This document shows, one piece after another, positions 1 through 64,000 of a stretch of DNA of 64,000 nt. Within the stretch, counting starts at the first letter, position 1. Each line of letters begins with the position of its first letter. Made by a program: the position numbers and the translations under genes. The stretch spans positions 1-64,000 of IMG/VR virus record IMGVR_UViG_3300028920_000062; one strand, 5' to 3'. The notes beneath the pieces are model-generated. The model was not told the origin of the DNA, did not search any database, and was given only the letters and a program-made list of their open reading frames with translations. Origin of the DNA: a virus.

Positions 1-1
1 G

Positions 2-106
2 GACGATCTATCTAGAGAGATGGACGCATTTCAAAAGGGGGACGAACCTCAGCAGCCTGGACTCTCTCCTCAGAGCATTATCGACGCTGAGTTCGAAGAT
101 GAGTAA
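2..106 (+). CDS. 3' end of an upstream gene (partial), possibly terminase small subunit
   Basis: Frame 2 reads DDLSREMDAFQKGDEPQQPGLSPQSIIDAEFEDE*, with TAA at 104-106 overlapping the next ATG (TAATG). An acidic 'IIDAEFE' tail is reminiscent of small-terminase C-termini, but this is a weak inference. Confidence 0.5.
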   Translation, partial: DDLSREMDAFQKGDEPQQPGLSPQSIIDAEFEDE

Positions 107-3100
107 TGCGACACCGCGACCGGAAGTTCGTTAATGGAGAGTGGCTTTTTCAAGACAAGGAAGGAAATTGGAAACCAGGCAGGAAGGCAGGGAAGTTTGC
201 TTCCAAGAATGTAGGCCCCTCCCGTTCTCACATTCCCTGGGCTGATCCATCTGGTCCTGGTGAGCTATGGGCCCTCAGAATATCCAAAGCGATTGAGAAG
301 AATCCTGGAGCGGTCAAAAACCGCGCTCTCAGAGAACAGGCATTGGCTTATGCTGCTGTTGGGGGCTCTTTTGAAGCCACTGCTCCATTTGAATATTCAT
401 TTGAAACCGGTAAGAAGCTAAGGACTCGAGCGATTCCTTCTGAGAGGGAGGTTGCTCGGAGTCTTCGTCAGGGTCGGTATGAGCTATCTGGTTGGGCTAA
501 GAGGGTTATCAAGATGTCCTTGGGCCCCGAGGAGGCTCAATTTCTGCGAAGCCCCGAAAAATTTGATATTACCCCCTCATTTCTGGAGAGATGGGATAAG
601 GCTGCTAGAGCAAACAAGATCGTAAGGTCGGCAAAATTTCACAAATTATCGATGGAGACAATTCTGTTTCGAGCAGAAAGGGCAGGCGTTCTCTCTGAAG
701 TCCAAGAGATGCTTGGCACTAAGTCCCGCGAGGCTACCGCCTTAAAAAAGAGTATTCGCGGCGGAAAACCGTTTTTTGAGACTGCTATCAAATTTGCTCG
801 AGCAAAACCGTGGGCTGCCGCAGGTATTGGAATTGGAGTTGGAATTGCTGCTGCTCTTGCGATCAAGCCTCTTTCTTGGTTTTCTGGACGCGATGACGAC
901 TACAATACGATTGAGGGGCTTCCACACGGCGGCTTGGCCGGGCAGATGCGCTCTCAATTTACTGATTTCGGTAGTGGCTATCGTTCTTCAGATGATGGAT
1001 ATACGACATTAGACAAAATCGGAGGAGCGCTCATTTTTGCTAATGCCATAACAGCTCTTCCTAATATGGCCAGTAATCTAAAAATGGCTAGAGGCTATCA
1101 AAAAGGTTATATGACCTTTTACCATGGTACTCCTAACGCCAATGCCACAAAGCTTCTTTCGCAGGGACTAATTCCTGGGAATGAAGCCCAAAGACTTGCA
1201 GAAGAAGCTGAACTACAAGAAATTTTACGTCGCGCGAATCAAGAAAGAGCAAAGCAATTTAAGCTCTGGTTTGCAGCCCAAGAAGAAAGACTCGGTGGGT
1301 TTTCTGGTGAGGCTAAAACTCAATATGCCCAACATATCAAAAAACAAATTTCAAGTTTTAGGAAGAGCTGGCAAGAAGAGAAAGAGTTAATTATTAAAGG
1401 TTTTCGGCACAACAAAAATATGCACAAACCTTTTATTCCCGATGTTGCTCAAAAAGCAGCAATGCAAGATAAGGTAGGTCGCATATTTTTCTCTGCTCAT
1501 CCTTGGATTTCTAAATCTCATGCTGCAATGCAGGCTAATAAGGGACTTGGTCCTCTTGCGGCAAATATGAGGAAAATGGGGGGATTTTTAGGATATTTCC
1601 ATTCTTCTGTATGGAAGGCCCATGGATCTGGAAAGATTTTTGAATTTGCTCTTCCAATGAGTGAAGTAACTGCCCAAGTTAGTTTGGCTCCGCAATCCGA
1701 GGCCCTTTTGACTTCTTTAAAAATTCCTAAAGGAATTGCAAGCCGCTATGCGAAATTCACTTCCCTTTTTGCACAAACAAGCTTTGCGGCAGCAATTCCA
1801 ACTCTAGACCTTTCGAAAACAGGATCAGTAACTCCTGAAAAATTTTCTCGAGTTATTCCTGTAGAAGAAGGAAAGATTCTTTGGAATAAAGCTGAAAAAC
1901 TTGGTGCTTCGACAATTAAAGCCACTCCAAATTATTGGAAAGCAGCAGGAAGATTAGGAATGGCTCTTGTTCCATTGGCTACTATGGCCTTTGGACTTTC
2001 AGTCTTTTCGGGGAAGGATGATAGTTTCAATACTATTGAAGGACTGTCTGATCAAGGTATAGCCTCGAATTTACGACAGGACTTTGGTTCCGGCTGGCTT
2101 GGTCTTTGGGCAAGGGAAGACAGGAAAAGAGGAGGTTATCACAGGAGGAGAGGTCATACCCGCCGTGGCTACTGGTACAAGGGTCGTTGGGTAGAGAAGA
2201 AGTGGATCAAGAGTCATTTCGTCAAGCAGAATGAGAATGCCTTCGGCGCTCTGGCCGATAGAGGTGTTGCTGGCGAAACAAGGAAAGAGAACACTGATTT
2301 TGGTTCTGGGTTCAGATATCTGGACTTTGGAGGCCTGATTTCTGAGCAGACCGCTGATCAGAAGGTCACAGAGAACGAATGGAGGAAGATGCTGCGCACT
2401 GTGCGTATTGCACAGGACCAGGAGATCCTTCTTCAGATTCTGGATCGGGACGAAGCAAGAAGGTCGTTCAATAAGCAGCTGAGATGGCGTGACCAAGCAA
2501 AGTCCTCGAGAATAAAGAGATATTTGACAGAGCGTGAGTCGCTTGGAGCCTTCGGCTCGTTTACACCAGGAGCTAATGTTCTACAGGTTGGTGGCCTGGT
2601 TGACCCGCGAGATGTTGTTGCACAAGGATTCCTTCCTGTTGCTGCCGTAGGCAGTGATTCTCGGGAGCGAGCTATTGGCGAGATTCTGTATAACTGGCTA
2701 GACCCTAAGCGCGTTGAAGAAACTATTCTTCACGAAGGTCTTCACTCAATCTGGTCCAACGATATGGACCCGGTCCATAAGGCTAGATTTATTTCAGAAG
2801 CAGAAGAACAGCTGGGTGGGTGGTTTAAGAGCAGAGGGCCTGATGTAGAAGCTCTTGCCGGAAAGGCTCCTATCTATGCACAAGTGGTCCGAGCTGCCGA
2901 GGATACAAACAAACCTAAGTATGTTGAGTGGGTTGCAAATGAGATGTTTGCTCATCGTGGAGCGGCTCTTGCCTATTCTAATCTGGGTTATACGCTTGGG
3001 GAGAATCCTGCCCTAGATCGTATTGTAGGGGAGTATGTGCAACCAGGCCCTAGGAGGACCGTAGGAGCTCGCTTTGAAAATTTTGATCCCTCGGTCGCAC

Positions 3101-6100
3101 TGCAGGAGTATTTCGGACGCACAGAGTATTCTCGTGCGTTAGGAGAGCAAAAGGGAACCTTACTTCCGAAAGGGACGGGAGTGCAATTTTCGCGGGGCGG
3201 TGGTCTACCTACTGCTCTCATGGGCGTTCCAATTGACCCAGAGATTCTCGAGTTTCGAAGGAGGATGGATCAGCCAGGAGAGCGCTCTCGCATTCGCAGG
3301 CTAATTGAAGAGAGATCTGCCGAGTATCAGAAAACCTTGGGCTCTCTTGATAGTTCTGATTTCCTTCGCGGGGATATTGGGACGATAGAGGCCATCAATC
3401 GCAGACGCTCTGATCTCAAGGCAGTCAATTTAGACAGGTTCCAGATGGAGGTTGAGGACGCTGATACGATTGTCCTCAAGCGCCGTGGAATCATTCCTAG
3501 CATTAAATCTTTCTTCGGTTATGGCGATACCTATGTTCGCTTAGCAGGTATTGACGCACCTGAAGTAGAGGCTCATAAGGGTGATCCTCTTGCCCCATTC
3601 CGTATTTGGCAGGACCAGCCTGCTGGAACTAAGGCTACTTGGGCCCTAAAGAGAATGCTGGCCGAGCAGGATGAAGTTAAGTTAGTTATTTCTCAGGATC
3701 AAAAGACTTATGGTCGCTATCTCGGTGTTCTAGCTAATGAAGAGGGTACAAATATTAATATGGAGCTCCTTAGAGGAGGAGCTGTATCTGCACTACCATT
3801 TGGTCCAAGAAAGACAGATATTCTGCTTAGAGAGCAGGCTAGGGCAGCAGAAGAGACTGCGCGGGTCCACAGAAGGGGAATGTGGAGTTATGCTCGCTAC
3901 CAGGCTACTCATATCGCAGAACGCTATATCGGCAGGAATATTACTCACAATACCCTCACAAGACTAGATAAGCTCTCTGGAAATCTAACCTTGGGGGCAT
4001 ATGGTTCTTTCCTTAATAGCTTTGGGGCCCAACAAAGGGAGCTAACTTTTGAGGAGATTGCTCAAGCTAGAAGAATAGGGAAAGCTCTTAGAAAAACACA
4101 TGGTCCTCCTCCCATGGCTGGAGCCCAGACCTTTTCTGGCAAGGATGATGCCCATCTTCAGATAGAAGGGTTGAGTCACCAAGGTATTGCCTGGCAGTTG
4201 CGTCAAGCAATGACGGACTTTGGTTCTGGTTTCAAGGGCGCTCTTATTTCTCAGATTCCTAAGGCCTTGGGAGGAGTATCTGCTTGGAAGGGTCGTCATA
4301 CCGTGGCGGCTGGCGCTGCTGCTTTGGGGATGATAGGAGGAGTAGGAGCTCTTACTGGCGGATGGAGCTCTGAAAACGCTGAAGGCGACCAAGAGGCGTC
4401 TTGGGGTAAGCGCATAGCCACTGGTGCCGGCCTAATGGTTGGTGGGGTTGGTTTGGCTATTGGAGTACCTGCTGCAGCTGTGGCCAGATCTGCTTATAAA
4501 GCTGTTGCGTCTACATTAGGGAAGGAAAAGGCTCGCCAAGTTGCAAAAAATGCATTTGTCACCCAGCTTAAGGTTGGGGGCCGCTCTATCCTTGAGTTTC
4601 CAAAAACTGCTTTTAGAATTCATACTGACAAAGAAATAGTTGCACAAATGAGGCAAGCCGGAGCTGAAAGAGGACTTACCGGTATTCACTCTACTGCTCT
4701 TGGCCGAGGACTTGCTGTTCCAGCTAAATATATAGGAGAAAAGGCCGAAGGTGCTATTGAGCATACGGCTAGTTGGTTAGGCAAAAATTGGATACCTAAG
4801 CTAAAGGAGGGGGATCCAGCAGCCATTGCTCTAGCCGGCATGTCTGTTTTTGATGCTTATCATGCTGCCCATAGTGCATATGAAGGTGATATTGGCGGTG
4901 TAGCAGGAAGCTTAGCTAAGTTTGCTGGGGCTAAGTATGCCTATATGGGATGGCATCATAGGAAACCTATTGGTGAGTGGATTAAGAAGCAAAAGCTTGC
5001 AGATTATGCGGTCTATGCCACTGCAGGTATGCAGGCACTAGGGACTATGCGCAATGCTGCTCTCGAGGCTGCCCAGTACCATTTGGCCTATACAAGAACC
5101 GGGGTATCGGTTGGTCAGTATTATTCTATTGGAGCAGAGAAGTACGGAGAGACTTTCCTTCGTATGGCTAATCAGGCTAAGGATGATTATGCAAGAGCTC
5201 TCGGGCAACTTGATGACAAAACTATTCAAGCAATAATGGCTGATTCTCGTATTAAGGGATTGACTCAAGAATTTGGGAAGATATCTAGCGAGGCAAAGAA
5301 AACAGCAGAAGCTGCTAATAGGTTAACTAAGGAACAGTTTGTAGAGAACCTCAGAAAAGCACAGGGCCGAGCAGCCGAGGTTGGGCCAGATATTGAGCAA
5401 AAGACCTGGCTTGGCTCTAAGGCCGCTGAGCGTTTTGTTAACCAAGATATAGAACAGGCGTGGGGAGTTTTTGAGCAAACAAGAAAAGCCGCACAAAGGG
5501 CTAGTGAGGCAGCTGGAGTAATTAGTCCTGAAACAGATGCGGTTTTTTCTAGGATTAAGAACCTAGGGAAAGATTTTAATTTTGAAGATCTTTCAGAAGT
5601 AATTCCAAAAAGAGGTTCTGCTGTCAATGCATTTGATGGGATGCGTCACGGAGGACTTGCTGGGGAACTAAGGAAACAAAATACTGATTTTGGTTCAGTT
5701 GTAGATTTAGCTAAGGCTGCTAATCGGGCTCAGGAATTATATTTCCGTGGATTCAAGGAAATCTTTAAAAAGAGTGGACTAGACGTTTCTGCGATGGAAT
5801 TCAGCTCCAGTGTATCGTTACGTGGAGGGGGAACGATGCTCCAGGTGTTTGCTCGCGATCCTGGCGGCAAAACACTTATGCAGGCAGACCGGCTTTTATC
5901 CGAAGAGTCTGTAGAACTTTTTTCTGTTTTTCTTGCGAAGGATTTGCGGGGGAAGGGTATCGGTAGGCATTTTTATGATATTGAGCCCAGGCTTCTGCGG
6001 CAAGCGGGGTATGAGGCAGGAACTGTTGTCACTTCGCCAGCTGTTATCAATCCAGTTACTGCTAGATGGCAAATGAAGCAATACGGCGCTCAAATTGCTG

Positions 6101-7362
6101 CGTCAGAAGGGTATAGCGCAGAAAGATCTGCCGAATTAACCCGTCAGATTCTCGAGAAGAAGATAACTCACGAGACAATGCCTATGGCAGGTTTAGCTCT
6201 TGAAGGGAAACTGCCTGCTGCTCCTAAATTTTCTTCAACCCAGCCAAAGTGGTCTCAACTAACTGATGTTCCACAGCAGGTTCGAGCTACTGACGTAGAT
6301 GTAGAATCTGCCATTGCTAATCTTTCTAAGACTCAGGCTGGTTGGAGACAAATGGATGAATCCAGAAAGTTGTTGTCTAATCCTGTCAGGATCAAAGGGC
6401 TTAGAAAAAACTTTGCCGTAGATAGAGTGCCAGAGGCAGTTCCTACTCGTGGTTCCGCTTCAAATTCATTTGACGGAATGGGTCATACTGGTCTTGCAAG
6501 TCATTCTAGAAAGAAGAATACCGACTTTGGATCTCGATGGAATGCCCTTAAAGGTCTGGTCCGGGCTGGCGAAACATTTGAAAAGATGGTTGCCGGTAGT
6601 GAGTTTAAGGCTGCTCTTAGTGCAGCCAAACAGATAAAGCATATTAAGAAAGGTCCTGGTGGCGGGTTCTATTCAGATATTTTTATCATGGAAGGAACCT
6701 TCAGAGATCAGCAATTCAAGTTTGTTCGGAAGGTCGGCCACTTAGGAGAGCACGAAGCTAAGGCGCAAATGGCCGGCGCGCACGAAATGCTTCCTGATGT
6801 CTATTCTTTCAAGACTACTGCAGGGAAGGCCATAGAGACAGATAGGGTTAGGCTTCAGCAGGGTGTTATGGAGATGGAGTATTTCGAGGGGAAGACCTTA
6901 TCTGAGCTTCAGGCAGCTAAGGCCATTTCTGGTTCAGAGGTCAACAAGATTAGAGGTCAAGCACAGGAGCTTTATCAGAAAACTGTGCCAGGTTGGCAGA
7001 ATCCTGACATTCATCCTGGCAACATTATGATGGTTCCTACAGGTCAGAAAGGAACATATAATCTCGGCCTTATAGACCTAGGACTAGCTACTCCTACTGC
7101 CTCTACAGGAGCGCGGGTTGCAGAAGCCGCTGCTCGTATAAAAACAGTTGAGCTTCCTCTTCACCCCACAAAGGGTCCACAAAAGCAGGAAAGCTTACTG
7201 GAAAGTATGGTGCCTAAGTCTGAAAAGCAGAGAAGGTTATTAGAGAAGGTAGCAAGGCAGAAGGCCCAACAAGCTTTAGCTCAAAAGGCCACACAAAGAG
7301 CGACATCAGAAGCCGCTTTGCGTGGTGGAAAAGGACACAAAGCATTTAAAAGTAAAGGATAG
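106..7362 (+). CDS. Giant polyvalent multi-effector protein (ART-like, zincin metallopeptidase, SNase thermonuclease, GNAT and kinase-like domains separated by a repeated linker)
   Basis: 2418-aa ORF. Motifs: FYHGT..IFFS (1117); HEGLH..NEMFA (2731); DADT/RLAGIDAPE/YGRYLG (3457-3726); RGKGIG (5947); MEY/DIHPGN/IDLG (about 6870-7083). Six (T)DFGS-ending repeats. Confidence 0.8.
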   Translation: MRHRDRKFVNGEWLFQDKEGNWKPGRKAGKFASKNVGPSRSHIPWADPSGPGELWALRISKAIEKNPGAVKNRALREQALAYAAVGGSFEATAPFEYSFETGKKLRTRAIPSEREVARSLRQGRYELSGWAKRVIKMSLGPEEAQFLRSPEKFDITPSFLERWDKAARANKIVRSAKFHKLSMETILFRAERAGVLSEVQEMLGTKSREATALKKSIRGGKPFFETAIKFARAKPWAAAGIGIGVGIAAALAIKPLSWFSGRDDDYNTIEGLPHGGLAGQMRSQFTDFGSGYRSSDDGYTTLDKIGGALIFANAITALPNMASNLKMARGYQKGYMTFYHGTPNANATKLLSQGLIPGNEAQRLAEEAELQEILRRANQERAKQFKLWFAAQEERLGGFSGEAKTQYAQHIKKQISSFRKSWQEEKELIIKGFRHNKNMHKPFIPDVAQKAAMQDKVGRIFFSAHPWISKSHAAMQANKGLGPLAANMRKMGGFLGYFHSSVWKAHGSGKIFEFALPMSEVTAQVSLAPQSEALLTSLKIPKGIASRYAKFTSLFAQTSFAAAIPTLDLSKTGSVTPEKFSRVIPVEEGKILWNKAEKLGASTIKATPNYWKAAGRLGMALVPLATMAFGLSVFSGKDDSFNTIEGLSDQGIASNLRQDFGSGWLGLWAREDRKRGGYHRRRGHTRRGYWYKGRWVEKKWIKSHFVKQNENAFGALADRGVAGETRKENTDFGSGFRYLDFGGLISEQTADQKVTENEWRKMLRTVRIAQDQEILLQILDRDEARRSFNKQLRWRDQAKSSRIKRYLTERESLGAFGSFTPGANVLQVGGLVDPRDVVAQGFLPVAAVGSDSRERAIGEILYNWLDPKRVEETILHEGLHSIWSNDMDPVHKARFISEAEEQLGGWFKSRGPDVEALAGKAPIYAQVVRAAEDTNKPKYVEWVANEMFAHRGAALAYSNLGYTLGENPALDRIVGEYVQPGPRRTVGARFENFDPSVALQEYFGRTEYSRALGEQKGTLLPKGTGVQFSRGGGLPTALMGVPIDPEILEFRRRMDQPGERSRIRRLIEERSAEYQKTLGSLDSSDFLRGDIGTIEAINRRRSDLKAVNLDRFQMEVEDADTIVLKRRGIIPSIKSFFGYGDTYVRLAGIDAPEVEAHKGDPLAPFRIWQDQPAGTKATWALKRMLAEQDEVKLVISQDQKTYGRYLGVLANEEGTNINMELLRGGAVSALPFGPRKTDILLREQARAAEETARVHRRGMWSYARYQATHIAERYIGRNITHNTLTRLDKLSGNLTLGAYGSFLNSFGAQQRELTFEEIAQARRIGKALRKTHGPPPMAGAQTFSGKDDAHLQIEGLSHQGIAWQLRQAMTDFGSGFKGALISQIPKALGGVSAWKGRHTVAAGAAALGMIGGVGALTGGWSSENAEGDQEASWGKRIATGAGLMVGGVGLAIGVPAAAVARSAYKAVASTLGKEKARQVAKNAFVTQLKVGGRSILEFPKTAFRIHTDKEIVAQMRQAGAERGLTGIHSTALGRGLAVPAKYIGEKAEGAIEHTASWLGKNWIPKLKEGDPAAIALAGMSVFDAYHAAHSAYEGDIGGVAGSLAKFAGAKYAYMGWHHRKPIGEWIKKQKLADYAVYATAGMQALGTMRNAALEAAQYHLAYTRTGVSVGQYYSIGAEKYGETFLRMANQAKDDYARALGQLDDKTIQAIMADSRIKGLTQEFGKISSEAKKTAEAANRLTKEQFVENLRKAQGRAAEVGPDIEQKTWLGSKAAERFVNQDIEQAWGVFEQTRKAAQRASEAAGVISPETDAVFSRIKNLGKDFNFEDLSEVIPKRGSAVNAFDGMRHGGLAGELRKQNTDFGSVVDLAKAANRAQELYFRGFKEIFKKSGLDVSAMEFSSSVSLRGGGTMLQVFARDPGGKTLMQADRLLSEESVELFSVFLAKDLRGKGIGRHFYDIEPRLLRQAGYEAGTVVTSPAVINPVTARWQMKQYGAQIAASEGYSAERSAELTRQILEKKITHETMPMAGLALEGKLPAAPKFSSTQPKWSQLTDVPQQVRATDVDVESAIANLSKTQAGWRQMDESRKLLSNPVRIKGLRKNFAVDRVPEAVPTRGSASNSFDGMGHTGLASHSRKKNTDFGSRWNALKGLVRAGETFEKMVAGSEFKAALSAAKQIKHIKKGPGGGFYSDIFIMEGTFRDQQFKFVRKVGHLGEHEAKAQMAGAHEMLPDVYSFKTTAGKAIETDRVRLQQGVMEMEYFEGKTLSELQAAKAISGSEVNKIRGQAQELYQKTVPGWQNPDIHPGNIMMVPTGQKGTYNLGLIDLGLATPTASTGARVAEAAARIKTVELPLHPTKGPQKQESLLESMVPKSEKQRRLLEKVARQKAQQALAQKATQRATSEAALRGGKGHKAFKSKG
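880..6534 (+). repeat. Six dispersed intragenic protein-level repeats (880-978, 2005-2094, 2236-2310, 4132-4230, 5605-5697, 6442-6534)
   Basis: FSGRDDDYNTIEGLPHGGLAGQMRSQFTDFGSG; FSGKDDSFNTIEGLSDQGIASNLRQDFGSG; NAFGALADRGVAGETRKENTDFGSG; FSGKDDAHLQIEGLSHQGIAWQLRQAMTDFGSG; NAFDGMRHGGLAGELRKQNTDFGS; NSFDGMGHTGLASHSRKKNTDFGS. Confidence 0.95.
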
Positions 7363-7379
7363 TATTGTAGGATAAGGTT

Positions 7380-8312
7380 ATGGGAATACTTGGAACATTA
7401 GGAAGGGGAGCCTTTGGTTTAGTCAAAGGAGCAACTACAGGTGGCTTCGCAGCGCGAACTGCTATTGGTGCAGGTATAGGTGGTGTCGCTGGTGCGATTC
7501 AGGGTGACTATGCTAATCCGAATGCTCGGATTGAAAGCATAATTAAAGGGGCAGCTCTTGGAGCAACTGTTGGTGGCGCCCTTGGTTTAAATAAGAGTAT
7601 TGGTCGGATGATGGCTCCTCGAGCACTTCGAAAAAAAGCCGAGTCTGTAATTGGGAAACATGCCTTTGAAAAACAATGGTCTCATGTTCCTGCCTGGGGG
7701 AAAGATACGGCCTGGCGAGCTGAGCGCCAATCTGCTTTTCGTGAGGAATTTGCTAAGAAAGCTTCGGCTGAAGCTTGGAAGTATACTCCTACCTCTATGT
7801 TAGCTAAAAGCATCTTTAAGAACCCTATGGGTGCTGCCGGAGAAGGGTTTTTGGCCCGAAATAAACGCATAGGTCAAGAGCGACTAAGAAGCTATCTGGG
7901 AGATACTCTGGGAGCAGAAACATTTGTTCAAAGTCGTGGTGATATTGCTGCTAGGTATTCTCCTCTTGGTAGAGCTGCGGCTGCTCCTACACAAATGCTG
8001 TCTTCTATAGTTAACCATCCTTATCTAGCACTTGGTGGAGTTGGTATTGCAGCAGCGACATATGCTGGGGTAACGTCTCCTGCTTCTCCTACTCTGAGTG
8101 GCGATGTTGAGCGCGCACAAAAGGGACTTAATGCTACTACTAAAGTAAACTATAATACTCAGGCCATGGCAGCTCATACTCTCAGGGAGTCTGGAGTTGC
8201 CCCTATGGGAGCTATGGGAACAGTTCCACAAATGATGGGACCGATGCAACAAGCGTTTCAAAAGAGTACTTCTGGTGTAGTGCAAGGACTACATAGAGGG
8301 AGGCATGGTTAA
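7380..8312 (+). CDS. Gly/Ala-rich basic protein with glycine-zipper hydrophobic segments (putative internal/ejection virion protein)
   Basis: 310 aa; GAGIGGVAGAI, GAALGATVGGALG, LALGGVGIAAATYAGV; TAATG-coupled to the next gene. Confidence 0.6.
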   Translation: MGILGTLGRGAFGLVKGATTGGFAARTAIGAGIGGVAGAIQGDYANPNARIESIIKGAALGATVGGALGLNKSIGRMMAPRALRKKAESVIGKHAFEKQWSHVPAWGKDTAWRAERQSAFREEFAKKASAEAWKYTPTSMLAKSIFKNPMGAAGEGFLARNKRIGQERLRSYLGDTLGAETFVQSRGDIAARYSPLGRAAAAPTQMLSSIVNHPYLALGGVGIAAATYAGVTSPASPTLSGDVERAQKGLNATTKVNYNTQAMAAHTLRESGVAPMGAMGTVPQMMGPMQQAFQKSTSGVVQGLHRGRHG

Positions 8313-9124
8313 TGGCTAGTGATAGAGGTATCTTTGCTCAGGCAAAAACTGGAGTGCAAAATGCTGGAGGTAAGTTAAGAGATTTTTCAGATCTAGCCAA
8401 GGCTGGTGCTCATAATACTGCTGCGGCTTGGCATGGCATGGGAAGAACTGCAGCGGGTGGAGCATTTCGTTCTGGCGTTGCTGAAACTTTTGGATTTGTT
8501 TATGGCGGTCCTAACAATAGTGATTATAGGGGTTTTCTTGGAATAAAGGACCACGACTTTAAGGGCAATTTCAGAAAGGCTCGAAATGTTCGTAGAGCTG
8601 CAATGAAATGGAAAGCTAGCCCTAACGCCTCTTTTTTACGAAAACAGGCTGTTGGTATGAAATATGCCATGAGGTCTGCTCCTGGTCGAGCTCTAAAGTC
8701 TGCGGTGGGTAGTATGGCAGGTAAGGCGATTTTTCCTGCCTTTACAGCTGTTAGTATGTATTCTGCTTACCAAGAAGGCGGTGTTGGTGCTGCACTGAAA
8801 GCTGGAGCTACAGAGGCTGCGGTCTGGGGTGGTCTGAAGCTGGCTGGAGCTATAATTGGTTCAACAACCACAGCCGCTATTGGTGGTGTTGCCGCACTGG
8901 GGTTTGGCTACCATGCTTTGGGAACAGCAGCTAAATCGTATCGAAAGGGTTTGCAAAATCTTGAGATGGGAGCTCCAGTGAAAGATCCTTATGGAACTAC
9001 TGCGACCCTCAGAGCTCGTTCGTTGCAGGCGTTGAATAGTTCGGCCGTTAACGGTAGAATGGCAATGGGGAATGAAGCGTTATTGATGCACGATAGCGCT
9101 TATAGTCCCGCCTTTGGGAGGTAA
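8312..9124 (+). CDS. Gly/Ala-rich basic protein with hydrophobic helices, function unknown
   Basis: 270 aa; VWGGLKLAGAIIG..AAIGGVAALGFGY; coupled start. Confidence 0.6.
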   Translation: MASDRGIFAQAKTGVQNAGGKLRDFSDLAKAGAHNTAAAWHGMGRTAAGGAFRSGVAETFGFVYGGPNNSDYRGFLGIKDHDFKGNFRKARNVRRAAMKWKASPNASFLRKQAVGMKYAMRSAPGRALKSAVGSMAGKAIFPAFTAVSMYSAYQEGGVGAALKAGATEAAVWGGLKLAGAIIGSTTTAAIGGVAALGFGYHALGTAAKSYRKGLQNLEMGAPVKDPYGTTATLRARSLQALNSSAVNGRMAMGNEALLMHDSAYSPAFGR

Positions 9125-9128
9125 GTAA

Positions 9129-9839
9129 ATGATTGCTGCACCACTTTTTAGAGGAGCTTTTTCTCGTGCTATTAGTAATACCGCTAAATCTGCCTGGGCA
9201 AATAGTGCGGTGAGAGGAGGTGTGTACGGTGCTGGAGCCGGTGGTCTGTGGGGAGCTATCTCTGATGACACATCTGTTATTGGTGGCGCTCTAATAGGGG
9301 CTGGACTCGGTGCTGGTGGAGCTAGATACGGCGGTAGCTTTAAAACCGGAGCACGTTCTTGGTGGAATACTGCGGCTGGACACTATGCTGGTGGATCAAG
9401 TGCTAGAACAGTTGCAGGGGCTCTTGGCAGAAGTTTCAAAAGCGGAGCTAGTCGTGCTGTAGATACAATGCGAAGCGATATTGCTTGGGCAGCAGGAAAA
9501 GTTGGCTCAATGTGGGAAGGGGGGTTTTCGAGAAGCGCCGTTAATGCAACAATGAATAATGCAAGAACTGCTGCCGCTAGTGCTGGTACTCGGGCAGCTG
9601 GCAAAGCCCGCGCCCAGGCAGCTGCATCTTCTGAAACAATTGCAAATACTGTTTGTGATTCAAACCAAGCATGCGCTGGCAGCAAAATAGCCTCTAATGT
9701 AACTAATAGCAATTGGCGAAGGAGCTCTGGAAGGCAACGTCGCCGCATGCAGCGCTCGGCAGCAAGAGCTGCATATAATATTCAAGGTGGAGACGCAGGG
9801 ATGATAAGCAGAGGGTATCTGCAAACCATGGGGCTATAG
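9129..9839 (+). CDS. Glycine-zipper, Arg-rich protein, function unknown
   Basis: 236 aa; GGVYGAGAGGLWGAI..GGALIGAGLGAGG; preceded by GGGAGG. Confidence 0.6.
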   Translation: MIAAPLFRGAFSRAISNTAKSAWANSAVRGGVYGAGAGGLWGAISDDTSVIGGALIGAGLGAGGARYGGSFKTGARSWWNTAAGHYAGGSSARTVAGALGRSFKSGASRAVDTMRSDIAWAAGKVGSMWEGGFSRSAVNATMNNARTAAASAGTRAAGKARAQAAASSETIANTVCDSNQACAGSKIASNVTNSNWRRSSGRQRRRMQRSAARAAYNIQGGDAGMISRGYLQTMGL

Positions 9840-9857
9840 TAGTCTCGAAAGACCATT

Positions 9858-11903
9858 ATGCCATTAGATCTCAATCAGTGTGACAAAGCGTGCATTAAGT
9901 GTATCAAGGGGTACAAAAAGAAGCACAAGCTGGTCGCTGGTCAATCCTTCGATATTTCTTGTGAGGGAATCCCAAGGTTCGGCGAACACATCAATATGCT
10001 TGGTTCCATTCCTGCGGACCAACAAAATACTGCTCTAAGTATTCTTGATCCTGTAACATGGGCTGCAGAAACTCTTGACTGGCATTGTCTGGATCCAGAT
10101 GGATCTGTATGGATGCGAAGAGATCCAGGAGAGTATACTAAGTGGAGAGAGCAGAATCCTGATGCTGACTTACTTGGCAACTCTCGCTACCACCGTCCGT
10201 ACCAGGCAGACATGCTTAGGTGTTCATCTCAGTTTAAAGCATTCCGCATAGGTAGACAGGCCGGAAAAACAGAGGCGATTGTTGTCTCGATGCTTTACCA
10301 CATGTTCGTTAAGCCCGGTATCCCGGAGGACGAAGGCTTCAAGATTGTTGTCATCGCTCCATACCAGGCACAAATTGATCTTATCTTTAGTAGGCTAGCT
10401 CAGCTAATCAGAAGCAACCCTGTTACCCAAAATTCCCTGCGCCGAAATGTAAAGGCTCCTGTATATACACTCGAGCTGTTCAATGGCTCCAGGGTTATGG
10501 GATTCACCGCTGGCACAAAGTCAGGTGGAAATGCAGACTCTGTTCGTGGTCAGCACGCACACATGCTAGTGTTCGATGAGGCTGATTACCTTTCTCCGAA
10601 GGATCTCGAGTCTGCTCTGTCGATCATTACCAACCATCCGAATGCTAGTGTATGGATGAGCTCTACTCCATCTGGTAAGCGAGAGAAGTTCTTCCAGGTA
10701 TGTAGTTCCAAAGAGTGGAAAGAGTTCCACTACACCTCTCGAGTCAACCCAATGTGGGATGACAAGAAGGAAGCGCTATTCAGAAGCACGCTCACTGACC
10801 TTGCGTTCCAGCACGAAATTCTTGCTGAGTTTGGAGAGCAGGAGGAGGGTGTGTTCCAGAACGTCCTGGTGCAGCTGGCTAAAGAAACCTATAGCTACGG
10901 TGATATTCCTCACATGAATACTTGGACCTACACTATTGGTGTAGATTGGAACGACACCAAGAATGGCACCTGTATCGTAGTGCTGGGCTTTGATCCCAAG
11001 AGACAAGTTTTTATTGTGGTAGACCGACATACCGTTTCCAGAGAGGGCTGGACTCAGACGCTTGCTATGCACAAAATTGTCGAGCTCAACAGGATATGGA
11101 GGCCCATTACTATCTATATCGACTCTGGCTTTGGTGGCACGCAGTGGGAGATGCTTAGGAAGTTCGGCTATGACTCACTAGCTGATCCGTCGAAGGGACC
11201 TGCTCACCCTGATTCTAGATTACGGGAGATTGTGAAGAAGTACGAATTTGGTAGCAGTGTTGAGGTGTATGACCTGTTTACAAAACAACCTATCAAGAAG
11301 CCGGCCAAATCGTTCTTGGTTGAGAGTACTGTGCGCAGGTTTGAGGCTCAGGATATCAAATTCTCAGATACTGACGAGGTTCTTGAGGCTCAGCTGCTTG
11401 GTTATATCGTAGACCGTGTTACTGCCACCGGTGTCCCTGTCTATAAGGCCAATGACGAGTCTTGTGGAGATCATGTCCTGGATGCATTGATGTGTGCTGT
11501 AATTGGCGTTACTATGGAGGTCTCTCCGCTGGGTAAGCCAAAGTACAGCAGTAAGATAACCCTGACGCCTTATTTTGGAGAAAAGGTGGATGCTGATATC
11601 TTTAGCGGTGATACAGTGCTTAACCACGAGAATCCTAGACGCAAAGAAGAGAAGGCTCGAGAAAAGGCTAGGCCGAATATGAAGAGAACGGACGGTGTTG
11701 AGAAGACCAGTCTTCTTGGGACCGAGAATAGTCTACCCGCACGCAATATGAATGATAGCCAGGTTAGGCCTTGGGACCATCCTGGATTCCTGAGAGATGA
11801 GCCAGCGCCTAGGGTACGTACGTTGAGTGAGGCGATCGATGAGGCTTACAAGAGGCAAGGTTTGCGCAGACCTACTAGAAAACCTCGCCGTAAGAATATA
11901 TAG
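9858..11903 (+). CDS. terL: Terminase large subunit
   Basis: Q motif RPYQ, Walker A GRQAGKT, Walker B LVFDEAD, coupling motif SSTP, RNase H-like nuclease IGVDWN..IDSG..DHVLDAL. Confidence 0.95.
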   Translation: MPLDLNQCDKACIKCIKGYKKKHKLVAGQSFDISCEGIPRFGEHINMLGSIPADQQNTALSILDPVTWAAETLDWHCLDPDGSVWMRRDPGEYTKWREQNPDADLLGNSRYHRPYQADMLRCSSQFKAFRIGRQAGKTEAIVVSMLYHMFVKPGIPEDEGFKIVVIAPYQAQIDLIFSRLAQLIRSNPVTQNSLRRNVKAPVYTLELFNGSRVMGFTAGTKSGGNADSVRGQHAHMLVFDEADYLSPKDLESALSIITNHPNASVWMSSTPSGKREKFFQVCSSKEWKEFHYTSRVNPMWDDKKEALFRSTLTDLAFQHEILAEFGEQEEGVFQNVLVQLAKETYSYGDIPHMNTWTYTIGVDWNDTKNGTCIVVLGFDPKRQVFIVVDRHTVSREGWTQTLAMHKIVELNRIWRPITIYIDSGFGGTQWEMLRKFGYDSLADPSKGPAHPDSRLREIVKKYEFGSSVEVYDLFTKQPIKKPAKSFLVESTVRRFEAQDIKFSDTDEVLEAQLLGYIVDRVTATGVPVYKANDESCGDHVLDALMCAVIGVTMEVSPLGKPKYSSKITLTPYFGEKVDADIFSGDTVLNHENPRRKEEKAREKARPNMKRTDGVEKTSLLGTENSLPARNMNDSQVRPWDHPGFLRDEPAPRVRTLSEAIDEAYKRQGLRRPTRKPRRKNI

Positions 11904-11921
11904 TGTATCCGAGGTACTATC

Positions 11922-12341
11922 ATGGCTCTGAATATCTACGAAGAAGCTAATCCTAGTTCTGCGTTTAGCAAAGATGCGACATTCTCTAATCCTTTTTCTG
12001 TGGCACTAAATGGAGCTTTGGGCGATGTCTATGAACAACGTTTGTACGTTCGTAATGACGATGTTGCTCGAGTCTATACAGATGTTACCGTTACACCTAT
12101 TGATGGCGGCGATAATATTGTAGATGGAACTAATGGCTTTAGCTGGAAGGTTATTGCCGGTGACCAGAAGCCGCTAGAAGAGCAATGGGATTTACAATCA
12201 CCTGGAAATAGTGCTAATGTTGGCAATCTAAGTGATACGAATACCTATCTGCCGTTCTGGATTCGCGTCCAGGTTCCAGAGGGAGCCGACGTCACTTCTT
12301 ATCAGGGCGTGCAACTAGAAATCGAAGCAACAGAATCCTAA
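11922..12341 (+). CDS. Small beta-rich hypothetical virion protein
   Basis: 139 aa; GAGG SD; acidic beta-strand pattern ending PFWIRVQVP. Confidence 0.6.
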   Translation: MALNIYEEANPSSAFSKDATFSNPFSVALNGALGDVYEQRLYVRNDDVARVYTDVTVTPIDGGDNIVDGTNGFSWKVIAGDQKPLEEQWDLQSPGNSANVGNLSDTNTYLPFWIRVQVPEGADVTSYQGVQLEIEATES

Positions 12342-12351
12342 GGAGAGCTAG

Positions 12352-15084
12352 ATGGCCAAGAGGCTGGATCAAACAAGTCGAAGCATTCTAGAGTTTCGAC
12401 CTAACATCGATTTTGTAGAACCAGATATTGAACAAGGCCCTATCCAACCTGTTGTTGATCCAACCAATCCAAAGGATGTCTTGGATAAAGCAGACGAGAT
12501 TCGCAAGTTGGCTAAGTCTGTGGACACTTTAGCTGCCGCGCTTCAAAATAAAGCAGATTTGCGTGCTAAAGATATGGTCATTAAGCTAGACCCCAATGTG
12601 GATGCGCCTGCTATCCAAGCAATGCGCCGAGCTCATCCCGGTTCAGATCCTACAAAAATTACTTATCCTCAATATGCTGCCTGCAAGGATCAGCAGCTCC
12701 AGAAGGGTCTAGACCTAGCTAATCAGGGGCTAATTTCTGCTGAGCAAATTGAGAAGGCGAGACAGAACCTAGATACTACTACAGGGTTTGATTCTTTGTT
12801 TAATAGTGAAGCTGCCAAGACCGGCGGTTTTCGTCCAGAGCTCAATACAAGGAACCAAATCATCCAGCCCATCAATATGGAGGAGTTTCAGCAAACACTC
12901 CTGGAAATGCTGGTTAATTTCTTGTGGAAGAGCTTTATTAAGCCAATCATTCCTCTTCCTGGCCTCCCTGATGAGATCGCAGGGAGCTCAGATCAAGACC
13001 CATCTCAGTATGCAAAGAGCATAGATAAGGTTTCAGATAATGCTGTAGATCAGGCTGAGAACTTTCCAAATGCAGATAAGGCCGTTCAGAAGGCGGCTGC
13101 AGATGCAGGCAATATGAAGGCCCCACCAGGTCCTACTGAGAACGCCATTAGAGATGCTACCAAGGCAGCCAGTGGAGATATCACTAAGAGTCCTAGAGCG
13201 GATGACACAGTTGACCCGTTGGCCCTCCAAGACTGTTTTGTGATTACTTCTACTTTTGAGCGTGGAGCAGCTTATTGTACTACCGAAGAGTCTGTTTTCG
13301 CTATGATGCGTCCTTCGCTTAATGGAATTCGAATTATGGCTGGCTCTCAGGAATCTAGATCGCTTGCAATCGATGCAATTAGAGACGGGACTCTTGCAAT
13401 CGACGTGGATGCTGATGAGCAGACCACTGGAGATGATCCAGGTGTAAACCTCAATGATTCAGCACACAATATTATCGAAGATGCAGGCGGAACAGGAGCA
13501 AAGCCGAAGAAGGCCTTAACAGACCATATTAAAGATTGGCTCAAAGACTGTTTCCCTTGCGACTTTAGAATTAACTCGGGGATCGGGTTTGCTGTGCAAT
13601 TCCAGAACAACCTCGAGGAAGCACTACTCCAGTATCTTCTCTGGTACCAACAGATGCTGGAGCAGGTTAAGGCATTAGCCAATCTCTTTACTTTGAATAC
13701 CAGGTTTGCTGAGATCTGTGCGATTATTGCGGCTATCAAAGACCTTGTCTGCTTGCCAGATCTTCGTCGTATTATCGCGATTCTCATGCTGTTGTTGATG
13801 AAGATTTCGTTCTCAATTAATGGCCTATTTAGTTTTATTCTCAATCTCGTTGCGCCCCTCATTCTTCCGTTCTTATCTGGTATTGTTGATACCTTTGAGA
13901 AGTTTCTTATGGCGATCGTAAAGCCTATCGAGTGCATCATCGATAGCTTTGTAAACATGATCGAGAAGTTAAACTATAATGCCATCTTTCAAAAGGGAAA
14001 CTTGAGAGACCTCGCTGTCAATGTGGGGCCACAAGGCAAAGACGTGAAATCCGAAGGAGTGAAGCTCAAGCTCGAAGCACCTCGTATTAAGCTTAATATG
14101 CCCGGTGAGGCACTGGACGTAGACGTTAAGCCTGAGTTCTTGAGCGTTAAGGAACGCCAAGTAGGTGGTGGCAACACCTATAAGGGTGCCGAATGGGGAA
14201 CTTCGTTTAATTTCCTCGAAGATGCTCCTTTGGTTGGCAGCACTATGGCAGAAGATGAACAGGCTGTTCGTGAAGCAAATGAAGAACTAGAGGCTATTAG
14301 GGCCAGAAGATCAGAAGTGGATTTTGAAGACGCAGAGGAGAGGCGAACCTATCTAGCTGAGCTCGAGGCTGCTAGGAAAAAGAGAAATGACGCCGTAGAT
14401 AAGCAAGATACTGTTCTTCCTCAGCGGCTCAGAGGGTTCTTGGAACAGTTTAAGCGCGACATGCGCTCTAGTATTATTGCTATCTCTAGGTATCTCAGGC
14501 AGGCTATTGATGCCGTAACTGCTCTTGTGGCGGCAGTTGTAGGCGAATTTAGAGCTTTGATGGCGGCATGGCTTGGAGACGGAGAGGCTGTTATCGCTCT
14601 CCAGTTTGAGAAGCTAGAGATTATCCAGCTCATTTCTATGATGATCTCTTTTGTCGCTTGGATTGTGGGTGGCTTTAAGTGTGACGATCCAACAGAGGAT
14701 GAACCCAACGCCACCAGCTTCCTTCCCAATAATTCAGAGGCTCGTATGATTCAGGTGAATGATGATGGTTCTGTCACTATTACTGAAAACCCAGCGATTA
14801 TAGACAAGGCTATTGAGAATCTAGCGGCGACGTATGGTCCTGTTCCTGCTGGTTCAGAGGCTCCTGGAGCCGAAGTGGTTGGAACTCCAGCAGATCGGTC
14901 TAGGCAGAGACTGAACTCTCTGGTAGAATTTACAGGCAATCCGACATTGGACACTGAAATTGCTAGAGTTGTCGATGCGATTACTACTCCGGCTACAGAA
15001 ACATTCAAGTGTCCTCTGCAGACCTCCGTGGCAGAAGCTGAGCGGGTCAATACATGGATGAGAGAGCTGAACGACGCTATATAA
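12352..15084 (+). CDS. Large hypothetical protein with hydrophobic helices and coiled coil, between terL and portal
   Basis: 910 aa; AAGGAG SD; IIAILMLLLMKISFSINGLFSFILNLVAPLILPFLSGIV and IIQLISMMISFVAWIVGG segments; CFPC motif. Confidence 0.65.
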   Translation: MAKRLDQTSRSILEFRPNIDFVEPDIEQGPIQPVVDPTNPKDVLDKADEIRKLAKSVDTLAAALQNKADLRAKDMVIKLDPNVDAPAIQAMRRAHPGSDPTKITYPQYAACKDQQLQKGLDLANQGLISAEQIEKARQNLDTTTGFDSLFNSEAAKTGGFRPELNTRNQIIQPINMEEFQQTLLEMLVNFLWKSFIKPIIPLPGLPDEIAGSSDQDPSQYAKSIDKVSDNAVDQAENFPNADKAVQKAAADAGNMKAPPGPTENAIRDATKAASGDITKSPRADDTVDPLALQDCFVITSTFERGAAYCTTEESVFAMMRPSLNGIRIMAGSQESRSLAIDAIRDGTLAIDVDADEQTTGDDPGVNLNDSAHNIIEDAGGTGAKPKKALTDHIKDWLKDCFPCDFRINSGIGFAVQFQNNLEEALLQYLLWYQQMLEQVKALANLFTLNTRFAEICAIIAAIKDLVCLPDLRRIIAILMLLLMKISFSINGLFSFILNLVAPLILPFLSGIVDTFEKFLMAIVKPIECIIDSFVNMIEKLNYNAIFQKGNLRDLAVNVGPQGKDVKSEGVKLKLEAPRIKLNMPGEALDVDVKPEFLSVKERQVGGGNTYKGAEWGTSFNFLEDAPLVGSTMAEDEQAVREANEELEAIRARRSEVDFEDAEERRTYLAELEAARKKRNDAVDKQDTVLPQRLRGFLEQFKRDMRSSIIAISRYLRQAIDAVTALVAAVVGEFRALMAAWLGDGEAVIALQFEKLEIIQLISMMISFVAWIVGGFKCDDPTEDEPNATSFLPNNSEARMIQVNDDGSVTITENPAIIDKAIENLAATYGPVPAGSEAPGAEVVGTPADRSRQRLNSLVEFTGNPTLDTEIARVVDAITTPATETFKCPLQTSVAEAERVNTWMRELNDAI

Positions 15085-15097
15085 GGAGATCAGTCTC

Positions 15098-17863
15098 TTG
15101 AAGATTTTCGGCGTAGAAATATTCAAACGAGGACGGTTCTTGGTTAAGGACGCGGTCCCTGATGTTAAGGCTCCAGTTCCGCAGACTAAAAAGCCAGCTC
15201 TGATGCGCCTAGTTAAAGATCCCGTGATGCGGTATCGAACTACGCGCTCAGTTGGTAGAGGTGCCTTCAATCCCGCCGAGTACGACCTAGCTGAAATTGG
15301 CCGCATTGAGGATACAGACAGTTATGTAAGGCAGGCCTTCGACAAGAAGGTCGCCCTCATGTTCAAAGAAGGTTGGGATCTTACCGGTAAGAATCTTAAG
15401 ACTATTCGCTATACCAGGACTCGCTTTGCTCAGATAGCACGAGCATCTGGCATTCCTACCAGGGCCCTCTTTCGCTCTATTGGGTCTAGTCTTATTCGCA
15501 AATCAAATGCATTCATTGTCAAAGTACGCAATATAGATGCATCTGGTGGAGAAGTCAGAAGAGAGCCGGGTAAGGCTACTTCTGTGAAGCCAGTAGCTGG
15601 GTACTTCCCTGTCCCTGCCGAGACTATGTATTATCAGCTGAATGGGTCTCGGATTACCAAGTGGCGTCAGAAGATGCCTAATGGTGAATATAAAGACTAC
15701 ATGCCTCGAGATGTGATCCACATCTACTACGATCGCAAAGACGGTTTTGTTTTTGGCACACCTACCATAGTTCCCGTTATTGATGACATCAGGGCTCTTC
15801 GCAAGATCGAGGAGAACATCGAGATGCTCGTTTATCAGCATCTTTTTCCATTGTTCCAATATAAGGTCGGCACAGATGAGCGCCCAGCGGGTGTCACAGA
15901 GGATGGTCAGCTAGAGGTAGATATCGTCAGGAGAGAAATTCAATTCATGCCATCTGAGGGTGGTATCGTTACTCCGGAACGCCACGAGATCAAAGTGATC
16001 GGTGCTGAAGGCAGAGCCATCAGGGCTGAGGGATATCTCGAGCACTTCAAGAAGAGGGTACTCTCTGGACTATCGGTCTCTACCGTTGACATGGGTGAAG
16101 GCCACACAGCTAACCGTGCTACTGCTGACAATATGTCACGCAACCTAATTGACGCGGTGAAGGATTTCCAGCAGGTGCTGGAGACTTTTATTAACGAGTA
16201 CTTCATTAATGAGCTTCTTTTGGAGTCCACCTTCGGATCAGATGTTCTAGATGAAGAGAACCTCTGCTATATGAAGTTCAAAGAGATTGACGTGGACGCT
16301 CAGATTAAGAAAGAGAATCATTATGCAGACTTGTTTGACAAAGATGTTATAGATCACGACGAGGCCCGCAGAGGAACAGGTCGTGAACCGCTAGAAATTC
16401 CAACTCGTGACGAGATTGAGTCCGAAGAAGATACTGCTATAAAGTATCCGCAGTGGCACCGCATGAGATGGAAGCTGTTCAAGGAACCAGAACTTCTTAT
16501 TCAATCTCTTGACGAACCGTGGTCTGCGGCTGCTCGAGCTACTGCGAAGAATAGTCTTACTGAGCTCAGTCAAAAGGATATAGAAGAAGTAGGGAAAGAG
16601 AAGAATAAACAAGAGATTGAGCTGGAGAAGGAACGGTCTAAGGCTAAGGTGGCTGTTGCAAAACAAAAGCCTTCTGGTGGTAAACCAACAAATACTGGGA
16701 CCAGACCTTCTCGCCCCAAGAAGGTTCAGAATGGCTATTTAAACCAGGCTTATTTAAGGCTTACTCAAGATGTTGTATCTAGAGTTTCTGAAGAACAAAA
16801 GTTAGATCATGACTGGGCTGCTCAGATTATTCGAGCTGAGCTTGATACTACTATTCAGAGATTAATCGCAGAACAAGTTATGTCTTTCCGCAGTGGCTAC
16901 GCTGCGCAGTCAACCATTTCCCCCACATTTGCTAGTCAGGTTACTACGGCCAGAGGAATGTTCTCTGACCGAGCTAATCGTTATGTTACTAGACTAGCTA
17001 ACCATGTAGTCTCTTCATTGAAGCGAAAGGTAAATAACAACATTGAGCCTGCCGATATCACAAAAACTACCAGGGCTGTTCTTGAGTCGTTCGCCTATCG
17101 AACAGACTTTATTGAAGATGTCGAGATTCGAAAGGCCTATAACTTGGGAGCAGCATGGGGGCTAAGAAACCAAGAGATAGACCAGATATATAGTGTTGCC
17201 AGAAAAGGGGCTTGTGCCGTATGCAAATCACATCATGCGCAACCCATAGAGCTCGAGTACGTCGGCATGGACGATGTACCTCCTTATCACGCGTCTTGTA
17301 GCTGTGCCCTGACACAACATAAAGAGATGACCCAACTGCGGGATGCTACAGTGCAGGATGCGGAGGGCTCGTTGCCTCCTCCTAAGGGAGTGAAGATGAG
17401 TGAGGAGCCTGCGGACAAGCCTCTACCTGGCACTAACGGCATAGTAAAATGTCCGAAGTGTGGTAAAACAGCTATTAAGAAGAAAGATACTCCAGACGTC
17501 TATAATTGCAGAGCATGCAAGACTTCATTTCGGGTAGTTACTGACGTAGAGGATGCCGCTTCTCAGGTTGGTCCAAGGACTAAGCGAGCAGGTTTTTTGA
17601 AATGTGTTGCTAGGGCTAAGGCTAGACTGAGATCTCAGCATCCAGATTGGGACGAGGGTAGGATCGAGATCGCAGCAGAGACTGCATGTGATCATCACCT
17701 GCAAGATGAAGAAGAAACCAAAAGTTTGACCGATGGCGAAAAGATGGATCGTTGTGTATCAAAAGTAAAGGCTCGACTCAAGAAGAAGGATCCAGATATG
17801 AGTGAGGACAAGCTTACGTCCTCTGCCTTTGCTATCTGTAATAGTCAATTAAAGGGGAAGTAA
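15098..17863 (+). CDS. Portal protein fused to a MuF (SPP1 gp7/Mu gpF-like) domain and Cys-rich C-terminal modules
   Basis: TTG start after AAGGAG; portal-like core (DVIHI..FGTP..DDIRALRKIEE..FPLFQYKVG); CAVC..PPYHASCSC at 17213-17305; lies between terL and the protease. Confidence 0.85.
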   Translation: MKIFGVEIFKRGRFLVKDAVPDVKAPVPQTKKPALMRLVKDPVMRYRTTRSVGRGAFNPAEYDLAEIGRIEDTDSYVRQAFDKKVALMFKEGWDLTGKNLKTIRYTRTRFAQIARASGIPTRALFRSIGSSLIRKSNAFIVKVRNIDASGGEVRREPGKATSVKPVAGYFPVPAETMYYQLNGSRITKWRQKMPNGEYKDYMPRDVIHIYYDRKDGFVFGTPTIVPVIDDIRALRKIEENIEMLVYQHLFPLFQYKVGTDERPAGVTEDGQLEVDIVRREIQFMPSEGGIVTPERHEIKVIGAEGRAIRAEGYLEHFKKRVLSGLSVSTVDMGEGHTANRATADNMSRNLIDAVKDFQQVLETFINEYFINELLLESTFGSDVLDEENLCYMKFKEIDVDAQIKKENHYADLFDKDVIDHDEARRGTGREPLEIPTRDEIESEEDTAIKYPQWHRMRWKLFKEPELLIQSLDEPWSAAARATAKNSLTELSQKDIEEVGKEKNKQEIELEKERSKAKVAVAKQKPSGGKPTNTGTRPSRPKKVQNGYLNQAYLRLTQDVVSRVSEEQKLDHDWAAQIIRAELDTTIQRLIAEQVMSFRSGYAAQSTISPTFASQVTTARGMFSDRANRYVTRLANHVVSSLKRKVNNNIEPADITKTTRAVLESFAYRTDFIEDVEIRKAYNLGAAWGLRNQEIDQIYSVARKGACAVCKSHHAQPIELEYVGMDDVPPYHASCSCALTQHKEMTQLRDATVQDAEGSLPPPKGVKMSEEPADKPLPGTNGIVKCPKCGKTAIKKKDTPDVYNCRACKTSFRVVTDVEDAASQVGPRTKRAGFLKCVARAKARLRSQHPDWDEGRIEIAAETACDHHLQDEEETKSLTDGEKMDRCVSKVKARLKKKDPDMSEDKLTSSAFAICNSQLKGK

Positions 17864-17864
17864 G

Positions 17865-20261
17865 GTGAGTGGCAACAAACTAAAATTCCGAGAAGCTGTC
17901 CGGTTTTCTCTTACCGATCAGGCCTTGGTAAAGGTCCAGGACGATTATGCTGGTGCCTTTAAGCCCCCTGCAGAGGGAGCTCAACATGAGAGCGGTCTAG
18001 GAACTACTGACCAGCAGCAAACATACAATGGTCTGCTAGTACGTATTGCTGCTACTCATGCAGGTATCATTACTCGTAACAATGGATTCTATCTGCCTGA
18101 TAAGATGAAGAAGGGCGCGGACTCGTTTACAAGTAATTACAGTAAACCCGTACTCCTTCACCATCAAGATAGCAACGACCCGGTGGGTCGTATTGTAGAA
18201 GCCCAGTATGTAGATACCTCAGGTATTGTCCAGGACGCTTATAACCTAGCTGAGGGCCTACGTGTCGTTGACAAGATGGGCAAAGAAAAGGGAGTTATTA
18301 CCGATACCTTGTTAAAGGACTTTGTTGAGGGGAAGATGCCGTTTGGTATGCAGATAGATACAGTCTGTAGTCTTCTCCGAGATAGTGTCCTTGAGGACGC
18401 GGGGTACCAGGGTTTGGGTTATATTTCAATTGTAGCCCAGATTTCTCACAGAGATGCGATTGAGAAGCTATTAGACGGTCGTTATTTAACTGGCTCTGTT
18501 GGTGCTACTACTGACAAAGCCGTATGTTCAATTTGTCGACAAGACTGGACGGATGCAGGGAAGTGCGAACATAAGCCAGGTGCTATTTATGACGGAGCCA
18601 AGTGCTTTATTATTGCTGGTGCTCTTGACTATGATGAGTACTCCTTTGTTAACGTTCCAGCTGATAGACATTCCAAGGTTTTAGAGCTACACTATAACGG
18701 CATTCAAGATAGTATTGAAATCGCTGAAGAATATTCGGGCAGAATCTATGAGGTACGTCTGGGATTTCCTCAGTACGATTCTGCTGCTAAGGAGGATGAA
18801 GGAATGGCCGAAGAGAAGAAAGATCCCAAGGAAACTAAGGATCAAGAGGCCACCATCAAGGATGAGGTAATTACCGATTCTGAAACTCCTGAGTCAGCTG
18901 CAGACAAGAGGACTGAGGAGAACAAGGATACCGAGCCTGAAGTTCAAGATACCACAGATACTCAGGAAGAAGAGGAAGTAATTCAGGACGAGGCCCAGGA
19001 AACCGACGTTGAGGACACCGACGTTGAGGACGCCAGTAAGAAGAAGAAGAAGAAGAAAAAGAAGAAGGGTGAATATGAAGAGGGTGACGAGGATATGGAT
19101 GACTCTGTCAAGCCAGATCCTGTTACTACTTTCATGGACACCACAGAACTTACTGATGAACTCAAAGATCAGTTCTACGATGAGGTGTTCTGGCCAGAGG
19201 TCGAAGCTGCATTTGAAGATGGCGAGTTTACTCTAGCACAAGCTGGAATTGCTAAGCTCGAGGAAGCTAAACTTGACTCTGAGAAGAGAAAGAAGCTTGC
19301 TAAGTCTACTTTCTGTGGCCCAGATCGTTCATTCCCTGTTCCAGATTGCGCACATGTGACTGCTGCTCGCAGGCTCATTAATCGCTATAAGGGAGAAGGG
19401 GACAAGAGCAAGATTCTTGCATGTGTATCACGCAAGGCTAAGGCAATGGGATGCAGCGTATCTTCTGAGAAGAAGAAGGACACTGTTGAAAAGCCTGCCG
19501 AAACCGTTCAGGAGGACCAACTCCAGCATGGTCGCGTAATGCATATGGTGATTGCTGCCCTTGAGGAAGCTCAGCATTTCTCACCGGACGCAGTCCTTGA
19601 TGAAAGCGAAGTTAAGATGCTTCAGAGCATTTTGAAGAGACTGGCAACTATGGTTGGCAAAGATGCATTTTCTAATGCAGCTGTTGCCGAACAGCTAGCC
19701 TCAAACCCAGAATGTGAGCAAGCTCTTACTGACGAAGTGGTCAAACTAGAGGATACAGTTGGTGATCTGAGAGACCAACTGGACGCACTCCGAAAGGAGT
19801 ACTCAAGTCTATTCTCAGATATGGAGATACTGCAAGATACTCTTACTGAGGCAACTGCCGCCAACAGAGCTTTTAAGGAAGAAAAGCTGTCTATGCTTAG
19901 AAGTCTCAGAGATGGCAAGGCCGAAGAAGAAGAAAACTTTACTGAGATGTCGGACTCAGACCTGCAAGCTGAGATCGACTCAGTGTTGAAGCAAGTTGAC
20001 ATGACTAAGATTGTTGATAAGCTTGGTGATGGAATGGCTAGGGAGCCACAGGGAACTGTGGATGGTCCCGAAATCATTCAGGACGATGGCGAAACCCAGA
20101 AGAGTTCTGTTTCTAATCTCGCAACTCCCGACGAACTGGTAAGGATTCAGGAGCATGTTCAAAAGCTTCTGTTTACCCCAGGTGGGCGCGAGAAGGCAGG
20201 AGCCTACGTCAGGCGTCTACAGGCGGAAGGAAAACTTCCGCTAGACAGCGAGACTAATTAA
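17865..20261 (+). CDS. Prohead (maturation) protease fused to acidic/coiled-coil scaffold
   Basis: GTG start; KPVLLHH..DPVGRI, GRYLTGSVG, CSIC..CEH Zn insertion, EYSFVNVPAD (HK97/herpes-type prohead protease pattern); acidic low-complexity region and C-terminal coiled coil; upstream of the capsid genes. Confidence 0.85.
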   Translation: MSGNKLKFREAVRFSLTDQALVKVQDDYAGAFKPPAEGAQHESGLGTTDQQQTYNGLLVRIAATHAGIITRNNGFYLPDKMKKGADSFTSNYSKPVLLHHQDSNDPVGRIVEAQYVDTSGIVQDAYNLAEGLRVVDKMGKEKGVITDTLLKDFVEGKMPFGMQIDTVCSLLRDSVLEDAGYQGLGYISIVAQISHRDAIEKLLDGRYLTGSVGATTDKAVCSICRQDWTDAGKCEHKPGAIYDGAKCFIIAGALDYDEYSFVNVPADRHSKVLELHYNGIQDSIEIAEEYSGRIYEVRLGFPQYDSAAKEDEGMAEEKKDPKETKDQEATIKDEVITDSETPESAADKRTEENKDTEPEVQDTTDTQEEEEVIQDEAQETDVEDTDVEDASKKKKKKKKKKGEYEEGDEDMDDSVKPDPVTTFMDTTELTDELKDQFYDEVFWPEVEAAFEDGEFTLAQAGIAKLEEAKLDSEKRKKLAKSTFCGPDRSFPVPDCAHVTAARRLINRYKGEGDKSKILACVSRKAKAMGCSVSSEKKKDTVEKPAETVQEDQLQHGRVMHMVIAALEEAQHFSPDAVLDESEVKMLQSILKRLATMVGKDAFSNAAVAEQLASNPECEQALTDEVVKLEDTVGDLRDQLDALRKEYSSLFSDMEILQDTLTEATAANRAFKEEKLSMLRSLRDGKAEEEENFTEMSDSDLQAEIDSVLKQVDMTKIVDKLGDGMAREPQGTVDGPEIIQDDGETQKSSVSNLATPDELVRIQEHVQKLLFTPGGREKAGAYVRRLQAEGKLPLDSETN
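19002..19067 (+). repeat. 15-bp tandem duplication (accgacgttgaggac x2) followed by an AAG-rich tract encoding K10
   Basis: Seen directly: TDVEDTDVEDAS-KKKKKKKKKK in frame in the scaffold region. Confidence 0.9.
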
Positions 20262-20275
20262 GGAGGAAGCATCAG

Positions 20276-21478
20276 ATGGCTTTCGATAGTCTGGGAAGAT
20301 ATAACCCGCAGCACAAGGCATGGGATCATGTAGGAAACATTATCCCTGTCGTTGAGCATTCTGAGGGTATCCGACCACACGGCGAATTCAGGCCAGCGCC
20401 ATGGCTTCCGGTCCAGTTCTACGATAAGTTTTTCGAAGACTGGTTTGTTGCAATGCCAGGAAAGATCTTGGCTTTCGACAATAACGGACACCTGGTTCCA
20501 GCTCAGTATGGAGTTGGCACTCCGACCATTACTTACACAGCTCAAGATGTTGAGGCTGGCGTAATTGATGTTCGTACTGGCGCACCCCTGTTGACCGCTG
20601 GAATTGGTACTTTTAACGTTTCGGCAGTAACTGCCTTTATGGGTCAGACTGGCGTAGCGCTGGCAGTATCCAAGCCTTGTGGCGTTGCCCCATATGCCTT
20701 TTGGCAGTGGGCTGGTGATGCAAGCGAGTATGATGATGGCTTCAACCCATCCGGGCTACGTCGTCACAACTACAGCCTGCAGCACCGAACTGCCATGCTT
20801 TGCGACTATGTTCTAGAGCTACCTTTGGTCCCAGCGACTGAGACCACTCCGGAGGCTCTTACACAGGCTAGCAATGCAGATAACGTCTCTACAATGACTG
20901 CAGTAACTAATAAGCCAGTTGCTAAGAACACTGTTCGTACCCCAATTACCTTCTCTGAAGGTGTGGGTGCACCTGGCGATGTAGCAACCAAGTTTGCAGT
21001 AGAGAAGGATGCAGCAGCAGATGTTGTTGCTGCAGGTGACTGGCACATTGATCTCGTTACTGGCGTTATCACTGTGTACAGCACAGGTGCAATTGGCGCT
21101 ACTGACTATGAGGTAGTTTATAGTCATTACGCATCAGCACCAGCATCAGTATCTAAGTTTGCCTCAGCTGTAGGTAATCTAGTTGCTGGTGACTTCGTCA
21201 AGTGTGACGCTAACTCTAACTACGAGGTTGCAACCTCTGAAGACTTCAAAGACATTGTCGGACAGGTCATCGAGGTTGAGGACGTCTGGGGTAAGGACGC
21301 ACTAGACAGAGTACGTACTGCTTATCCATCTCTCAGCACCAGCGCTGCTGGTTCTCTGCCTGGTTATGCCGGTCAGATGGATCAAATGCCAGGTTCTGCG
21401 AATGGCGGTGTGAGTGACAAGATTCACTTCGCCGGAGCAGCGAATCTAGTTGTAAGGATCAACCTGATCTCGAGATAA
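20276..21478 (+). CDS. Putative capsid decoration/head stabilisation protein
   Basis: 400 aa between scaffold and capsid genes; strong AAGGAGG SD; Ala/Thr/Val-rich beta composition. Confidence 0.65.
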   Translation: MAFDSLGRYNPQHKAWDHVGNIIPVVEHSEGIRPHGEFRPAPWLPVQFYDKFFEDWFVAMPGKILAFDNNGHLVPAQYGVGTPTITYTAQDVEAGVIDVRTGAPLLTAGIGTFNVSAVTAFMGQTGVALAVSKPCGVAPYAFWQWAGDASEYDDGFNPSGLRRHNYSLQHRTAMLCDYVLELPLVPATETTPEALTQASNADNVSTMTAVTNKPVAKNTVRTPITFSEGVGAPGDVATKFAVEKDAAADVVAAGDWHIDLVTGVITVYSTGAIGATDYEVVYSHYASAPASVSKFASAVGNLVAGDFVKCDANSNYEVATSEDFKDIVGQVIEVEDVWGKDALDRVRTAYPSLSTSAAGSLPGYAGQMDQMPGSANGGVSDKIHFAGAANLVVRINLISR

Positions 21479-21498
21479 GGCAAGGAGGTAACCGATAA

Positions 21499-22728
21499 AT
21501 GTCTCTCGAAATTAAAGATGCCAAACAACTCGAATATCTGTGGAAGAATAACGGAAGATTCGAGGATGGCCAGTTTTCAATCGAGGACGCCCTCTCGGTA
21601 CCCAATGCGCCCATGCTAATGCCTAAGGTGATTTCTAACATCGTGAAGGAAGCTGTAGAGCCCCTTCTAGTTGGAACTAGCCTGCTCCAGAGAATTAATT
21701 ATTCTTATGGACAGACTATCACTTTCCCGGCAGTGGGATCTCTGGTAGCAGCAGATATTGCTGAAGGAATGGAATACCCAGAGCGTAGCTTGCAGATGGG
21801 TGGAGCAACAGTGACAGCGAGCATCGGAAAGTCTGGTATTGCCGTTAAGGTAACAGACGAGATGATCCGATATTCGCAGTTTGATGTCATTGGTATGCAT
21901 CTACGTGCTGCAGGTCGTGCATTGGCCCGTCATAAGGAGATGAAAATCTTCGACTATATTAGAAGTATGGGCGTTCCGGTATTTGACAATGTGAATCCAA
22001 CTAAGTCGTTCAAGGGTGTAACCACTGGACGTAACTTGGCTGGTGCGGGAAATGGTTCTGTAACCATGGATGATATTTTTGATGCATATGCACAAATCAT
22101 CACACAGGGCTTCTTCCCTAACACACTGTTGATGCACCCTCTCACTTGGACTATGTTCGTGAAGGACGCAACCCTACGCTATTTTGTTCTGCAAAATGGT
22201 GGAGGAACCTTCTTTGCGACTTGGACAGGTAATCCTGCAGGACGTGCTCCTTGGGATAACAGTTCTCAGGGTGGACTAGGTGTTTCTGGTGGACAGTTGA
22301 TTACTCCTCCGAACTCAGCTTCGGGCGACCAACCGTCTCCACTAACAGATCATCCACAGACCCTGAACTCTGGTCCTCAGTTGCCAGGCTACATGAACAT
22401 TCCATTCCGTATCATTGTTAGCCCATTTGTACCATACGACCCACGTCGTAAGCTTACTGACATCTACATGTTTGATTCAAGCGAGCTTGGTGTTCTCATC
22501 GTTGATGAGGATGTCATGACCGAAGAGTTTGATGACCCACGCGTAGATATCCGTAAGATCAAGCTGCGTGAGCGCTATGGTATCGGCATTCTGAATGAAG
22601 GAAAGGCAATTGCCGTTCTGAAGAACGTACATGTTGTACCGAACGAGGTGGTACTCCCAGCACGTGCAAGTATTGGCGTAAGTGGTAGCATTGCAGCAAT
22701 CGACCCAACATCTAGCGTTCTTGGCTAA
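21499..22728 (+). CDS. Major capsid protein (HK97 fold)
   Basis: 409 aa; AAGGAGG SD; IAEGMEYP, KSGIAVKVTDEMIRYSQFDV..RAAGRALAR, LLMHP, RERYGIGIL patterns; followed by a terminator. Confidence 0.92.
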   Translation: MSLEIKDAKQLEYLWKNNGRFEDGQFSIEDALSVPNAPMLMPKVISNIVKEAVEPLLVGTSLLQRINYSYGQTITFPAVGSLVAADIAEGMEYPERSLQMGGATVTASIGKSGIAVKVTDEMIRYSQFDVIGMHLRAAGRALARHKEMKIFDYIRSMGVPVFDNVNPTKSFKGVTTGRNLAGAGNGSVTMDDIFDAYAQIITQGFFPNTLLMHPLTWTMFVKDATLRYFVLQNGGGTFFATWTGNPAGRAPWDNSSQGGLGVSGGQLITPPNSASGDQPSPLTDHPQTLNSGPQLPGYMNIPFRIIVSPFVPYDPRRKLTDIYMFDSSELGVLIVDEDVMTEEFDDPRVDIRKIKLRERYGIGILNEGKAIAVLKNVHVVPNEVVLPARASIGVSGSIAAIDPTSSVLG

Positions 22729-22761
22729 TCCTAGCGGATTAGAAGGCAAGTTAGTATAATG

Positions 22762-22790
22762 GAAGGGGAGGGCAACCTCCCCTTCTTTTT
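22762..22790 (+). terminator. Rho-independent terminator after the major capsid gene
   Basis: gaaggggagg-GCAA-cctccccttc perfect 10-bp stem, GNRA loop, then TTTTT. Confidence 0.9.
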
Positions 22791-22808
22791 ATCAGGAAAG
22801 GACGAAAC

Positions 22809-23453
22809 ATGAATATCCAAGTAGCACTAGCAAACAGAGATAGACAATCAATGCTGTTTTTAGGTGAGCCCTTGAACTTCACCTATGATACTCCAGGTCC
22901 TGTAGAGGTAGATCTGGACCAGCTAACTCCCACACAAAAGAATCAGCTCATGTATAACTGCAGAATCGGAGCTCTGGCCGTTTCTGACAAAGAAGCGCTT
23001 CTAGAGGCCTGTTCAGCTCTTCCAGCTGCTTCTCCCACATTTACTACAGGGCACGAGCAGCCTGTGGCTCAGACAGCTCCAAAAGATGCTGTGGACGATG
23101 CCAAGGAAGAGCTAAATAAGCTAAAAGAGCTTTTGGATGCCCACCATTCTACCGTAAAGAAGAATGTGGGGCTTCTAAGGCCAGCTCAAGTACGACAGCT
23201 ATTGGAGCTCGAGCAAGCAGGGAAAAAGAGAAAGTCTGTACTGAAGGTTCTTCAGGAGATTGTATCTAAGCATTCTGATAGTGTGACTAGCCAGTTTGTT
23301 CAAGGCGGTGATCTTATGGACGCGCCCAGGAATCAGGTTTTTCAGGAAGATTCCGGAGCGCGTTCGACACAAATCACTGACGTGGTAGAATCAGATGAAA
23401 AAGAAGTAACCCTAATTCCATCTGATGAGGAACTAAAAGTAGCCGATGTCTAA
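22809..23453 (+). CDS. Hypothetical head-associated protein
   Basis: 214 aa; helical LLELEQAGKKRKSVLKVL motif; directly after the capsid gene. Confidence 0.6.
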   Translation: MNIQVALANRDRQSMLFLGEPLNFTYDTPGPVEVDLDQLTPTQKNQLMYNCRIGALAVSDKEALLEACSALPAASPTFTTGHEQPVAQTAPKDAVDDAKEELNKLKELLDAHHSTVKKNVGLLRPAQVRQLLELEQAGKKRKSVLKVLQEIVSKHSDSVTSQFVQGGDLMDAPRNQVFQEDSGARSTQITDVVESDEKEVTLIPSDEELKVADV

Positions 23454-24192
23454 TCTAGTTGATATCATTGATGATCACTTTCCGCCTGTTGACGGGGTTA
23501 ATATTCCTCTGGGTAGTCAAATTACGATTACCTTTAGTACAGAGATGGACACTGATCGTCTCCAGGAAGATTTTTTTGTTGAGGGACCCGATACGGATCA
23601 ATTCGTTGGTCCGGGGCAAGCTGAGCTTAAATTTCCCCAGAACATTTCTCAGGGCGATCTAGACGACTTCTTGAGATCTCCAGGATATACAGGAATCGTA
23701 GAAGGCACCTTTGAGTTTGAAACAGTCTCAGGAGTCAGTACTAAGCTAATATTTACTCCCTCAAGACCTCTTGCTCCGACACATGACTATAAGGTCCACA
23801 TTTCGGACACATTGGATGCCAATGGCAACGATGTTACCGGTATGGTTTTTTGGGGATTTCAGACAGGAACTGGCTCTATTGAGGAGCTTCCAAGCACTAT
23901 TTCGACTTCTGTTCTTGCTGCTGCCCCGCAGGCACGAGCCCTAGCTACAGATCTTTCTGCGCTACAGGTAGTTGGAACTACCCCCAGTGATCACGATATC
24001 GAGCAGCCTACTGACCTAGCTGAGATTGTTGTAGAGTTTAATAAAGATATAGACCCAGCTTCCGTAGATGCTGATAGCATTGTTGTCCAAGCTCTACCAG
24101 CTACAGATCATCCAAAGGCTGATGTTAGCGCAGCAGGAGATCTAGCTAAGAGTGTAGAGGTGGTCGGCAATAAGCTAAAAATCAAGATCTAA
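23446..24192 (+). CDS. Ig-like (Big_5/SbsA-type) domain virion protein
   Basis: Two P..G..V..I.I.F...D units: PPVDGVNIPLGSQITITFSTEMD and TTPSDHDIEQPTDLAEIVVEFNKDID. Confidence 0.7.
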   Translation: MSNLVDIIDDHFPPVDGVNIPLGSQITITFSTEMDTDRLQEDFFVEGPDTDQFVGPGQAELKFPQNISQGDLDDFLRSPGYTGIVEGTFEFETVSGVSTKLIFTPSRPLAPTHDYKVHISDTLDANGNDVTGMVFWGFQTGTGSIEELPSTISTSVLAAAPQARALATDLSALQVVGTTPSDHDIEQPTDLAEIVVEFNKDIDPASVDADSIVVQALPATDHPKADVSAAGDLAKSVEVVGNKLKIKI

Positions 24193-24202
24193 GGAGGCTA
24201 TA

Positions 24203-24544
24203 ATGGCTGGACCTACCAACACTCGGCAGATTGGCCAAGCTTGTCGAATTTATAAAAATGCCGACGCTAAGGTAATTGCGATGGATGCAATTGCAGTTAA
24301 TGTAGATACTCGTCGCATCACTATGGATACTTTCCATCATTCTGCCTCTATGAAATATCATCGTACCTTGTTCCATTTGGGCGTAGGAGATAGAACTGTA
24401 GCTTTGATCCAAATGATTGGAGACTATACGGATCTTTCAGAAGATTCTGGGAATTATCTAACTGCCACATGGGATAGTGCCGATAACACAAATGACATTA
24501 AGATTACCTTTAATACTTTGGCTAAATTAGGTGACACAGTCTAA
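24203..24544 (+). CDS. Hypothetical protein
   Basis: 113 aa; AAGGAGG SD; TAATG-coupled to the next gene. Confidence 0.65.
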   Translation: MAGPTNTRQIGQACRIYKNADAKVIAMDAIAVNVDTRRITMDTFHHSASMKYHRTLFHLGVGDRTVALIQMIGDYTDLSEDSGNYLTATWDSADNTNDIKITFNTLAKLGDTV

Positions 24545-25050
24545 TGGCTATTAGCTGCAATGATATCCGAGACTGGATGATTATTTGTGAACTCTTGGGA
24601 GGATGTGGTTCTCAGGGCGGGACTGGAGATAATCTCATAGTTGATGGCGGAATGTTGTGGGTGTATGATGAAGTTCGTGGTAAGTGGCTGAGCTCAAGTC
24701 GAATTACTGCCATTTCTGGTCGCAAAGGTCGAGTAAAGAACGGATATCTTAGATTAATTGATGGTCAGACAAGCAATTTGACTGGCTATAGGATGACTCG
24801 AGCAGGTGTGCTTACCTCTTTGTCAGCCCAAACTAGAACCGATGAAACCTGGATATTAAGAGTGCGGAACAATGGAACAGATGTTACTAGCCTGAATGTT
24901 GTAGCAGCTTCAGGTGCACACAATAGATCCTTAAATATTAACGTAGAGGAAGGAGATCTGATTGAGTTTTATGCAGATACAACTGCCTTTCTTGGGATCA
25001 GAGATCCTTTCGTATGGGCAGAGATTGCATGGAGGAATGATAGTCTTTAA
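24544..25050 (+). CDS. Fibre-tip-like protein paralogous to the C-terminal domain of 25067..26569
   Basis: LWVYDEVRGKWLSSSR..YLRLIDG..GYRMTRAG vs LYVYDGTRGKWLSVDR..YMRVSDG..GIRMLRDG. Confidence 0.7.
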   Translation: MAISCNDIRDWMIICELLGGCGSQGGTGDNLIVDGGMLWVYDEVRGKWLSSSRITAISGRKGRVKNGYLRLIDGQTSNLTGYRMTRAGVLTSLSAQTRTDETWILRVRNNGTDVTSLNVVAASGAHNRSLNINVEEGDLIEFYADTTAFLGIRDPFVWAEIAWRNDSL

Positions 25051-25066
25051 AGGAGGTTAGTATTTA

Positions 25067-26569
25067 ATGGCTGATCTATTGTATGTACGCGGTGCCTCTG
25101 CTGATGTTGCTGTCGATGATCTAGGCATAACTGTTGCCCAGGGCCCTTCTTGGACCCAGCTGATGGCTTCGTCTCCGGGCGATGCCGATGGTAGTTCTGG
25201 TCAGTTTACAGCGCGAGAGATCCGCGATTCTGCCGATCTAACCGCAGCTATTACTGGTGGAAGTCTCGAGTGGTCGAGGGATGGAGCGGTTGCCGAGTCA
25301 GGTGGCGACTATGTTGCAGACTATGTCCTCTTGCAGGATTTCACTGACGATATATTTGATATGTCAAATGGAGGACTTGTTCTTCCGCAGGACACCTCTC
25401 TTCCAGCCAGTGGAGTTAGCGGTCAAGCGTTCTGGGATACAGATGATACAAATCTGTATATTTGGGACGGATCACAATGGCAGACAATTGCTGTTGGTGA
25501 ACAGGATCATGGTGACTTGAGTGGTCTCGACGATGACGATCACCCACAGTATCTGCTTCTAGATGGTGATGGTACCAGAAATACTGTTTCTGGTGTCATT
25601 GATATGAGCAGCGGCGATGAGTTCATTTTGCCTCAGTCTACTGATGTATCATTGAACCTAACCGGTCACGAAGGTGCTCTAGCCTGGGATACAGATGACG
25701 AAGTTTTGTATGCTCATGACGGCACACAGTGGTTTGCAATTGCTCCTGCTTCAGGAATTATTACCGACCACGGTGGTCTTACTGGTTTAGGTGACGATGA
25801 CCATACGCAGTACTTGAATGAGACTCGTCACGATGCCTTGCCAGCCGATAACCCACATAGTGTGACGTTCACGCAGGCTGTAAGTGCTGATACTGGGACA
25901 GATATCACTGCTGCCGAAGCAGAGACTCTGACAGATGGTAGTAATGCAGACCTACTTCACGTTCATGATTATGCACCTTCTGTTCATACTCATGACCACG
26001 GAGCAGACCTTACAGGCCTAGAGGATGACGACCATCCGCAGTACACCGAATGGAACGACACTGAAACAGTTTCAGGTCTATGGACCTTTGATGGTCCTGC
26101 TGATTCTCCATCTTTTGTTCTTGATCCGGAGACAAGTGCTCCTTCTTCGAACCTAACTGATGGTGCTATCAGCTACATCAATGATGTTCTCTATGTTTAC
26201 GATGGTACTCGAGGAAAGTGGCTATCTGTAGACAGAGTGAGCTATACTGCGGCGAGAAATAAGCGTAATTCGTCAAATATCTATATGCGTGTATCTGATG
26301 GTGTTCCAACCAGTGTTACTGGAATCAGGATGTTGAGAGACGGAACTATTACTGGTATCTTCGCACAAACCGAAGGAGCCGAAAGTTGGACCTTTGAGGT
26401 GAGGCGAGCTGGTTCTGTTATCGCATCTCTGGTTATCAGTGCTGCAACTGGTGGACAGGATACAACCATTGACGTAGATGTAAGCCAAGGTGACGAAATC
26501 CAGTTCTATTGCAATGGAACTGGCATTGCCTATCCGGTGGGTGGCATTGAAGTTGCTTGGCGAGAATAA
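25067..26569 (+). CDS. Head/collar fibre protein with His/Asp repeats
   Basis: 500 aa; three DHG.L.GL.DDDH.QY repeats (25505, 25766, 25994); two WDTDD..LY..DG.QW repeats; HVH/HTH motifs. Confidence 0.7.
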   Translation: MADLLYVRGASADVAVDDLGITVAQGPSWTQLMASSPGDADGSSGQFTAREIRDSADLTAAITGGSLEWSRDGAVAESGGDYVADYVLLQDFTDDIFDMSNGGLVLPQDTSLPASGVSGQAFWDTDDTNLYIWDGSQWQTIAVGEQDHGDLSGLDDDDHPQYLLLDGDGTRNTVSGVIDMSSGDEFILPQSTDVSLNLTGHEGALAWDTDDEVLYAHDGTQWFAIAPASGIITDHGGLTGLGDDDHTQYLNETRHDALPADNPHSVTFTQAVSADTGTDITAAEAETLTDGSNADLLHVHDYAPSVHTHDHGADLTGLEDDDHPQYTEWNDTETVSGLWTFDGPADSPSFVLDPETSAPSSNLTDGAISYINDVLYVYDGTRGKWLSVDRVSYTAARNKRNSSNIYMRVSDGVPTSVTGIRMLRDGTITGIFAQTEGAESWTFEVRRAGSVIASLVISAATGGQDTTIDVDVSQGDEIQFYCNGTGIAYPVGGIEVAWRE

Positions 26570-26573
26570 TAAA

Positions 26574-26606
26574 TAGGTAGAGGGCGGTTAATCCCGCCCC
26601 TACTTA
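26574..26606 (+). terminator. Intergenic stem-loop (possible weak terminator or processing site)
   Basis: gtag-a-gggcgg/ccgccc-ctac pairing; no clear U-tract. Confidence 0.45.
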
Positions 26607-26618
26607 CAAAGAGGACTT

Positions 26619-27344
26619 ATGGCACTCAGAGTAACTACAACTGGATCTGACGTAGTTCTGGACGACTTGGGGATTACCGTTGTCCATCCAACCAATAATC
26701 GTGATCTCCGCTTAGAGTTTACTTCTATTGAGCTCAGAGACTCTGCTAACCTTACTGACGCAATCCAACTAGGAGATCTGTTGGTAGATGATGGGACCTA
26801 TCCTATAGCTGCAGAAGATTATGACCCTGATGAGATGCTTCTCCAGGAACTGAACGTAACGTCTGATCAGAAAAATACAAGCAAAAACGAACTCTTGTCT
26901 GCTGGAGATATAGCCATTGTAGATGGTGAATTTCCTATTGATCTAAATAGTACAGCAGCTTCTACCCGTAATATTTATTCTCTTGATGGCAAATGGATTA
27001 CTTGGGGACTTGAAGCGGGCGATATTGTCGAGGTTGCGGGGAACGCAGCAGCAGGAACTTACACAGTAGAGTCCGTGACAGATCAGCAGAACTTCGTTGT
27101 AGCTGAAGGTGTTTTAGATAGCACTGGTGGGACAGTCACGATTTATCATCCCTCAGCTTCTACTAAAATCGGCGTGGATAGTTCTAGCCTAAACTATAGC
27201 TCTTCCAGTACGCTACAAGAGGTGCTGGAGGACTTGAATAATGTAGCAAGCTTTCAACCTAACAGGATGATTATGGAAACCGACGGAAAGCTGGTATATA
27301 TTGGAGATGGCGATATCTGTCTGACAGAGATATATATCCCATAA
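26619..27344 (+). CDS. Virion accessory protein sharing its N-terminal domain with 25067..26569
   Basis: VVLDDLGITV..ELRDSANLTDAI vs VAVDDLGITV..EIRDSADLTAAI. Confidence 0.65.
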   Translation: MALRVTTTGSDVVLDDLGITVVHPTNNRDLRLEFTSIELRDSANLTDAIQLGDLLVDDGTYPIAAEDYDPDEMLLQELNVTSDQKNTSKNELLSAGDIAIVDGEFPIDLNSTAASTRNIYSLDGKWITWGLEAGDIVEVAGNAAAGTYTVESVTDQQNFVVAEGVLDSTGGTVTIYHPSASTKIGVDSSSLNYSSSSTLQEVLEDLNNVASFQPNRMIMETDGKLVYIGDGDICLTEIYIP

Positions 27345-27354
27345 GGAGTTAGTA

Positions 27355-28284
27355 ATGGCCCTTCACAAGACTCTACCTATTACTGAACTACATAGGATAC
27401 AGTCATTATCTTATGCCAATCAGTCTGCTCGAGAAGGGGCCTCTGGCCTTACTGCAGACGACGTAGGTCGAGTGGCTATCCAAACTGACGATAGTAGCTT
27501 TTATGTATTGGCTGATCACTCTCCCGTTACTTGGGTGCAAATTACTGGTTCTGACCTAGATGATACAGACGATCTGCCAGAAGGGTCAACTAATCTGTAT
27601 TATACAGAGGCGCGTGTATCTGCAAATAGCGACGTTGCGGCTAATACAGCTAAGGTTAGTGCGGACGGTTCAGTTACTACGCATAACGACGTTACTAGTG
27701 CGGGATCAGGGCAGATCATCACCTCGGCCGAGCGGTCGAATATCGGTCTCAATACAACACACCGAGGCTTAACCAATAACCCTCATAGTACAGACGTGGG
27801 AAACTTGGGCTCTGGCACTCTAGCTGAGCTCAATGCTGCAATCACTGATGCTACTCTTGATGATTCTAGTGATCCTAGAGATCCCAATGCTCATACCCAT
27901 ACCAAGTCTGAAGTCACAGATCTTTTTGATGAATATGGTTCTGACGAGACCTCTTCTACTTCAACTGCTGCTGGATTTGAACAGGCCTATAGGTTTACCA
28001 CTTCATCTTTGACTGCAGACACTTATGAGATTAGTTGGTATTGTGAGGCCAAGAACGATACTTTGAATGGAATTACTCGAGTACGTGTCCAGTTAGACGA
28101 CACAACTGATCTCGGATTTGCGGATATTGCAATTACCGTGAATACGACAGTAGACTTTCCTATGGCAGGTAGTATCCAGGTAGCTCTTGGTGCTGGTACG
28201 CACACAATAGATATAGATTTCTATCCGTTTACCGGCACCACCGCCGAAGTTAGACGCAAGAGAGTCGCTGTGAGGAGAATCTAA
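27355..28284 (+). CDS. Fibre-like protein
   Basis: 309 aa; DTDDLPEGSTNLYYTEARV fibre-type motif, NNPHST, HTH, beta-rich C-terminal domain. Confidence 0.65.
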   Translation: MALHKTLPITELHRIQSLSYANQSAREGASGLTADDVGRVAIQTDDSSFYVLADHSPVTWVQITGSDLDDTDDLPEGSTNLYYTEARVSANSDVAANTAKVSADGSVTTHNDVTSAGSGQIITSAERSNIGLNTTHRGLTNNPHSTDVGNLGSGTLAELNAAITDATLDDSSDPRDPNAHTHTKSEVTDLFDEYGSDETSSTSTAAGFEQAYRFTTSSLTADTYEISWYCEAKNDTLNGITRVRVQLDDTTDLGFADIAITVNTTVDFPMAGSIQVALGAGTHTIDIDFYPFTGTTAEVRRKRVAVRRI

Positions 28285-29945
28285 TGCCGACTATCAGCTA
28301 TACAATATCTTCAGACTTTACATCCCTGGTGGGAGACGATCCATATCTCAAAGAACTAGAGGAAGAGATTCGTGCCTCCTCAGAGAGTGGGCTAGTTAGC
28401 AAGTTTCTCTATACAGAGCTGACTCCACCTGCTTCTCCGACTACCTGTGTGGTCTATGTTTCGTCCGCTCTTTCTGGAGCCGAGGATACGGAGCTCGATT
28501 CTATTATTGCAGCACATGAGGGATATGTAACAATTCCCAATCCTCCAGGACCTCCAGGTGAACCGAGTGGCGTCGCCCAGCTCGACGAGAACGGTGAGGT
28601 CCCAGCAGAGCAGATATCAGAGGCGAGTGTCACGCAGCACGAGAGCGCCATCGACCACGACAACATCGCCAACAACGGGACCAACACGCACGCTCAGATC
28701 GATTCCCACGTTGGAAGCTCCAGCAACCCTCATGGTGTGACCGCAGCTCAGGCTGGGGCCGATCCATCCGGGACAGCGGCCTCTGCGGTTTCAAGCCACG
28801 AGGCGGCGGGTGACCCCCACAGCCAGTACCAGAAGGAGTCCGAGAAAGGGCAGGCGAACGGGTACGCGAGTCTTGATGGAGATGGTTTGGTTCCCGAGGA
28901 CCAGCTCCCCGAAGGAACAGGTGGCGGTCCTCTCGTCAAGATGTTCCAGGGCGTCGATGTCACCGGAAACATGCAGGTCACCAACACCGCGCAGGTCATC
29001 CCGTTGACCTTCGAGACCATCAAGGATGACTACTACGCTCATTCGACAACGGTGAACCCCGGCGAGATCGAGATCTTGGAGGAAGGCTGGTACCGCATCG
29101 TAGCCACCCTCTGCGTTGCTACGTTCGGGTCTGACGGAGGTACGCGAGGAAACCCGCAGCTCCACATCGACATCGATACCGGGTCTGGGTTCGTACAGCA
29201 GCCAGATAACCTTGGGGGCTATATCCGGGAGGACGGCTCTGAGTCGCTGTCTTGCACGATCACAGGCATCGGGATTTTCTACTTCGAGGAGGGGGACAAG
29301 TTCCGGCTCACCGTAGTGGACTCTGTCACCAATGAACCCGACGAGCAGACGGTCCCCTACAGCTCACGCTGCCTGGTGGAGTACATTGACCGGACTGGCG
29401 CGGCCTCTGGAGTCGTCAACAACCTGAAGGACATCGGCGACGTCAACGCACCAGCTCCTTCGGATGGTCAGGCTCTCGTCTTCGACAATGCCACCAGCAA
29501 GTGGGTGGCGGGTGATGTCGGAAGCTCTGGCCTCGGAGACCTCGAAGAGGTAATTGTCTCCTCCGAGCGAAGCACGTCCAGTACAAGTTGGACGGACGTG
29601 TCCAGTGTTTCGATCACGTTCACACCAGCAGCTGGTGAGCGAGTCCTCGTCCATGCTCAAGGGGTCGTTCAGAGTTCAGGCTCCGCTGGCACGCGCGCCG
29701 AAGTGGACATCGCACAGAACAACAGCGGCTCCTTCGTGCTGTTGGGCGGTACCCGTGGCTCTCTATGGATCGAGTCTTTCAACTCTGCTCAGGACTGGCC
29801 TTGGAGCATTACTCGGGTCATTGAGTTCAACAACGCGGTCTCGACCACCATCAAGCTCCAGTTCCGTTCGAGTGATGGTGCCGAGACTGTCGGGATGCTT
29901 GGTCAGCTCACCCCAATCGTCCTGCAAGTTCTTCGAGGAGTATAA
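28284..29945 (+). CDS. Fibre/receptor-binding-like protein with a GC-rich, apparently imported C-terminal part
   Basis: 553 aa; GVAQLDENG, NPHGVTAAQAGA, GDPHSQY, KGQANGYASLDG, LKDIGDV..DGQALVFD fibre repeats. Confidence 0.7.
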   Translation: MPTISYTISSDFTSLVGDDPYLKELEEEIRASSESGLVSKFLYTELTPPASPTTCVVYVSSALSGAEDTELDSIIAAHEGYVTIPNPPGPPGEPSGVAQLDENGEVPAEQISEASVTQHESAIDHDNIANNGTNTHAQIDSHVGSSSNPHGVTAAQAGADPSGTAASAVSSHEAAGDPHSQYQKESEKGQANGYASLDGDGLVPEDQLPEGTGGGPLVKMFQGVDVTGNMQVTNTAQVIPLTFETIKDDYYAHSTTVNPGEIEILEEGWYRIVATLCVATFGSDGGTRGNPQLHIDIDTGSGFVQQPDNLGGYIREDGSESLSCTITGIGIFYFEEGDKFRLTVVDSVTNEPDEQTVPYSSRCLVEYIDRTGAASGVVNNLKDIGDVNAPAPSDGQALVFDNATSKWVAGDVGSSGLGDLEEVIVSSERSTSSTSWTDVSSVSITFTPAAGERVLVHAQGVVQSSGSAGTRAEVDIAQNNSGSFVLLGGTRGSLWIESFNSAQDWPWSITRVIEFNNAVSTTIKLQFRSSDGAETVGMLGQLTPIVLQVLRGV

Positions 29946-29948
29946 ATA

Positions 29949-30596
29949 ATGGCAGTATCTAAATATTCTTTTTCTGTTTCAACTGACTTTCCGAACCAAA
30001 AAGCTAATATTGCTGGTTTGATTAAGGAGATCCAGGCTTCTTCTATTGTCACTGCGATTGATCATATTGATCTAAATGGTGACGACTGTGATGTTTGGTT
30101 CAAAGCTGAGCTTTCAGCTGGAGATGAAACTACTCTTGGAACAGTGGTGGTAGCTCATACTGGAGAGCTTGTTTCAACTCCAAAGACCGATGAGGGCGTC
30201 CAGTATGTAACAATTCTTCCAGGCAAAAGTGGAAGAATGTTGCTTATTGAAGGTCTCCAGTTTGATGCACCTGCTGACGCAGACACAAACGGAGACCTTG
30301 TCTTATCTGAGACCCGAGAGATTCAGGGCGCGGTTGTTGAGGTAGCTAATGCTGAAAAGGGAGACTATGTTGAGCTTCAAGTCGTAGCTCCAGATGGACC
30401 TCCATATGAGGGAGCTGTAGTGGGACAATTTGCCATTACAGTCTACATCCCACCGAGCGGCAAGATCGACCCCATTGTATCTGAGAGTACAGCTTCATTC
30501 CCAGCCGGGTTCAAATTCAGGCTCAAGTATCATGCTGTTGCCGGAGGATCTACTCGAGAGGTCTATGTTGCGTTTAGAATGAGGCATGATGTCTAA
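29949..30596 (+). CDS. Virion accessory protein sharing its N-terminal domain with 28284..29945
   Basis: YSFSVSTDF..KEIQASS..LSAGDETTLGTVVVAHTG vs YTISSDF..EEIRASS..LSGAEDTELDSIIAAHEG. Confidence 0.65.
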   Translation: MAVSKYSFSVSTDFPNQKANIAGLIKEIQASSIVTAIDHIDLNGDDCDVWFKAELSAGDETTLGTVVVAHTGELVSTPKTDEGVQYVTILPGKSGRMLLIEGLQFDAPADADTNGDLVLSETREIQGAVVEVANAEKGDYVELQVVAPDGPPYEGAVVGQFAITVYIPPSGKIDPIVSESTASFPAGFKFRLKYHAVAGGSTREVYVAFRMRHDV

Positions 30597-31035
30597 TTTT
30601 AAGGCTATAGCAGACAATATCAGAACTGCTGATATTCTGTTAGTTAGAATGAAGGACACTTTGTTTGCTGCTCAGGGATTTTGGGAGCATGCCTATATTT
30701 GGAATGGAAAGAAGCTGGTCGGGGTACACGGAGAATGGAAACTAACTGGAATTATGAAGGATCCCGCAGATGTGGGCCTGTTCAGAGTCGTGTATAATTT
30801 GGATGAGGAAGAAAAGAAAGTGCTACATAAAGCTCTTAGGTATTGCGCTTTCTTTCGTCAATGGTGGCCGGCTAGGCTCTGGAGATGGTTAACTGGAAAA
30901 GATAAGGTATTTACTAATTCTGAGTTAATCGCTAGAGCTTTCAATAAGATAGATCGCAGATTCAACGATAATCCTGTTTGTGAGATGACACCCTCGGATT
31001 TTGATAAAAGCGGGATTACTGTTAGAATTGCTTAA
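30586..31035 (+). CDS. Permuted NlpC/P60 (YiiX/YebB-like) fold protein, probably catalytically inactive
   Basis: ADILLVR, WEHAYI, FTNSELIARAF (canonical CSEL), MTPSDF. Confidence 0.65.
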   Translation: MMSNFKAIADNIRTADILLVRMKDTLFAAQGFWEHAYIWNGKKLVGVHGEWKLTGIMKDPADVGLFRVVYNLDEEEKKVLHKALRYCAFFRQWWPARLWRWLTGKDKVFTNSELIARAFNKIDRRFNDNPVCEMTPSDFDKSGITVRIA

Positions 31036-31068
31036 CACAAGCTATAATCCCATCAGGAGGTAGGACCA

Positions 31069-32043
31069 GTGGCCACAAGAGGAGTACGCGCAGGCGAGAC
31101 AATTGGACTGAGAGCACGGTTCAAGGATGATCTTGGCGAAAATGCTGAGGCTTCTGATGTCTATGTCCATATCTTTGATCCTACTGTAGAAGACTACGAA
31201 GACCTTAATAATGCTGAGGTAGTTTCTGGTGTAGCAAACTATTTGGGCGAGGGAATCTTTGAGTATATTTTTACTCCTCCTGATATTGATGGCATTTGGC
31301 ATGACTTCTGGGAGGGAGAGCTGACCAGCCAAACCCTTTCTGGTCACTTTACTTTTGAGGTATCAGCCTCAGGACTTATCAATTCACTAACTTCTCAATT
31401 AGCCGATAACAATGTCGTCCATGTAGAGATTCCTTCGGGCATACAGCCTGTTACAGGTTCAGCCCTCGAGAGTCCCTATGAGTTTGACTTCATGACCATA
31501 ATCGACCCTGGCTACTCTAATGTACGCAAGGTGCGCCTAGAGATCGGTGCTTTTGTTAGCAATCTCTTTGATGACGTTATTCAGACTGCTATTCTTGAGG
31601 CATCTCTAGAAACTGATGTCATTACATTCTACACCGTAGACCAACAAACCGATGTATATCAGCATGCCAGACGGGAATATGTCACCTGTATGGCATCCGC
31701 TATCATGCTCAATAACATTGCGGCCGGTAGTCTTCGGAGCAAGACTCTAGCTGATCTTAGCGTAGAATACGACTCTTCGGCTCTACATAAGAACCTGGAT
31801 AGGCTAAGAGAATGCATGGCTCGGTGGGAACCACAAGTTATTGCAGGAGGTCTAGCCAAAAAGATTACCCAGCCTAAGGGCGTAATCAAAGGTGAGTATG
31901 ACCCAGATAGGCCTATCTTTAGTAGGCTCTGGCAGTCTCTAGATGACGGGACGGTATCTAGACGGATACCAGCTGCTAATACTCGAGAACGCCCTCCCTT
32001 CAAGCGCAGGTACAAGACTACCTATAAAAAGAGGTACTGGTAA
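31069..32043 (+). CDS. Head-tail adaptor/neck protein with N-terminal Ig-like domain
   Basis: GTG start after AGGAGG; C-terminal helical domain with SKTLADLSVEYD adaptor-type motif; position before the sheath. Confidence 0.6.
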   Translation: MATRGVRAGETIGLRARFKDDLGENAEASDVYVHIFDPTVEDYEDLNNAEVVSGVANYLGEGIFEYIFTPPDIDGIWHDFWEGELTSQTLSGHFTFEVSASGLINSLTSQLADNNVVHVEIPSGIQPVTGSALESPYEFDFMTIIDPGYSNVRKVRLEIGAFVSNLFDDVIQTAILEASLETDVITFYTVDQQTDVYQHARREYVTCMASAIMLNNIAAGSLRSKTLADLSVEYDSSALHKNLDRLRECMARWEPQVIAGGLAKKITQPKGVIKGEYDPDRPIFSRLWQSLDDGTVSRRIPAANTRERPPFKRRYKTTYKKRYW

Positions 32044-32627
32044 TGGGTCTTTGGGATCGTAGATCTACTCCCGATAGAACCTTCGGTCCTACAGCTAGGA
32101 CTGAGCCCGATATGCGCCAGGAGCTCAATAATATGTTCGATGGGACCTGGCAGGAAATTCCCAAGAAACAACCTGCACTTCTCCGAAAAATGAGAAGAGA
32201 TGATAATGGCAATAAGATCGCCTGTCCGTGTGTCGATAGCCTTACAGGAGAAGCAGACGTAGATACATTTTGTCCTATTTGCCATGGAGAAAGGTGGATC
32301 TGGGACGAGATATGGGTAGACGTGTATATGGTTGAGCTCGGCAGTGATGTTGGCAAGGCTATTAGGGAGCAGCTAATTGCTCCTGGACACATGAATATCC
32401 CGCTCATGGTTTTTTACATGCGCTCGAGTGTAGAAATTACAAAAGATGATAAGGTAGTAGAGGTAGTTAGAGATGAGGCTGGCGATCCTGTTCTTCCTTA
32501 CCGGAGATATAGGCTTTATCGTATCAATGCCCATATTGATTTGAGGGCAGATAATGGTAAACTTGAGTACTGGAAGCTTGATTGTTATGTCGAAGAACGT
32601 AAGTTTCTCAACGGGGTGGAAGGCTAA
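32043..32627 (+). CDS. Head closure/neck protein with Zn-finger
   Basis: 194 aa; CPC..CPICHG; neck position. Confidence 0.6.
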   Translation: MGLWDRRSTPDRTFGPTARTEPDMRQELNNMFDGTWQEIPKKQPALLRKMRRDDNGNKIACPCVDSLTGEADVDTFCPICHGERWIWDEIWVDVYMVELGSDVGKAIREQLIAPGHMNIPLMVFYMRSSVEITKDDKVVEVVRDEAGDPVLPYRRYRLYRINAHIDLRADNGKLEYWKLDCYVEERKFLNGVEG

Positions 32628-32629
32628 CA

Positions 32630-33343
32630 ATGTCAACGCTTCAGGATATATTGAGTGAGGATCAGGTCAAAGAAGAATCTCGGATCAAGGTGCATCGGCA
32701 GTACACTGAAATCGTTTCCGAAATTCGTGGCTCACATCCTGGCTTAGATAGATCCAAAACGCTTGGTAAGGCTAAATCTCTTCTGGAATTCTACGACTTA
32801 GTAGACCAAGCGATAGAGATGTATGAGACTAGAGCCAGTATTCCTGAGCAGTATCGGGTTAATTTCACTCAAGAAGAACCTGATTTTGCTTCAGAAACAG
32901 AAACGATAACCTTTAGTTTAGTAAAGAGAGAGCCTGGTGCGTTTAGCCAGGGTGCGCCGTTTCAGGGTGACATAAGAAACTTAAGACCAATTTTTAGAGA
33001 AGAAGGAGAAGACCCTGAGAATCCCGGATATCGGCAGATCACCACTGGTTACTTGTATGACAATATTGTTCGGTTCACTTGTTGGGCTAGAACTAATAAG
33101 GTCGCTAACCAGCGGGCTCAATGGTTTGAAGATTTGATGGAGGAGTATGTTTGGTGGTTCACCATGCAGGGGTGCCAGCGAGCAATTTATTATGGGCAAG
33201 AAAAAGATGTCGTTACAGTGGTTAACGAAAACAAATGGTACGGACGCCCGATTAACTTCTTCGTGAGAACTGAGAAACTGAGAGTTTTGAAGGAAAAGAC
33301 ACTAGAGGAAATCTATATAAAACTGGCTGTTGAAAGAGAGTAG
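32630..33343 (+). CDS. Putative tail completion/terminator protein
   Basis: 237 aa; VRFTCWARTNKVANQRAQWFEDLM pattern; directly upstream of the sheath. Confidence 0.55.
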   Translation: MSTLQDILSEDQVKEESRIKVHRQYTEIVSEIRGSHPGLDRSKTLGKAKSLLEFYDLVDQAIEMYETRASIPEQYRVNFTQEEPDFASETETITFSLVKREPGAFSQGAPFQGDIRNLRPIFREEGEDPENPGYRQITTGYLYDNIVRFTCWARTNKVANQRAQWFEDLMEEYVWWFTMQGCQRAIYYGQEKDVVTVVNENKWYGRPINFFVRTEKLRVLKEKTLEEIYIKLAVERE

Positions 33344-33366
33344 AAGCCTGTAAGGAGGATCCGTAA

Positions 33367-35268
33367 ATGGCTCATGATTACCTGCCAGGAATCTTCAAGG
33401 AAGAACAGGACGGCAATCTAACTATTTTGCCTGTCAACAACAATCCTGTTGTTCTGGTAATTGGTACAGCTAGTCAGGGTGATTCTGCTGTTGTACACTC
33501 AGTTGACCGCGTAGCGGACTCAGCTCGTGAGTATGGCAAAGATGGAACTCTAACTAGGGGACTATATGAAGCCTCTACCGCAGGTGCCCTCAATCTAAGA
33601 CTTTATAGGATCGGGGCTACTCCAGCTACCCTAGAAACTGACTTCGGTGCAACCATCGAAACAGTCTCAAGGGATGATTCGGCTGGAGAAGACTACCTGA
33701 TCTTTTGGGATGACTCGGCGCTACGCCTACGTTTGTGGCGTGTAGTGGATGAGGAGCTCGTGTATGACAACGATCCATCGACCCCTGATAACAGGGTAGA
33801 TCTGGGTGAGGTTGTTGTTACAGGAACTCTAGCAACCAATGGAGGAGCAGATTGGGGAGACCTCGCAGGTGGTAGCGGTGAAAAGACTCTAGCTGATCTT
33901 GACGGAGAAGCTGGATTTACTTACACCGCAGGCACAGATGGTCTGAACCTATCCAGAATGAAGATGTACGAGGAGCTTTTCAGTGCGTATCAGCTGCTCG
34001 AGGATCAAGAACTGGATGTAGTTCTTCCAATGAATGTGTACCTGGATGATCTTAACGTCATGGATATGAGCGAAGCGACTGTGTCAGGCCTTGGCCTGAC
34101 TAGCCTTTCTGATTATCCAACTGCTGGTTCTGCTACTGACGTTTTGGGTAAGGTCTATGTAGAAGAGGTGGATGGCGAGAATTTGTTCTGGTGGTGGTTC
34201 CCATCACAGCCAAATGCTTCCAGCCCAACCTTTACTGCTGCACAGATTTACCCATCTGGTTATGATGCAGACAAGAAGGCAGATGGAACTACAGATCTGG
34301 CTGCTTCTGACTTCCATGAAGTTAACTTTGCATACCAGTTGGCAAACTTCTGCTGGACACAATCTAGAGATAACACCGACATGACTGGTGTCATTGGTGT
34401 ACTTCCACCAACTTCCTTTACTTTGAAGGATATGGCACGTTGGGTTGGTCAGCTTCCAGAATTCGAAACAGATAGCAACGGCAATAGAGTCGTTGCTACT
34501 GGCGGAAATGGAACCGGTCTTCTCGGCAACAAGTTTATGTCAGGTCGCCTCTCTAGTGGTGGTGACTCTGGAACACCAGGCCTAGCTATCAACGGTGTTG
34601 ATGGTTTGGCAAATGGTGGTTTCATTGCAACAGATACCAACTGGCTAGATGGAACACACATTAAGGATCTGAATGATGCTCTTATCGATATCGGTAAGTA
34701 CATTAGCGTAGTGGCAACCTACCCTGTTATGTCTAATCCAAGCAGAGTATCTGCCTATACCGCTACTGGAGCATCTACATATGGTGGTTTTTATTCCGGG
34801 CTAGATGTTGACTCAGCACCGACCAACAAACTACTCGGACATATCCGACTCCCAGCTCGCATCAATACGTCTAAGCTAGACATGCTTGCTGGACAGCGTT
34901 ACGTCACATTCCACTCAAAGCCAAAGGGCATTGTTATTAGCGATGGACCAACAGCAGCGAGACCGAATAGTGACTATACGCGTCTGTCCACAGTGCGTCA
35001 GGTTAAGGCAACTGTTGATGAGATCAGGCGAGTAGGAGAACCATTCCTAGGTGAGAGTATGTCAGGTGCCCAGACAGCTGCGCTAGACACAGCTGTTGAC
35101 CAGGCAATGTCTAATTTGGTGAGACTTGGTGTGATTCAGAGGTACGAGTACCAACTGATTATCACTCCGCAGATGAAAGTTTTGGGTCAGGCAATTATCG
35201 AACTTAAGATAGTACCAGCGTTCGAGCTACGGCAGATTACTGTCCAAGTAGCTCTGGCGGCGGTATAA
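33367..35268 (+). CDS. Contractile tail sheath protein
   Basis: 633 aa; N-terminal LPGI, VLVIGTA; C-terminal YTRLSTVR..PFLGE..IVPAFELRQITV. Confidence 0.92.
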   Translation: MAHDYLPGIFKEEQDGNLTILPVNNNPVVLVIGTASQGDSAVVHSVDRVADSAREYGKDGTLTRGLYEASTAGALNLRLYRIGATPATLETDFGATIETVSRDDSAGEDYLIFWDDSALRLRLWRVVDEELVYDNDPSTPDNRVDLGEVVVTGTLATNGGADWGDLAGGSGEKTLADLDGEAGFTYTAGTDGLNLSRMKMYEELFSAYQLLEDQELDVVLPMNVYLDDLNVMDMSEATVSGLGLTSLSDYPTAGSATDVLGKVYVEEVDGENLFWWWFPSQPNASSPTFTAAQIYPSGYDADKKADGTTDLAASDFHEVNFAYQLANFCWTQSRDNTDMTGVIGVLPPTSFTLKDMARWVGQLPEFETDSNGNRVVATGGNGTGLLGNKFMSGRLSSGGDSGTPGLAINGVDGLANGGFIATDTNWLDGTHIKDLNDALIDIGKYISVVATYPVMSNPSRVSAYTATGASTYGGFYSGLDVDSAPTNKLLGHIRLPARINTSKLDMLAGQRYVTFHSKPKGIVISDGPTAARPNSDYTRLSTVRQVKATVDEIRRVGEPFLGESMSGAQTAALDTAVDQAMSNLVRLGVIQRYEYQLIITPQMKVLGQAIIELKIVPAFELRQITVQVALAAV

Positions 35269-35282
35269 GGAGGAACCGTTAA

Positions 35283-35927
35283 ATGGCTAGTCTTGCACGT
35301 TCATATAACAGCTTTTCTGGTGTTGACATCAAGGCTGTTCTTGCAAATAAGCCTATTGCAGAGATTCAGGCTATTTCTTACAGTATTACTCGTGAGAAGG
35401 CCCCTCTGTATACGATGGGTTCCGCAGATCCTCGCTCCTTCTCAAGAGGCAAGCGTGGTATTGCAGGTACCCTCATCTTCCTAGTGTTCGATAGACATGC
35501 CATGCTCGGAGCGTTCGGAATTTATTCAGACAATCCAACTAAGTTTATGTCGGATGTTGATGACTTTAGACCGAACGTAAACTTCACCGATCCAACCACT
35601 GTTCAGCCTTTGCAAACAGTAGCTGGCGATGAAGCTACTTCTGCTCTCATCGAGAGTCCCCTAACCGGTACTGTCGATGCTGACCAGACCGTTGTGGCCC
35701 CATGGTTCTCTGACCAAATCTTGCCATTTGATATTACTCTAGCTGCAGCGAACGAGTATGGCTCATTCGCCGTGATGAGAATCTACGGTGTTGAGCTTTT
35801 GAATGAAGGTTACGGTGTATCGATTGACGATATCGTCTCTGAGATGCAACACACCTACATTGCTCGTACGCTAGTTGGATGGCATCCTGTGGTTAGTCCT
35901 AAGACTGACCAATTGTTCCAAACATAA
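35283..35927 (+). CDS. Major tail tube protein
   Basis: 214 aa after the sheath; SFSGVDI, ISYSITREKAPLYTMG, RGKRGIAGTLIF; AAGGAGG SD; followed by a terminator. Confidence 0.85.
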   Translation: MASLARSYNSFSGVDIKAVLANKPIAEIQAISYSITREKAPLYTMGSADPRSFSRGKRGIAGTLIFLVFDRHAMLGAFGIYSDNPTKFMSDVDDFRPNVNFTDPTTVQPLQTVAGDEATSALIESPLTGTVDADQTVVAPWFSDQILPFDITLAAANEYGSFAVMRIYGVELLNEGYGVSIDDIVSEMQHTYIARTLVGWHPVVSPKTDQLFQT

Positions 35928-35933
35928 TAATAA

Positions 35934-35964
35934 GAACGGGGAGGAGCAATCCTCCCCTTCTTTT
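35934..35964 (+). terminator. Rho-independent terminator after the tail tube gene
   Basis: ggggagga-GCAA-tcctcccc then ttctttt; near-identical to the capsid terminator. Confidence 0.85.
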
Positions 35965-35975
35965 AAGGAGATAAG

Positions 35976-37229
35976 ATGGGTCAAGGACGTGTTTACAGCG
36001 GCAATGCTAAACCTCAAGAAGCTACATACAGCCAGGATAGACCTGGGACAAACACGTCTGATGTAACGACTACCCTTGACCTGAATCCGGTCAATACCAC
36101 GCCAGCTCAACCGATCGCCGACCTCCCTGTCGGACCAGGTAATATCAATTGGCTGGGAAGCAGTTATTCTGGCGCTGATATTAAGGCCGTTGTACACACA
36201 TATAACAATGTTGGCGGACAGTTAGCTGCATTACGTGACCTCAAAATGCAAAAGATAGCCGCTGATGCTACTTCGAAAATGCTAGGCAACTATATTAATA
36301 AGGGGGCCAAAAGCTTTATACAGGCCAAAATAGCAAATGCTTCAAACCCCGATTTTACTTACGATAAGCAGGTAAACACTTGGCTTGCTATCGGTCTAGG
36401 AACGCCAGAAGGTTCTATACGTGGAGATAACAACTGGATTGCAGTCGAGGCAGATCTTGATCTTCCCGGCACTCTTCAGGCGAAGACGACAGCTCTACAC
36501 TATCTATATCTAGTTAACACTTCTAGAAGCATTGATCCCGTTATCCAGGCAATGATAATTGAAAAACAAGGTATAGATTCTTTCTTAGATAGTCTTGAGA
36601 AAAAGATTGCTTTTCTAAATATGTACCAAAATGAGGCAACCAATACTGTTGTTCTTGGTACACTACAAACTGTTTCTGTCCAGACCCACCGAGAGAAGTT
36701 CGGAGTCAGAGCTCTGGGAAGAAGCTATGTAAAGGGCTATACTCGAGGACCGCGTACTATTGCCGGGTCTATGGTATTTACTGTTTTTAATGAACATGCC
36801 CTTGGTCAGCTCATCCGAGCAATAGGAGACCCTGCATTAGTTGGTGAGAGCAAGTTAGATACTAATCTCAGTACTCTCATCCCAGACCAGCTTCCTCCGT
36901 TGGATATGACCCTAGTCTATGCAAATGAATATGGTGCTCTTTCTCGTCAGAGCATCTATGGTATAGAGTTTGTAAATGATGGCCAAACAATGTCCATTGA
37001 AGATCTTTTTACAGAAGAGGTCATGAACTTTGTTGCTCGAGATGTGGATATTATGACTTCAGTTGGTAGGCGTAAACTCTCTCAGGCTGAACGAGGCCTA
37101 TGGACCACAGATGAAGGTAAGCCGCTAGAAGGAACTCAGCTGCTTAGGAAGACTCTTTTTGGTGGTGGAAGCGCATATAAGGACTATCTGGTTAGACTTG
37201 GCGTAAGAAGAAGCTTCAGGGGTAGGTAA
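35976..37229 (+). CDS. Tail tube paralogue with large helical insertion (tube initiator/baseplate-proximal tube protein)
   Basis: SYSGADIKAV, then about 150 aa insertion, then LQTVSVQTHREK..RGPRTIAGSMVFTVF..DQLPPLDMTL..ANEYG, aligning with 35283..35927. Confidence 0.75.
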   Translation: MGQGRVYSGNAKPQEATYSQDRPGTNTSDVTTTLDLNPVNTTPAQPIADLPVGPGNINWLGSSYSGADIKAVVHTYNNVGGQLAALRDLKMQKIAADATSKMLGNYINKGAKSFIQAKIANASNPDFTYDKQVNTWLAIGLGTPEGSIRGDNNWIAVEADLDLPGTLQAKTTALHYLYLVNTSRSIDPVIQAMIIEKQGIDSFLDSLEKKIAFLNMYQNEATNTVVLGTLQTVSVQTHREKFGVRALGRSYVKGYTRGPRTIAGSMVFTVFNEHALGQLIRAIGDPALVGESKLDTNLSTLIPDQLPPLDMTLVYANEYGALSRQSIYGIEFVNDGQTMSIEDLFTEEVMNFVARDVDIMTSVGRRKLSQAERGLWTTDEGKPLEGTQLLRKTLFGGGSAYKDYLVRLGVRRSFRGR

Positions 37230-38104
37230 TGGCAAACGAAGCAAGAATTATCCGCGAGGGAGTCTATAACAACGACTATTTCTCTGGCGCACAAGTTGCT
37301 ATCTATATCGGAGATGTCCTTGTTGACGAGGTTACTTCCATTAGTCTGGCGGTAGCTCAGAGCAAGGCCCCTCTCTATGGATATGCCTCTATGCTTTTTG
37401 ATGGAGTTTCAAGAGGAAATGTTATCGTTGAAGGTGAGTTCTCTATTAACTTCAAAGAAGCTGGATATCTTTGGCTAATTCTTAATCGCTACCGTGCAAT
37501 GGTTAAAGCTCAGAATGCCGGGATATTCCTTAACGAAAACTTGAGTCCCTTCTATCGAGGGAAGGGAACTGGAGAGTATACTCTAGAAAAGACTATTGAG
37601 CAATTGACCAATGGAAGTGTTCCTCTTAGCAAGAAATATCTAAATCAGATTAACGAGATAGCTGCAAGGGCTGCTCGAGAAGATGGGATTAAAAGTATTG
37701 GTCTTGGTCCTCAAGTTTCTCAAGGACGGAAGTTGTTGAATACCCAAGCCGGTTTGGCCGGATATTCTAGTGGGCAAAGAGCTACTGGTAGTACTGGGGA
37801 CGCTGAGTCCGTATTTGAAATTTTCGAGAACTATGTTTGGGGGAAAAACTCAGGTGGGGGCAGCAGCCAGGCTCTGGAGGCCTTGGGGATTAATGATGTC
37901 GCCGCTAATCGTCGTGCCGACGAACCTGCCCTAAATCCATTTGACATTTATATAGCCTTTGGAGACTATGTAGATGACGATCGAATCCATCATACTGTTC
38001 AGAGAATCTCTGACGTTCATCTGACAGGTCAATCAAAACAGATAGTTATTGACGGTCAGCCTATACAAGAAGCATATAGCTTCTTTGCCAGAGATTTGAT
38101 ATAA
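37229..38104 (+). CDS. Second tail tube paralogue
   Basis: YFSGAQV, SKAPLYGYAS, RGNVIVEGEFSINF, PFDIYIAFG, YSFFARD. Confidence 0.7.
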   Translation: MANEARIIREGVYNNDYFSGAQVAIYIGDVLVDEVTSISLAVAQSKAPLYGYASMLFDGVSRGNVIVEGEFSINFKEAGYLWLILNRYRAMVKAQNAGIFLNENLSPFYRGKGTGEYTLEKTIEQLTNGSVPLSKKYLNQINEIAARAAREDGIKSIGLGPQVSQGRKLLNTQAGLAGYSSGQRATGSTGDAESVFEIFENYVWGKNSGGGSSQALEALGINDVAANRRADEPALNPFDIYIAFGDYVDDDRIHHTVQRISDVHLTGQSKQIVIDGQPIQEAYSFFARDLI

Positions 38105-38148
38105 ACTGACATAAGTGTTTGCAAACACCAAAAAGTAAGGAGAACTAT

Positions 38149-38580
38149 ATGTCTACAGAAGATGTAGTTCAGGAAGCCCCTGAGCAAGAAGTAGAAGAGA
38201 ATGCGGCAGATCCATCAAGAGAGATCGCCAATGCTTTGGCTAAATTTGCTGGAGCTCCGACAAAAGAAGTAATTGAAGGATGGAAACAAGAACATGGAGA
38301 TATTTTCTGTTCTGGTTTTTCAGAAAAGGAGTTGCTTATTTGGAGGCCTTTACGCAGGCAAGAATTTATAGAGCTTCAAACTAAGTTAGCTCAAGAGCAA
38401 GGGACTCAGATGGATCAAGAACAGGAGGTTGTGACAACTTGTGTTCTTTGGGCATCTGATGACGCCAGAAAGGCCCTGGTTCAGAAGGCAGGAAGCTACC
38501 CTACTATCCACGAACAAATCATGTTCAATTCTAACTTCGTTGATCCTCGAGTAGCATCAGCCCTGGTGATTAAACTCTAA
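38149..38580 (+). CDS. Tail assembly chaperone
   Basis: The track starts at 38119 (TTG), but ATG 38149 follows AAGGAG and is the likelier start; WKQEHG..IWRPLRRQEF motif; position after the tube genes. Confidence 0.65.
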   Translation: MSTEDVVQEAPEQEVEENAADPSREIANALAKFAGAPTKEVIEGWKQEHGDIFCSGFSEKELLIWRPLRRQEFIELQTKLAQEQGTQMDQEQEVVTTCVLWASDDARKALVQKAGSYPTIHEQIMFNSNFVDPRVASALVIKL

Positions 38581-39530
38581 TGCTTGATATTCTCCGTCTC
38601 AGGGAACAGCACGGAGAATGTTTTGCAAGTAGGTTGCCCGATGGGCAGTTAATCCCGTGGAGAGCCCTGACAGTTGCAGAGTATGTTGAGTACGAACGCC
38701 TGCTGCAGTCAGGTGTCTACCCACGGGCACGTCTAGAAAACGAGATATTTGAGAAATGTGTATTAGATAGAACCCTAGTTGATGAGATAGGGAAAGTTAG
38801 GGCTGGTGTGGTTACAGCAGTAGCTGATGCTATTTTTGCCCACTCTGGCCCACAATCTGTAGAAGACTTGAATATGCTGCTTAATATAAGCAGGCATAAA
38901 GCTAGTCAGGTCGTGCATGATTTAACTACGATGATTTGCACAGCCTTTCCGTCCTACACTCCTGAAGTTCTCGAGAACTTAGACTATGTAACATTTATGT
39001 TACGTGTGGCCCAAGCAGAAAAGAGACTTATTCAGTCTGGCCTTCTGCAAGAGCCTCTGAGTTTTCAATCACCTAGCGATCCTCAAGAGGAAACAATTAA
39101 GCCTCCTCCTGCTCCTCGTCCAGAAGATCTTCCTGGTATATGGAACCAACAGCAAGCCCCTAGTCCTGTTATTCCTAAGGCTGATTTTTCTCATAATGGG
39201 AAACAGACTATTATCACTAAGGCTGAGATGGTCGAGCATCAGGCTGCCTATACAGGTCACGAGAATATCGATAGAATAGTGAACGAGAAGGATATGGTAG
39301 ACGAGACCGCTGGTTACTATAAAGAATACTTAGAACAGATTGAGGATGGTAAGCAGGTCAGAATTAAAACCGTTGAAGAGCGTAAGGCAGAGGCTGAGGC
39401 ACGAGCTAGGGAAAATGAACAGAAGTACAAGGAAGTCCTCAGAAAGAAGCAATCTGAAGACGAGAGGCTAGCCCAGCTTCTCAGGGAGCGTAAAGCCCAG
39501 CGAGCTGCCAAGCGCAAAAAGAAGAGGTAG
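38580..39530 (+). CDS. Second tail assembly chaperone-like protein
   Basis: LREQHG..PWRALTVAEY is paralogous to the preceding gene; TAATG coupling; charged coiled-coil C-terminus. Confidence 0.6.
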   Translation: MLDILRLREQHGECFASRLPDGQLIPWRALTVAEYVEYERLLQSGVYPRARLENEIFEKCVLDRTLVDEIGKVRAGVVTAVADAIFAHSGPQSVEDLNMLLNISRHKASQVVHDLTTMICTAFPSYTPEVLENLDYVTFMLRVAQAEKRLIQSGLLQEPLSFQSPSDPQEETIKPPPAPRPEDLPGIWNQQQAPSPVIPKADFSHNGKQTIITKAEMVEHQAAYTGHENIDRIVNEKDMVDETAGYYKEYLEQIEDGKQVRIKTVEERKAEAEARARENEQKYKEVLRKKQSEDERLAQLLRERKAQRAAKRKKKR

Positions 39531-39532
39531 CC

Positions 39533-42500
39533 GTGCCATATCCATTTACAGCCCAATATGGAGAGGGTGGCTTTGGTCTTGGGCCAGAGCATGGCAGGCG
39601 CTATTACGGCCCTTCTCTTACTCCTCCGCAAGACCAACCTCCGCTCTGGACCTCTGAAAGCCCAAGAGATTTTTACCAAGATACTTATGGCTCAAGCGGA
39701 TTCTTGTATGCGGGAATCGGCGCGGCAAGTTTAACTGCTCTTGGTCACCTTCCGGTAAATTTCTCAACAGGTGTACGGCCAGGTCCATGGAAGGGTATTC
39801 CACCACGAGCGTGGGCCCCCGGGCGCATGTTCGATTGGTATGCAGCTGCAGCTCGTACAGTAGAAGAATATTCTCCTGCTAAGATCTTTCGCACATTTCA
39901 GATATCTCCATTCCTGTCTCAGTTTGAGACTCCTGTCAGACAAGGTTTTACGATTACTCCTGCTCAGCTGGAAGGGAACTTTGTACAACAACAATACCTT
40001 GCTAACCTCATTGGTCCCGGTCGTGCTGGCCCTGATGGTGGGAGTGTATTGGGTAGAGTTGCCCGTGAGGGTGTTAGGCTCGAGGGCGGTAAGCTCTATT
40101 TTGCTAAGAGTGGTGAACTTGCTCTAGAGCATGCCAGCGCTATGCGTGTTGTCCCTGAGGCGCATAGTCGTCTGGGGGCTATGTGGGCTCGTATAGTCGG
40201 TCTATCCGATACAGAAGCCACAGACCTTGCTCGTTGGTTCTCTAGGGCTCATCCAGACCCTGCAGACATCACAGTACAGAACCCTCTGGTTGGAGGTATG
40301 CCAACCCAAATCATTGGCGCTCGCAGTAGAGCAGATTTTGTTTGGAAAAGCGCTCGTGCTTGGGGTGGGGAATTTATTGATCGATTCAATAGACTGCTAG
40401 AAGCTCCTTTCTCTATGGAGCCGTTCGAAACGGTATTCGGTGGGTTTCAGAAGTTTGTTAAGAGGAAGACTGCAGAGCTTGGTTTTAAAGGAGGAGATGG
40501 GTATACCTTACAGCTCGCTGTCGGGCGTGGAACCGGTCTGCGAATGCTTGGGAGCCTTGGCCTTAAGTATGGGGCTATCGTTCCTGCTGCCGCAATGGGG
40601 TACAAGACCCTAGATTGGCTAGCCAAAGAGTCTGAAACACTCGATGACACCATCTTTGAAGAAGGTCTAACTTATGCTGGAGCAACTGTTGCTGTAAAGG
40701 CAAACCTTCTTGCTTCTCAAGTTGCCTACGGATTAGGGCTTAACAAATATCGCGAGCTTCAGGAAGAAATAGCTCCAGGTAGCACAAGTTTACAAAAGCT
40801 TGCCGCCTTCCCTCTAATGGGAGGCTTGGCAGGCGTTGGAGTAGCATACGGGATTAAGATAGGAGCTCCTCCAGGTCTTCTTTCTGCTCTCCCAGAAGGA
40901 GGCATGCTTTCTCGCCAAATCTTTTTGGGAGAATCTGCTGGGGTTGCTCGAGAAGTAGTCGAAGAGCAAATCAAGCAGTTCGGTAAAGGCGAGGGTGTAT
41001 TTGGTTTTGTTGGCAGGCTTGGAAAGAAGCTTACCACAGAAGGGGGAATTTATTCTCAAGAGGGATTCCTAGGCAATGTCTGGCGTCGTATCGCCGAGCC
41101 TCATGTCAGCAGAACGGGAGATCTTAGCTTTAAGTTATTGGGCAAAGTCGGTCCTGCTAAATTATTTGGTGTAGCTGGGGCTCTGGCTGGAACCGCACTC
41201 ATTGCTCCGTTCCTTCCTGGAGCTCTGATTCCCGAGAAGTCTCCAGATGAACTCAGAGCTCTTTATAGTGGTGAGACAGAGGTCCCTATTCGTCGCGGCA
41301 GATGGTGGGAATTTGGCCGTTCTCCATATGAAGGTCGTCGAGTTTCATATTTTAGGCCTCATTGGTATGCGCGAATGCGGATGGATGCTCGAGACGAGAG
41401 TATCTGGGGCGACGAGGCATCAGAATTAAGCCCGGTAGAGAAGTGGCTAAAGTCAGAGTTTACCTATGATTTGGAAAAGAAGCACTACCGCAGTCGCCCA
41501 TATCCTGTTTCTGGACTGCCATTTGAAGATGTTCCTTTTATTGGTCCTTTTCTAGCTGGAACCATTGGACGACTGATTAAGCCTCCTGTTCTTATGCACA
41601 CAGAAGAGTGGATGGGAGAAAAGGGTGTATTAGCTGAACCTCCTAGGTTTGGCCAGCGTGTTGCTACCGAAGTGGGCGAAACCCCGGGTGGTATGCCTGA
41701 AACTCCATATGGAATTAGAGGCATTGTTGGCGAACAGATCTACAGATTACAAGAACTCGGCGGTCTCTATGGCTTCAGCATGATGACCATGCAGGAGAAG
41801 CTCAAGGGTACCCCCGATATCTTTGATCAGTTCAAACAACTCGAGTCATCCCGCAGAATGTATGGCTTTGAACGTCAGTACTGGGACCTTGAGCTTGGCG
41901 GTATGCTTGGCACTACTGAGGCGTTCCGTCGTTTATACCCTCACAGAAGACGTCAAATCCCGCTGTACAACCCGATTAGAAACTTGATGCCTGAATGGCT
42001 TCCAGGCCCCGGAGACAAATCTCCGGACTTCCTCCATGGTGACCCCTTTACAAAGGTCGCAGAGGGCGAGCTACGGCTTCCAGGACGTGGTTATGCGCAG
42101 CGTTTTCCAGAGCTCGAAGATGTTAGTCCAGAAGACTATCCGCTCATTCATCGCTTCAAAATCCTCGCTGATGTAGCTCCATACTCCTCTCGCTTTGGGG
42201 AACACCTCTCTATGGTGAGAAGAGCTCGAAAGCAAGCTGCTTGGGATAGCACCCAAGAAAAGATCTACAATCAGACCTTAGAGCAGCTAAAGGAAAGGAA
42301 GAAAGGTCAGGAGTTTGAGGAATATAAGTACCTCAATAATATGGGGGAAATTTTTGGAGAGGATATTTATTGGTCTGGAGAGGATTCTGCTGGTCTTCTC
42401 ACTCAATTGAATAAACTTAAGGCTCAGAAGCAGGAAGACCAAGGAGGAATATTTACTAGACTTTTTGGTGGATATTGGGAGCTGCTTTCTCACAATGCCG

Positions 42501-43579
42501 AGACTGCTTTAGACCAGGTAACTCCAGTCTCTCCTGGATCTAAGCTAGTTCATGTTAGAAGCCCAATTGAAGCGTATGAACGCTTGCAACTATATGGGAC
42601 TGAGAATGCATTCTGGAATCATCCTGTTAGAGACTTTTTTAGACCCACTTTTTGGCTGGGAGCTCGAGCAGCAGGTTATGAGGATGTCCCCGAACATATA
42701 GAAATGAGGAGAGAGATTGAGGCTACTTTCGACCGCCTGAAGTATGTCAAATTTGCTAGGCTATCTAATATAGCCAGACTAGAGAAGGACTGGACTGCCG
42801 TAAAGGAGTTTGAGGCCAAGAAGGACCAGACTATGTTTGGTCTTGATCCATATACTCGTAATTATACAAGTATTTTCAGGGCCTTGCCGCGCCGGGACCG
42901 TGATTACTTCAATGCGTTCTCAGAAGCTGAAACCGAGGAAGAGCGTCATCGGATTCTTGAGATAGTACCAGAAAACGAAAGATCTCTGTATGTTGCCAGA
43001 TGGAAAATGATGTTTGCCAACGAGGTGCGGGCGGCAAAAAAGGCAGGCGTGCTTAGTGAGAAACAAATTGAACAGGCAGATGTTAGGTTGGCACAAATTT
43101 ATGATGATGCAGACAGAGAAGGACTACCTGCCAGCAAAGACCTCTTAGCAGAGTACCTTGAGACTAGGTATCCCGGTGAAAGCTATGCGGATTGGTATCG
43201 CAGAGTCAAGCTTCTTGGAGGGCTAGAGTCTATTCCTGGACCTGACTGGGTAGGCTGGCATCCCTCTGTAGATCTTGAGGATATTAAGCTCAAGATGGTT
43301 ATGAACCTTGGTGAAGATATGCACGATTATGACTTGTGGCCATCTCGAGCTCAAACACTTATGAACAAGCCATATATAAATAATGAGGCCGTTACCGCGT
43401 TAACTGAGCCTGAAGAGCTTAGCAGATCGGAAATACATGATAGAATTAACAAATTGCTGTTAGTTGAGAAGATGCAACCTAGCGTTTTTAGTCGAGCAGT
43501 GTATGGACCAGAAACCGATAACTCTGTTGATTTTGAGATTGTTCAGGAACGCCCAGCTCGTAAAGGAAGTTTGTATTAA
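39533..43579 (+). CDS. Large virion protein at the tape-measure position (tape measure or ejection protein)
   Basis: 1348 aa, GTG start; several Gly-rich hydrophobic helices; follows the tail chaperones. Confidence 0.55.
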   Translation: MPYPFTAQYGEGGFGLGPEHGRRYYGPSLTPPQDQPPLWTSESPRDFYQDTYGSSGFLYAGIGAASLTALGHLPVNFSTGVRPGPWKGIPPRAWAPGRMFDWYAAAARTVEEYSPAKIFRTFQISPFLSQFETPVRQGFTITPAQLEGNFVQQQYLANLIGPGRAGPDGGSVLGRVAREGVRLEGGKLYFAKSGELALEHASAMRVVPEAHSRLGAMWARIVGLSDTEATDLARWFSRAHPDPADITVQNPLVGGMPTQIIGARSRADFVWKSARAWGGEFIDRFNRLLEAPFSMEPFETVFGGFQKFVKRKTAELGFKGGDGYTLQLAVGRGTGLRMLGSLGLKYGAIVPAAAMGYKTLDWLAKESETLDDTIFEEGLTYAGATVAVKANLLASQVAYGLGLNKYRELQEEIAPGSTSLQKLAAFPLMGGLAGVGVAYGIKIGAPPGLLSALPEGGMLSRQIFLGESAGVAREVVEEQIKQFGKGEGVFGFVGRLGKKLTTEGGIYSQEGFLGNVWRRIAEPHVSRTGDLSFKLLGKVGPAKLFGVAGALAGTALIAPFLPGALIPEKSPDELRALYSGETEVPIRRGRWWEFGRSPYEGRRVSYFRPHWYARMRMDARDESIWGDEASELSPVEKWLKSEFTYDLEKKHYRSRPYPVSGLPFEDVPFIGPFLAGTIGRLIKPPVLMHTEEWMGEKGVLAEPPRFGQRVATEVGETPGGMPETPYGIRGIVGEQIYRLQELGGLYGFSMMTMQEKLKGTPDIFDQFKQLESSRRMYGFERQYWDLELGGMLGTTEAFRRLYPHRRRQIPLYNPIRNLMPEWLPGPGDKSPDFLHGDPFTKVAEGELRLPGRGYAQRFPELEDVSPEDYPLIHRFKILADVAPYSSRFGEHLSMVRRARKQAAWDSTQEKIYNQTLEQLKERKKGQEFEEYKYLNNMGEIFGEDIYWSGEDSAGLLTQLNKLKAQKQEDQGGIFTRLFGGYWELLSHNAETALDQVTPVSPGSKLVHVRSPIEAYERLQLYGTENAFWNHPVRDFFRPTFWLGARAAGYEDVPEHIEMRREIEATFDRLKYVKFARLSNIARLEKDWTAVKEFEAKKDQTMFGLDPYTRNYTSIFRALPRRDRDYFNAFSEAETEEERHRILEIVPENERSLYVARWKMMFANEVRAAKKAGVLSEKQIEQADVRLAQIYDDADREGLPASKDLLAEYLETRYPGESYADWYRRVKLLGGLESIPGPDWVGWHPSVDLEDIKLKMVMNLGEDMHDYDLWPSRAQTLMNKPYINNEAVTALTEPEELSRSEIHDRINKLLLVEKMQPSVFSRAVYGPETDNSVDFEIVQERPARKGSLY

Positions 43580-46500
43580 TGGCTAAGGATCCGAAGGAGT
43601 TTGAAAGAGGAGAGAGCTTCTTCAAGAAGGCTCTTATTGGTACTCCAGCTGCTGTTGGCGCGGGTATTGGTATTCGTAGAATGGTCAAGGATCTTCAGGA
43701 AGCACAGGCGCGCGGCGCAGAGATTATGTATCGCAAGCCCCTGGCTTCTGTCGATGCTATAGCGCATGCAACTGGTATCTCTGAAGAGATGATTGGTCGC
43801 GCCACAGCTGCGCGGGAAGAACGCTTAGCTTTTATGTCTAGGAACTGGGATCGTTTCAAAACCCCTGAAGGTATGAGTGTCCTTAAGCGCTCGTGGCTAG
43901 ACGCCATGCGTTTTGCCGATCCTATATCACAAACTAAGCTTTTGAGCTTTACGGAACGCGTTAACCTTAGAGGCATGACAGAACCCACTGATGTTTTTAA
44001 CGCTATTCAGCGTACTCTAGAAGCAAATAATTCCTCTCTTATGGGAAGGGTATTTGAGCGTTTTGAGAGCAATGTTGTTGGATTTGAGAGGCATGTTCTT
44101 GCTGGTCTAGATCCCATGGATTTGGGGACGCCTTTTCAGTTTCGACCTGAAAGGGTAGCGGGCTTAGACCTTTTAGACCTGCCTAATGAACTAGGGTACA
44201 GAGCATCTAAGATTGCAGCCAGTCTGGATGCTAATGTGGGGGTTACTAGATATACCCGATCAGACGTATTCGGAAAGCAGTCTCCAGAGGTTTTTAAACT
44301 GTCATTTAACCAAAAAGGACAGACTCTTGTAGACCTCATGGTTCCTGTTACTCAACGCGGAGCTTTTTTTGAAGGTGAAGCCTTAAGAAGTAAATATGTT
44401 TCTACCAGCGTTATCGTAGGGAATGCTGAGGGTGGCCCCAAACTGATGTCCAGGGAGGAATATCTTCTTAGGCAGTTTGAAAGAGAGATTGTTCCCCAGA
44501 TCAAGTCAGGGCAACTAACAGAACCTTATGAAATTAATGCGGCTGTTAAGCAACTTAGAGCAGATATTCTGCATAAAATGGAGAATGTAAAAAATCTGCC
44601 TCCTGATTTAGAGGATGACGCAATTAAGGGATATCGTCTTAGCCGTAGTGAAGGCGTAGATATCAGGTGGGACCTTCCAGAAAGAGAACTAGAAGAACGA
44701 AGAAAAAAGATGTTACCTGGATACCATCCTACAACTCGACCAGCTACTCCTGAAGAAATTGCCTCTATAGCGAAACATCCTTCAATCGGAAAACTTTTTG
44801 GAGGTGTTTCTCCGGCAAATATCGCTGAAGGTCGCCGATCTTTTATGGACTGGAGTAAGATAGTTTCTGCTTCTCCTTTTGCCTATGATTGGGGTCGTCG
44901 CCCGGAACAGTTCTCAAGAGAGTTCGCCCTTAGCGAAGAAGCTGTTGCAGCAATTGAACGAGAGGGCTATAGGGAATCCGATATATTTGCGACTGGAAGA
45001 ATGCGAGACCTGTATAAGAAGGGAGGTCTTCCTCCACATCTTCGTGTTCTTTACCTTAATCCCGAGAAACATGCTTTGCTAATGGAGCAGCTAGGTATTG
45101 GTCGCGGTGAAGGTCTTATGAGGGAGGGTTTAAGGGAACTCCTTGAGCAGCGTGTATTTAAGTCTACGAATATTGTAGGCATGAATATGGAGACCTTGCA
45201 AAAAATTCAGGCTGGCGGGCAATTGCTAAAGGGACAGGTGCTTGGACAAATTGCTGAAACTGGTCTTCCTTTTGTAGTAGAAGATCCAGAATCTATTAAG
45301 GCAGCAGTAGGCCATTGGTCTGAAGGGGCAGGAGATTACGTCACTATTCATCAGGTAAACAGACATCGTCTTCTAAGTCATGAGAAATGGTTTAATGACC
45401 TTAAGATGTTGGCTCGCTTTACAGACGAGGAAGTAATGCAAGATGCCGCATCTAGGGCAGGTGTGAGTCGCCGTCTAGTTGGAGAGGGCTTCGATGTATT
45501 AACTCAAGTAGGCAAAGAGATTGTTAGGGGTCAAGGATTCGATGTTATTGCTAGTACAGAAGACTTGACCAAGAATCCAGGTTTGCTAACTAAGCAGATT
45601 GTATCCGGAATCCACGACACTTTGTCAATTCGAGAACTCGAGTCTAGGGGTATTAACTTTGACTTTGCCACTCTGGGGGTTCGTCCGTCTCCCAAGATTG
45701 ATAAATTTCTCGATCATCCCCTGACATTTCTTCGTATGTGGGACAGGATGTCTCAAACCCCAGAAGGTGCATTTGACCAGCAGGCATTTATTAAACGTGC
45801 CATGAAGTTCTCTGTTGAACATGCAGGTCTAAGTCCAGAGGAGTTTGGGTCAGCATTTGGTGTAATTCCAGAGGTTGAAAAGGAATGGCAGGCCCTTACA
45901 TCACAAACGCTAGCTGGTGCTGGCCTCAGAGACGTTAGTATTAAAGAATATATAAAGGCCATGGAAGAGGGAACTGCAATAGGAAGAGCACAGCTTTTCT
46001 GGGGTGGTCCAGCCCGTCTTCGAGGTGCTGGCGGTTTAGGTTCTATTGAGCCTCGTCTTTTTGAAATGCTGTCTGGAGGAGTCTACGGAGAAACAGGGAA
46101 AGAACTTGCAAAAGAATTTGCAGAACGTGCTGTTGGGACAGATCCTCAAAAAAGAGCACTTAGCGAAGCACTTGCCACAACAATGGCTTCTATAGGAGGT
46201 CAGATTAAACGAAAGAAAGGGGAGGCTATTTGGGATATCGCTGAGCAAAGTATAGCTGAAGATGATATTGCAAAACAATTTGAAACATTTCTAGAGAGTG
46301 GCGGTGGATGGATGCGGGCCAAAAAGGGAGCAAAAGAAGTTTTTGTTCCTGGGCTTGATAACCTTACTGCTATGCAACCTTTTACTACTGCTGGCGGAAA
46401 GGGAGTGCGCGGAGCAGTTCCGGATATTTTTTATAACATGCTTTATAAGGGAGCTGAGTTCGCCGAAGGATCCTTGGGGGAGAAGGCTTACGAGCGCCAT

Positions 46501-48177
46501 ATGAACGAGAGTTTAGCTGCTCTATGGAGGGAAGCAGCTCCCGCAGGAAAGGGCGGCGGCGCTTGGCAGCGTGGTAAAATTGCTGGTTCTAGATTCTTGG
46601 AAATTACCTCTATGGTTGATGGCCAGATGCCTGCACACGCAAACGAGGTGCTTGTGTCTACAGAGAAGATGAAAGATATGGTTAATGAGATGAGACAATT
46701 CATGCCTAAAGAAGAGTTTGAGAAGTTTGCTGCACAAGCTGAGACAGGCACGATGGAAGGCATAGTGGCTCGCCACCCATTTATTGGTCAGTATTCTGCT
46801 CAGCCTGTCACAATCAGAGCTATTAAAACTGCCAAGGGTACTAGCAAAAACATGATTGCTATTCAAGAAAGGGCTGCTCGAGTAACCTTTGGTTTTGCAG
46901 GAGAGAAGGCGCAAGAAAAGCTAATGCTGATGACCCCTCTTTTGGGTATGGCTGCTGATAAAGATGCTGATGAGGCTGCGCTTTTCTTGGTACGCTCTAA
47001 GAATGCAGACCGCCTGAAGGCGATGATGCAAGGAAAGGCCAACCAGTTTACTACTGCCTATGCACAACATCAAATGCGTCTTCAGCTCCTAAAGGCATCA
47101 AAAGCTGCAGGTGGAGCTGCCGGTTTGTCTCAGAGTGGCAAGATGGCAGCAGATGTTCTCAAATTGGGAGTTACTCAGTCTCATGTTCCTAAGCTGTCTG
47201 TAGAGCTCAGTATGGCAAGACAGGCTGTTGGTCATGCACTTACAGGCCAGACAGAGGCAGATGCTCGTTTCTTGTTGGAATGGTTAGAGCAGAACCCAAT
47301 TTCCGCAAAGCACATGAACGCCAGAGAGATTTCCGAGGGTGGATTAAGGCAGCTTGATACGATCACTAATGCGCTAAAAAAGAAAGATTCAGGTACTCTA
47401 ATTGAAGAGATAAATAAGATTGTTAAGGATAATGAGATAGCCAGAAGGTTTCTTAAAGAAGACATTATGATCCAAGATGCCGTAATGGCTGATGACGGAA
47501 CGAAGTTAAATATTAGCAAACGTTTGAAGGCGATTAATGTAGAGCAGACGGTCAGAAGCCTTATGGATGCGAGACATAAGTTTGAAAAGTCTGGCGAAGC
47601 TAAACTGGCTCGTATTATGGCAGGTAGAGGCCCTCGCATGAGGCCTGTACAGGATCTTCCTCGGTTTCTTAATGCCGTGCAACAGACCGGAAACAAGGCC
47701 TTTTCTGGAGTTGCTAAAGGTATGAACACTGCAGCTAATCTTCTCCAGGCGGCTGGACGAACTGCTATTAAGCATCATAAGCCTATAGGCCTAGGATTTG
47801 CTGGCTCTATTGCTCTAGCTATGACTCTTTCTTCTCCCAAGGATACTATTGGACCAGGAGCTAATTTAGACCCAGGAGATGTTGATATGAACCAGGGGCA
47901 GGCTGCTGGAAAAATGAAGCCTGCAGATCTGATGCCACCACCTCAGGCTATGGGTAGTCCTCAGGCTCCTGGCATGATGCATTCGCCTCGGGCAATGATT
48001 GGGCCTCCCGTTCAAAGCAATAGAACTAGGGTAGTAGCTAGAACTAATTATGCAATGAATACACAAAACTTAGCCTCGCGCATCAACCAGATGACTAATA
48101 ATAGAAGATCTGTTAATCTGAGCATCAGAGACAGAAGGTCTCCCGCTGACTTCTCTGGCGGAAATACGCTCTACTAA
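43579..48177 (+). CDS. Large virion protein with degenerate two-barrel RNA polymerase-like motifs
   Basis: 1532 aa; HEKWFNDLK (45379), FDVIAS, RGKIAGSRF (46570), VARHP (46765), MAADKDADE (46948-46974); hydrophobic segments at both termini. Confidence 0.55.
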   Translation: MAKDPKEFERGESFFKKALIGTPAAVGAGIGIRRMVKDLQEAQARGAEIMYRKPLASVDAIAHATGISEEMIGRATAAREERLAFMSRNWDRFKTPEGMSVLKRSWLDAMRFADPISQTKLLSFTERVNLRGMTEPTDVFNAIQRTLEANNSSLMGRVFERFESNVVGFERHVLAGLDPMDLGTPFQFRPERVAGLDLLDLPNELGYRASKIAASLDANVGVTRYTRSDVFGKQSPEVFKLSFNQKGQTLVDLMVPVTQRGAFFEGEALRSKYVSTSVIVGNAEGGPKLMSREEYLLRQFEREIVPQIKSGQLTEPYEINAAVKQLRADILHKMENVKNLPPDLEDDAIKGYRLSRSEGVDIRWDLPERELEERRKKMLPGYHPTTRPATPEEIASIAKHPSIGKLFGGVSPANIAEGRRSFMDWSKIVSASPFAYDWGRRPEQFSREFALSEEAVAAIEREGYRESDIFATGRMRDLYKKGGLPPHLRVLYLNPEKHALLMEQLGIGRGEGLMREGLRELLEQRVFKSTNIVGMNMETLQKIQAGGQLLKGQVLGQIAETGLPFVVEDPESIKAAVGHWSEGAGDYVTIHQVNRHRLLSHEKWFNDLKMLARFTDEEVMQDAASRAGVSRRLVGEGFDVLTQVGKEIVRGQGFDVIASTEDLTKNPGLLTKQIVSGIHDTLSIRELESRGINFDFATLGVRPSPKIDKFLDHPLTFLRMWDRMSQTPEGAFDQQAFIKRAMKFSVEHAGLSPEEFGSAFGVIPEVEKEWQALTSQTLAGAGLRDVSIKEYIKAMEEGTAIGRAQLFWGGPARLRGAGGLGSIEPRLFEMLSGGVYGETGKELAKEFAERAVGTDPQKRALSEALATTMASIGGQIKRKKGEAIWDIAEQSIAEDDIAKQFETFLESGGGWMRAKKGAKEVFVPGLDNLTAMQPFTTAGGKGVRGAVPDIFYNMLYKGAEFAEGSLGEKAYERHMNESLAALWREAAPAGKGGGAWQRGKIAGSRFLEITSMVDGQMPAHANEVLVSTEKMKDMVNEMRQFMPKEEFEKFAAQAETGTMEGIVARHPFIGQYSAQPVTIRAIKTAKGTSKNMIAIQERAARVTFGFAGEKAQEKLMLMTPLLGMAADKDADEAALFLVRSKNADRLKAMMQGKANQFTTAYAQHQMRLQLLKASKAAGGAAGLSQSGKMAADVLKLGVTQSHVPKLSVELSMARQAVGHALTGQTEADARFLLEWLEQNPISAKHMNAREISEGGLRQLDTITNALKKKDSGTLIEEINKIVKDNEIARRFLKEDIMIQDAVMADDGTKLNISKRLKAINVEQTVRSLMDARHKFEKSGEAKLARIMAGRGPRMRPVQDLPRFLNAVQQTGNKAFSGVAKGMNTAANLLQAAGRTAIKHHKPIGLGFAGSIALAMTLSSPKDTIGPGANLDPGDVDMNQGQAAGKMKPADLMPPPQAMGSPQAPGMMHSPRAMIGPPVQSNRTRVVARTNYAMNTQNLASRINQMTNNRRSVNLSIRDRRSPADFSGGNTLY

Positions 48178-48186
48178 TGAGGAACT

Positions 48187-51100
48187 ATGGCTACTGACAC
48201 AGGGTATTTTCAGATCAACGACCTCATATTTCAGGTCCCACCGGAAGCAATTAAAGTCAATAGAAGGGCTGTGAACAATTATTGGCAGACTCTACGTACA
48301 CGTTCGTCCATCAAGCTATCTTCGGGGTACTCTATCTTAGACATTGAAGTGTCGATGAAAGTCATTGCTGAGGGTAACGAGCTAGAAAAGCTTTCTTGCC
48401 TTGTTGCTCAGTTGCGCGTAACTCCGTTTTGTTGGATAAAAAACCAGTATATTAGGAACACTGTCTTGGGTGGGCAGACTAAACAGGCCATGGTTCTTGC
48501 TCTCAAACAACTGGAGATACGCAAGTCAGCTGGAGAAGATACCAACATTATTGAAGTTTATATGCTTTTCTCTTGGTTTAATTATCTGCCTTATATGAAG
48601 GACTGGCTTTATAAGGAAGATATTTTTGTTCCCAAACCCGTTGAAGATCCTCGCAAATCAAGGGCTTGGCGTATTATGTATGCTGCCGAGAAGATGAGAG
48701 GGCCTTATCAGGTTCCTCCAAGTCTTTACTCTAATGCAGTTTTAGATCTGCGGCAGTTTATGACTGTTACCAAAAAGAAGTTTAAGCAACTTAAACAAGA
48801 TGTAGCTTTTCTAAAAGAGTTTAGAGGACAAATAGAGGCATCTCTTCCAAAGAAAGGAACTTCTGAATTTCCCGGGGTAGTAGATAATATTATCCAGTCT
48901 CTTGTAAAAAGTGCAGGGAAAGAGAGAGTTCATCGTTCGTTATCCAGCGTTTTTGGGCATACGACAACTGCTGTAGGCGAAGTGGGAGTAGAAGAACTTC
49001 TCCATCTTATTGATGTCGATATTACTGCTAAAGGACAAGAGGTTGAATCCTATAACAAAGTATACGAAGCAACAACGCGGGGTTGGGAAGTTGCTAAATT
49101 AGCAGACGGAACGCCCATTGAGATTGTTGGTAAAGCTGATGCAACTATTGATGAGAAGAGTGATCTGTCTGGGGAAGATGATCAGATATTGATGGAGTCT
49201 AATCGTGTTCTGAATTTTGAGAAGGCAGGACTTATTATTACCGGTGTCTCTGTTAGCTTTGAGAACATTCTCGCAACTATGCCAGTTATTGGGCATCCAT
49301 ATCCCTCTTTTCAGCACATAGGAAGCATAGATGCCGTAGTGACACTGTCTTTTGTTACGACTTCTGAGAATTCTATACAGGCAATTTCTAATTTTTATAC
49401 AATCTGTCAAGATCAGTCTCGTAAGTTTAGGCAGGTTCCCGAGGGGATCAGGAACGTTGTTATCAGCAATGACATCGTTAATATGTGCGGTCTTCATGAG
49501 TTTCTTATTGAGGATTTAAGACAGGGAACTATGCCTGGCCAGCCGGGGACCTATTATGGCGAACTCGTATTGGTCAATAACCCGCTTGATGCCAAGACCA
49601 AGGAGGGTCTGGTGCTCTCTAGTGATTTTATTACAGACAATACTTTAAGACTAAAGGTTATAGAAATTTTAGACCAGTATGTAAAGTTTAATGATCAGGA
49701 TATCAGAACAGATATAGATAATGAGACGTCAGAATTCGGGAAGTTCGTGGGTGTTGCTGATAAATCAATAGAAGTCTTGGTCCGCAGTCCATACGATCAG
49801 GTTAAGCCTGGGGGCTCTGGGAAGCATATAGCAACTAACCAGGGGGTCCAGCGTAAGGCTACTGTAATTAGCCCATATGGTGAAGGACTGTCCAAAAAGG
49901 GTTTTGAGGATTTTCCTGCTACTAATGCGTATTATATAGATAGTGAGAACAATAAGAGAATTAGTTCTGGTGGTTATTATTCGTTCAATAATACTTTTGA
50001 TAATCGCCAGGCCGCTCTCAGGCATTTCGTTGTTCGCTATATGAATTCTTTAACCAAGGTGTTTTCTTCACTGTCATCTCTCTTCATCAAGGACTGGCAG
50101 GGACATAACCTTGGAATAACCAAAGGAATGGTTGACCATAATACCATTTCGCTTTTTACTTTGACAGATGATCAGGTACCCGGAATTGGCAGACTTCGCA
50201 AGGACTTAATTGCCACTGCAAGGAAATTCAGAAGAAGAGGAAAGTTTAACTTAAATCCGTCATCATCAACTGACACCGAAGGTATATCATCTCGAGGAGA
50301 AATGTATCAATTTCTTTTTGATTCTTGGAACGAAATGAAAGATCTTCCGCTTTCTGACCAGCGCCGAAAGCATTCGATAATACTTGAAAGATTAGACTTT
50401 TTTGCCGCAGAAGCCCTTAAGGAAAAGAAGTTCGGTGGTAACCCACATGCCATTAACAGTACCAGCTTTCTTCACTTTAGAGATGCTTTTATAGATAAGT
50501 ATCTCAAAGACTTTAGGAAAGAGATATTGGATCTTACTCGAGATATTCAGAAGTCTCAGGTATTTGACTTAGATATTTTTCAGCCAGTTAAGGATCTTTA
50601 TAAAGAGGCTGGTCTTCCCTCTAAGGGGAATAATTACCCGGACTTTCCTCTGACTCAGGTGATTGAGATTCTAAGACAACGAAGTGACTGGGATAAAATA
50701 AAGGCTAAGATCGAAGAGCGTAGAGATCTGGCTGGTCTTGCAGTATACAATGTTTCTCTTGAGGCTCTAATTAATCCTGACTTCTATCTATATAATAAGA
50801 CAACAGATTCTACTTCTGATCTAATTAGTCGTCAGCTTATTAATGAAGCTAAAGAGGCGATCAAATTAACACAAGGACAATTACAGGTAGACGCCGAAGC
50901 TGACTGGGTTACCAATACATACAACAGACATATTATTGGGACTACTCTTGCAGAACGAATAACAAATGATGTTAAGAATGGAACCAGCAATAAAGACAGA
51001 GTTGAGGAAATTCGAGCACGGAGAAAAGAGCTGGAAGAGACAGGAAAAAATCCAGAGCTTATTAATTATCTAAATCAGCGCGACAGGCTTTTGGAAGAAG

Positions 51101-54100
51101 GAGTTTTCCACATCGATGATCTTTCTGGCCCGCCGCTAGGTAATGCAATTTCAGAAAATGTAACCGAAGAGGGAGCTCTCGGTATCTCAATTAAAGCTAT
51201 TAATAATCTAAAAGATAAAGCAAATTTGACTATATCTGTTCGTGACGAACAGCAACTAGTTCCAGATCTAGAGCACTATGCTTTGGCTAAGCATCGCTTT
51301 GATATCTTGGGATCTCTCGATGAACAATCTGCGGCAGAATATAGGCCTCCACCTAATTTTGATCCAAACAAAGATCCTGTTTGGGCTTGGCCTACTTCTG
51401 AACCTGGGAATACAAGGATAACTCCAAATACCGGTTATTTTGGAAAGCCAAGAGAAAATATTGGTAAAGACAAAAATATAACTACTGGTCGACACCTCGG
51501 GATAGATATTATTAGTAAATTTGGTAAGGAAAGAACTAGACAATTGTTTGTCCGCGCCGCTGCTGACGGCAAGATCATTGAAGTTTCTAATAATTATGAA
51601 ATATATGGACATGAGTCGAAGTGGAGAGAGGGTCCTGCAGACTCTTGTGTCTATATCAAGGTGCAGCATGCCAACGGGTGGGTTACTTCCTATAAACATT
51701 TGCAGTGGGAACCTACAATTAAGAAATATTCTGATCTTTTCCATGGTCGTCTTGCAGGACAAGAAATTTGGGTCAGACAAGGAACAGTGCTAGGTAAAGT
51801 TGGAACTACTGGTCCTTCAACTGGGCCTCATCTTCATTTTGCAATGATAAAGACAAAGGGAAATCCGCCTGCTGGGGTAAACACCATAAATCACAAGAGA
51901 GGAATATATGTCGATCCAAACCAAATGCTTTCTGCTGGAGAGTTTGTTTCTCAAGGTCCTGTTTATGGAGTTGACCCTAATAACGAATCTTTGTTTACTA
52001 AAAGTGTAGAACAATTTGACAAGGAAATGCAAAGTGGACAAGGCTATAGCCTCATGCGAGCCTATCCTACCTTTCGCTTGTATTTTATTGAATCTGACCT
52101 TGAAGAACGCAAGATCTTTGGGTTCGATGACTTCTTCTCTTATAGTGCTGTACAGGATATCCAGGTTGTTCGGAGCAGAAAGATTGCTGCCGACCTAATG
52201 GTTATTAGCCTAACAAATACTTCTGGTGTGCTTACCAATAGAAAATTTAGGGGACAGGGTCGTGATAACCAGCATAGGGATTTTCAGGGGAAGATAGCCA
52301 AAGAGAATGTCAAAGATCTCTCTGCCAGAAATACAATTAGAGAAAACCCAATTGCTTCTCTTATGGTTCAGCCAGGCATACAGGTACAATTAAGGTTGGG
52401 ATATCACTCTAGCCCAGATGAGCTAGAGCGTGTTTTTAATGGTGTTATTACTGATGTAGATATGTCAGAAGACGAAGATATCGTTAATATTACATGTCAG
52501 AGCTTTGGTATCGAATTAACACAGAAGGTCTATGGTGAAGCTAAGAACTATGGTGGATGGCTCAAAGGATCTGGGAAAACTTCTGAAATCCTTGAAGATC
52601 TTATGTCTCAGCCAGAGATGGTTCACTTTGGGCGGTGGAATGCAGGAGAGCCATATAATGGCGCTTATGGTCTACTTCAAACTCGTTTTCAATTTCAACC
52701 GACCCCTCAAGACGATAACCTCTTTCCTCCAACCGGAAAAAAGGGATTCTATAGTTTGTTCGATAGTACCCCAAAATACATAATGTATAACACTACCGTG
52801 TGGGATACTTTTCAGGAAATGACTTTGCGTCATCCCGCATATATCACCTATCCAGTTCCTTATGACGGTAGAGAAGGTCCTCGTATGACTATGTTTTTCG
52901 GGGTTCCAAATCAATTATATTTTGCTCGAGATCCCACTTTGCGCGAAAAGGAAGCTATGGGCAGTATTAAGAATCTGGCTACAAAAACAAATTCTATCAT
53001 TGATGAAGTAAAGGATGGTCAGAAGTCGAATAAGGATATCTCAAAAAGCGCAATAGGAGCTGTAGCTGGGATTGGAACCCTAGCTCTTGCCCCCGCCTTG
53101 TTGCCTCTTGCTTCTCTTGGAATCCCTTTGTTAGCTGCTGGCGGAAAAGATGATCGCTTGAGAGAAATCTGGATTAACAGGTCTCTTCTTAGATATGCCA
53201 AAGATAGAGGCTTTATTAAGCCATTTAGAAATTATCACGTACTTACCAGCACCATGCATATCCTGAAGAACTCGATCTCTAGCAGCAGCTGGAATACATT
53301 TAATACTGTTACTTTGAATTACGAGGATGACGCAGCTGAGGTTGAAAAAGAGAAGAAGAGTTTAGTCTTTAATGAACGCGAAACGATGTCTATGAAGTGT
53401 GATGCGGGGCTTCCTGATGAAGAGATCAGAGAGCTCATGACGTCTTGGCCTAATTGCATTCAGGACGAAATGGCAAAGAGATATTCGGTTGCTTTACTTT
53501 GGAACTCTTTAAAAGAAGGATATTCTGGGAGTCTTGTAACTATTGGAAACCCTTCAATTAAACCTCATGACGTATGCTATGTGTTTGACGAATATAACGA
53601 TATGGTGGGTCCTATTGAGGTTGAACAAGTAGTCCATAGGTTTTCTCAGAATACTGGATTTGTTACAGAAATTACTCCCGATATGTGTATCCATATCAAT
53701 CAGGCAAGTACAATGGCTGTATCTGATGCAGTGGGGCTGGCAGTAGAGGGAGCAATGCAAGAAATGGGTCTGCAGCCTTTGGCTAGTGTTATTGGAGCTT
53801 CACGTGGCATTAAGCGTACTGCCGGCTTAGCAAGGATTGGTGGGTTAGACGCTGAAACGGGTATACTGGCTAGTGAAATGGCTGGCGCTGCAGCAAGGAC
53901 TGCTATGAGTATAGCTCTTGCTCCGTTTTCTGGACTTCTCTATGTTCCTAAACTAACGGGTGCGTTTATTATGCGTAAGTTAATTACTCGGTCACAGACT
54001 GCGCATCCGTTCCGGTATAGTCCTTTAGTGAAACAAGGCAAGCCAATGATTGGAGGATTCCCTTCTAGGTATGTGGATGGTAGCTTTATCCAGGGTATTG

Positions 54101-54210
54101 ATAGATATTTCAAGGAGAATGCGGAGTCTATCCCGCTGTATCTAGACCACTTGTATGATAAAATCGTGGTCAATGACTGGATTCATGTCCGAGGGAAGAT
54201 AGGAGGATAG
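48187..54210 (+). CDS. Baseplate hub / tail-associated lysin with M23 peptidase domain
   Basis: 2007 aa; M23 motifs HLGID (51493), YKHL, GTTGPSTGPHLHF (HLH 51829); hub-like QLRLGY..FNGVITDV..ITCQSFG and GSLVTIGNPSIKPHD..VVHRFS..GFVTEI. Confidence 0.85.
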   Translation: MATDTGYFQINDLIFQVPPEAIKVNRRAVNNYWQTLRTRSSIKLSSGYSILDIEVSMKVIAEGNELEKLSCLVAQLRVTPFCWIKNQYIRNTVLGGQTKQAMVLALKQLEIRKSAGEDTNIIEVYMLFSWFNYLPYMKDWLYKEDIFVPKPVEDPRKSRAWRIMYAAEKMRGPYQVPPSLYSNAVLDLRQFMTVTKKKFKQLKQDVAFLKEFRGQIEASLPKKGTSEFPGVVDNIIQSLVKSAGKERVHRSLSSVFGHTTTAVGEVGVEELLHLIDVDITAKGQEVESYNKVYEATTRGWEVAKLADGTPIEIVGKADATIDEKSDLSGEDDQILMESNRVLNFEKAGLIITGVSVSFENILATMPVIGHPYPSFQHIGSIDAVVTLSFVTTSENSIQAISNFYTICQDQSRKFRQVPEGIRNVVISNDIVNMCGLHEFLIEDLRQGTMPGQPGTYYGELVLVNNPLDAKTKEGLVLSSDFITDNTLRLKVIEILDQYVKFNDQDIRTDIDNETSEFGKFVGVADKSIEVLVRSPYDQVKPGGSGKHIATNQGVQRKATVISPYGEGLSKKGFEDFPATNAYYIDSENNKRISSGGYYSFNNTFDNRQAALRHFVVRYMNSLTKVFSSLSSLFIKDWQGHNLGITKGMVDHNTISLFTLTDDQVPGIGRLRKDLIATARKFRRRGKFNLNPSSSTDTEGISSRGEMYQFLFDSWNEMKDLPLSDQRRKHSIILERLDFFAAEALKEKKFGGNPHAINSTSFLHFRDAFIDKYLKDFRKEILDLTRDIQKSQVFDLDIFQPVKDLYKEAGLPSKGNNYPDFPLTQVIEILRQRSDWDKIKAKIEERRDLAGLAVYNVSLEALINPDFYLYNKTTDSTSDLISRQLINEAKEAIKLTQGQLQVDAEADWVTNTYNRHIIGTTLAERITNDVKNGTSNKDRVEEIRARRKELEETGKNPELINYLNQRDRLLEEGVFHIDDLSGPPLGNAISENVTEEGALGISIKAINNLKDKANLTISVRDEQQLVPDLEHYALAKHRFDILGSLDEQSAAEYRPPPNFDPNKDPVWAWPTSEPGNTRITPNTGYFGKPRENIGKDKNITTGRHLGIDIISKFGKERTRQLFVRAAADGKIIEVSNNYEIYGHESKWREGPADSCVYIKVQHANGWVTSYKHLQWEPTIKKYSDLFHGRLAGQEIWVRQGTVLGKVGTTGPSTGPHLHFAMIKTKGNPPAGVNTINHKRGIYVDPNQMLSAGEFVSQGPVYGVDPNNESLFTKSVEQFDKEMQSGQGYSLMRAYPTFRLYFIESDLEERKIFGFDDFFSYSAVQDIQVVRSRKIAADLMVISLTNTSGVLTNRKFRGQGRDNQHRDFQGKIAKENVKDLSARNTIRENPIASLMVQPGIQVQLRLGYHSSPDELERVFNGVITDVDMSEDEDIVNITCQSFGIELTQKVYGEAKNYGGWLKGSGKTSEILEDLMSQPEMVHFGRWNAGEPYNGAYGLLQTRFQFQPTPQDDNLFPPTGKKGFYSLFDSTPKYIMYNTTVWDTFQEMTLRHPAYITYPVPYDGREGPRMTMFFGVPNQLYFARDPTLREKEAMGSIKNLATKTNSIIDEVKDGQKSNKDISKSAIGAVAGIGTLALAPALLPLASLGIPLLAAGGKDDRLREIWINRSLLRYAKDRGFIKPFRNYHVLTSTMHILKNSISSSSWNTFNTVTLNYEDDAAEVEKEKKSLVFNERETMSMKCDAGLPDEEIRELMTSWPNCIQDEMAKRYSVALLWNSLKEGYSGSLVTIGNPSIKPHDVCYVFDEYNDMVGPIEVEQVVHRFSQNTGFVTEITPDMCIHINQASTMAVSDAVGLAVEGAMQEMGLQPLASVIGASRGIKRTAGLARIGGLDAETGILASEMAGAAARTAMSIALAPFSGLLYVPKLTGAFIMRKLITRSQTAHPFRYSPLVKQGKPMIGGFPSRYVDGSFIQGIDRYFKENAESIPLYLDHLYDKIVVNDWIHVRGKIGG

Positions 54211-54211
54211 C

Positions 54212-54685
54212 ATGTCATTACGGGGTAGAGCTGCTCGGACCAGTGGTGGTCTTCCGCAATTTAAAGAGACTTCTGGGCAGAAGCCCAGTCCTAAGTCAAT
54301 TGATCAGGCGGGTATTGATGGCACCACAAAGGTAGCTTGGGCTCCTGCCGATGCAGGGGATCGTATTTCATATGGAATTATTACTGATGTCAATTTTGCT
54401 AACTATCAAGTTAAGGTACGAGTTTTGGGAAATAGAAGACATGCTAAACTCGAAAATGAATGGCAATCCCTCATCACACAACAAGACGAAATCTTTCTTC
54501 GCTGGGGGCAGTTGAGAAAAGGTATGTATTGTCGCATACACTGGCGCGGCGCGATTGAGGCAAAATATGGATTTATTGAAATTATTGGTGATGAGGAAAC
54601 TAATCTTCTCAAACAGTCAGATAAAAAGAATGAGGTAAAAACGTTCCCTTATAAGTTTTTGGGTGGGGGACTAACCGCGTTTTAA
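54212..54685 (+). CDS. Putative baseplate spike N-terminal OB-fold protein (gpV/gp5-like)
   Basis: YGIITDVNFANYQVKVRV..LRKGMYCRI; directly after the hub. Confidence 0.5.
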   Translation: MSLRGRAARTSGGLPQFKETSGQKPSPKSIDQAGIDGTTKVAWAPADAGDRISYGIITDVNFANYQVKVRVLGNRRHAKLENEWQSLITQQDEIFLRWGQLRKGMYCRIHWRGAIEAKYGFIEIIGDEETNLLKQSDKKNEVKTFPYKFLGGGLTAF

Positions 54686-54694
54686 GGAGAAATT

Positions 54695-55084
54695 ATGTCA
54701 TCAGCTATTGATCTAGAAGAGGGCATTGTCAGGGTCCCAGCTAAAAAGGATGGCGGGAAGTACAAGATCTGGACCGCCTCGAGAACTGCAGAAGGCGGCT
54801 TTATGGTTACTCCGGACTCGGTTGTTATGGCAGGAAGCCCAAAGAACTTCGTGGCTGCAGATGCATCTGGTGTCTATATCGGCGGCGGCGGTTCTATTTC
54901 TTTCAATACCACCTCAGAGAATATCCGCACAGGTGGACTGTTTGTCCAATTGAATGACTTTCTTAGGATGATTCCTTCTACTATTATGACGCCAATTCCT
55001 CCTATAATTCCATTTGCTCCTTTAGCTTTACCAGTAATGGTAGCAGCTAGTCTCCCATGGTTCTTGGGCCTTACGGTGATCTAA
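54695..55084 (+). CDS. Small baseplate/spike-associated protein with hydrophobic C-terminus
   Basis: 129 aa; short beta repeats then PSTIMTPIPP..PWFLGLTVI; AAGGAG SD. Confidence 0.5.
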   Translation: MSSAIDLEEGIVRVPAKKDGGKYKIWTASRTAEGGFMVTPDSVVMAGSPKNFVAADASGVYIGGGGSISFNTTSENIRTGGLFVQLNDFLRMIPSTIMTPIPPIIPFAPLALPVMVAASLPWFLGLTVI

Positions 55085-55558
55085 ATGGCAAATTATGATA
55101 GCGTAGACCTTGATTTCACATGGGACGGCGACTACAGGGTGGCGGATGACGGTGATCTCATGGATACCACTGATGACTACACTAGGTCATTCGTGAATGA
55201 AATCACTACCGTTGTAAAGTCAGATCTGTTAGATTGGGAGCTTGATCCGACCATTGGTACCAATTTGTCTGATTTTGTAGGAGAAGCGAATACTAGAGAG
55301 AATGGAGAGGCGATTGAAGAAAGGGTTAGAATCAGCCTAGTAGATGCTGGGATTGTGGCCCCAGAGGATCTGTTCGTGAGGGTAGTTCCCCTTAGCATTC
55401 ACAGAATCATGATCAGCATCTCTGTGCTAACCTTGGCTACACCGAATAACCGGTTATCTGCCGGTGAGCCGATTGTAGTAACTTTGGTATTTGATACAAC
55501 TGAGGGCGGTATCTTTGTGCAGCCCATCTCCAAAATAAGAGAGGAACAGAACCTCTAA
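55085..55558 (+). CDS. Baseplate wedge protein, gp25/gpW-like
   Basis: GDL..DW..DPTIGTNLSDFVGE..IEERVRISL pattern; before the baseplate J-like gene. Confidence 0.75.
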   Translation: MANYDSVDLDFTWDGDYRVADDGDLMDTTDDYTRSFVNEITTVVKSDLLDWELDPTIGTNLSDFVGEANTRENGEAIEERVRISLVDAGIVAPEDLFVRVVPLSIHRIMISISVLTLATPNNRLSAGEPIVVTLVFDTTEGGIFVQPISKIREEQNL

Positions 55559-55568
55559 GGAGTGCCCA

Positions 55569-56792
55569 ATGCCTATTTTTGCCGAAAAAGAGAGTAAGAT
55601 TTTCGGTGATATTCTCTATGATATCGTAAACGAAACCAATATTACTCGCAGCTCTCCGGGTAGCAAAACAAGAGCTATGGCTCAAGCAATAAGTAAAAAG
55701 CTAGGGAGGCTGTGGGCTCAGTTTGACAATAATATTGTCTTAAGTTTTCTGGATGGAGCCGAAGGGAAATACCTTGATTATATCGGCGCAATGATGGGCG
55801 TCGCGCGCCTAGGAGAGCAAAGGGCTACGACTACATCTCAACAACGAGTAGTAAAGTTCTATGTAGATGTGGGCACTTTTGGAAACATTAATTCAAATAA
55901 CTCTATTCTACTTCCATCAGGTACAGTCCTTAGCACTGGACCAAATCAGAGCGGTATTAATTATCGGCTTCCTTATTCAGTAATTCTTCCTTCTGGGAGT
56001 ACCGAGGCATATGTGGCAGTAGAGGCTATTAGGGCAGGAACTACCTATAACTTAGGTGCGGGCCAGCTAAGGTATCATAATTTTACTGGTTATACGAATC
56101 AACTTAATGACTCTTTGAAGGTCACTAATGAATCTGAGATTACCAGCGGTAAGGAGATAGAAAATGATACCAATTATCGCTTTAGAATCTCTAGTCAAGT
56201 AGTAGCATCTGAAAGCGCTAATCTCACTGCTGTTCGCTTGGCTGCCTTAGTTGTTCCAGGTGTAGCTGACATTATCCTTATTCCGTTTAATAGAGGTATA
56301 GGCACCATTGATATTATTGTGCAGTCTACTCTTCCTCGTACGTCTGACACCTTGTTAGCCGCAGTAGCTGAGTCTGTATTCCGACAAACGGCACAAGGGG
56401 TTGTTCCCAACGTTATGGCTCCAGTTGATATTGGAATGTCGATGCGAGGCACTATAACTCTTCGAGAACGCATATCTAATAACGAACAAGCTTCCCTACT
56501 TAGAACTGTTGTTAATAATATTTCGGACTATATTAATAATTTAGACATAGGAGAAGAGTTCATAGTGAATGAGGCCGTAGAGCGTGTTATGGGAACCTCA
56601 GACATGATTAAGAATATCGGGTCTGCGACTAAACCTTTCGACAGGGTTTATATTCATCGACCAACGTTGCTCGAGGACAACAAGGTACGCGAAACGCTTC
56701 TTGGAGATTTTGACCCCGAGAATGACGAGAAACTGATTGTCGAAGATAGATATGCTGGAGCTAATCCAATTTCTTTTAGTGTGGCAACATAA
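55569..56792 (+). CDS. Baseplate J-like wedge protein
   Basis: AEGKYLDYIGAMMGVAR, VEAIRAGTTYN, GKEIENDTNYRFRI, VPGVAD..GIGTIDI. Confidence 0.9.
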   Translation: MPIFAEKESKIFGDILYDIVNETNITRSSPGSKTRAMAQAISKKLGRLWAQFDNNIVLSFLDGAEGKYLDYIGAMMGVARLGEQRATTTSQQRVVKFYVDVGTFGNINSNNSILLPSGTVLSTGPNQSGINYRLPYSVILPSGSTEAYVAVEAIRAGTTYNLGAGQLRYHNFTGYTNQLNDSLKVTNESEITSGKEIENDTNYRFRISSQVVASESANLTAVRLAALVVPGVADIILIPFNRGIGTIDIIVQSTLPRTSDTLLAAVAESVFRQTAQGVVPNVMAPVDIGMSMRGTITLRERISNNEQASLLRTVVNNISDYINNLDIGEEFIVNEAVERVMGTSDMIKNIGSATKPFDRVYIHRPTLLEDNKVRETLLGDFDPENDEKLIVEDRYAGANPISFSVAT

Positions 56793-58393
56793 TGAAGAAG
56801 AGTGTAATTGCTCAAGAATTAGTCAATATATATCCACCTAATGCCAGGGTCCGAACTGATGATCAGTCAGTAGGCTATCAGTTTATGAATGCGTTTGCTA
56901 AGCCTATGGAAGACTTGGAAAAGCAGTTAAAAAAGGGGTTAGCTAATGCTCATCTTTTTTCTGCAAACCTAGATGAGATTGACTTAACTCACCGTGTAAT
57001 ACTTCCAGAGACATTTGATTTCGATGAAGATAATTCAGATATTGCTGGATCGACATATATCTCTCCAGCTGTGAGCGGCTATGTGGATAGCGAGTGGTAT
57101 TCTATTTCATTAGCCGAGAACAATGACGTAGAAAGTTTTTGGTATACATCTGTTCCAAACAGAGCAACTTTAGCGGAGACAGCATCTGGTGTTAACCACG
57201 AACTTCTTTCTTTTACTACTGATGGATCTATAGCGTCTGGACTATGGGAGCATCATCTGGGTGCTGGCGCTATCTATGTGACCGCAGAGGGTGATGCGAA
57301 GTACCTTGAGACAGTAGAAGATGAATTAAGAAGAGCCAAGGTCGCGCTTTGGGGTATTAACCGACAGGGGCAAGAAGACACAGAGACCATTATTTTTCCA
57401 TGGCCTATGAGACAAAGAAGCATTAAGGAATGGAAAGAACTAACCAAAGTAGAAACCTTTGATATAGAGGATGGTGTTCAGATTACGGTCAAGTCTGGTG
57501 ACTTTGGTGAAGATGATTATCAAGATTTCTGGGGGCTTAGGTATTCTAAAAACCGAAATAAGGTGGATGATTTTTGGGGACTGGGTTCTCTAGGAGACGC
57601 TTCTACTCTGGAAAGGATAGGGCATGTCTCTGACGAATGGCAACAATATGTTCTAGGATTCACCGAGAAGGAAGCCAAAGAAGCGTGGGAGCTTCTTGAT
57701 GAATCGGACTTGCCTGTCAGTGGTGTTGACTTAGCATTGCAACCCTTCTCTGACAATGCCTGGGTGGCTACAGCCTCTGGTCTCATTCATTGCTATAGTG
57801 CAGATAGTGAGATGGCAAGCGACCTAGATCTAATTAAAAGCAGAACTCCTGGCTCTCATGTTCAAATTGACATAGAGCCTAAGTGGCTATTGTTAGGAGA
57901 AGATATCGATTTTGTTCCCTGGCATGCTCGCCCGGTTCAAGAGATCGTTAAATACCGTATATGGTATCAGACTCCTAGTGGAACTCGCTACGGCTTACTA
58001 GACGGGTCTCCCGTAGCCTTTGATTCTAATTTCTGGGTAGTGGGAAGGCAGCTTAAAAGGACTATTGCCGATCTTCAGACCATTACAGCCAGTGAGCGAG
58101 GAGAGTATTTGTTGGCCCTTGAGGCTGTGTTTGATGATGAATCTGAGCACATAGAAAAGGTTTTGGTTACTGTAAACTATAAGAATCCTAAAGGAACTAT
58201 AGATATTAGCTCATTTGTAACGGATCCAATTATCGGAATCGATTTTGATTCAGACCAGGCAATGTGGGTACAAACAGCAGATAAGTACTACAAAATTGCG
58301 CTTCACACAGATATAATGCTCATAGATTATACGAACAAAATCCTATACTTTAAGGAACCTTATGACGAGGTAGCGGTGGAAACCAGTGGCTAG
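56792..58393 (+). CDS. Baseplate structural protein
   Basis: 533-aa acidic beta-rich ORF, TAATG-coupled to the baseplate J-like gene. Confidence 0.6.
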   Translation: MKKSVIAQELVNIYPPNARVRTDDQSVGYQFMNAFAKPMEDLEKQLKKGLANAHLFSANLDEIDLTHRVILPETFDFDEDNSDIAGSTYISPAVSGYVDSEWYSISLAENNDVESFWYTSVPNRATLAETASGVNHELLSFTTDGSIASGLWEHHLGAGAIYVTAEGDAKYLETVEDELRRAKVALWGINRQGQEDTETIIFPWPMRQRSIKEWKELTKVETFDIEDGVQITVKSGDFGEDDYQDFWGLRYSKNRNKVDDFWGLGSLGDASTLERIGHVSDEWQQYVLGFTEKEAKEAWELLDESDLPVSGVDLALQPFSDNAWVATASGLIHCYSADSEMASDLDLIKSRTPGSHVQIDIEPKWLLLGEDIDFVPWHARPVQEIVKYRIWYQTPSGTRYGLLDGSPVAFDSNFWVVGRQLKRTIADLQTITASERGEYLLALEAVFDDESEHIEKVLVTVNYKNPKGTIDISSFVTDPIIGIDFDSDQAMWVQTADKYYKIALHTDIMLIDYTNKILYFKEPYDEVAVETSG

Positions 58394-59252
58394 GCAAACC
58401 TTTACTCCTGAACCACATGCTGTTTTTAATGAGTTTGATTCACAAGGATTGCTTCTCGGTCTTCCTAGGCTTAGGCTAGAGAGAAATGCCGATTATAAGT
58501 GGCGTCTTTTAGACGTATTTATTCATCGTGCTAGTTCTACTTACCAGGGCCTTATCTTTGGAATAACTCGAGAGTTAGGGCTGAATGTTATAGAGGCAGT
58601 TCGAATTGTTCCAGATCCATCTCTGGCTATGCCAGCAATAATCTTTGAAGATACACTATGTACTCTTTATAGTGACTATGAAAATAGAACAGTGGTTGAT
58701 GAATTTGATCGGTTTGATGTTGCCAGTGGTTGCTATACACTTTCTGAGCTAGTCGCCAATATTAATGCGACAGGGTCTTTTACAGCCACCCTGCTAGATG
58801 ATGCACGCGGAGAAGACAGGTCAATGACCATCTTTAATCAGACATCCATAGAGACCGTTACCGAAGAAGAACTTTCTGGAAAGGGTGCTCGAGTTAAGCT
58901 AGAGCAAGAGAACCTCATTCCTGGGACGATAGGCATCACTAGCAGTAACTTAACTGAGCGGGTTTATTCAGAACTTGAGCTCAATTCTCCTGGTAGATAC
59001 TACATTGACCTTGAGGCAGGATTAATCCTTACCACTACTGCTCCTGAACCTGGAGCAATTATTAGGTATCAGTGGCGCAATGACGACTTTGTAGTCGAGG
59101 CCAGCCCAGTTATTATCCACAATCTGCAGTCAGATAATTTCAAATCTAAGATGTTTGAACAAATAGATGGCAGCTATGGTAGGCCTACAAACCTAGGGGC
59201 TGATATTATCAATGAACTTTTGACGGTATTCCCGTCTAGCTGGGGGACATAA
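58386..59252 (+). CDS. Baseplate wedge protein (gpI/gp7-like)
   Basis: GTG start; FDSQGLLLGLPRLRLERNADYKWRL..STYQGLIFGITRELG. Confidence 0.6.
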   Translation: MARQTFTPEPHAVFNEFDSQGLLLGLPRLRLERNADYKWRLLDVFIHRASSTYQGLIFGITRELGLNVIEAVRIVPDPSLAMPAIIFEDTLCTLYSDYENRTVVDEFDRFDVASGCYTLSELVANINATGSFTATLLDDARGEDRSMTIFNQTSIETVTEEELSGKGARVKLEQENLIPGTIGITSSNLTERVYSELELNSPGRYYIDLEAGLILTTTAPEPGAIIRYQWRNDDFVVEASPVIIHNLQSDNFKSKMFEQIDGSYGRPTNLGADIINELLTVFPSSWGT

Positions 59253-61600
59253 TGGCTAATTATTCCATCGAAGTAGATGTTCTTCAGCATGTATTTACTA
59301 CGATTCAGGCAAGAGAGGTTGGTCATGAGTCTATTTATGTGGACACACCTCATCCTGCCACAAACAGTACTATCGGCGGCTGGGAATGGGATCGTTCCTT
59401 TTGGCCCTCAGAAGTACAATTTGACGCCCTCGAGCATGTTCCGGCTTTGTATGACGCTAGTACTTCAGGCCTAGATATTAGCTACTGGCAGGGTGGCATT
59501 GGCGATGGGGACGATTTGCTTCTTTTGGATATACAAGAGACAGTCTATTCTGGCGTTGATATCTGGACTCCAAAGATCTTTCATGGTTATTTCTATCCCG
59601 GTTATGAAGAGTGGTATCTTTATGGCGACGATTATCAAACTGAGTACTTCACTGCTAGCGGTATAGCCGCTGGCCGTCAGTATCTTGATATGGATCATAT
59701 TCCCAAGGGTGGGGTACCTCTTCAGGTTCGTAGATGGGAGTATAATTCTCTAACTGGTCAATACACAATTGCTCTAGACTTAGAGAAGGTGATTGAGTTT
59801 GAAGCTTCTGGAATGAACAACCTATTTATGGTTGATACAGACCAGATTCCCCCAAGAGTATGGCTAGATGATGACTACTCCGAAACAGTTGGACAGGCCC
59901 AATCTCCTGTTAGCGGTGTGGTTCCAGTCGGTGACCTCTCTACCATGGAAAGTCTCGGTATTTCAACCGGACAAACATATCAGGAATTCTTTAGTCGGTT
60001 TTCTCCAATTGATAGGAGCCAGCCCATAGAGCTATGGTCTCATATTGGAGGGACAGAGATGCGATTATGGGAAGTTATTCATCCGACTGATGAGTTTGTA
60101 GCAAGTGGTTACCAGGTAAAGGTTGATTACGATAGAGGAGCATTCAGTTTTGGAACAGTTGTCCCGGCACTAGGTCGAGCTCTAGTGCTTTACTACACTA
60201 AGGGTTTAGCCCTGACTTATGAGCCACAGTGGGGAAGAGACTACCTGCTTGCTCCTACCGCTGATATTAATCCTATTACTGCGGCCACTTATAGAGGTTT
60301 TGTACAGGCTGGCACTGTCCCCTCTGAGCCAGCTAGCATAAGCCTAGAGGCTGAGCTTCCAGGAACCTCTAATCCCTCCTATCTTATCGACCTTGGCAAC
60401 AACTTTGGTAGGATTATTGCGACGGTGCGAGATCCTTCGGGAAATTTGCTTGAAGGACAAGAGGTAGATTTCGAAATCAAGAGTCCGCAGATTGGTTACT
60501 TTGGAGGGACTAACCTTACTATTTCTGCCGTAACAAATGCTGAGGGGCAAGCTAAAGTTTTTTATAGCTCTCCTCGCACTATCCAAGATGTGGGTCAAGC
60601 TACTACAGAGGTGTCTCATGTAGGCAGTGATACGGTCATGTACGTGGACGGGGTCACAGATCCTGGAACACTCACAGGTCTGTTCTTCTATAAGGTCCAT
60701 GAGTACGACGAGGTTCTGGGAATAGCAGAAGCAGACATTTCTTCTTACTATACTGATTTCTTTACAGAAGAGCAGATTACTGGAGATACAGCTACAGAGG
60801 ATTGGGAAGGCACCCACCGAGCGATTAACAATATGCTTACTCCTGTTTCTTATACACCGGATGAGTTAATTGTAGGTAAAAAGACTATCCTCATGACTAG
60901 CAATAGAAGTACTGTGGTAGACCCACATACTGGCGATGTTAGAGCATCTTCTCCTTATCCAATAGGCCCATTGCAGCCAGATATTATTGAGGACGCAAGT
61001 ACTGGAGACACTCCAAGGCTAAAGATAACTTTCCAGAATATAGCATTACCATTAATTGGTACAAACGACACAAAGGCATACTTTGTTGTAGGAACCTCGA
61101 GAACTAGCCTTCAGGCCTCTACCACAAGTAGACGTACTAGAAAAACTATATATAGCAATGAGATTGGAATGTTGGTACAAATCCCCGATACGCTCAATGG
61201 GACCTATCAGGCAGATGAGCTCGGAGATGCCCCCTCGGGTCTCATGACTAGAGTAGCTGACGTAAGCTTACTTTCTGATGCTCAGGTTCTAACCACTTCT
61301 GGGCTTGATACATTCTATGAAGACTATCTGGAAGAAAGAGAATGGGCAGGACCAACGTCCGGATACGAGACTTACCCTGATTGGTTCAGAAGAACCAGAA
61401 GAGGAGATACAGTGGGGCTTGCACAAACAGGCTTCTCGATGGAAACTATACTATTGGATCCTGCACTAGACACTGTAGCTGGCGAGATCCCGCTAGGATT
61501 TAGGCTCAAATCCTCGGGCATTAGGTTGGCATCTGTGCTAGATCAGGTAACATACATTGACCCGAACGACCACCTGCCGAGTGGATATTTTCCGGTTTAA
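59252..61600 (+). CDS. Baseplate/tail structural protein with Big_1 (invasin-type) Ig-like domain
   Basis: 782 aa; IIATVRDPSGNLLEGQEVDF..AVTNAEGQAKVFYSS. Confidence 0.65.
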   Translation: MANYSIEVDVLQHVFTTIQAREVGHESIYVDTPHPATNSTIGGWEWDRSFWPSEVQFDALEHVPALYDASTSGLDISYWQGGIGDGDDLLLLDIQETVYSGVDIWTPKIFHGYFYPGYEEWYLYGDDYQTEYFTASGIAAGRQYLDMDHIPKGGVPLQVRRWEYNSLTGQYTIALDLEKVIEFEASGMNNLFMVDTDQIPPRVWLDDDYSETVGQAQSPVSGVVPVGDLSTMESLGISTGQTYQEFFSRFSPIDRSQPIELWSHIGGTEMRLWEVIHPTDEFVASGYQVKVDYDRGAFSFGTVVPALGRALVLYYTKGLALTYEPQWGRDYLLAPTADINPITAATYRGFVQAGTVPSEPASISLEAELPGTSNPSYLIDLGNNFGRIIATVRDPSGNLLEGQEVDFEIKSPQIGYFGGTNLTISAVTNAEGQAKVFYSSPRTIQDVGQATTEVSHVGSDTVMYVDGVTDPGTLTGLFFYKVHEYDEVLGIAEADISSYYTDFFTEEQITGDTATEDWEGTHRAINNMLTPVSYTPDELIVGKKTILMTSNRSTVVDPHTGDVRASSPYPIGPLQPDIIEDASTGDTPRLKITFQNIALPLIGTNDTKAYFVVGTSRTSLQASTTSRRTRKTIYSNEIGMLVQIPDTLNGTYQADELGDAPSGLMTRVADVSLLSDAQVLTTSGLDTFYEDYLEEREWAGPTSGYETYPDWFRRTRRGDTVGLAQTGFSMETILLDPALDTVAGEIPLGFRLKSSGIRLASVLDQVTYIDPNDHLPSGYFPV

Positions 61601-61612
61601 TTTGGAGGAGTT

Positions 61613-64000
61613 ATGGCTGACAAGTTCCGGCGCGTTATTCCCTTGAAGATTACTATGGCTGATGGGGAGCAACCAACTGCGCAAAAGATTACTGCTATTG
61701 GAGAGCAGGTAAGAGTTGGAATGAGTATTGTCGAGAGAGCTCTCGGTGATCTCTGGAATCAATCAGGAGATTCAGTACTTCTGAACACTCCGCTTCAGAT
61801 TCCAAACCTGGCCCGCATCATCGGCCAGAACAAGGAGCTGAATCCCGCTCTGTTCCCTCCAGCTGAAGAGTTTCTCTATACCGAGTACCTCGGCAGCAAG
61901 TTTGAAGGACTAACCGAAGGCCATCTCCTATTTCCTCCAAAGGACAGTGGCTGGTATTATGTAGCTAGTTCGGCTGGTGTATTCTCTAGTGATGCTCAGC
62001 AGAAAACGACTGAGTCCGACGTTCAGTCAGCTGGAGATTGGTGGGTTGATACTACCACAGGTCGTTTCCGTGTATTCACGCCTCTGACCACATCTGACAT
62101 CCTGGCATACTATGTAGAGCCAGATGCTGATTGGCAGAGAACCAACGAGGTTCTACCAGGTATCATTCCCGACCCACGTCAGGCAGACTTTGAGTACCTG
62201 CGTGTGTCTGAGCCTGTGGCTGGCACATATTATATCCACTTACCGCCACGTCGTCCCCTCTCGCTAACTAGCAGAGAAGCTCCCTATCGCTATCCACCAA
62301 CAGGTGGTTCAGAGCAGACAGCTAATGAAGGGACTGGGACTTCAGCGCCATGGAAGTTCTGGCATGATAGCGGAGCGGCTTCAGCGGCTGAGCACTATCG
62401 CTATCAGTTCCCAAGGGAAATCCAGGATCAGTGGGGAAGCTACTCGAGTGGTGACCAGCTGCCTCTCGGATTCTTGTGGCTGTATGACACAGACACAGAA
62501 ACTGTTATCGAGGATGCGCTATTCTATTATCCTGCCACCGGTGGTGGTACTGCAGACCCATGGGTCCTGGAGGTTCGTTCAGACACGTTTGACTTTAGTG
62601 CTTTAGTCTCGGCCGATGAGACAGAGACCAGTTATGACAGTAAGTTGGTGCTGATGACTGCTGGAGCTCCTATCTCCAGGATCATTGCTAACCTAGTTGT
62701 GGCGAACGAGCTCCACAAACATGACGGCAGCTCTGTTTTGGATGCTCCTATTAGCCATGAGGACCTGATGGATATGGATCCTCCTACGGCTGCATATACC
62801 GAAGAGAGCCATGATTCGCAGTATCCTAGCTATCTTCCTCCGTGGGGCGGAAGCATGTGGGCTAAGGACAATCATATGTCTCTGCTTAGCCGTGCAGGCT
62901 CTCACGCGTCTACTCCGCGTGACCAGTACGACAATGCAATGCTGGGCGATCTAGTTCTGGCCAATGCAGATGAGACTGTCTCTGGCTTTGACTTCATCAA
63001 TTCAGCACTTCCTGACAACTCATTCAAGTTAGCTTTTGGCTCTAATGCTGGTTCTTATATCAGGGGTACTCCTGGTGGCCAGATTCAGCTTTACTCTATT
63101 GAAAACGATGTGCTCAAGCTAACTAATGATGAGACTGTAGAAGAGTGGGATTTCACTCTCCAGTCCACTTCTGATCCAGATGGCGCTCTGACGATTCATA
63201 GGTCTGCCAATAGTAAGAAATTTGCTCTTGGACAAGATGGAACTGTTTGGCTTGGAGAAGGTGCTCTTGGCGGTGAGGCTGCCGGCTTCTCTCCAACAGA
63301 TTCTGCTTTAATTATCAAGACAAGTGACAGACCGGCCATTACCACTTGGGACACCGGGTCTTCTACAATAGGAGCTAGTTGGGCAACTTATTTTAGTGGA
63401 GATACCTATCTATCTTGTGCCAATGATTTTGACGACAACAATCGAACCGGTAACTTCTGGATGAACATTGGTGGTCATTCGGGGGTAAGACTGCGCTATG
63501 GAAGTATTGGTAGTAGTCCACAGAATAAGGGAACTGTGGGTCTTGAGCTAGATTCTACTGGTCTAGTTTCAACAGCGGGAGACCTTGAGGTTGCTAGTGG
63601 ACTAAATGTTGTAGGACAGTCTGTACTTGGTGACGACGTAGGAGATATCTCTACTGCTATTGGTGATAGTGATGTTCGTCTTGAAGTGCGTGGTGATGTA
63701 AATGATGTCATCTCTTCTCGTGTACACAATGTTAATACAGGAGGCCTTGCCAGCGCGGCTCTTCAGCTGATGGTAGATGACGCTAGTCTTGCTGAGGTCT
63801 GGGCTGGTTCAAGTGCTTTTGAGGGTCTGGAAATTCGCTCAAATGTGCAGGGTGATCCCGTAACCCTTTGGACCGAAGAATCGGGTGGAGGAGACAAGAA
63901 GAGTCTACACCTCGCTTCAAATGGTGATGTTGGCTTCAACCTAGCTGCTACAACAACTCCATCATATAAGTTCCACGTGGTTCAGGAAGAAGATGGGACT
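61613..64000 (+). CDS. Tail fibre protein (partial, runs off the window; absent from the ORF track)
   Basis: GGAGGAG SD then ATG 61613: MADKFRRVIPLKITMADGEQPTAQK... The frame was open at every point I translated, e.g. LHKHDG..ISHEDL near 62710 and NGDVGFNLAATTTPSYKFHV (fibre-type G.VG...P..K.HV repeat) at the edge. Confidence 0.75.
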   Translation, partial: MADKFRRVIPLKITMADGEQPTAQKITAIGEQVRVGMSIVERALGDLWNQSGDSVLLNTPLQIPNLARIIGQNKELNPALFPPAEEFLYTEYLGSKFEGLTEGHLLFPPKDSGWYYVASSAGVFSSDAQQKTTESDVQSAGDWWVDTTTGRFRVFTPLTTSDILAYYVEPDADWQRTNEVLPGIIPDPRQADFEYLRVSEPVAGTYYIHLPPRRPLSLTSREAPYRYPPTGGSEQTANEGTGTSAPWKFWHDSGAASAAEHYRYQFPREIQDQWGSYSSGDQLPLGFLWLYDTDTETVIEDALFYYPATGGGTADPWVLEVRSDTFDFSALVSADETETSYDSKLVLMTAGAPISRIIANLVVANELHKHDGSSVLDAPISHEDLMDMDPPTAAYTEESHDSQYPSYLPPWGGSMWAKDNHMSLLSRAGSHASTPRDQYDNAMLGDLVLANADETVSGFDFINSALPDNSFKLAFGSNAGSYIRGTPGGQIQLYSIENDVLKLTNDETVEEWDFTLQSTSDPDGALTIHRSANSKKFALGQDGTVWLGEGALGGEAAGFSPTDSALIIKTSDRPAITTWDTGSSTIGASWATYFSGDTYLSCANDFDDNNRTGNFWMNIGGHSGVRLRYGSIGSSPQNKGTVGLELDSTGLVSTAGDLEVASGLNVVGQSVLGDDVGDISTAIGDSDVRLEVRGDVNDVISSRVHNVNTGGLASAALQLMVDDASLAEVWAGSSAFEGLEIRSNVQGDPVTLWTEESGGGDKKSLHLASNGDVGFNLAATTTPSYKFHVVQEEDGT

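Follow-up and report, generated by a model that had tools for sequence, protein, structure and literature searches.

Phage-type polyvalent proteins, as set out in the main text of Iyer, Burroughs, Anand, de Souza and Aravind (2017; PMC5512222), combine in one polypeptide a kinase lacking the C-terminal lobe, SNase-type and other nucleases, zincin, GNAT and ART domains; that text presents them as thought to be delivered with the DNA and proposes that they are processed. The window analysed here, a stretch of 64,000 nucleotides (positions 1 to 64,000 of IMG/VR virus record IMGVR_UViG_3300028920_000062), carries a giant gene of this kind from a marine-sediment jumbo phage. Like the polyvalent proteins it has unrelated enzyme domains in one chain, a position beside head genes and mosaic architectures among its relatives, and both domains and synteny support the sequence-only reading of its product as a phage multi-enzyme polyvalent protein encoded in the head module. 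It differs in having the same peptide of ~38 aa (here called the joint) at every module boundary, together with a common tail; no conserved inter-domain peptide is described in the main text of PMC5512222. Polyvalent proteins are thus already known, and what is added here is the conserved joint at the module boundaries and the shared tail.

In the IPs and Alt of T4 and the ejection proteins of phiKZ and SPN3US, short conserved peptides target enzymes, including an ADP-ribosyltransferase, to the prohead, whose protease cuts them off; some ejection proteins are known to have transmembrane helices (PMC5694885). T4-type targeting peptides are N-terminal, 10–130 aa long, unrelated in sequence and present once per separately encoded protein, with cleavage at (L/I)-x-E or (S/A/G)-x-E (PMC5694885). 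Unlike these, the joint is internal and repeated in one chain, where its cleavage is putative, and the candidate protease belongs to the HK97/P2-gpO type. A T4-type capsid targeting sequence is ruled out because the joints are internal and repeated, no match to Pfam Peptidase_S77 was found anywhere in the contig, and the T-I-E-G of the joint does not fit (L/I)-x-E.

The MARTX toxins of Vibrio and its relatives are secreted bacterial proteins in which interchangeable effector domains of a giant polypeptide are shuffled among strains by recombination and released by cuts in unstructured stretches, at simple Leu sites, by the toxin's own inositol-hexakisphosphate-activated cysteine protease domain. 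The phage chain shares with them exchangeable modules in one giant chain and differs in the long conserved peptide between modules; a MARTX-like array with its own cysteine protease was rejected, as Pfam and NCBIfam searches of the giant protein (P0001) and 12 homologues found no such domain and no protease family besides HExxH-motif modules. Zhang and colleagues reportedly described in 2012 the pre-toxin junction motifs of polymorphic toxins, namely VENN in CdiA, PT-TG, and DPxGL in Rhs. Such motifs mark the border for recombinational exchange, are sometimes a cut site, and form a single junction before one C-terminal toxin; here too a conserved peptide stands at the exchange border, but a single protein can have as many as seven of these junctions, the setting is a virion, and immunity genes were not seen. 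In picorna-, poty- and alphavirus polyproteins a virus-encoded protease separates the units at reiterated conserved junctions of 4–8 residues in a fixed gene order, whereas the present chain belongs to a DNA phage rather than an RNA virus of eukaryotes, varies freely in module order and content, and is only presumed to be processed.

The giant gene (106..7362; like all features given below, on the + strand) is a single uninterrupted frame of 2418 aa, and its product is laid out as an N-terminal module, units of joint plus module, and a short conserved tail. The N-terminal module (aa 1–254; 106..867) closes with a hydrophobic Gly/Ala-rich helix (aa 235–252), gave no match in family searches and is 26% identical to the N-terminal part of the corresponding protein in a close relative, L002; no MuF-type N-terminal domain was detected. 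Repeat 1 (aa 255–296, FSGRDD..IEGL..TDFGSGY; 868..993; 69.3 bits with a profile HMM built from the repeats of other genomes) precedes module 2 (aa ~297–631; 994..1998), which has a terminal hydrophobic helix (aa 616–633), is missing from L002 and belongs to a module family (F16) of 6 members, each bounded by repeats. Repeat 2 (aa 632–669; 1999..2112; 43.6 bits) is 3 residues short before DFGS and is separated by a basic, aromatic-rich mini-module (aa 670–696; 2113..2193; net charge +9) from repeat 3 (aa 697–742; 2194..2331; 42.5 bits), whose N-terminal half is degenerate. The 47 aa first ascribed to this basic peptide become ~27–40 aa, with a net charge of +9 to +11, depending on where the repeats are cut. 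A HEGLH and SNase module (2332..4122; family F28), 79% identical in L002, leads to repeat 4 (aa 1340–1378; 4123..4239; 58.6 bits), and a module with two Gly/Ala-rich hydrophobic helices (aa 1399–1416 and 1437–1454) and long helical stretches (4240..5589; family F10, 10 members), missing from L002, leads to repeat 5 (aa 1829–1868; 5590..5709; 34.2 bits). The chain ends with a GNAT-like alpha/beta module (aa 1869–2107; 5710..6426; family F12, 8 members) and a disordered linker, repeat 6 (aa 2108–2152; 6427..6561; 39.2 bits), a short protein-kinase-fold module (aa ~2153–2385; 6562..7260; family F0, 75 members) and the tail (aa 2386–2412, ..GGKGH..; 7261..7362 with the stop codon).

The protein thus holds at least two unrelated effector or enzyme domains, and the module names proposed from the letters hold to differing degrees. 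The staphylococcal-nuclease domain (aa 1144–1261; nt 3535–3888) is matched by Pfam SNase (E 1.6e-15), and HEGLH stands as a motif (aa 876–880; nt 2731–2745). The kinase is recognised by fold, with Foldseek matches to PknB, ULK1 and Aurora at E ~3e-5 and VIA matches at Z ~10 to ULK4 and Rio kinases over 140–180 residues; the structural alignments taken together span only ~135–180 residues of kinases. Its homologues match Pfam Pkinase/ABC1, and in one relative two repeats enclose a kinase module of 150 aa. The GNAT-like assignment draws on an R-G-K-G-I-G motif in the translation (the R-x-x-G-x-G pattern), a confident alpha/beta model and one structural match (8g8k_A, Z 8.6). Module 2 is ART-like by motif only; Atlas points weakly to a diphtheria-toxin C-domain cluster (score 0.82), and there is no match in Pfam or among PDB sequences.

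The joint reads FSGKDD-x-YNTIEGL-x-HGG-h-A-x3-RK-x-[LN]-TDFGSG[WY] over ~38–40 aa, and DFGS occurs at aa 287, 659, 731, 1371, 1861 and 2140, each time within an alignable joint motif. The HMM, made only from repeats of other genomes, finds exactly the six copies claimed for this frame (34–69 bits; top score in 200 shuffled proteins, 7.3 bits), and across the six frames of the 79-kb contig no further ORF carries one. Conservation falls to background outside positions -31..+9, so the repeat is longer than the 25–33 aa originally given. F-G-S is nearly invariant; E, H, A or Q can stand at position 0 of D-F-G-S. Within a short stretch, H, D, E and N are conserved as well. No match was obtained in Pfam at E≤1 or in NCBIfam, the best match among PDB sequences has an E of 1.7, and 'TDFGS' appears in the searchable literature only in two papers on unrelated subjects.

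Two subtypes can be told apart, as had been noticed, with FSG[KR]DD..IEGL in copies 1, 2 and 4 and N[AS]F in copies 3, 5 and 6. The copies are conserved as protein rather than as DNA, again as first described: DFGS has an AGT serine codon in copy 1 and a TCN codon in copies 2–6, pairwise DNA identities are 31–58% with no exact match above 14 nt, and where residues are identical the codon is shared in only 68 of 179 columns. The joint is maintained by selection at the protein level.

Structure prediction indicates that the joint is a linear peptide rather than a domain. Alone, it is modelled by AlphaFold as a single short amphipathic helix over G-h-A-x3-R-K (pLDDT 62). In the context model the repeats have a pLDDT of 30–60 (36–46 with one short helix for repeat 5; 30–60 for repeat 6), while the flanking GNAT-like and kinase domains stand at 85–95, with values above 90 for the former (model residues 44–215) and of 80–94 for the latter. 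The predicted placement of the repeats between modules and not inside folded domains, as low-confidence stretches flanked by confidently predicted domains, agrees with the sequence-only reading, and the following module begins within a few residues of DFGSG.

The joint is also the place at which modules are gained, lost and exchanged in frame. Within the gene, blastn homology to L002 extends only from nt 2080 (the DFGS codons of repeat 2) to nt 4229 (the DFGSG codons of repeat 4) and resumes directly past the stop codon, and the genes flanking the giant gene are 71–84% identical; the L002 repeats are chimeras of window repeats 1+2 and 4+6. In one marine-sediment run of the same sample, a contig with an alternative N-terminal allele has 1140 other nt in place of nt 109–882 and rejoins at the FSG of repeat 1 (depth 10, against 31). 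Breakpoints that map onto the repeat directly support the earlier suggestion of a hinge that lets modules be added or swapped, and those in the DFGSG core resolve the exchange of modules in a phage protein down to a single codon. Such breakpoints might also be expected if the joint had no biochemical role of its own and were a tolerated linker or a recombination scar marking harmless in-frame exchange, as its unstructured nature would allow. This is very improbable, since a neutral linker would not hold at least 15 positions at 70–100% identity across hundreds of clusters while codons drift, and DNA copies with so little exact identity are poor substrates for homologous recombination, so that conservation of the joint must be selected at the peptide level.

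At E≤1e-3 the repeat HMM recovers at least 492 protein clusters, of which 300 remain at E≤1e-10, and the family counts given out of 150 refer to the best 150 representatives of these clusters. Copies number 1–7 per protein overall, 2–7 in the best 150 and 1–6 in the related loci, and in each genome, a 91%-complete record among them, a single gene carries the repeat. At this locus, homologues vary in the number and kind of their modules, which are always split by the repeat, an outcome named beforehand as support for the sequence-only reading. There are 148 different module orders among the 150 representatives and 43 module families with at least two members; the modules belong to unrelated families, include kinase, SNase, exonuclease and HExxH modules and many without known function, and the kinase family alone has 40 different left neighbours. 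Ends of internal BLAST HSPs fall within 10 aa of a repeat in 50% of cases (15% at random). Mini-modules of 17–58 aa lie between two repeats in 26 of the 150 members, and hydrophobic helices immediately precede 15% of joints. The number of repeats equals that of modules minus one, and repeats never terminate a protein. A few members open with a repeat after 2–45 residues, some perhaps through truncated gene calls; such start-proximal repeats are compatible with a leader peptide as well as with a cleavage site. The tail HMM matches 82 of the 150 members, in every case no more than 40 aa from the C-terminus, as well as 10 of the 11 related loci described below.

The family has about ten times as many HExxH modules as expected (60 against 5.8), and this, with the HEGLH of P0001 itself, brings in self-processing, in which the joint would cleave itself (an N-to-O acyl shift at G-S, aided by the conserved His or Asp, being one route) or a zincin module of the chain would cut the joints in cis. 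The near invariance of F-G-S and the conserved H, D, E and N fit such chemistry, and metallopeptidase autoprocessing is proposed in the main text of Iyer et al. 2017 (PMC5512222). It is nevertheless quite improbable: the joint has no fold of its own to hold a catalytic geometry, and any HExxH is present in only 49 of the 150 proteins, so the zincin proposed earlier as cutter is not a general mechanism.

At 11 related viral loci, from a lineage of ~200-kb uncultured myoviruses, the giant gene always lies 2–3 genes upstream of the terminase large subunit gene (TerL), which is followed by portal, protease/scaffold and capsid genes. In the window, three small Gly/Ala-rich genes (310, 270 and 236 aa; 7380..9839) with no family matches, kept at the same position in some related loci, separate it from TerL (9858..11903; phrog_2 at 2e-37, tblastn to jumbo myoviruses). 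The portal gene follows (15098..17863; phrog_9232 at 4e-53, homologous to the 0305phi8-36 portal), then a putative prohead protease/scaffold fusion (17865..20261), and the major capsid protein gene (21499..22728; phrog_3922, and the 0305phi8-36 major head protein at 4e-70). Homology links this head module to that of Bacillus phage 0305phi8-36, in which the genes directly upstream of TerL encode virion proteins verified by mass spectrometry.

The protease/scaffold product, the candidate trans-acting partner of the repeat, is homologous to 0305phi8-36 ORF123, a 'protease/scaffold' (tblastn 1e-14, phmmer 2e-29), and has a coiled-coil C-terminal part. Its KP-x-L-x-HH..DP-x-G and DGR..S motifs are conserved in full-length homologues (the Ser region is absent from one truncated row). 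No match was found to the Pfam S78, S77 and ClpP models; homology, the His and Ser residues and the position between portal and capsid point to a prohead protease of the HK97/P2-gpO type. FGS and FSG are absent from the capsid protein, the scaffold part and the 400-aa protein between them, and the cultured relatives with a homologous protease (0305phi8-36 and ME3) have neither giant gene nor repeat, so the protease did not need the joint as substrate. The lack of the motif in the other head proteins would suit a conserved host factor, such as a housekeeping protease, that cuts or binds the joint only after injection, the chain travelling intact until it comes apart in the newly infected cell. 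The polar residues that are so strongly conserved could imitate a substrate of the host, and processing after entry is proposed in the polyvalent-protein literature, in the main text of PMC5512222. This is improbable all the same, since among the matches listed (the best 120–150, biased to multi-copy proteins) only this multi-copy family carries the repeat profile, and the motif spans phages so divergent (TerL ~25–35% identical) that an equally conserved host factor would be demanded.

The role of the joint is most likely that of a cutting or docking site. Scissile sites normally have 3–8 residues, and 38 conserved residues therefore indicate docking at least as much as cutting. The reading preferred here, given a little less than an even chance, is a hypervariable effector chain that is packaged whole, its joints recognised by a shared factor and its modules freed in the head. 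The chain would enter the prohead as a single polypeptide, perhaps addressed by the common C-terminal tail; a common factor, most probably the product of the prohead protease/scaffold gene that follows the portal gene, would recognise each joint, bind there and make its cut at F-G-S or close by. The head would then contain the separated enzymes, membrane-anchored pieces and small peptides, which would leave it together with the DNA when the phage infects. Since all joints are alike, a single machinery would package and release whatever module stands between two of them, which would account for the free shuffling. A precedent is given by the prohead proteases of T4 and phiKZ-like phages, which trim internal and ejection proteins (PMC5694885).

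The length of the joint, its amphipathic helix and its lack of a fold are, however, also typical of a peptide that folds on a partner, the usual substrates of the protease have no FGS-like site, and some proteins begin with a repeat in leader-like fashion. The chain might accordingly stay uncleaved, the joint being a reiterated docking peptide (like a capsid-targeting or cargo-loading peptide) that fastens it to the scaffold, capsid interior or portal, and a flexible hinge by which it is threaded through the tail as beads on a string. This is unlikely, though a better prospect than a host factor: a single address would be enough, mini-modules make poor sense as beads, and the hydrophobic helices before joints are hard to use in an unbroken chain. 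With repeats equal to modules minus one and never protein-terminal, and with a separate tail that could serve as address, a reiterated packaging tag is likewise less attractive.

More tentative than the packaging and release of a hypervariable chain is the possibility that joint and tail form a general cargo-loading and release system of the jumbo-phage capsid, in which the tail imports the chain and the head protease docks on the 38-aa joints and cuts F-G-S; if so, it would be a natural design for putting chosen proteins into capsids. One protease (or binding partner) and one ~38-residue substrate could be assayed in vitro with no phage culture. The joint also offers an automatic means of dividing the sequences of hundreds of giant metagenomic proteins into modules, yielding a catalogue of ~180 module families or singletons that phages exchange, mostly without known function. 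Polyvalent proteins are regarded as the first weapons that a phage carries into its host cell, and a conserved boundary peptide bears on how such many-enzyme chains are packaged, separated and renewed. If the cargo-loading reading is true, these DNA phages would follow the strategy of a polyprotein, with a standard 'connector' by which evolution exchanges anti-host effectors in plug-and-play fashion, and any insert between two joints would be packaged and freed, from an enzyme or a membrane piece down to a peptide of 20 aa.

The giant protein P0001 is the product of ORF 106–7362 on the + strand, which carries all of the large genes of the window; the reading frame is open through 2418 aa. The contig is an IMG/VR viral sequence of 78,981 bp, the first 64 kb of which form the window, with an estimated completeness of 41% (CheckV). 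DFGS occurs six times in P0001 (aa 287, 659, 731, 1371, 1861, and 2140), in each case closing an alignable motif of ~38–40 aa, referred to here as the repeat or joint and numbered 1–6 along the protein. An HMM built from 26 repeats, all from other genomes and none from the window, recovers exactly these six copies with scores of 34–69 bits, compared with a top score of 7.3 bits in 200 shuffles of P0001, bearing out the six-copy repeat between modules described in the sequence-only reading. The N-terminal half of the motif is degenerate in copies 3, 5, and 6, as was also seen then, and there is no repeat beyond P0001 in the six frames of the whole contig. The copies are 31–58% identical in DNA with exact matches of 14 nt or less, and their codons agree in 68 of the 179 columns with identical residues; the DFGS serine is encoded by AGT once and by TCN five times. 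This low DNA identity and the varied codons indicate that conservation is selected at the peptide level and does not reflect recent duplication, consistent with the proposal that the repeat is conserved as protein rather than as DNA. DNA-level repeats serving as recombinase targets are ruled out because the DNA of the copies is not conserved.

A profile of the six copies compared with 1.84 billion representative proteins matches 492 clusters at E≤1e-3 and 300 at E≤1e-10. All of the matches listed are apparently metagenomic, with contigs up to ~190–205 kb. The best 150 of the 492 clusters (the representatives) have lengths of 511–2454 aa with 2–7 copies per protein, and 363 anchored copies yield the consensus F-S-G-K-D-D-x-Y-N-T-I-E-G-L-x-H-G-G-h-A-x3-R-K-x-[LN]-T-D-F-G-S-G-[WY]-x-G. 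Among these copies F, G, and S are conserved at 99%, 100%, and 98%, R at 92%, and the G at position −11 at 91%, with information content at background level beyond −31 to +9. A neutral linker is contradicted by this conservation and is very improbable. Sites of the T4 type, (L/I)-x-E, or of the phiKZ type, (S/A/G)-x-E, are ruled out for the joint, as the Glu positions vary across subtypes. The joint has no match among Pfam, NCBIfam, or PDB sequence entries, 'TDFGS' is confined in the searchable literature to two unrelated papers, and the main text of the polyvalent protein article PMC5512222 makes no mention of such a junction element. The giant protein has no match in the INPHARED phage collection, either as DNA or by tblastn.

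A diverged joint subtype (P-I-[ND]-G-[LI]-H-P-G-S-E-G-x-G-A-Q-x2-R-x-H-S-[DE]-F-G-S-G-W) is located at L004:9059–13978 on a 174-kb contig and also in the related viral loci L009 and L013; at all three, this HPGSEG-type joint shares proteins with canonical copies. The repeat never forms the C-terminal end of a protein among the 150 representatives, and in a few cases it is at the protein start, after 2–45 residues. The homologues P0122, P0129, P0128, and P0144 have this arrangement with a kinase directly behind the joint; they represent either truncated gene calls or split genes in which the joint has been retained as an N-terminal leader.

When the 150 proteins are divided at their repeats, the segments are mostly 150–400 aa long and cluster into 43 families with at least two members plus 140 singletons. 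There are 148 different architectures among the 150 proteins. Modules are bounded by the repeat, and homologues differ in the number and kind of modules. The kinase is the commonest module and has 40 different left neighbours, and families F1, F8, F13, F19, and F21 are almost always N-terminal. Pfam assignments are restricted to SNase, Pkinase/ABC1/APH/RIO, and RNase_T/PolB-type exonucleases, and most modules are without assignment. In BLAST comparisons of family members, half of the internal HSP ends are within 10 aa of a repeat, compared to 15% at random. Mini-modules of 17–58 residues enclosed by two repeats are present in 26 of the 150 proteins, among them the strongly basic peptide in the window, and a hydrophobic helix is situated immediately upstream of 15% of the repeats (1% background). 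The 1718-aa homologue P0039 has a 959-aa N-terminal module with precomputed Pfam matches to an intein splicing domain and a LAGLIDADG endonuclease, which would be an intein within a polyvalent protein module. The HExxH motif is limited to 49 of the 150 family members, which weakens the earlier suggestion that the zincin of the chain does the cutting; self-processing, or action of the zincin in cis, is improbable.

Exchange breakpoints coincide with the joint. In the closest relatives, loci L002 and L003, the flanking genes are 71–84% identical in DNA, and the giant protein is 1785 aa long; three of its repeats are clear, and a fourth, degenerate one is possible. Their repeat 1 corresponds to window repeat 1 as far as HGG and then to window repeat 2 from DFGSG, with the ART-like module missing; their repeat 3 corresponds to window repeat 4 and then to window repeat 6 from GSGW, with the membrane/coiled-coil and GNAT-like modules missing. 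DNA homology inside the giant gene spans only nt 2080–4229, starting at the D of the repeat 2 DFGS and stopping at the G of the repeat 4 DFGSG; outside of this span it ends at the ATG and restarts directly past the stop codon. Three marine-sediment metagenome runs hold the giant gene. In run X1 an assembly bubble (window 79–918) joins nt 79–108 to nt 883–918 via 1140 other letters instead of 774, with depths of ~10 for the 1140-nt alternative and ~31 for the 774-nt form. The bubble represents a second N-terminal module in this sample, whose limits are the start codon and the first codons of repeat 1 (F-S-G). A viral scan does not recover the alternative sequence, and the single metagenome match (L024), with 10 kb of upstream sequence lacking recognisable families, is the main allele. 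Run X3 contains parts of the giant gene only, without a bridging contig, and there are no RNA datasets among the sequencing runs listed for the gene. With breakpoints at the DFGSG cores and the X1 bubble, the 'cassette chain with delimiter' of the sequence-only reading is supported as far as modular exchange is concerned.

Modelled alone (AlphaFold2; 32-row alignment of repeats), the repeat has a pLDDT of 62 and one helix over G-h-A-x3-R-K. In a context model of 594 aa (aa 1825–2418; 14-row alignment) the GNAT-like and kinase domains are confident (pLDDT 85–97), both repeats are in stretches with pLDDT of 30–60, and each domain starts a few residues past DFGS. The repeats are thus predicted to be between folded domains and not inside them, as had been supposed. 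The last module of P0001 is confirmed in the model as a kinase fold (Foldseek E ~3e-5; VIA Z ~10 over 135–180 residues). The modelled module before repeat 6 is likely a GNAT, a lower grading because kinases fill the VIA listing for the two-domain model and a single row corresponds to the GNAT-like part. For the ART-like module, ESM Atlas yields no more than a weak lead; PDB sequence searches with the ART-like and GNAT-like modules, the protease/scaffold, and the 400-aa and 910-aa proteins of the head region give no useful match.

Regardless of the last module, giant proteins end in a basic tail of ~29 aa with the consensus ..A-Q-K-Q-I-W-x-A-A-H-N-G-G-R-G-H-R. It is present in 82 of the 150 representatives, in every case no more than 40 aa from the C-terminus (e.g. 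P0004, P0028, and P0057), and at 10 of 11 loci (among L002–L014); in P0001 it occupies aa 2386–2412 (window 7261–7359 corresponds to aa 2386–2418). A second C-terminal group ends in ..H-H-[IV]-G. The tail may act as an address by which the chain is directed into the capsid.

All 11 related viral loci contain the giant gene (457–2418 aa, 1–6 repeats) and share the gene order repeat-bearing gene, two or three small genes, terminase large subunit (TerL), 139-aa gene, 910-aa gene, and portal. Five records, including one that is 91% complete, have one repeat-bearing gene per genome. TerL, portal, protease/scaffold, and capsid protein have homologues in the jumbo myoviruses Bacillus phage 0305phi8-36 and Acinetobacter phage ME3. 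In 0305phi8-36, virion proteins identified by mass spectrometry are encoded just upstream of TerL, and ORF123 is annotated as a protease/scaffold; its homologue is window gene 17865–20261, in which the His-His and Ser motifs are kept. The Pfam prohead-protease models S78, S77, and ClpP have no match in the contig. The joint is an unstructured junction peptide whose conservation is selected at the protein level, and it is the site of module exchange in a head-module polyvalent protein.

Several neighbouring genes have unusual features. The protease domain encoded by 17865–20261 contains an inserted Cys-x2-Cys ... Cys-Glu-His cluster, and a long acidic stretch followed by an 11-lysine run (about aa 391–401) precedes the coiled-coil part. 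The gene for the 400-aa protein (20276–21478) lies between those for protease/scaffold and capsid protein; ME3 has a homologue in the same position, which is that of the head decoration protein in 0305phi8-36. Between the giant gene and TerL are genes for three small proteins of 310, 270, and 236 aa (7380–9839) that are Gly/Ala-rich and glycine-zipper-like. They have no family match, some related loci also encode homologues of them, and they may be additional virion proteins of an internal or membrane-active kind. The tail region (39533–54210) has three more giant genes encoding proteins of 1348, 1532, and 2007 aa. The first two have no family match; the third has endolysin- and metallopeptidase-like parts and matches phrog_8809 (2317 positions), a PHROG also touched by the SNase region of P0001.

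We tentatively propose that the chain would be loaded whole and subsequently cut at its joints by a common factor, the natural candidate being the prohead protease/scaffold. N−1 separators with one common tail, peptide-sized and membrane-anchored units between the separators, and an almost invariant F-G-S immediately ahead of each module together agree best with this reading. Against cutting, the conserved stretch is longer than expected of a cleavage site, the capsid and scaffold proteins contain no FGS/FSG, and the cultured relatives 0305phi8-36 and ME3, which have neither giant gene nor repeat, encode the homologous protease with no such substrate. That the chain stays uncleaved, with the joint as a docking or hinge peptide, is possible but doubtful, and action of a host factor on the joint after injection is unlikely. 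A complex prediction for the protease domain and joint scores 0.01 (mark 0.32), which speaks neither for nor against binding, and a rough comparison of the protease/scaffold alignment with the repeat subtypes in few genomes reveals no clear covariation.

The giant protein is a member of an established class, the phage polyvalent proteins, to which these data add a standard connector and a common tail, for which we found no description. The finding is of high interest to phage biologists and lends itself to a direct test with a single protease and a single peptide.

Follow-up and report, generated by a model that had tools for sequence, protein, structure and literature searches.

The closest precedent for the gene described here is gp96 of the Thermus phage P23-45, an active tape-measure-fused virion RNA polymerase (RNAP) reported in 2024, for which a model of ejection, early transcription, and DNA uptake was proposed (PMC10770324). 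The tail modules of Bacillus phage 0305phi8-36 (gp143-147) and the cultured Acinetobacter phage ME3 (ME3_33-37) are orthologous to the module analyzed in this study. The annotation of 0305phi8-36 assigns the sheath, the tube, and a tube paralogue to gp139-141, and both gp145 and gp146 are annotated as virion proteins on the basis of mass spectrometry, gp146 under the name "tape measure."

This study analyzed a window of 64,000 nucleotides (the whole stretch of DNA, positions 1 to 64,000 of IMG/VR record IMGVR_UViG_3300028920_000062), in which P0001 occupies the slot of gp146. ORF calling and translation confirmed P0001 at 43579..48177 on the + strand (1532 aa), and the RNAP-like peptides listed in the preliminary description were all found in it in the order given, including DKDAD. 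The phage is uncultured, approximately 190 kb, contractile-tailed, and from marine sediment; P0001 is a "hypothetical" gene in the tape-measure slot. We propose that P0001 is a two-barrel nucleotide polymerase in a single polypeptide, with a DNA-dependent RNA polymerase as its likeliest identity, and that it is delivered by the virion; we hold this explanation as a whole with moderate confidence. What the analysis itself shows is the predicted fold, motif conservation, synteny, and C-terminal similarity of P0001. Catalysis by P0001 is very probable, and the copying of DNA into RNA is probable. A predicted two-barrel RNAP fold with an invariant Asp triad in the tape-measure slot suggests that the phage probably delivers a phage-encoded transcription enzyme to the cell, a proposal whose novelty is somewhat lowered by the gp96 precedent, which the preliminary description does not mention.

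Table 1. Features of the tail module and of P0001 (positions in the window)
Feature	Position	Strand	Basis
Tail sheath and three tube-like paralogues	33367..38104	+	phrog_16991 tail sheath E 5e-80; phrog_9206 three times
Two tail-assembly-chaperone-like genes (153 aa, 316 aa)	38119..39530	+	BLASTP
P0002, upstream giant (1348 aa), orthologue of ME3_35 and 0305phi8-36 gp145	39533..43579	+	BLASTP E 4e-68, 4e-22
N-terminal Gly/Ala-rich hydrophobic segment, aa 17-33, ALIGTPAAVGAGIGI	43627..43677	+	sequence; pLDDT <50
Helical bundle, aa ~56-177	43744..44109	+	N-terminal model, pLDDT 74-97
Region like N-terminal part of RNAP beta subunits, aa ~200-480	44176..45018	+	weak match
Beta-like catalytic half, aa 460-818	44956..46032	+	pLDDT mostly >90
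K603...K609 (KWFNDLK), candidate basic pair of beta-like barrel	45385..45405	+	adjacent strands, model 142-147 and 151-156
E824-P825-R826 motif	46048..46056	+	126/123/128 of 128 homologues
Beta-prime-like half, DPBB-A then long helices, aa 874-1375	46198..47703	+	largest-subunit alignments
GKGGGAWQRGKIAGSRFL, aa 990-1007	46546..46599	+	conservation in the 8 closest sequences and in the 128 homologues
DPBB-A barrel, aa ~1003-1142	46585..47004	+	isolated DPBB domains align
R1065-H-P1067-F-I-G, [RK]xP element	46771..46788	+	R 126/128, P 128/128
D1127-K-D1129-A-D1131, predicted metal-binding loop	46957..46971	+	Asp triad 128/128
Two long helices and LLEWLEQNPISAKH, aa 1185-1245	47131..47313	+	helices at model 726-761 and 764-783
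C-terminal Gly/Ala-rich hydrophobic segment, aa 1403-1420, PIGLGFAGSIALAMTLSS	47785..47838	+	conserved in family
Terminal motif SVNLSIRDRRS of C-terminal module, aa 1511-1521	48109..48141	+	family consensus NxNxRDxRxSL
P0003, baseplate hub (2007 aa) with M23 peptidase domain	48187..54210	+	Pfam PF01551 E 5.5e-11

Pfam (PF00623 and PF05183 included), PHROGs, a PDB sequence search, and hhalign of the P0001 family against known phage RNAPs (gp96 and the YonO-like gp99) all failed to connect P0001 with a known RNAP family at the sequence level. A profile search identified 240 clusters of homologues of approximately 1400-1600 aa. AlphaFold2 was run on a 50-sequence alignment, and the models were compared with known structures by using Foldseek (PDB) and VIA-align (48,161 chains). 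The models of aa 460-1400 and aa 1-480 reached pLDDT 87.2 and 87.8 and pTM 0.87 and 0.77, respectively. Foldseek returned 64 PDB matches at E<=1e-3, the best 50 of which were all RNAP beta-prime chains or phiKZ nvRNAP (E 1e-4 to 8e-4), and VIA-align on Foldseek's 999 best chains placed 687 at a Z of at least 8.

In VIA-align, the second-largest (beta-type) RNAP subunits aligned with model positions 1-359 at Z 6.8-9.8, namely the phiKZ nvRNAP beta-like chain 7ogp_C (Z 9.8, 255 aligned, model 5-359), X. oryzae beta (Z 8.7), plastid beta (Z 8.1), and Pol I subunit B (Z 6.8). The largest subunits of Pol I, II, III, and IV and of archaea, vaccinia, ASFV, and bacteria aligned with model positions ~415-916 (Z 9.6-11.7), and isolated DPBB domains aligned with positions 544-683 (Z 7-9.5, rmsd 2.0-2.8), among them the designed msDPBB 7dww_A (Z 7.9, rmsd 2.3, 85 of 86 residues), CDC48 N domains (Z 8.6-9.5), and VAT-N (Z 7.0). 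The region at aa ~200-480 resembled vaccinia Rpo132 (Z 6.9, 224 aligned), AR9 nvRNAP chain c (Z 6.5), X. oryzae beta (Z 5.9), and plastid beta (Z 5.6), with all beta matches co-linear; Foldseek found nothing significant for this region, its best match being M. smegmatis beta (E 0.056). The bundle at aa ~56-177 matched nothing more specific than CARD-like or bromodomain-like helical structures (Z 5-6.6). The prediction, made with high confidence, is that P0001 folds into a cellular-type (two-barrel) RNA polymerase in one chain. The two-barrel reading of the preliminary description, which had named missing double-psi barrels as evidence against itself, gains support from the models, in which a double-psi barrel of the beta-prime type, a beta-like half, and matches to RNAP subunits are all present.

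The best structural neighbors included QDE-1 (Z 12.0-12.3, 341 aligned, covering both halves of the model) and RDR2 (Z 10.4); the phage proteins P74-26 gp62 and P23-45 gp96 scored Z 10.1 and 8.2. Both QDE-1 and RDR2 copy RNA, and QDE-1 is reported to copy single-stranded DNA too (PMC9508822). These neighbors would suit an active, virion-delivered two-barrel polymerase that is not a conventional DNA-dependent transcriptase but an RNA-dependent enzyme, a primer-synthesizing enzyme, or a genome-pulling motor powered by nucleotide polymerization. We consider this unlikely: the phage genome is dsDNA, the characterized phage members of the clade that are named in the consulted literature are all either DNA-dependent RNAPs (gp96 and gp64) or proteins called RNAPs (YonO-like and crAss gp66), and the top rank of QDE-1 may merely reflect a single chain of similar size.

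The surroundings of P0001 are those of a tail module, and the sheath with its three tube-like paralogues indicates a contractile tail. The chaperone-like genes matched ME3_33 (E 6e-13) and 0305phi8-36 gp143/gp144 (E 9e-7 and 1e-5) in BLASTP and are conserved in the related contigs L002-L004. P0002 carries Gly-rich hydrophobic segments (hydropathy peaks at aa 423-441 and 544-562), and P0003 has PHROG hub and endolysin matches and BLASTP matches to the ME3_37 and gp147 hubs. The order chaperones-P0002-P0001-hub was kept in all three related IMG/VR contigs and is orthologous to that in 0305phi8-36, and the slot between the chaperones/gp145-like gene and the hub was the same in all four uncultured contigs and ME3. 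The start of P0001, preceded by a GGAAG ribosome-binding site, overlaps the stop of the upstream 1348-aa ORF by 1 nt (TAATG), as in two of the three related loci. Both the coupling and the placement between chaperones and hub in the preliminary description therefore hold. ME3_36, which occupies this slot in ME3, is a structural counterpart bearing REP...DHDQD and matched the P0001 model in BFVD (E 1.4e-8). The slot proteins of 0305phi8-36 and Moorella phage MTATph1 lack DxDxD; therefore, the slot alone does not imply a polymerase, nor vice versa.

The ALIGTPAAVGAGIGI segment of P0001 shows partial conservation, with G27 shared by all 8 closest sequences, and stays under a Kyte-Doolittle 19-aa mean of 1.4, and the hydrophobic segment of ME3_36 (aa 26-44) is stronger. 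The PIGLGFAGSIALAMTLSS segment has a counterpart in both gp146 and ME3_36, and hhalign weakly matched the C-terminus of the family with the final ~50 aa of gp146 (...NFNANISDDRS...; E 5.5e-4, probability 30%).

Phages such as P23-45 and the phiKZ-like group have non-virion RNAPs as well, and P0001 could be such an active enzyme, co-expressed with the tail genes but left unpackaged for late or middle transcription. This appears quite unlikely, since an RNAP made only with the late structural genes would come too late for much effect, the slot and the 1-nt overlap are fixed, and the terminal hydrophobic segments and gp146-like C-terminal module would be useless to a soluble cytoplasmic RNAP.

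We instead favor, with reasonable though limited confidence, a virion location of P0001 followed by ejection. A beta-like module (aa ~200-870) would be fused to a beta-prime-like module (aa ~875-1375) in one chain, with catalytic Mg2+ bound by D1127/D1129/D1131 and the site completed by the conserved Lys/Arg of the beta-like barrel (K603, K609, K665, and R826). P0001 occupies the tape-measure slot in a jumbo myovirus tail module of the 0305phi8-36/ME3 type and is translationally coupled to the gp145-like giant, its polymerase core lying between Gly-rich hydrophobic segments and its C-terminal module resembling that of virion gp146. The slot, coupling, hydrophobic flanks, and gp146-like C-terminus suggest that P0001 is built into the tail or hub with the assistance of the two chaperones. 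Contraction would then expel P0001 into the cell, where it would transcribe the first phage genes without host RNAP and possibly help draw DNA in. The ~1200-residue folded core is too big for the tail tube in native form and would need unfolded storage or other placement.

Conservation was counted in 128 homologues with identity down to 18% and in a second set of the 8 closest sequences. The published RNAP screening pattern, [RK]xPx{20,100}DxDxD (PMC10770324, Supplementary Data 4), occurs once in P0001, from R1065 to D1127; DxDxD itself occurs only once in the 1532 aa, and R1065-H-P1067 lies 59 residues ahead of it, within the Chaban filter. The corresponding [RK]xP element is RNPVMG in gp96 and REPAQG in ME3_36. 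The same pattern arose in 22 of 500 shuffles of P0001 (4.4%); therefore, the motif alone is merely suggestive, and we judge it to be beyond chance because P1067 and each residue of the Asp triad are kept in all 128 homologues. Nonconservation of RHP and DxDxD, which the preliminary description had said would count against its reading, was thus not observed. The loop lies in LGMAADKDADEAALF, encoded by nt 46942-46986. In the model, the short helix PLLG and the strand AALFLV border it, an arrangement also present in beta-prime.

The DxDAD rather than DxDGD loop, together with the conventional tape-measure-like proteins in the slot of 0305phi8-36 and the Moorella phage, would suit a catalytically dead polymerase fold exapted as a purely structural tail, tape-measure, or ejection protein. 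This is improbable, because no positions are better conserved among the homologues than the Asp triad, the proline of RxP, and several basic residues (R1065, K603, K665, R826, and K1244 all at least 96%), a signature of an active site and not of a scaffold. The retention of all three Asp with Gly replaced by Ala was described correctly; the change is no sign of inactivity, because the loops of active phage RNAPs vary (DDDKD, DNDKD, DFDID, and similar; PMC10770324, Supplementary Data 4) and Ala is the family consensus. That P0001 is no polymerase at all, its motifs arising by chance as in the shuffles and its fold match being an AlphaFold or aligner artefact, as low Foldseek TM-scores (~0.15) and the aligner's own note that unrelated helical proteins can reach Z 8-12 might suggest, is highly improbable given a high-confidence mixed alpha/beta model, matches exclusively to RNAP catalytic subunits from bacteria, archaea, eukaryotes, and viruses that run co-linearly from beta N-terminus through beta barrel to beta-prime barrel, and near-complete isolated DPBB domains (rmsd ~2 A) exactly over the RxP...DxDxD segment.

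Some of the parallels drawn in the preliminary description did not hold. EVLVS, proposed earlier as an RNAP-like motif, was not conserved, and the analogy drawn for FDVIAS was not borne out, as D655 is invariant only in the 8 closest sequences (<85% in the 128). Conserved glycines occur within GEGLMRE and LLKGQVLG (G510, 127/128; G556, 128/128), but neither peptide could be matched to a particular beta motif. The beta-like half holds G556, K603-x-F-x-D-x-K609, K665, and Q673 as conserved residues, with K603 in 123 of 128 homologues, K665 in 126, and K609 as Lys in 115 and Arg in 7. R826 may be a counterpart of the beta PSRM arginine. From its position after DPBB-A, aa 1185-1245 is a candidate bridge helix and trigger-loop region, in which E1237 (127/128), K1244 (127/128), and H1245 (116/128) are conserved. 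In GKGGGAWQRGKIAGSRFL, the 8 closest sequences share G990, K991, G992, G994, R998, G999, G1003, S1004, R1005, and L1007 without exception, and G992, R998, G1003, and S1004 are kept in 119, 115, 124, and 122 of the 128; as a lead only, we take this element to be similar to the beta-prime GKxGRxR..GKR..SxRS element ahead of DPBB-A.

The open reading frame that the preliminary description had read as a single-chain, two-barrel RNA polymerase (RNAP)-like protein, P0001, was present at full length, and its proposed TAATG coupling to the upstream giant frame P0002 was confirmed: the ATG of P0001 shares one base with the TAA of P0002 (gtatTAATGgct), with GGAAG upstream. All the peptides that had been singled out were found in P0001 in the same order, and LGMAADKDADEAALF was encoded at 46942-46986. 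The source IMG/VR contig comprises 78,981 bp and is 41% complete according to CheckV, which corresponds to a genome of approximately 190 kb; the window is its first 64 kb, and the + strand carries every large ORF of the window. Window DNA was contained in marine-sediment metagenomes (three sequencing runs, one of them probably its source), and no RNA sequencing runs containing it were listed.

Searches of Pfam and PHROGs assigned neither P0001 nor P0002 to a family; P0001 had no Pfam match at E<=0.1, and no tail tape measure family was found among its PHROG and Pfam matches. A tblastn search with P0001 against 50,697 phage records returned no match, and a profile of the P0001 family compared with all PDB sequences yielded only noise (AcvB, E 0.047; troponin C). 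The profile of PF05183, the eukaryotic-type RdRP/YonO family, did not detect P0001. Neither PF00623 nor PF05183 matched anything in four contigs (this contig and three related ones, 35-54% complete), each of which carried one copy of the P0001 family according to the family profile.

Only four homologues of P0001, with 29-57% identity, were retrieved by a word-indexed search, and a scan of IMG/VR identified three further loci syntenic with the P0001 locus. We then employed a profile of P0001 aa 460-1400, which was run exhaustively against 1.84 billion cluster representatives. The results revealed 240 homologue clusters (50% identity) at E<=1e-3, 170 of them at E<=1e-30. Nearly all the homologues were 1400-1600 aa long, with a maximum of 1851 aa among the best 150 of the 240.

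Residue conservation was analyzed in an alignment of 128 family members, whose identity to P0001 reached down to 18%. Only seven columns were invariant, namely, G556, R826, P924, P1067, D1127, D1129, and D1131. K1244, E1237, and S1207 were each conserved in 127 of the 128 sequences, R1065, K665, E824, and R850 in 126, and K603 and Q673 in 123; position 609 was Lys in 115 sequences and Arg in 7. The RHP and DxDxD residues, on whose conservation the earlier proposal depended, were thus retained among the homologues (P1067 and the Asp triad in 128/128, R1065 in 126/128). They are the best-conserved residues in a family that otherwise diverges strongly, as would be expected of an active site.

DKDAD (aa 1127-1131) is the sole DxDxD in P0001 and lies between a short helix and a barrel strand. 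The screening motif [RK]xPx{20,100}DxDxD, taken from Chaban et al. (Nat Commun 2024; PMC10770324, Supplementary Data 4), occurred once in P0001, with R1065-H-P1067 located 59 residues ahead of D1127. The motif was also matched by 22 of 500 shuffled P0001 sequences and is therefore by itself weak evidence. Ala is the consensus residue of the family in the DxDAD loop. At the metal loop, DDDKD, DNDKD, DFDID, DSDFD, or DVDID occur in active or accepted RNAPs (PMC10770324, Supplementary Data 4), so the absent Gly in the loop of P0001 is no evidence of inactivity. That list, restricted to viruses that have at least two RNAPs, contained no D?DAD loops and none of ME3, Moorella, or 0305phi8.

An AlphaFold2 model of aa 460-1400 (model residue 1 corresponds to aa 460), built from a 50-sequence alignment, had a pLDDT of 87.2 and a pTM of 0.87. 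A Foldseek search of this model against the PDB produced 64 matches at E<=1e-3, and the top 50 were exclusively RNAP beta-prime chains (Thermus, Mycobacterium, Streptomyces, and E. coli) or phiKZ non-virion RNAP; the 999 best Foldseek chains included 687 with Z>=8. In VIA-align, an independent structural search against all representatives, QDE-1 ranked first (Z 12.0, rmsd 4.3, 341 residues aligned, model 24-912), and its values over the structural comparisons were Z 12.0-12.3 with 321-379 residues aligned. The largest subunits of Pol I, II, III, and IV and of archaeal, vaccinia, ASFV, and mycobacterial RNAPs aligned to model residues ~415-916 with Z 9.6-11.7, reaching about model 916. The Z values in VIA-align were 10.4 for maize RDR2, 10.1 for P74-26 gp62, which is a non-virion RNAP of the P23-45 type (324 aligned, model 13-911), and 8.2 and 7.9 for P23-45 gp96 (298 residues and rmsd 4.4 at Z 8.2). 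When the aa 460-1400 model was searched whole, the matches of beta-type subunits fell on model 1-359, with Z 9.8 for phiKZ 7ogp_C, Z 8.7 for Xanthomonas beta 6j9e_C, Z 8.1 for plastid beta 8qma_A, and Z 6.8 for Pol I subunit B 4c2m_B. Both halves of the model were spanned by the single-chain RNAPs QDE-1, RDR2, gp62, and gp96. The enzymes phi14:2 gp66 and PolD were missing from the fold-match lists, an absence that is uninformative.

The RHP and DKDAD segment (model 544-683) was matched by isolated domains of the double-psi beta-barrel (DPBB) type with Z 7.0-9.5 and rmsd 2.0-2.8, including CDC48/VAT N-domains and the designed 86-residue DPBB 7dww_A (85/86 aligned, rmsd 2.3). Isolated DPBBs and RNAP largest subunits both align at this segment, and the predicted structure thus contains a double-psi barrel, as the preliminary description had anticipated. 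This beta-prime-type barrel (DPBB-A) is followed by long helices at model 726-783 and a conserved EQxPISxKH (E1237, K1244, and H1245), which are candidates for a bridge helix and trigger loop.

A second model, of aa 1-480, had a pLDDT of 87.8 and consisted of three parts (listed in the table). The best matches of aa ~200-480 were the N-terminal parts of second-largest subunits, namely, vaccinia Rpo132 (Z 6.9) and AR9 chain c (Z 6.5), followed by Xanthomonas beta (Z 5.9) and plastid beta (Z 5.6); each of these Z values is within the noise range, yet the matches are co-linear with the rest of P0001. Foldseek found none at E<=1e-3 for the aa 1-480 model, the best being an RNAP beta chain at E 0.056. 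In the two models, aa ~200-1375 read as a predicted succession in which a beta N-terminus and beta barrel come first, then a connector, and finally the beta-prime barrel with long helices.

These findings support the reading of P0001 as an RNAP through both the predicted fold and the conserved active-site signature. As modeled, P0001 almost certainly folds as a two-barrel RNA polymerase and carries the active-site signature of such an enzyme, and its conservation suggests that it is probably catalytically competent. A tail tape measure, which is a long, mostly alpha-helical ruler, fits P0001 in position alone, and aa ~200-1375 are predicted to form a compact alpha/beta enzyme (pTM 0.87).

The position itself was examined through the neighbouring genes. 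The large terminase had its nearest cultured relatives in Moorella phage MTATph1, Acinetobacter phage ME3, and Bacillus phage 0305phi8-36, with 28-34% identity. BLASTP matched the 153-aa ORF to ME3_33 and gp143 (annotated 'tail chaperonin'), the 316-aa ORF to gp144, P0002 to ME3_35 (E 4e-68) and gp145 (E 4e-22), and the hub protein P0003 to the hubs ME3_37 and gp147. The assignment to a tape-measure locus was therefore upheld: the order of chaperone pair, P0002, P0001, and hub is orthologous to 0305phi8-36 gp143-147 and ME3_33-37. The five-gene order and homologous flanks recurred in all three of the related IMG/VR loci, and the TAATG overlap in two of the three. P0002 gave no lead in the ESM Atlas (scores <=0.78).

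Features of the tail locus, other features of the window, and parts of P0001 in the aa 1-480 model
Feature	Position	Strand	Description
2418-aa protein	106-7362	+	Upstream of terminase
GC-rich stretch	28001-30000		GC 0.549 vs about 0.45-0.49 elsewhere
Fibre-like gene	28284-29945		PHROG minor-tail and tail-fibre matches
Tail sheath and three tube-like paralogues			Upstream of the P0001 module; PHROG matches
Three tube-like paralogues of the preceding row	35283-38104	+	214, 417, and 291 aa
153-aa ORF and 316-aa ORF	38119-39530	+	Followed by P0002, P0001, and P0003
P0002	39533-43579	+	1348 aa
P0001	43579-48177	+	1532 aa
P0003	48187-54210	+	2007 aa; M23 peptidase domain and hub-like regions
Baseplate wedge gene			After P0003
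Hydrophobic N-terminus of P0001	Start of aa 1-480 model		Low confidence
Generic helical bundle of P0001	aa ~56-177		aa 1-480 model
Alpha/beta region of P0001	aa ~200-480		aa 1-480 model

Several minor features of this locus were also observed. The 153-aa ORF resembles the N-terminus of 316/347-aa proteins in related loci as well (aa 55-110 against aa 8-63 of the 347-aa protein of one such locus, L002, E 2e-8), which recalls the chaperone pairs with a common N-terminus found ahead of tape measures. The three paralogues upstream match the first ~160 positions of phrog_9206 ('major head protein'); synteny with 0305phi8-36 gp140/gp141 suggests that they are the tail tube and tube paralogues and that the phrog_9206 label is misleading here. 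An LY ending is common to P0002 (GSLY, 43562-43579), P0001 (NTLY, 48157-48177), and the two closest homologues of P0001.

The same slot in cultured relatives holds different proteins. In 0305phi8-36, it is occupied by gp146 (2537 aa, L014:20624-28237), annotated as a 'hypothetical tape measure protein' and as detected in virions by mass spectrometry, which differs from P0001 in having neither a DxDxD nor similarity to the polymerase core. The last ~50 residues of gp146 aligned with the C-terminus of the P0001 family in hhalign (E 5.5e-4, probability 30%), and both share a C-terminal layout made up of a hydrophobic Gly/Ala segment, a linker rich in Pro and Gln, and an NxNIxDxRS end. A separate YonO-like RNAP, gp99, is encoded elsewhere in the 0305phi8-36 genome, and hhalign of the P0001 family against it gave nothing. 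The slot protein of Moorella phage MTATph1, CDS0027 (1309 aa, L015:17390-21319), also lacks DxDxD, and hhalign of the P0001 family against it gave nothing either; the family profile found no homologue in this phage or in 0305phi8-36. Given the lack of DxDxD in gp146 and CDS0027, the slot occupant varies among relatives. The slot gene of the Moorella phage is separated from the hub gene by a transposase gene and three more small genes.

In the cultured phage vB_AbaM_ME3, the slot of P0001, between the giant ME3_35 and the hub ME3_37, is occupied by ME3_36 (AND75197.1, 1603 aa, 'hypothetical protein'). The BFVD model of ME3_36 was the second-best viral structural match to the P0001 model (E 1.4e-8, TM 0.34-0.39). 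ME3_36 has a single REP...DHDQD motif and hydrophobic segments at the N- and C-terminus, and hhalign aligned it weakly but in register with the P0001 family over G556/K603-K609 (E 0.0066). ME3_36 had no BLAST-level similarity to P0001 and was not retrieved by the P0001-family profile; a tblastn search with ME3_36 retrieved ME3 itself alone. No paper describing ME3_36 or the P0001 family as an RNAP was found.

The polymerase model was also matched at E 6.7e-4 by a second protein of phage ME3 (KU935715.1), 798 aa long (BFVD A0A172Q0S6), which could be a non-virion RNAP paralogue. Four other BFVD entries (A0A8S5SD80_1, A0A075BUT7_2, A0A7J4_2, and A0A7R7G2L5_2) matched the P0001 model at E 3.7e-11 to 2e-4; these are a 'minor tail protein' of uncultured Siphoviridae sp. 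ctnpt50, giant proteins from the Microcystis phages MaMV-DC and Ma-LMM01, and a chunk of 1258 residues that carries no name. The occurrence of RNAP cores within giant proteins of the tail or virion may thus extend beyond the P0001 family.

Among known enzymes, the closest parallel is P23-45 gp96 (also in P74-26, G20c, and TSP4), a virion RNAP fused to the tail tape measure (PDB 8H2M/8H2N), in which an active RNAP made up of the ~1100 N-terminal residues transcribes the pre-early genes (PMC10770324). Similar to gp96, P0001 is a predicted single-chain two-barrel RNAP at a tape-measure locus, with an N-terminal extension before the core (dispensable in gp96), hydrophobic segments, and an M23-type metallopeptidase nearby. 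Both proteins carry RxPxxG...DxDxD (RNPVMG...DFDGD in gp96 and RHPFIG...DKDAD in P0001), although the loop is DxDAD in P0001 and DFDGD in gp96. No sequence homology to gp96 was detected: the 50-sequence P0001-family profile had an hhalign probability of 0.2% against gp96 aa 1-1200, and BLASTP of P0001 against gp96 gave just a 17-aa chance match. P0001 is a separate 1532-aa gene product that is predicted to be almost entirely polymerase, whereas the RNAP of gp96 is the N-terminal part of a 5002-aa protein. The peptidase is encoded by the next gene, that of the hub P0003, in the P0001 phage but lies within the same polypeptide in gp96. Unlike the gp96 phages, the P0001 phage has a contractile tail (sheath and tube paralogues) and an estimated jumbo-class genome of ~190 kb. 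Activity and virion presence are established for gp96, whereas P0001 is known by its sequence and model. By analogy, P0001 may work like gp96, but it belongs outside the gp96 family. In the literature searched, tape-measure-linked virion RNAPs were limited to P23-45-like Thermus siphoviruses (2024). The M23 domain of P0003 (aa 1102-1223) resembles the metallopeptidase region of gp96 (aa 3181-3250, E 1e-9); modules that gp96 combines in one chain are thus distributed among adjacent genes in the P0001 phage.

The best structural neighbours of P0001 over both barrels are QDE-1, RDR2, and gp62, which are single-chain enzymes with the beta-like part before the beta-prime-like part; QDE-1 and RDR2 are cellular polymerases of RNAi. 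YonO, the P23-45 gp64/P74-26 gp62 non-virion RNAPs, and crAss-like phi14:2 gp66 form a phage single-subunit clade related to QDE-1/RDR2; in contrast to P0001, these enzymes are not in tail modules, and gp66 lies within a huge head-packaged protein. In structure, P0001 comes closest to the QDE-1/RDR/gp62 clade, although PF05183 fails to detect it. The beta-prime- and beta-type subunits of multisubunit cellular and phiKZ/AR9-type RNAPs align to the two halves of P0001 with Z 8-11.7. The Asp triad and the RxP are common to them and to P0001, in which the conserved K603, K609, K665, and R826 are candidates for the basic residues of their two-Lys logic. However, P0001 is predicted to hold both barrels in one chain of about 1200 residues, nothing pointing to a flap/SBHM insert, zinc clusters, or small subunits was noticed, and PF00623 gave no match.

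P0001 is a real feature, and the evidence supports regarding it as a probable virion- or tape-measure-associated two-barrel RNAP. We lean towards a location of P0001 in the virion because of its constant place between the chaperone pair and the hub, its translational coupling to P0002, its gp146-like C-terminal module and terminal hydrophobic segments, and the precedent of P23-45 gp96 (PMC10770324). P0001 would probably enter the tail lumen or hub as the tail is assembled and leave it when the tail contracts, and the released enzyme would begin host-independent transcription, possibly aiding DNA entry. The compact ~1200-residue core cannot natively fit inside the tail tube and is not ruler-like; either tail length is measured by the gp145-like P0002, or storage of the polymerase is in an unfolded state.

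A more specific reading is offered tentatively, as one that we consider slightly less probable than its opposite. A large, hitherto overlooked family of self-contained single-chain two-barrel RNAPs, comprising at least 240 clusters, may have taken over the tape-measure slot in a contractile-tailed lineage with ~190-kb genomes, as a chaperone-loaded, contraction-ejected, and entry-coupled enzyme with an origin independent of the P23-45 fusion. The tape-measure chaperones would load the enzyme by way of a C-terminal module that descends from a conventional tape measure; upon sheath contraction, the enzyme would be shot through the envelope, anchored by its terminal hydrophobic segments, and would couple genome entry to host-independent pre-early transcription. 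The same tentative reading would give the cultured Acinetobacter baumannii phage ME3 a structurally related counterpart of the family.

If this is true, the tail-carried two-barrel RNAP would be no thermophile oddity and would represent a solution that recurs among large contractile-tailed phages and that draws on an unrelated sequence family and another architecture (a stand-alone gene versus a fusion). It would raise the questions of how a myovirus tail can store and expel a ~130 kDa core and of what sets the tail length. ME3, with ME3_36, offers a cultured and tractable test case, and current surveys list this phage without an RNAP. The P0001 family would form an additional branch, deep and well conserved, in the tree of two-barrel polymerases; the branch was missed by sequence methods (Pfam, PHROGs, and HHalign to single sequences), which is relevant to the annotation of 'hypothetical' giants in phage metagenomes.

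Two further observations concern other parts of the window. In the 2418-aa protein, aa 1144-1261 form a staphylococcal-nuclease domain (PF00565, E 1.6e-15), and the protein also matches a 2317-aa PHROG whose function is unknown; it may act as a multi-enzyme effector that is packaged. The GC-rich stretch lies within the fibre-like gene.
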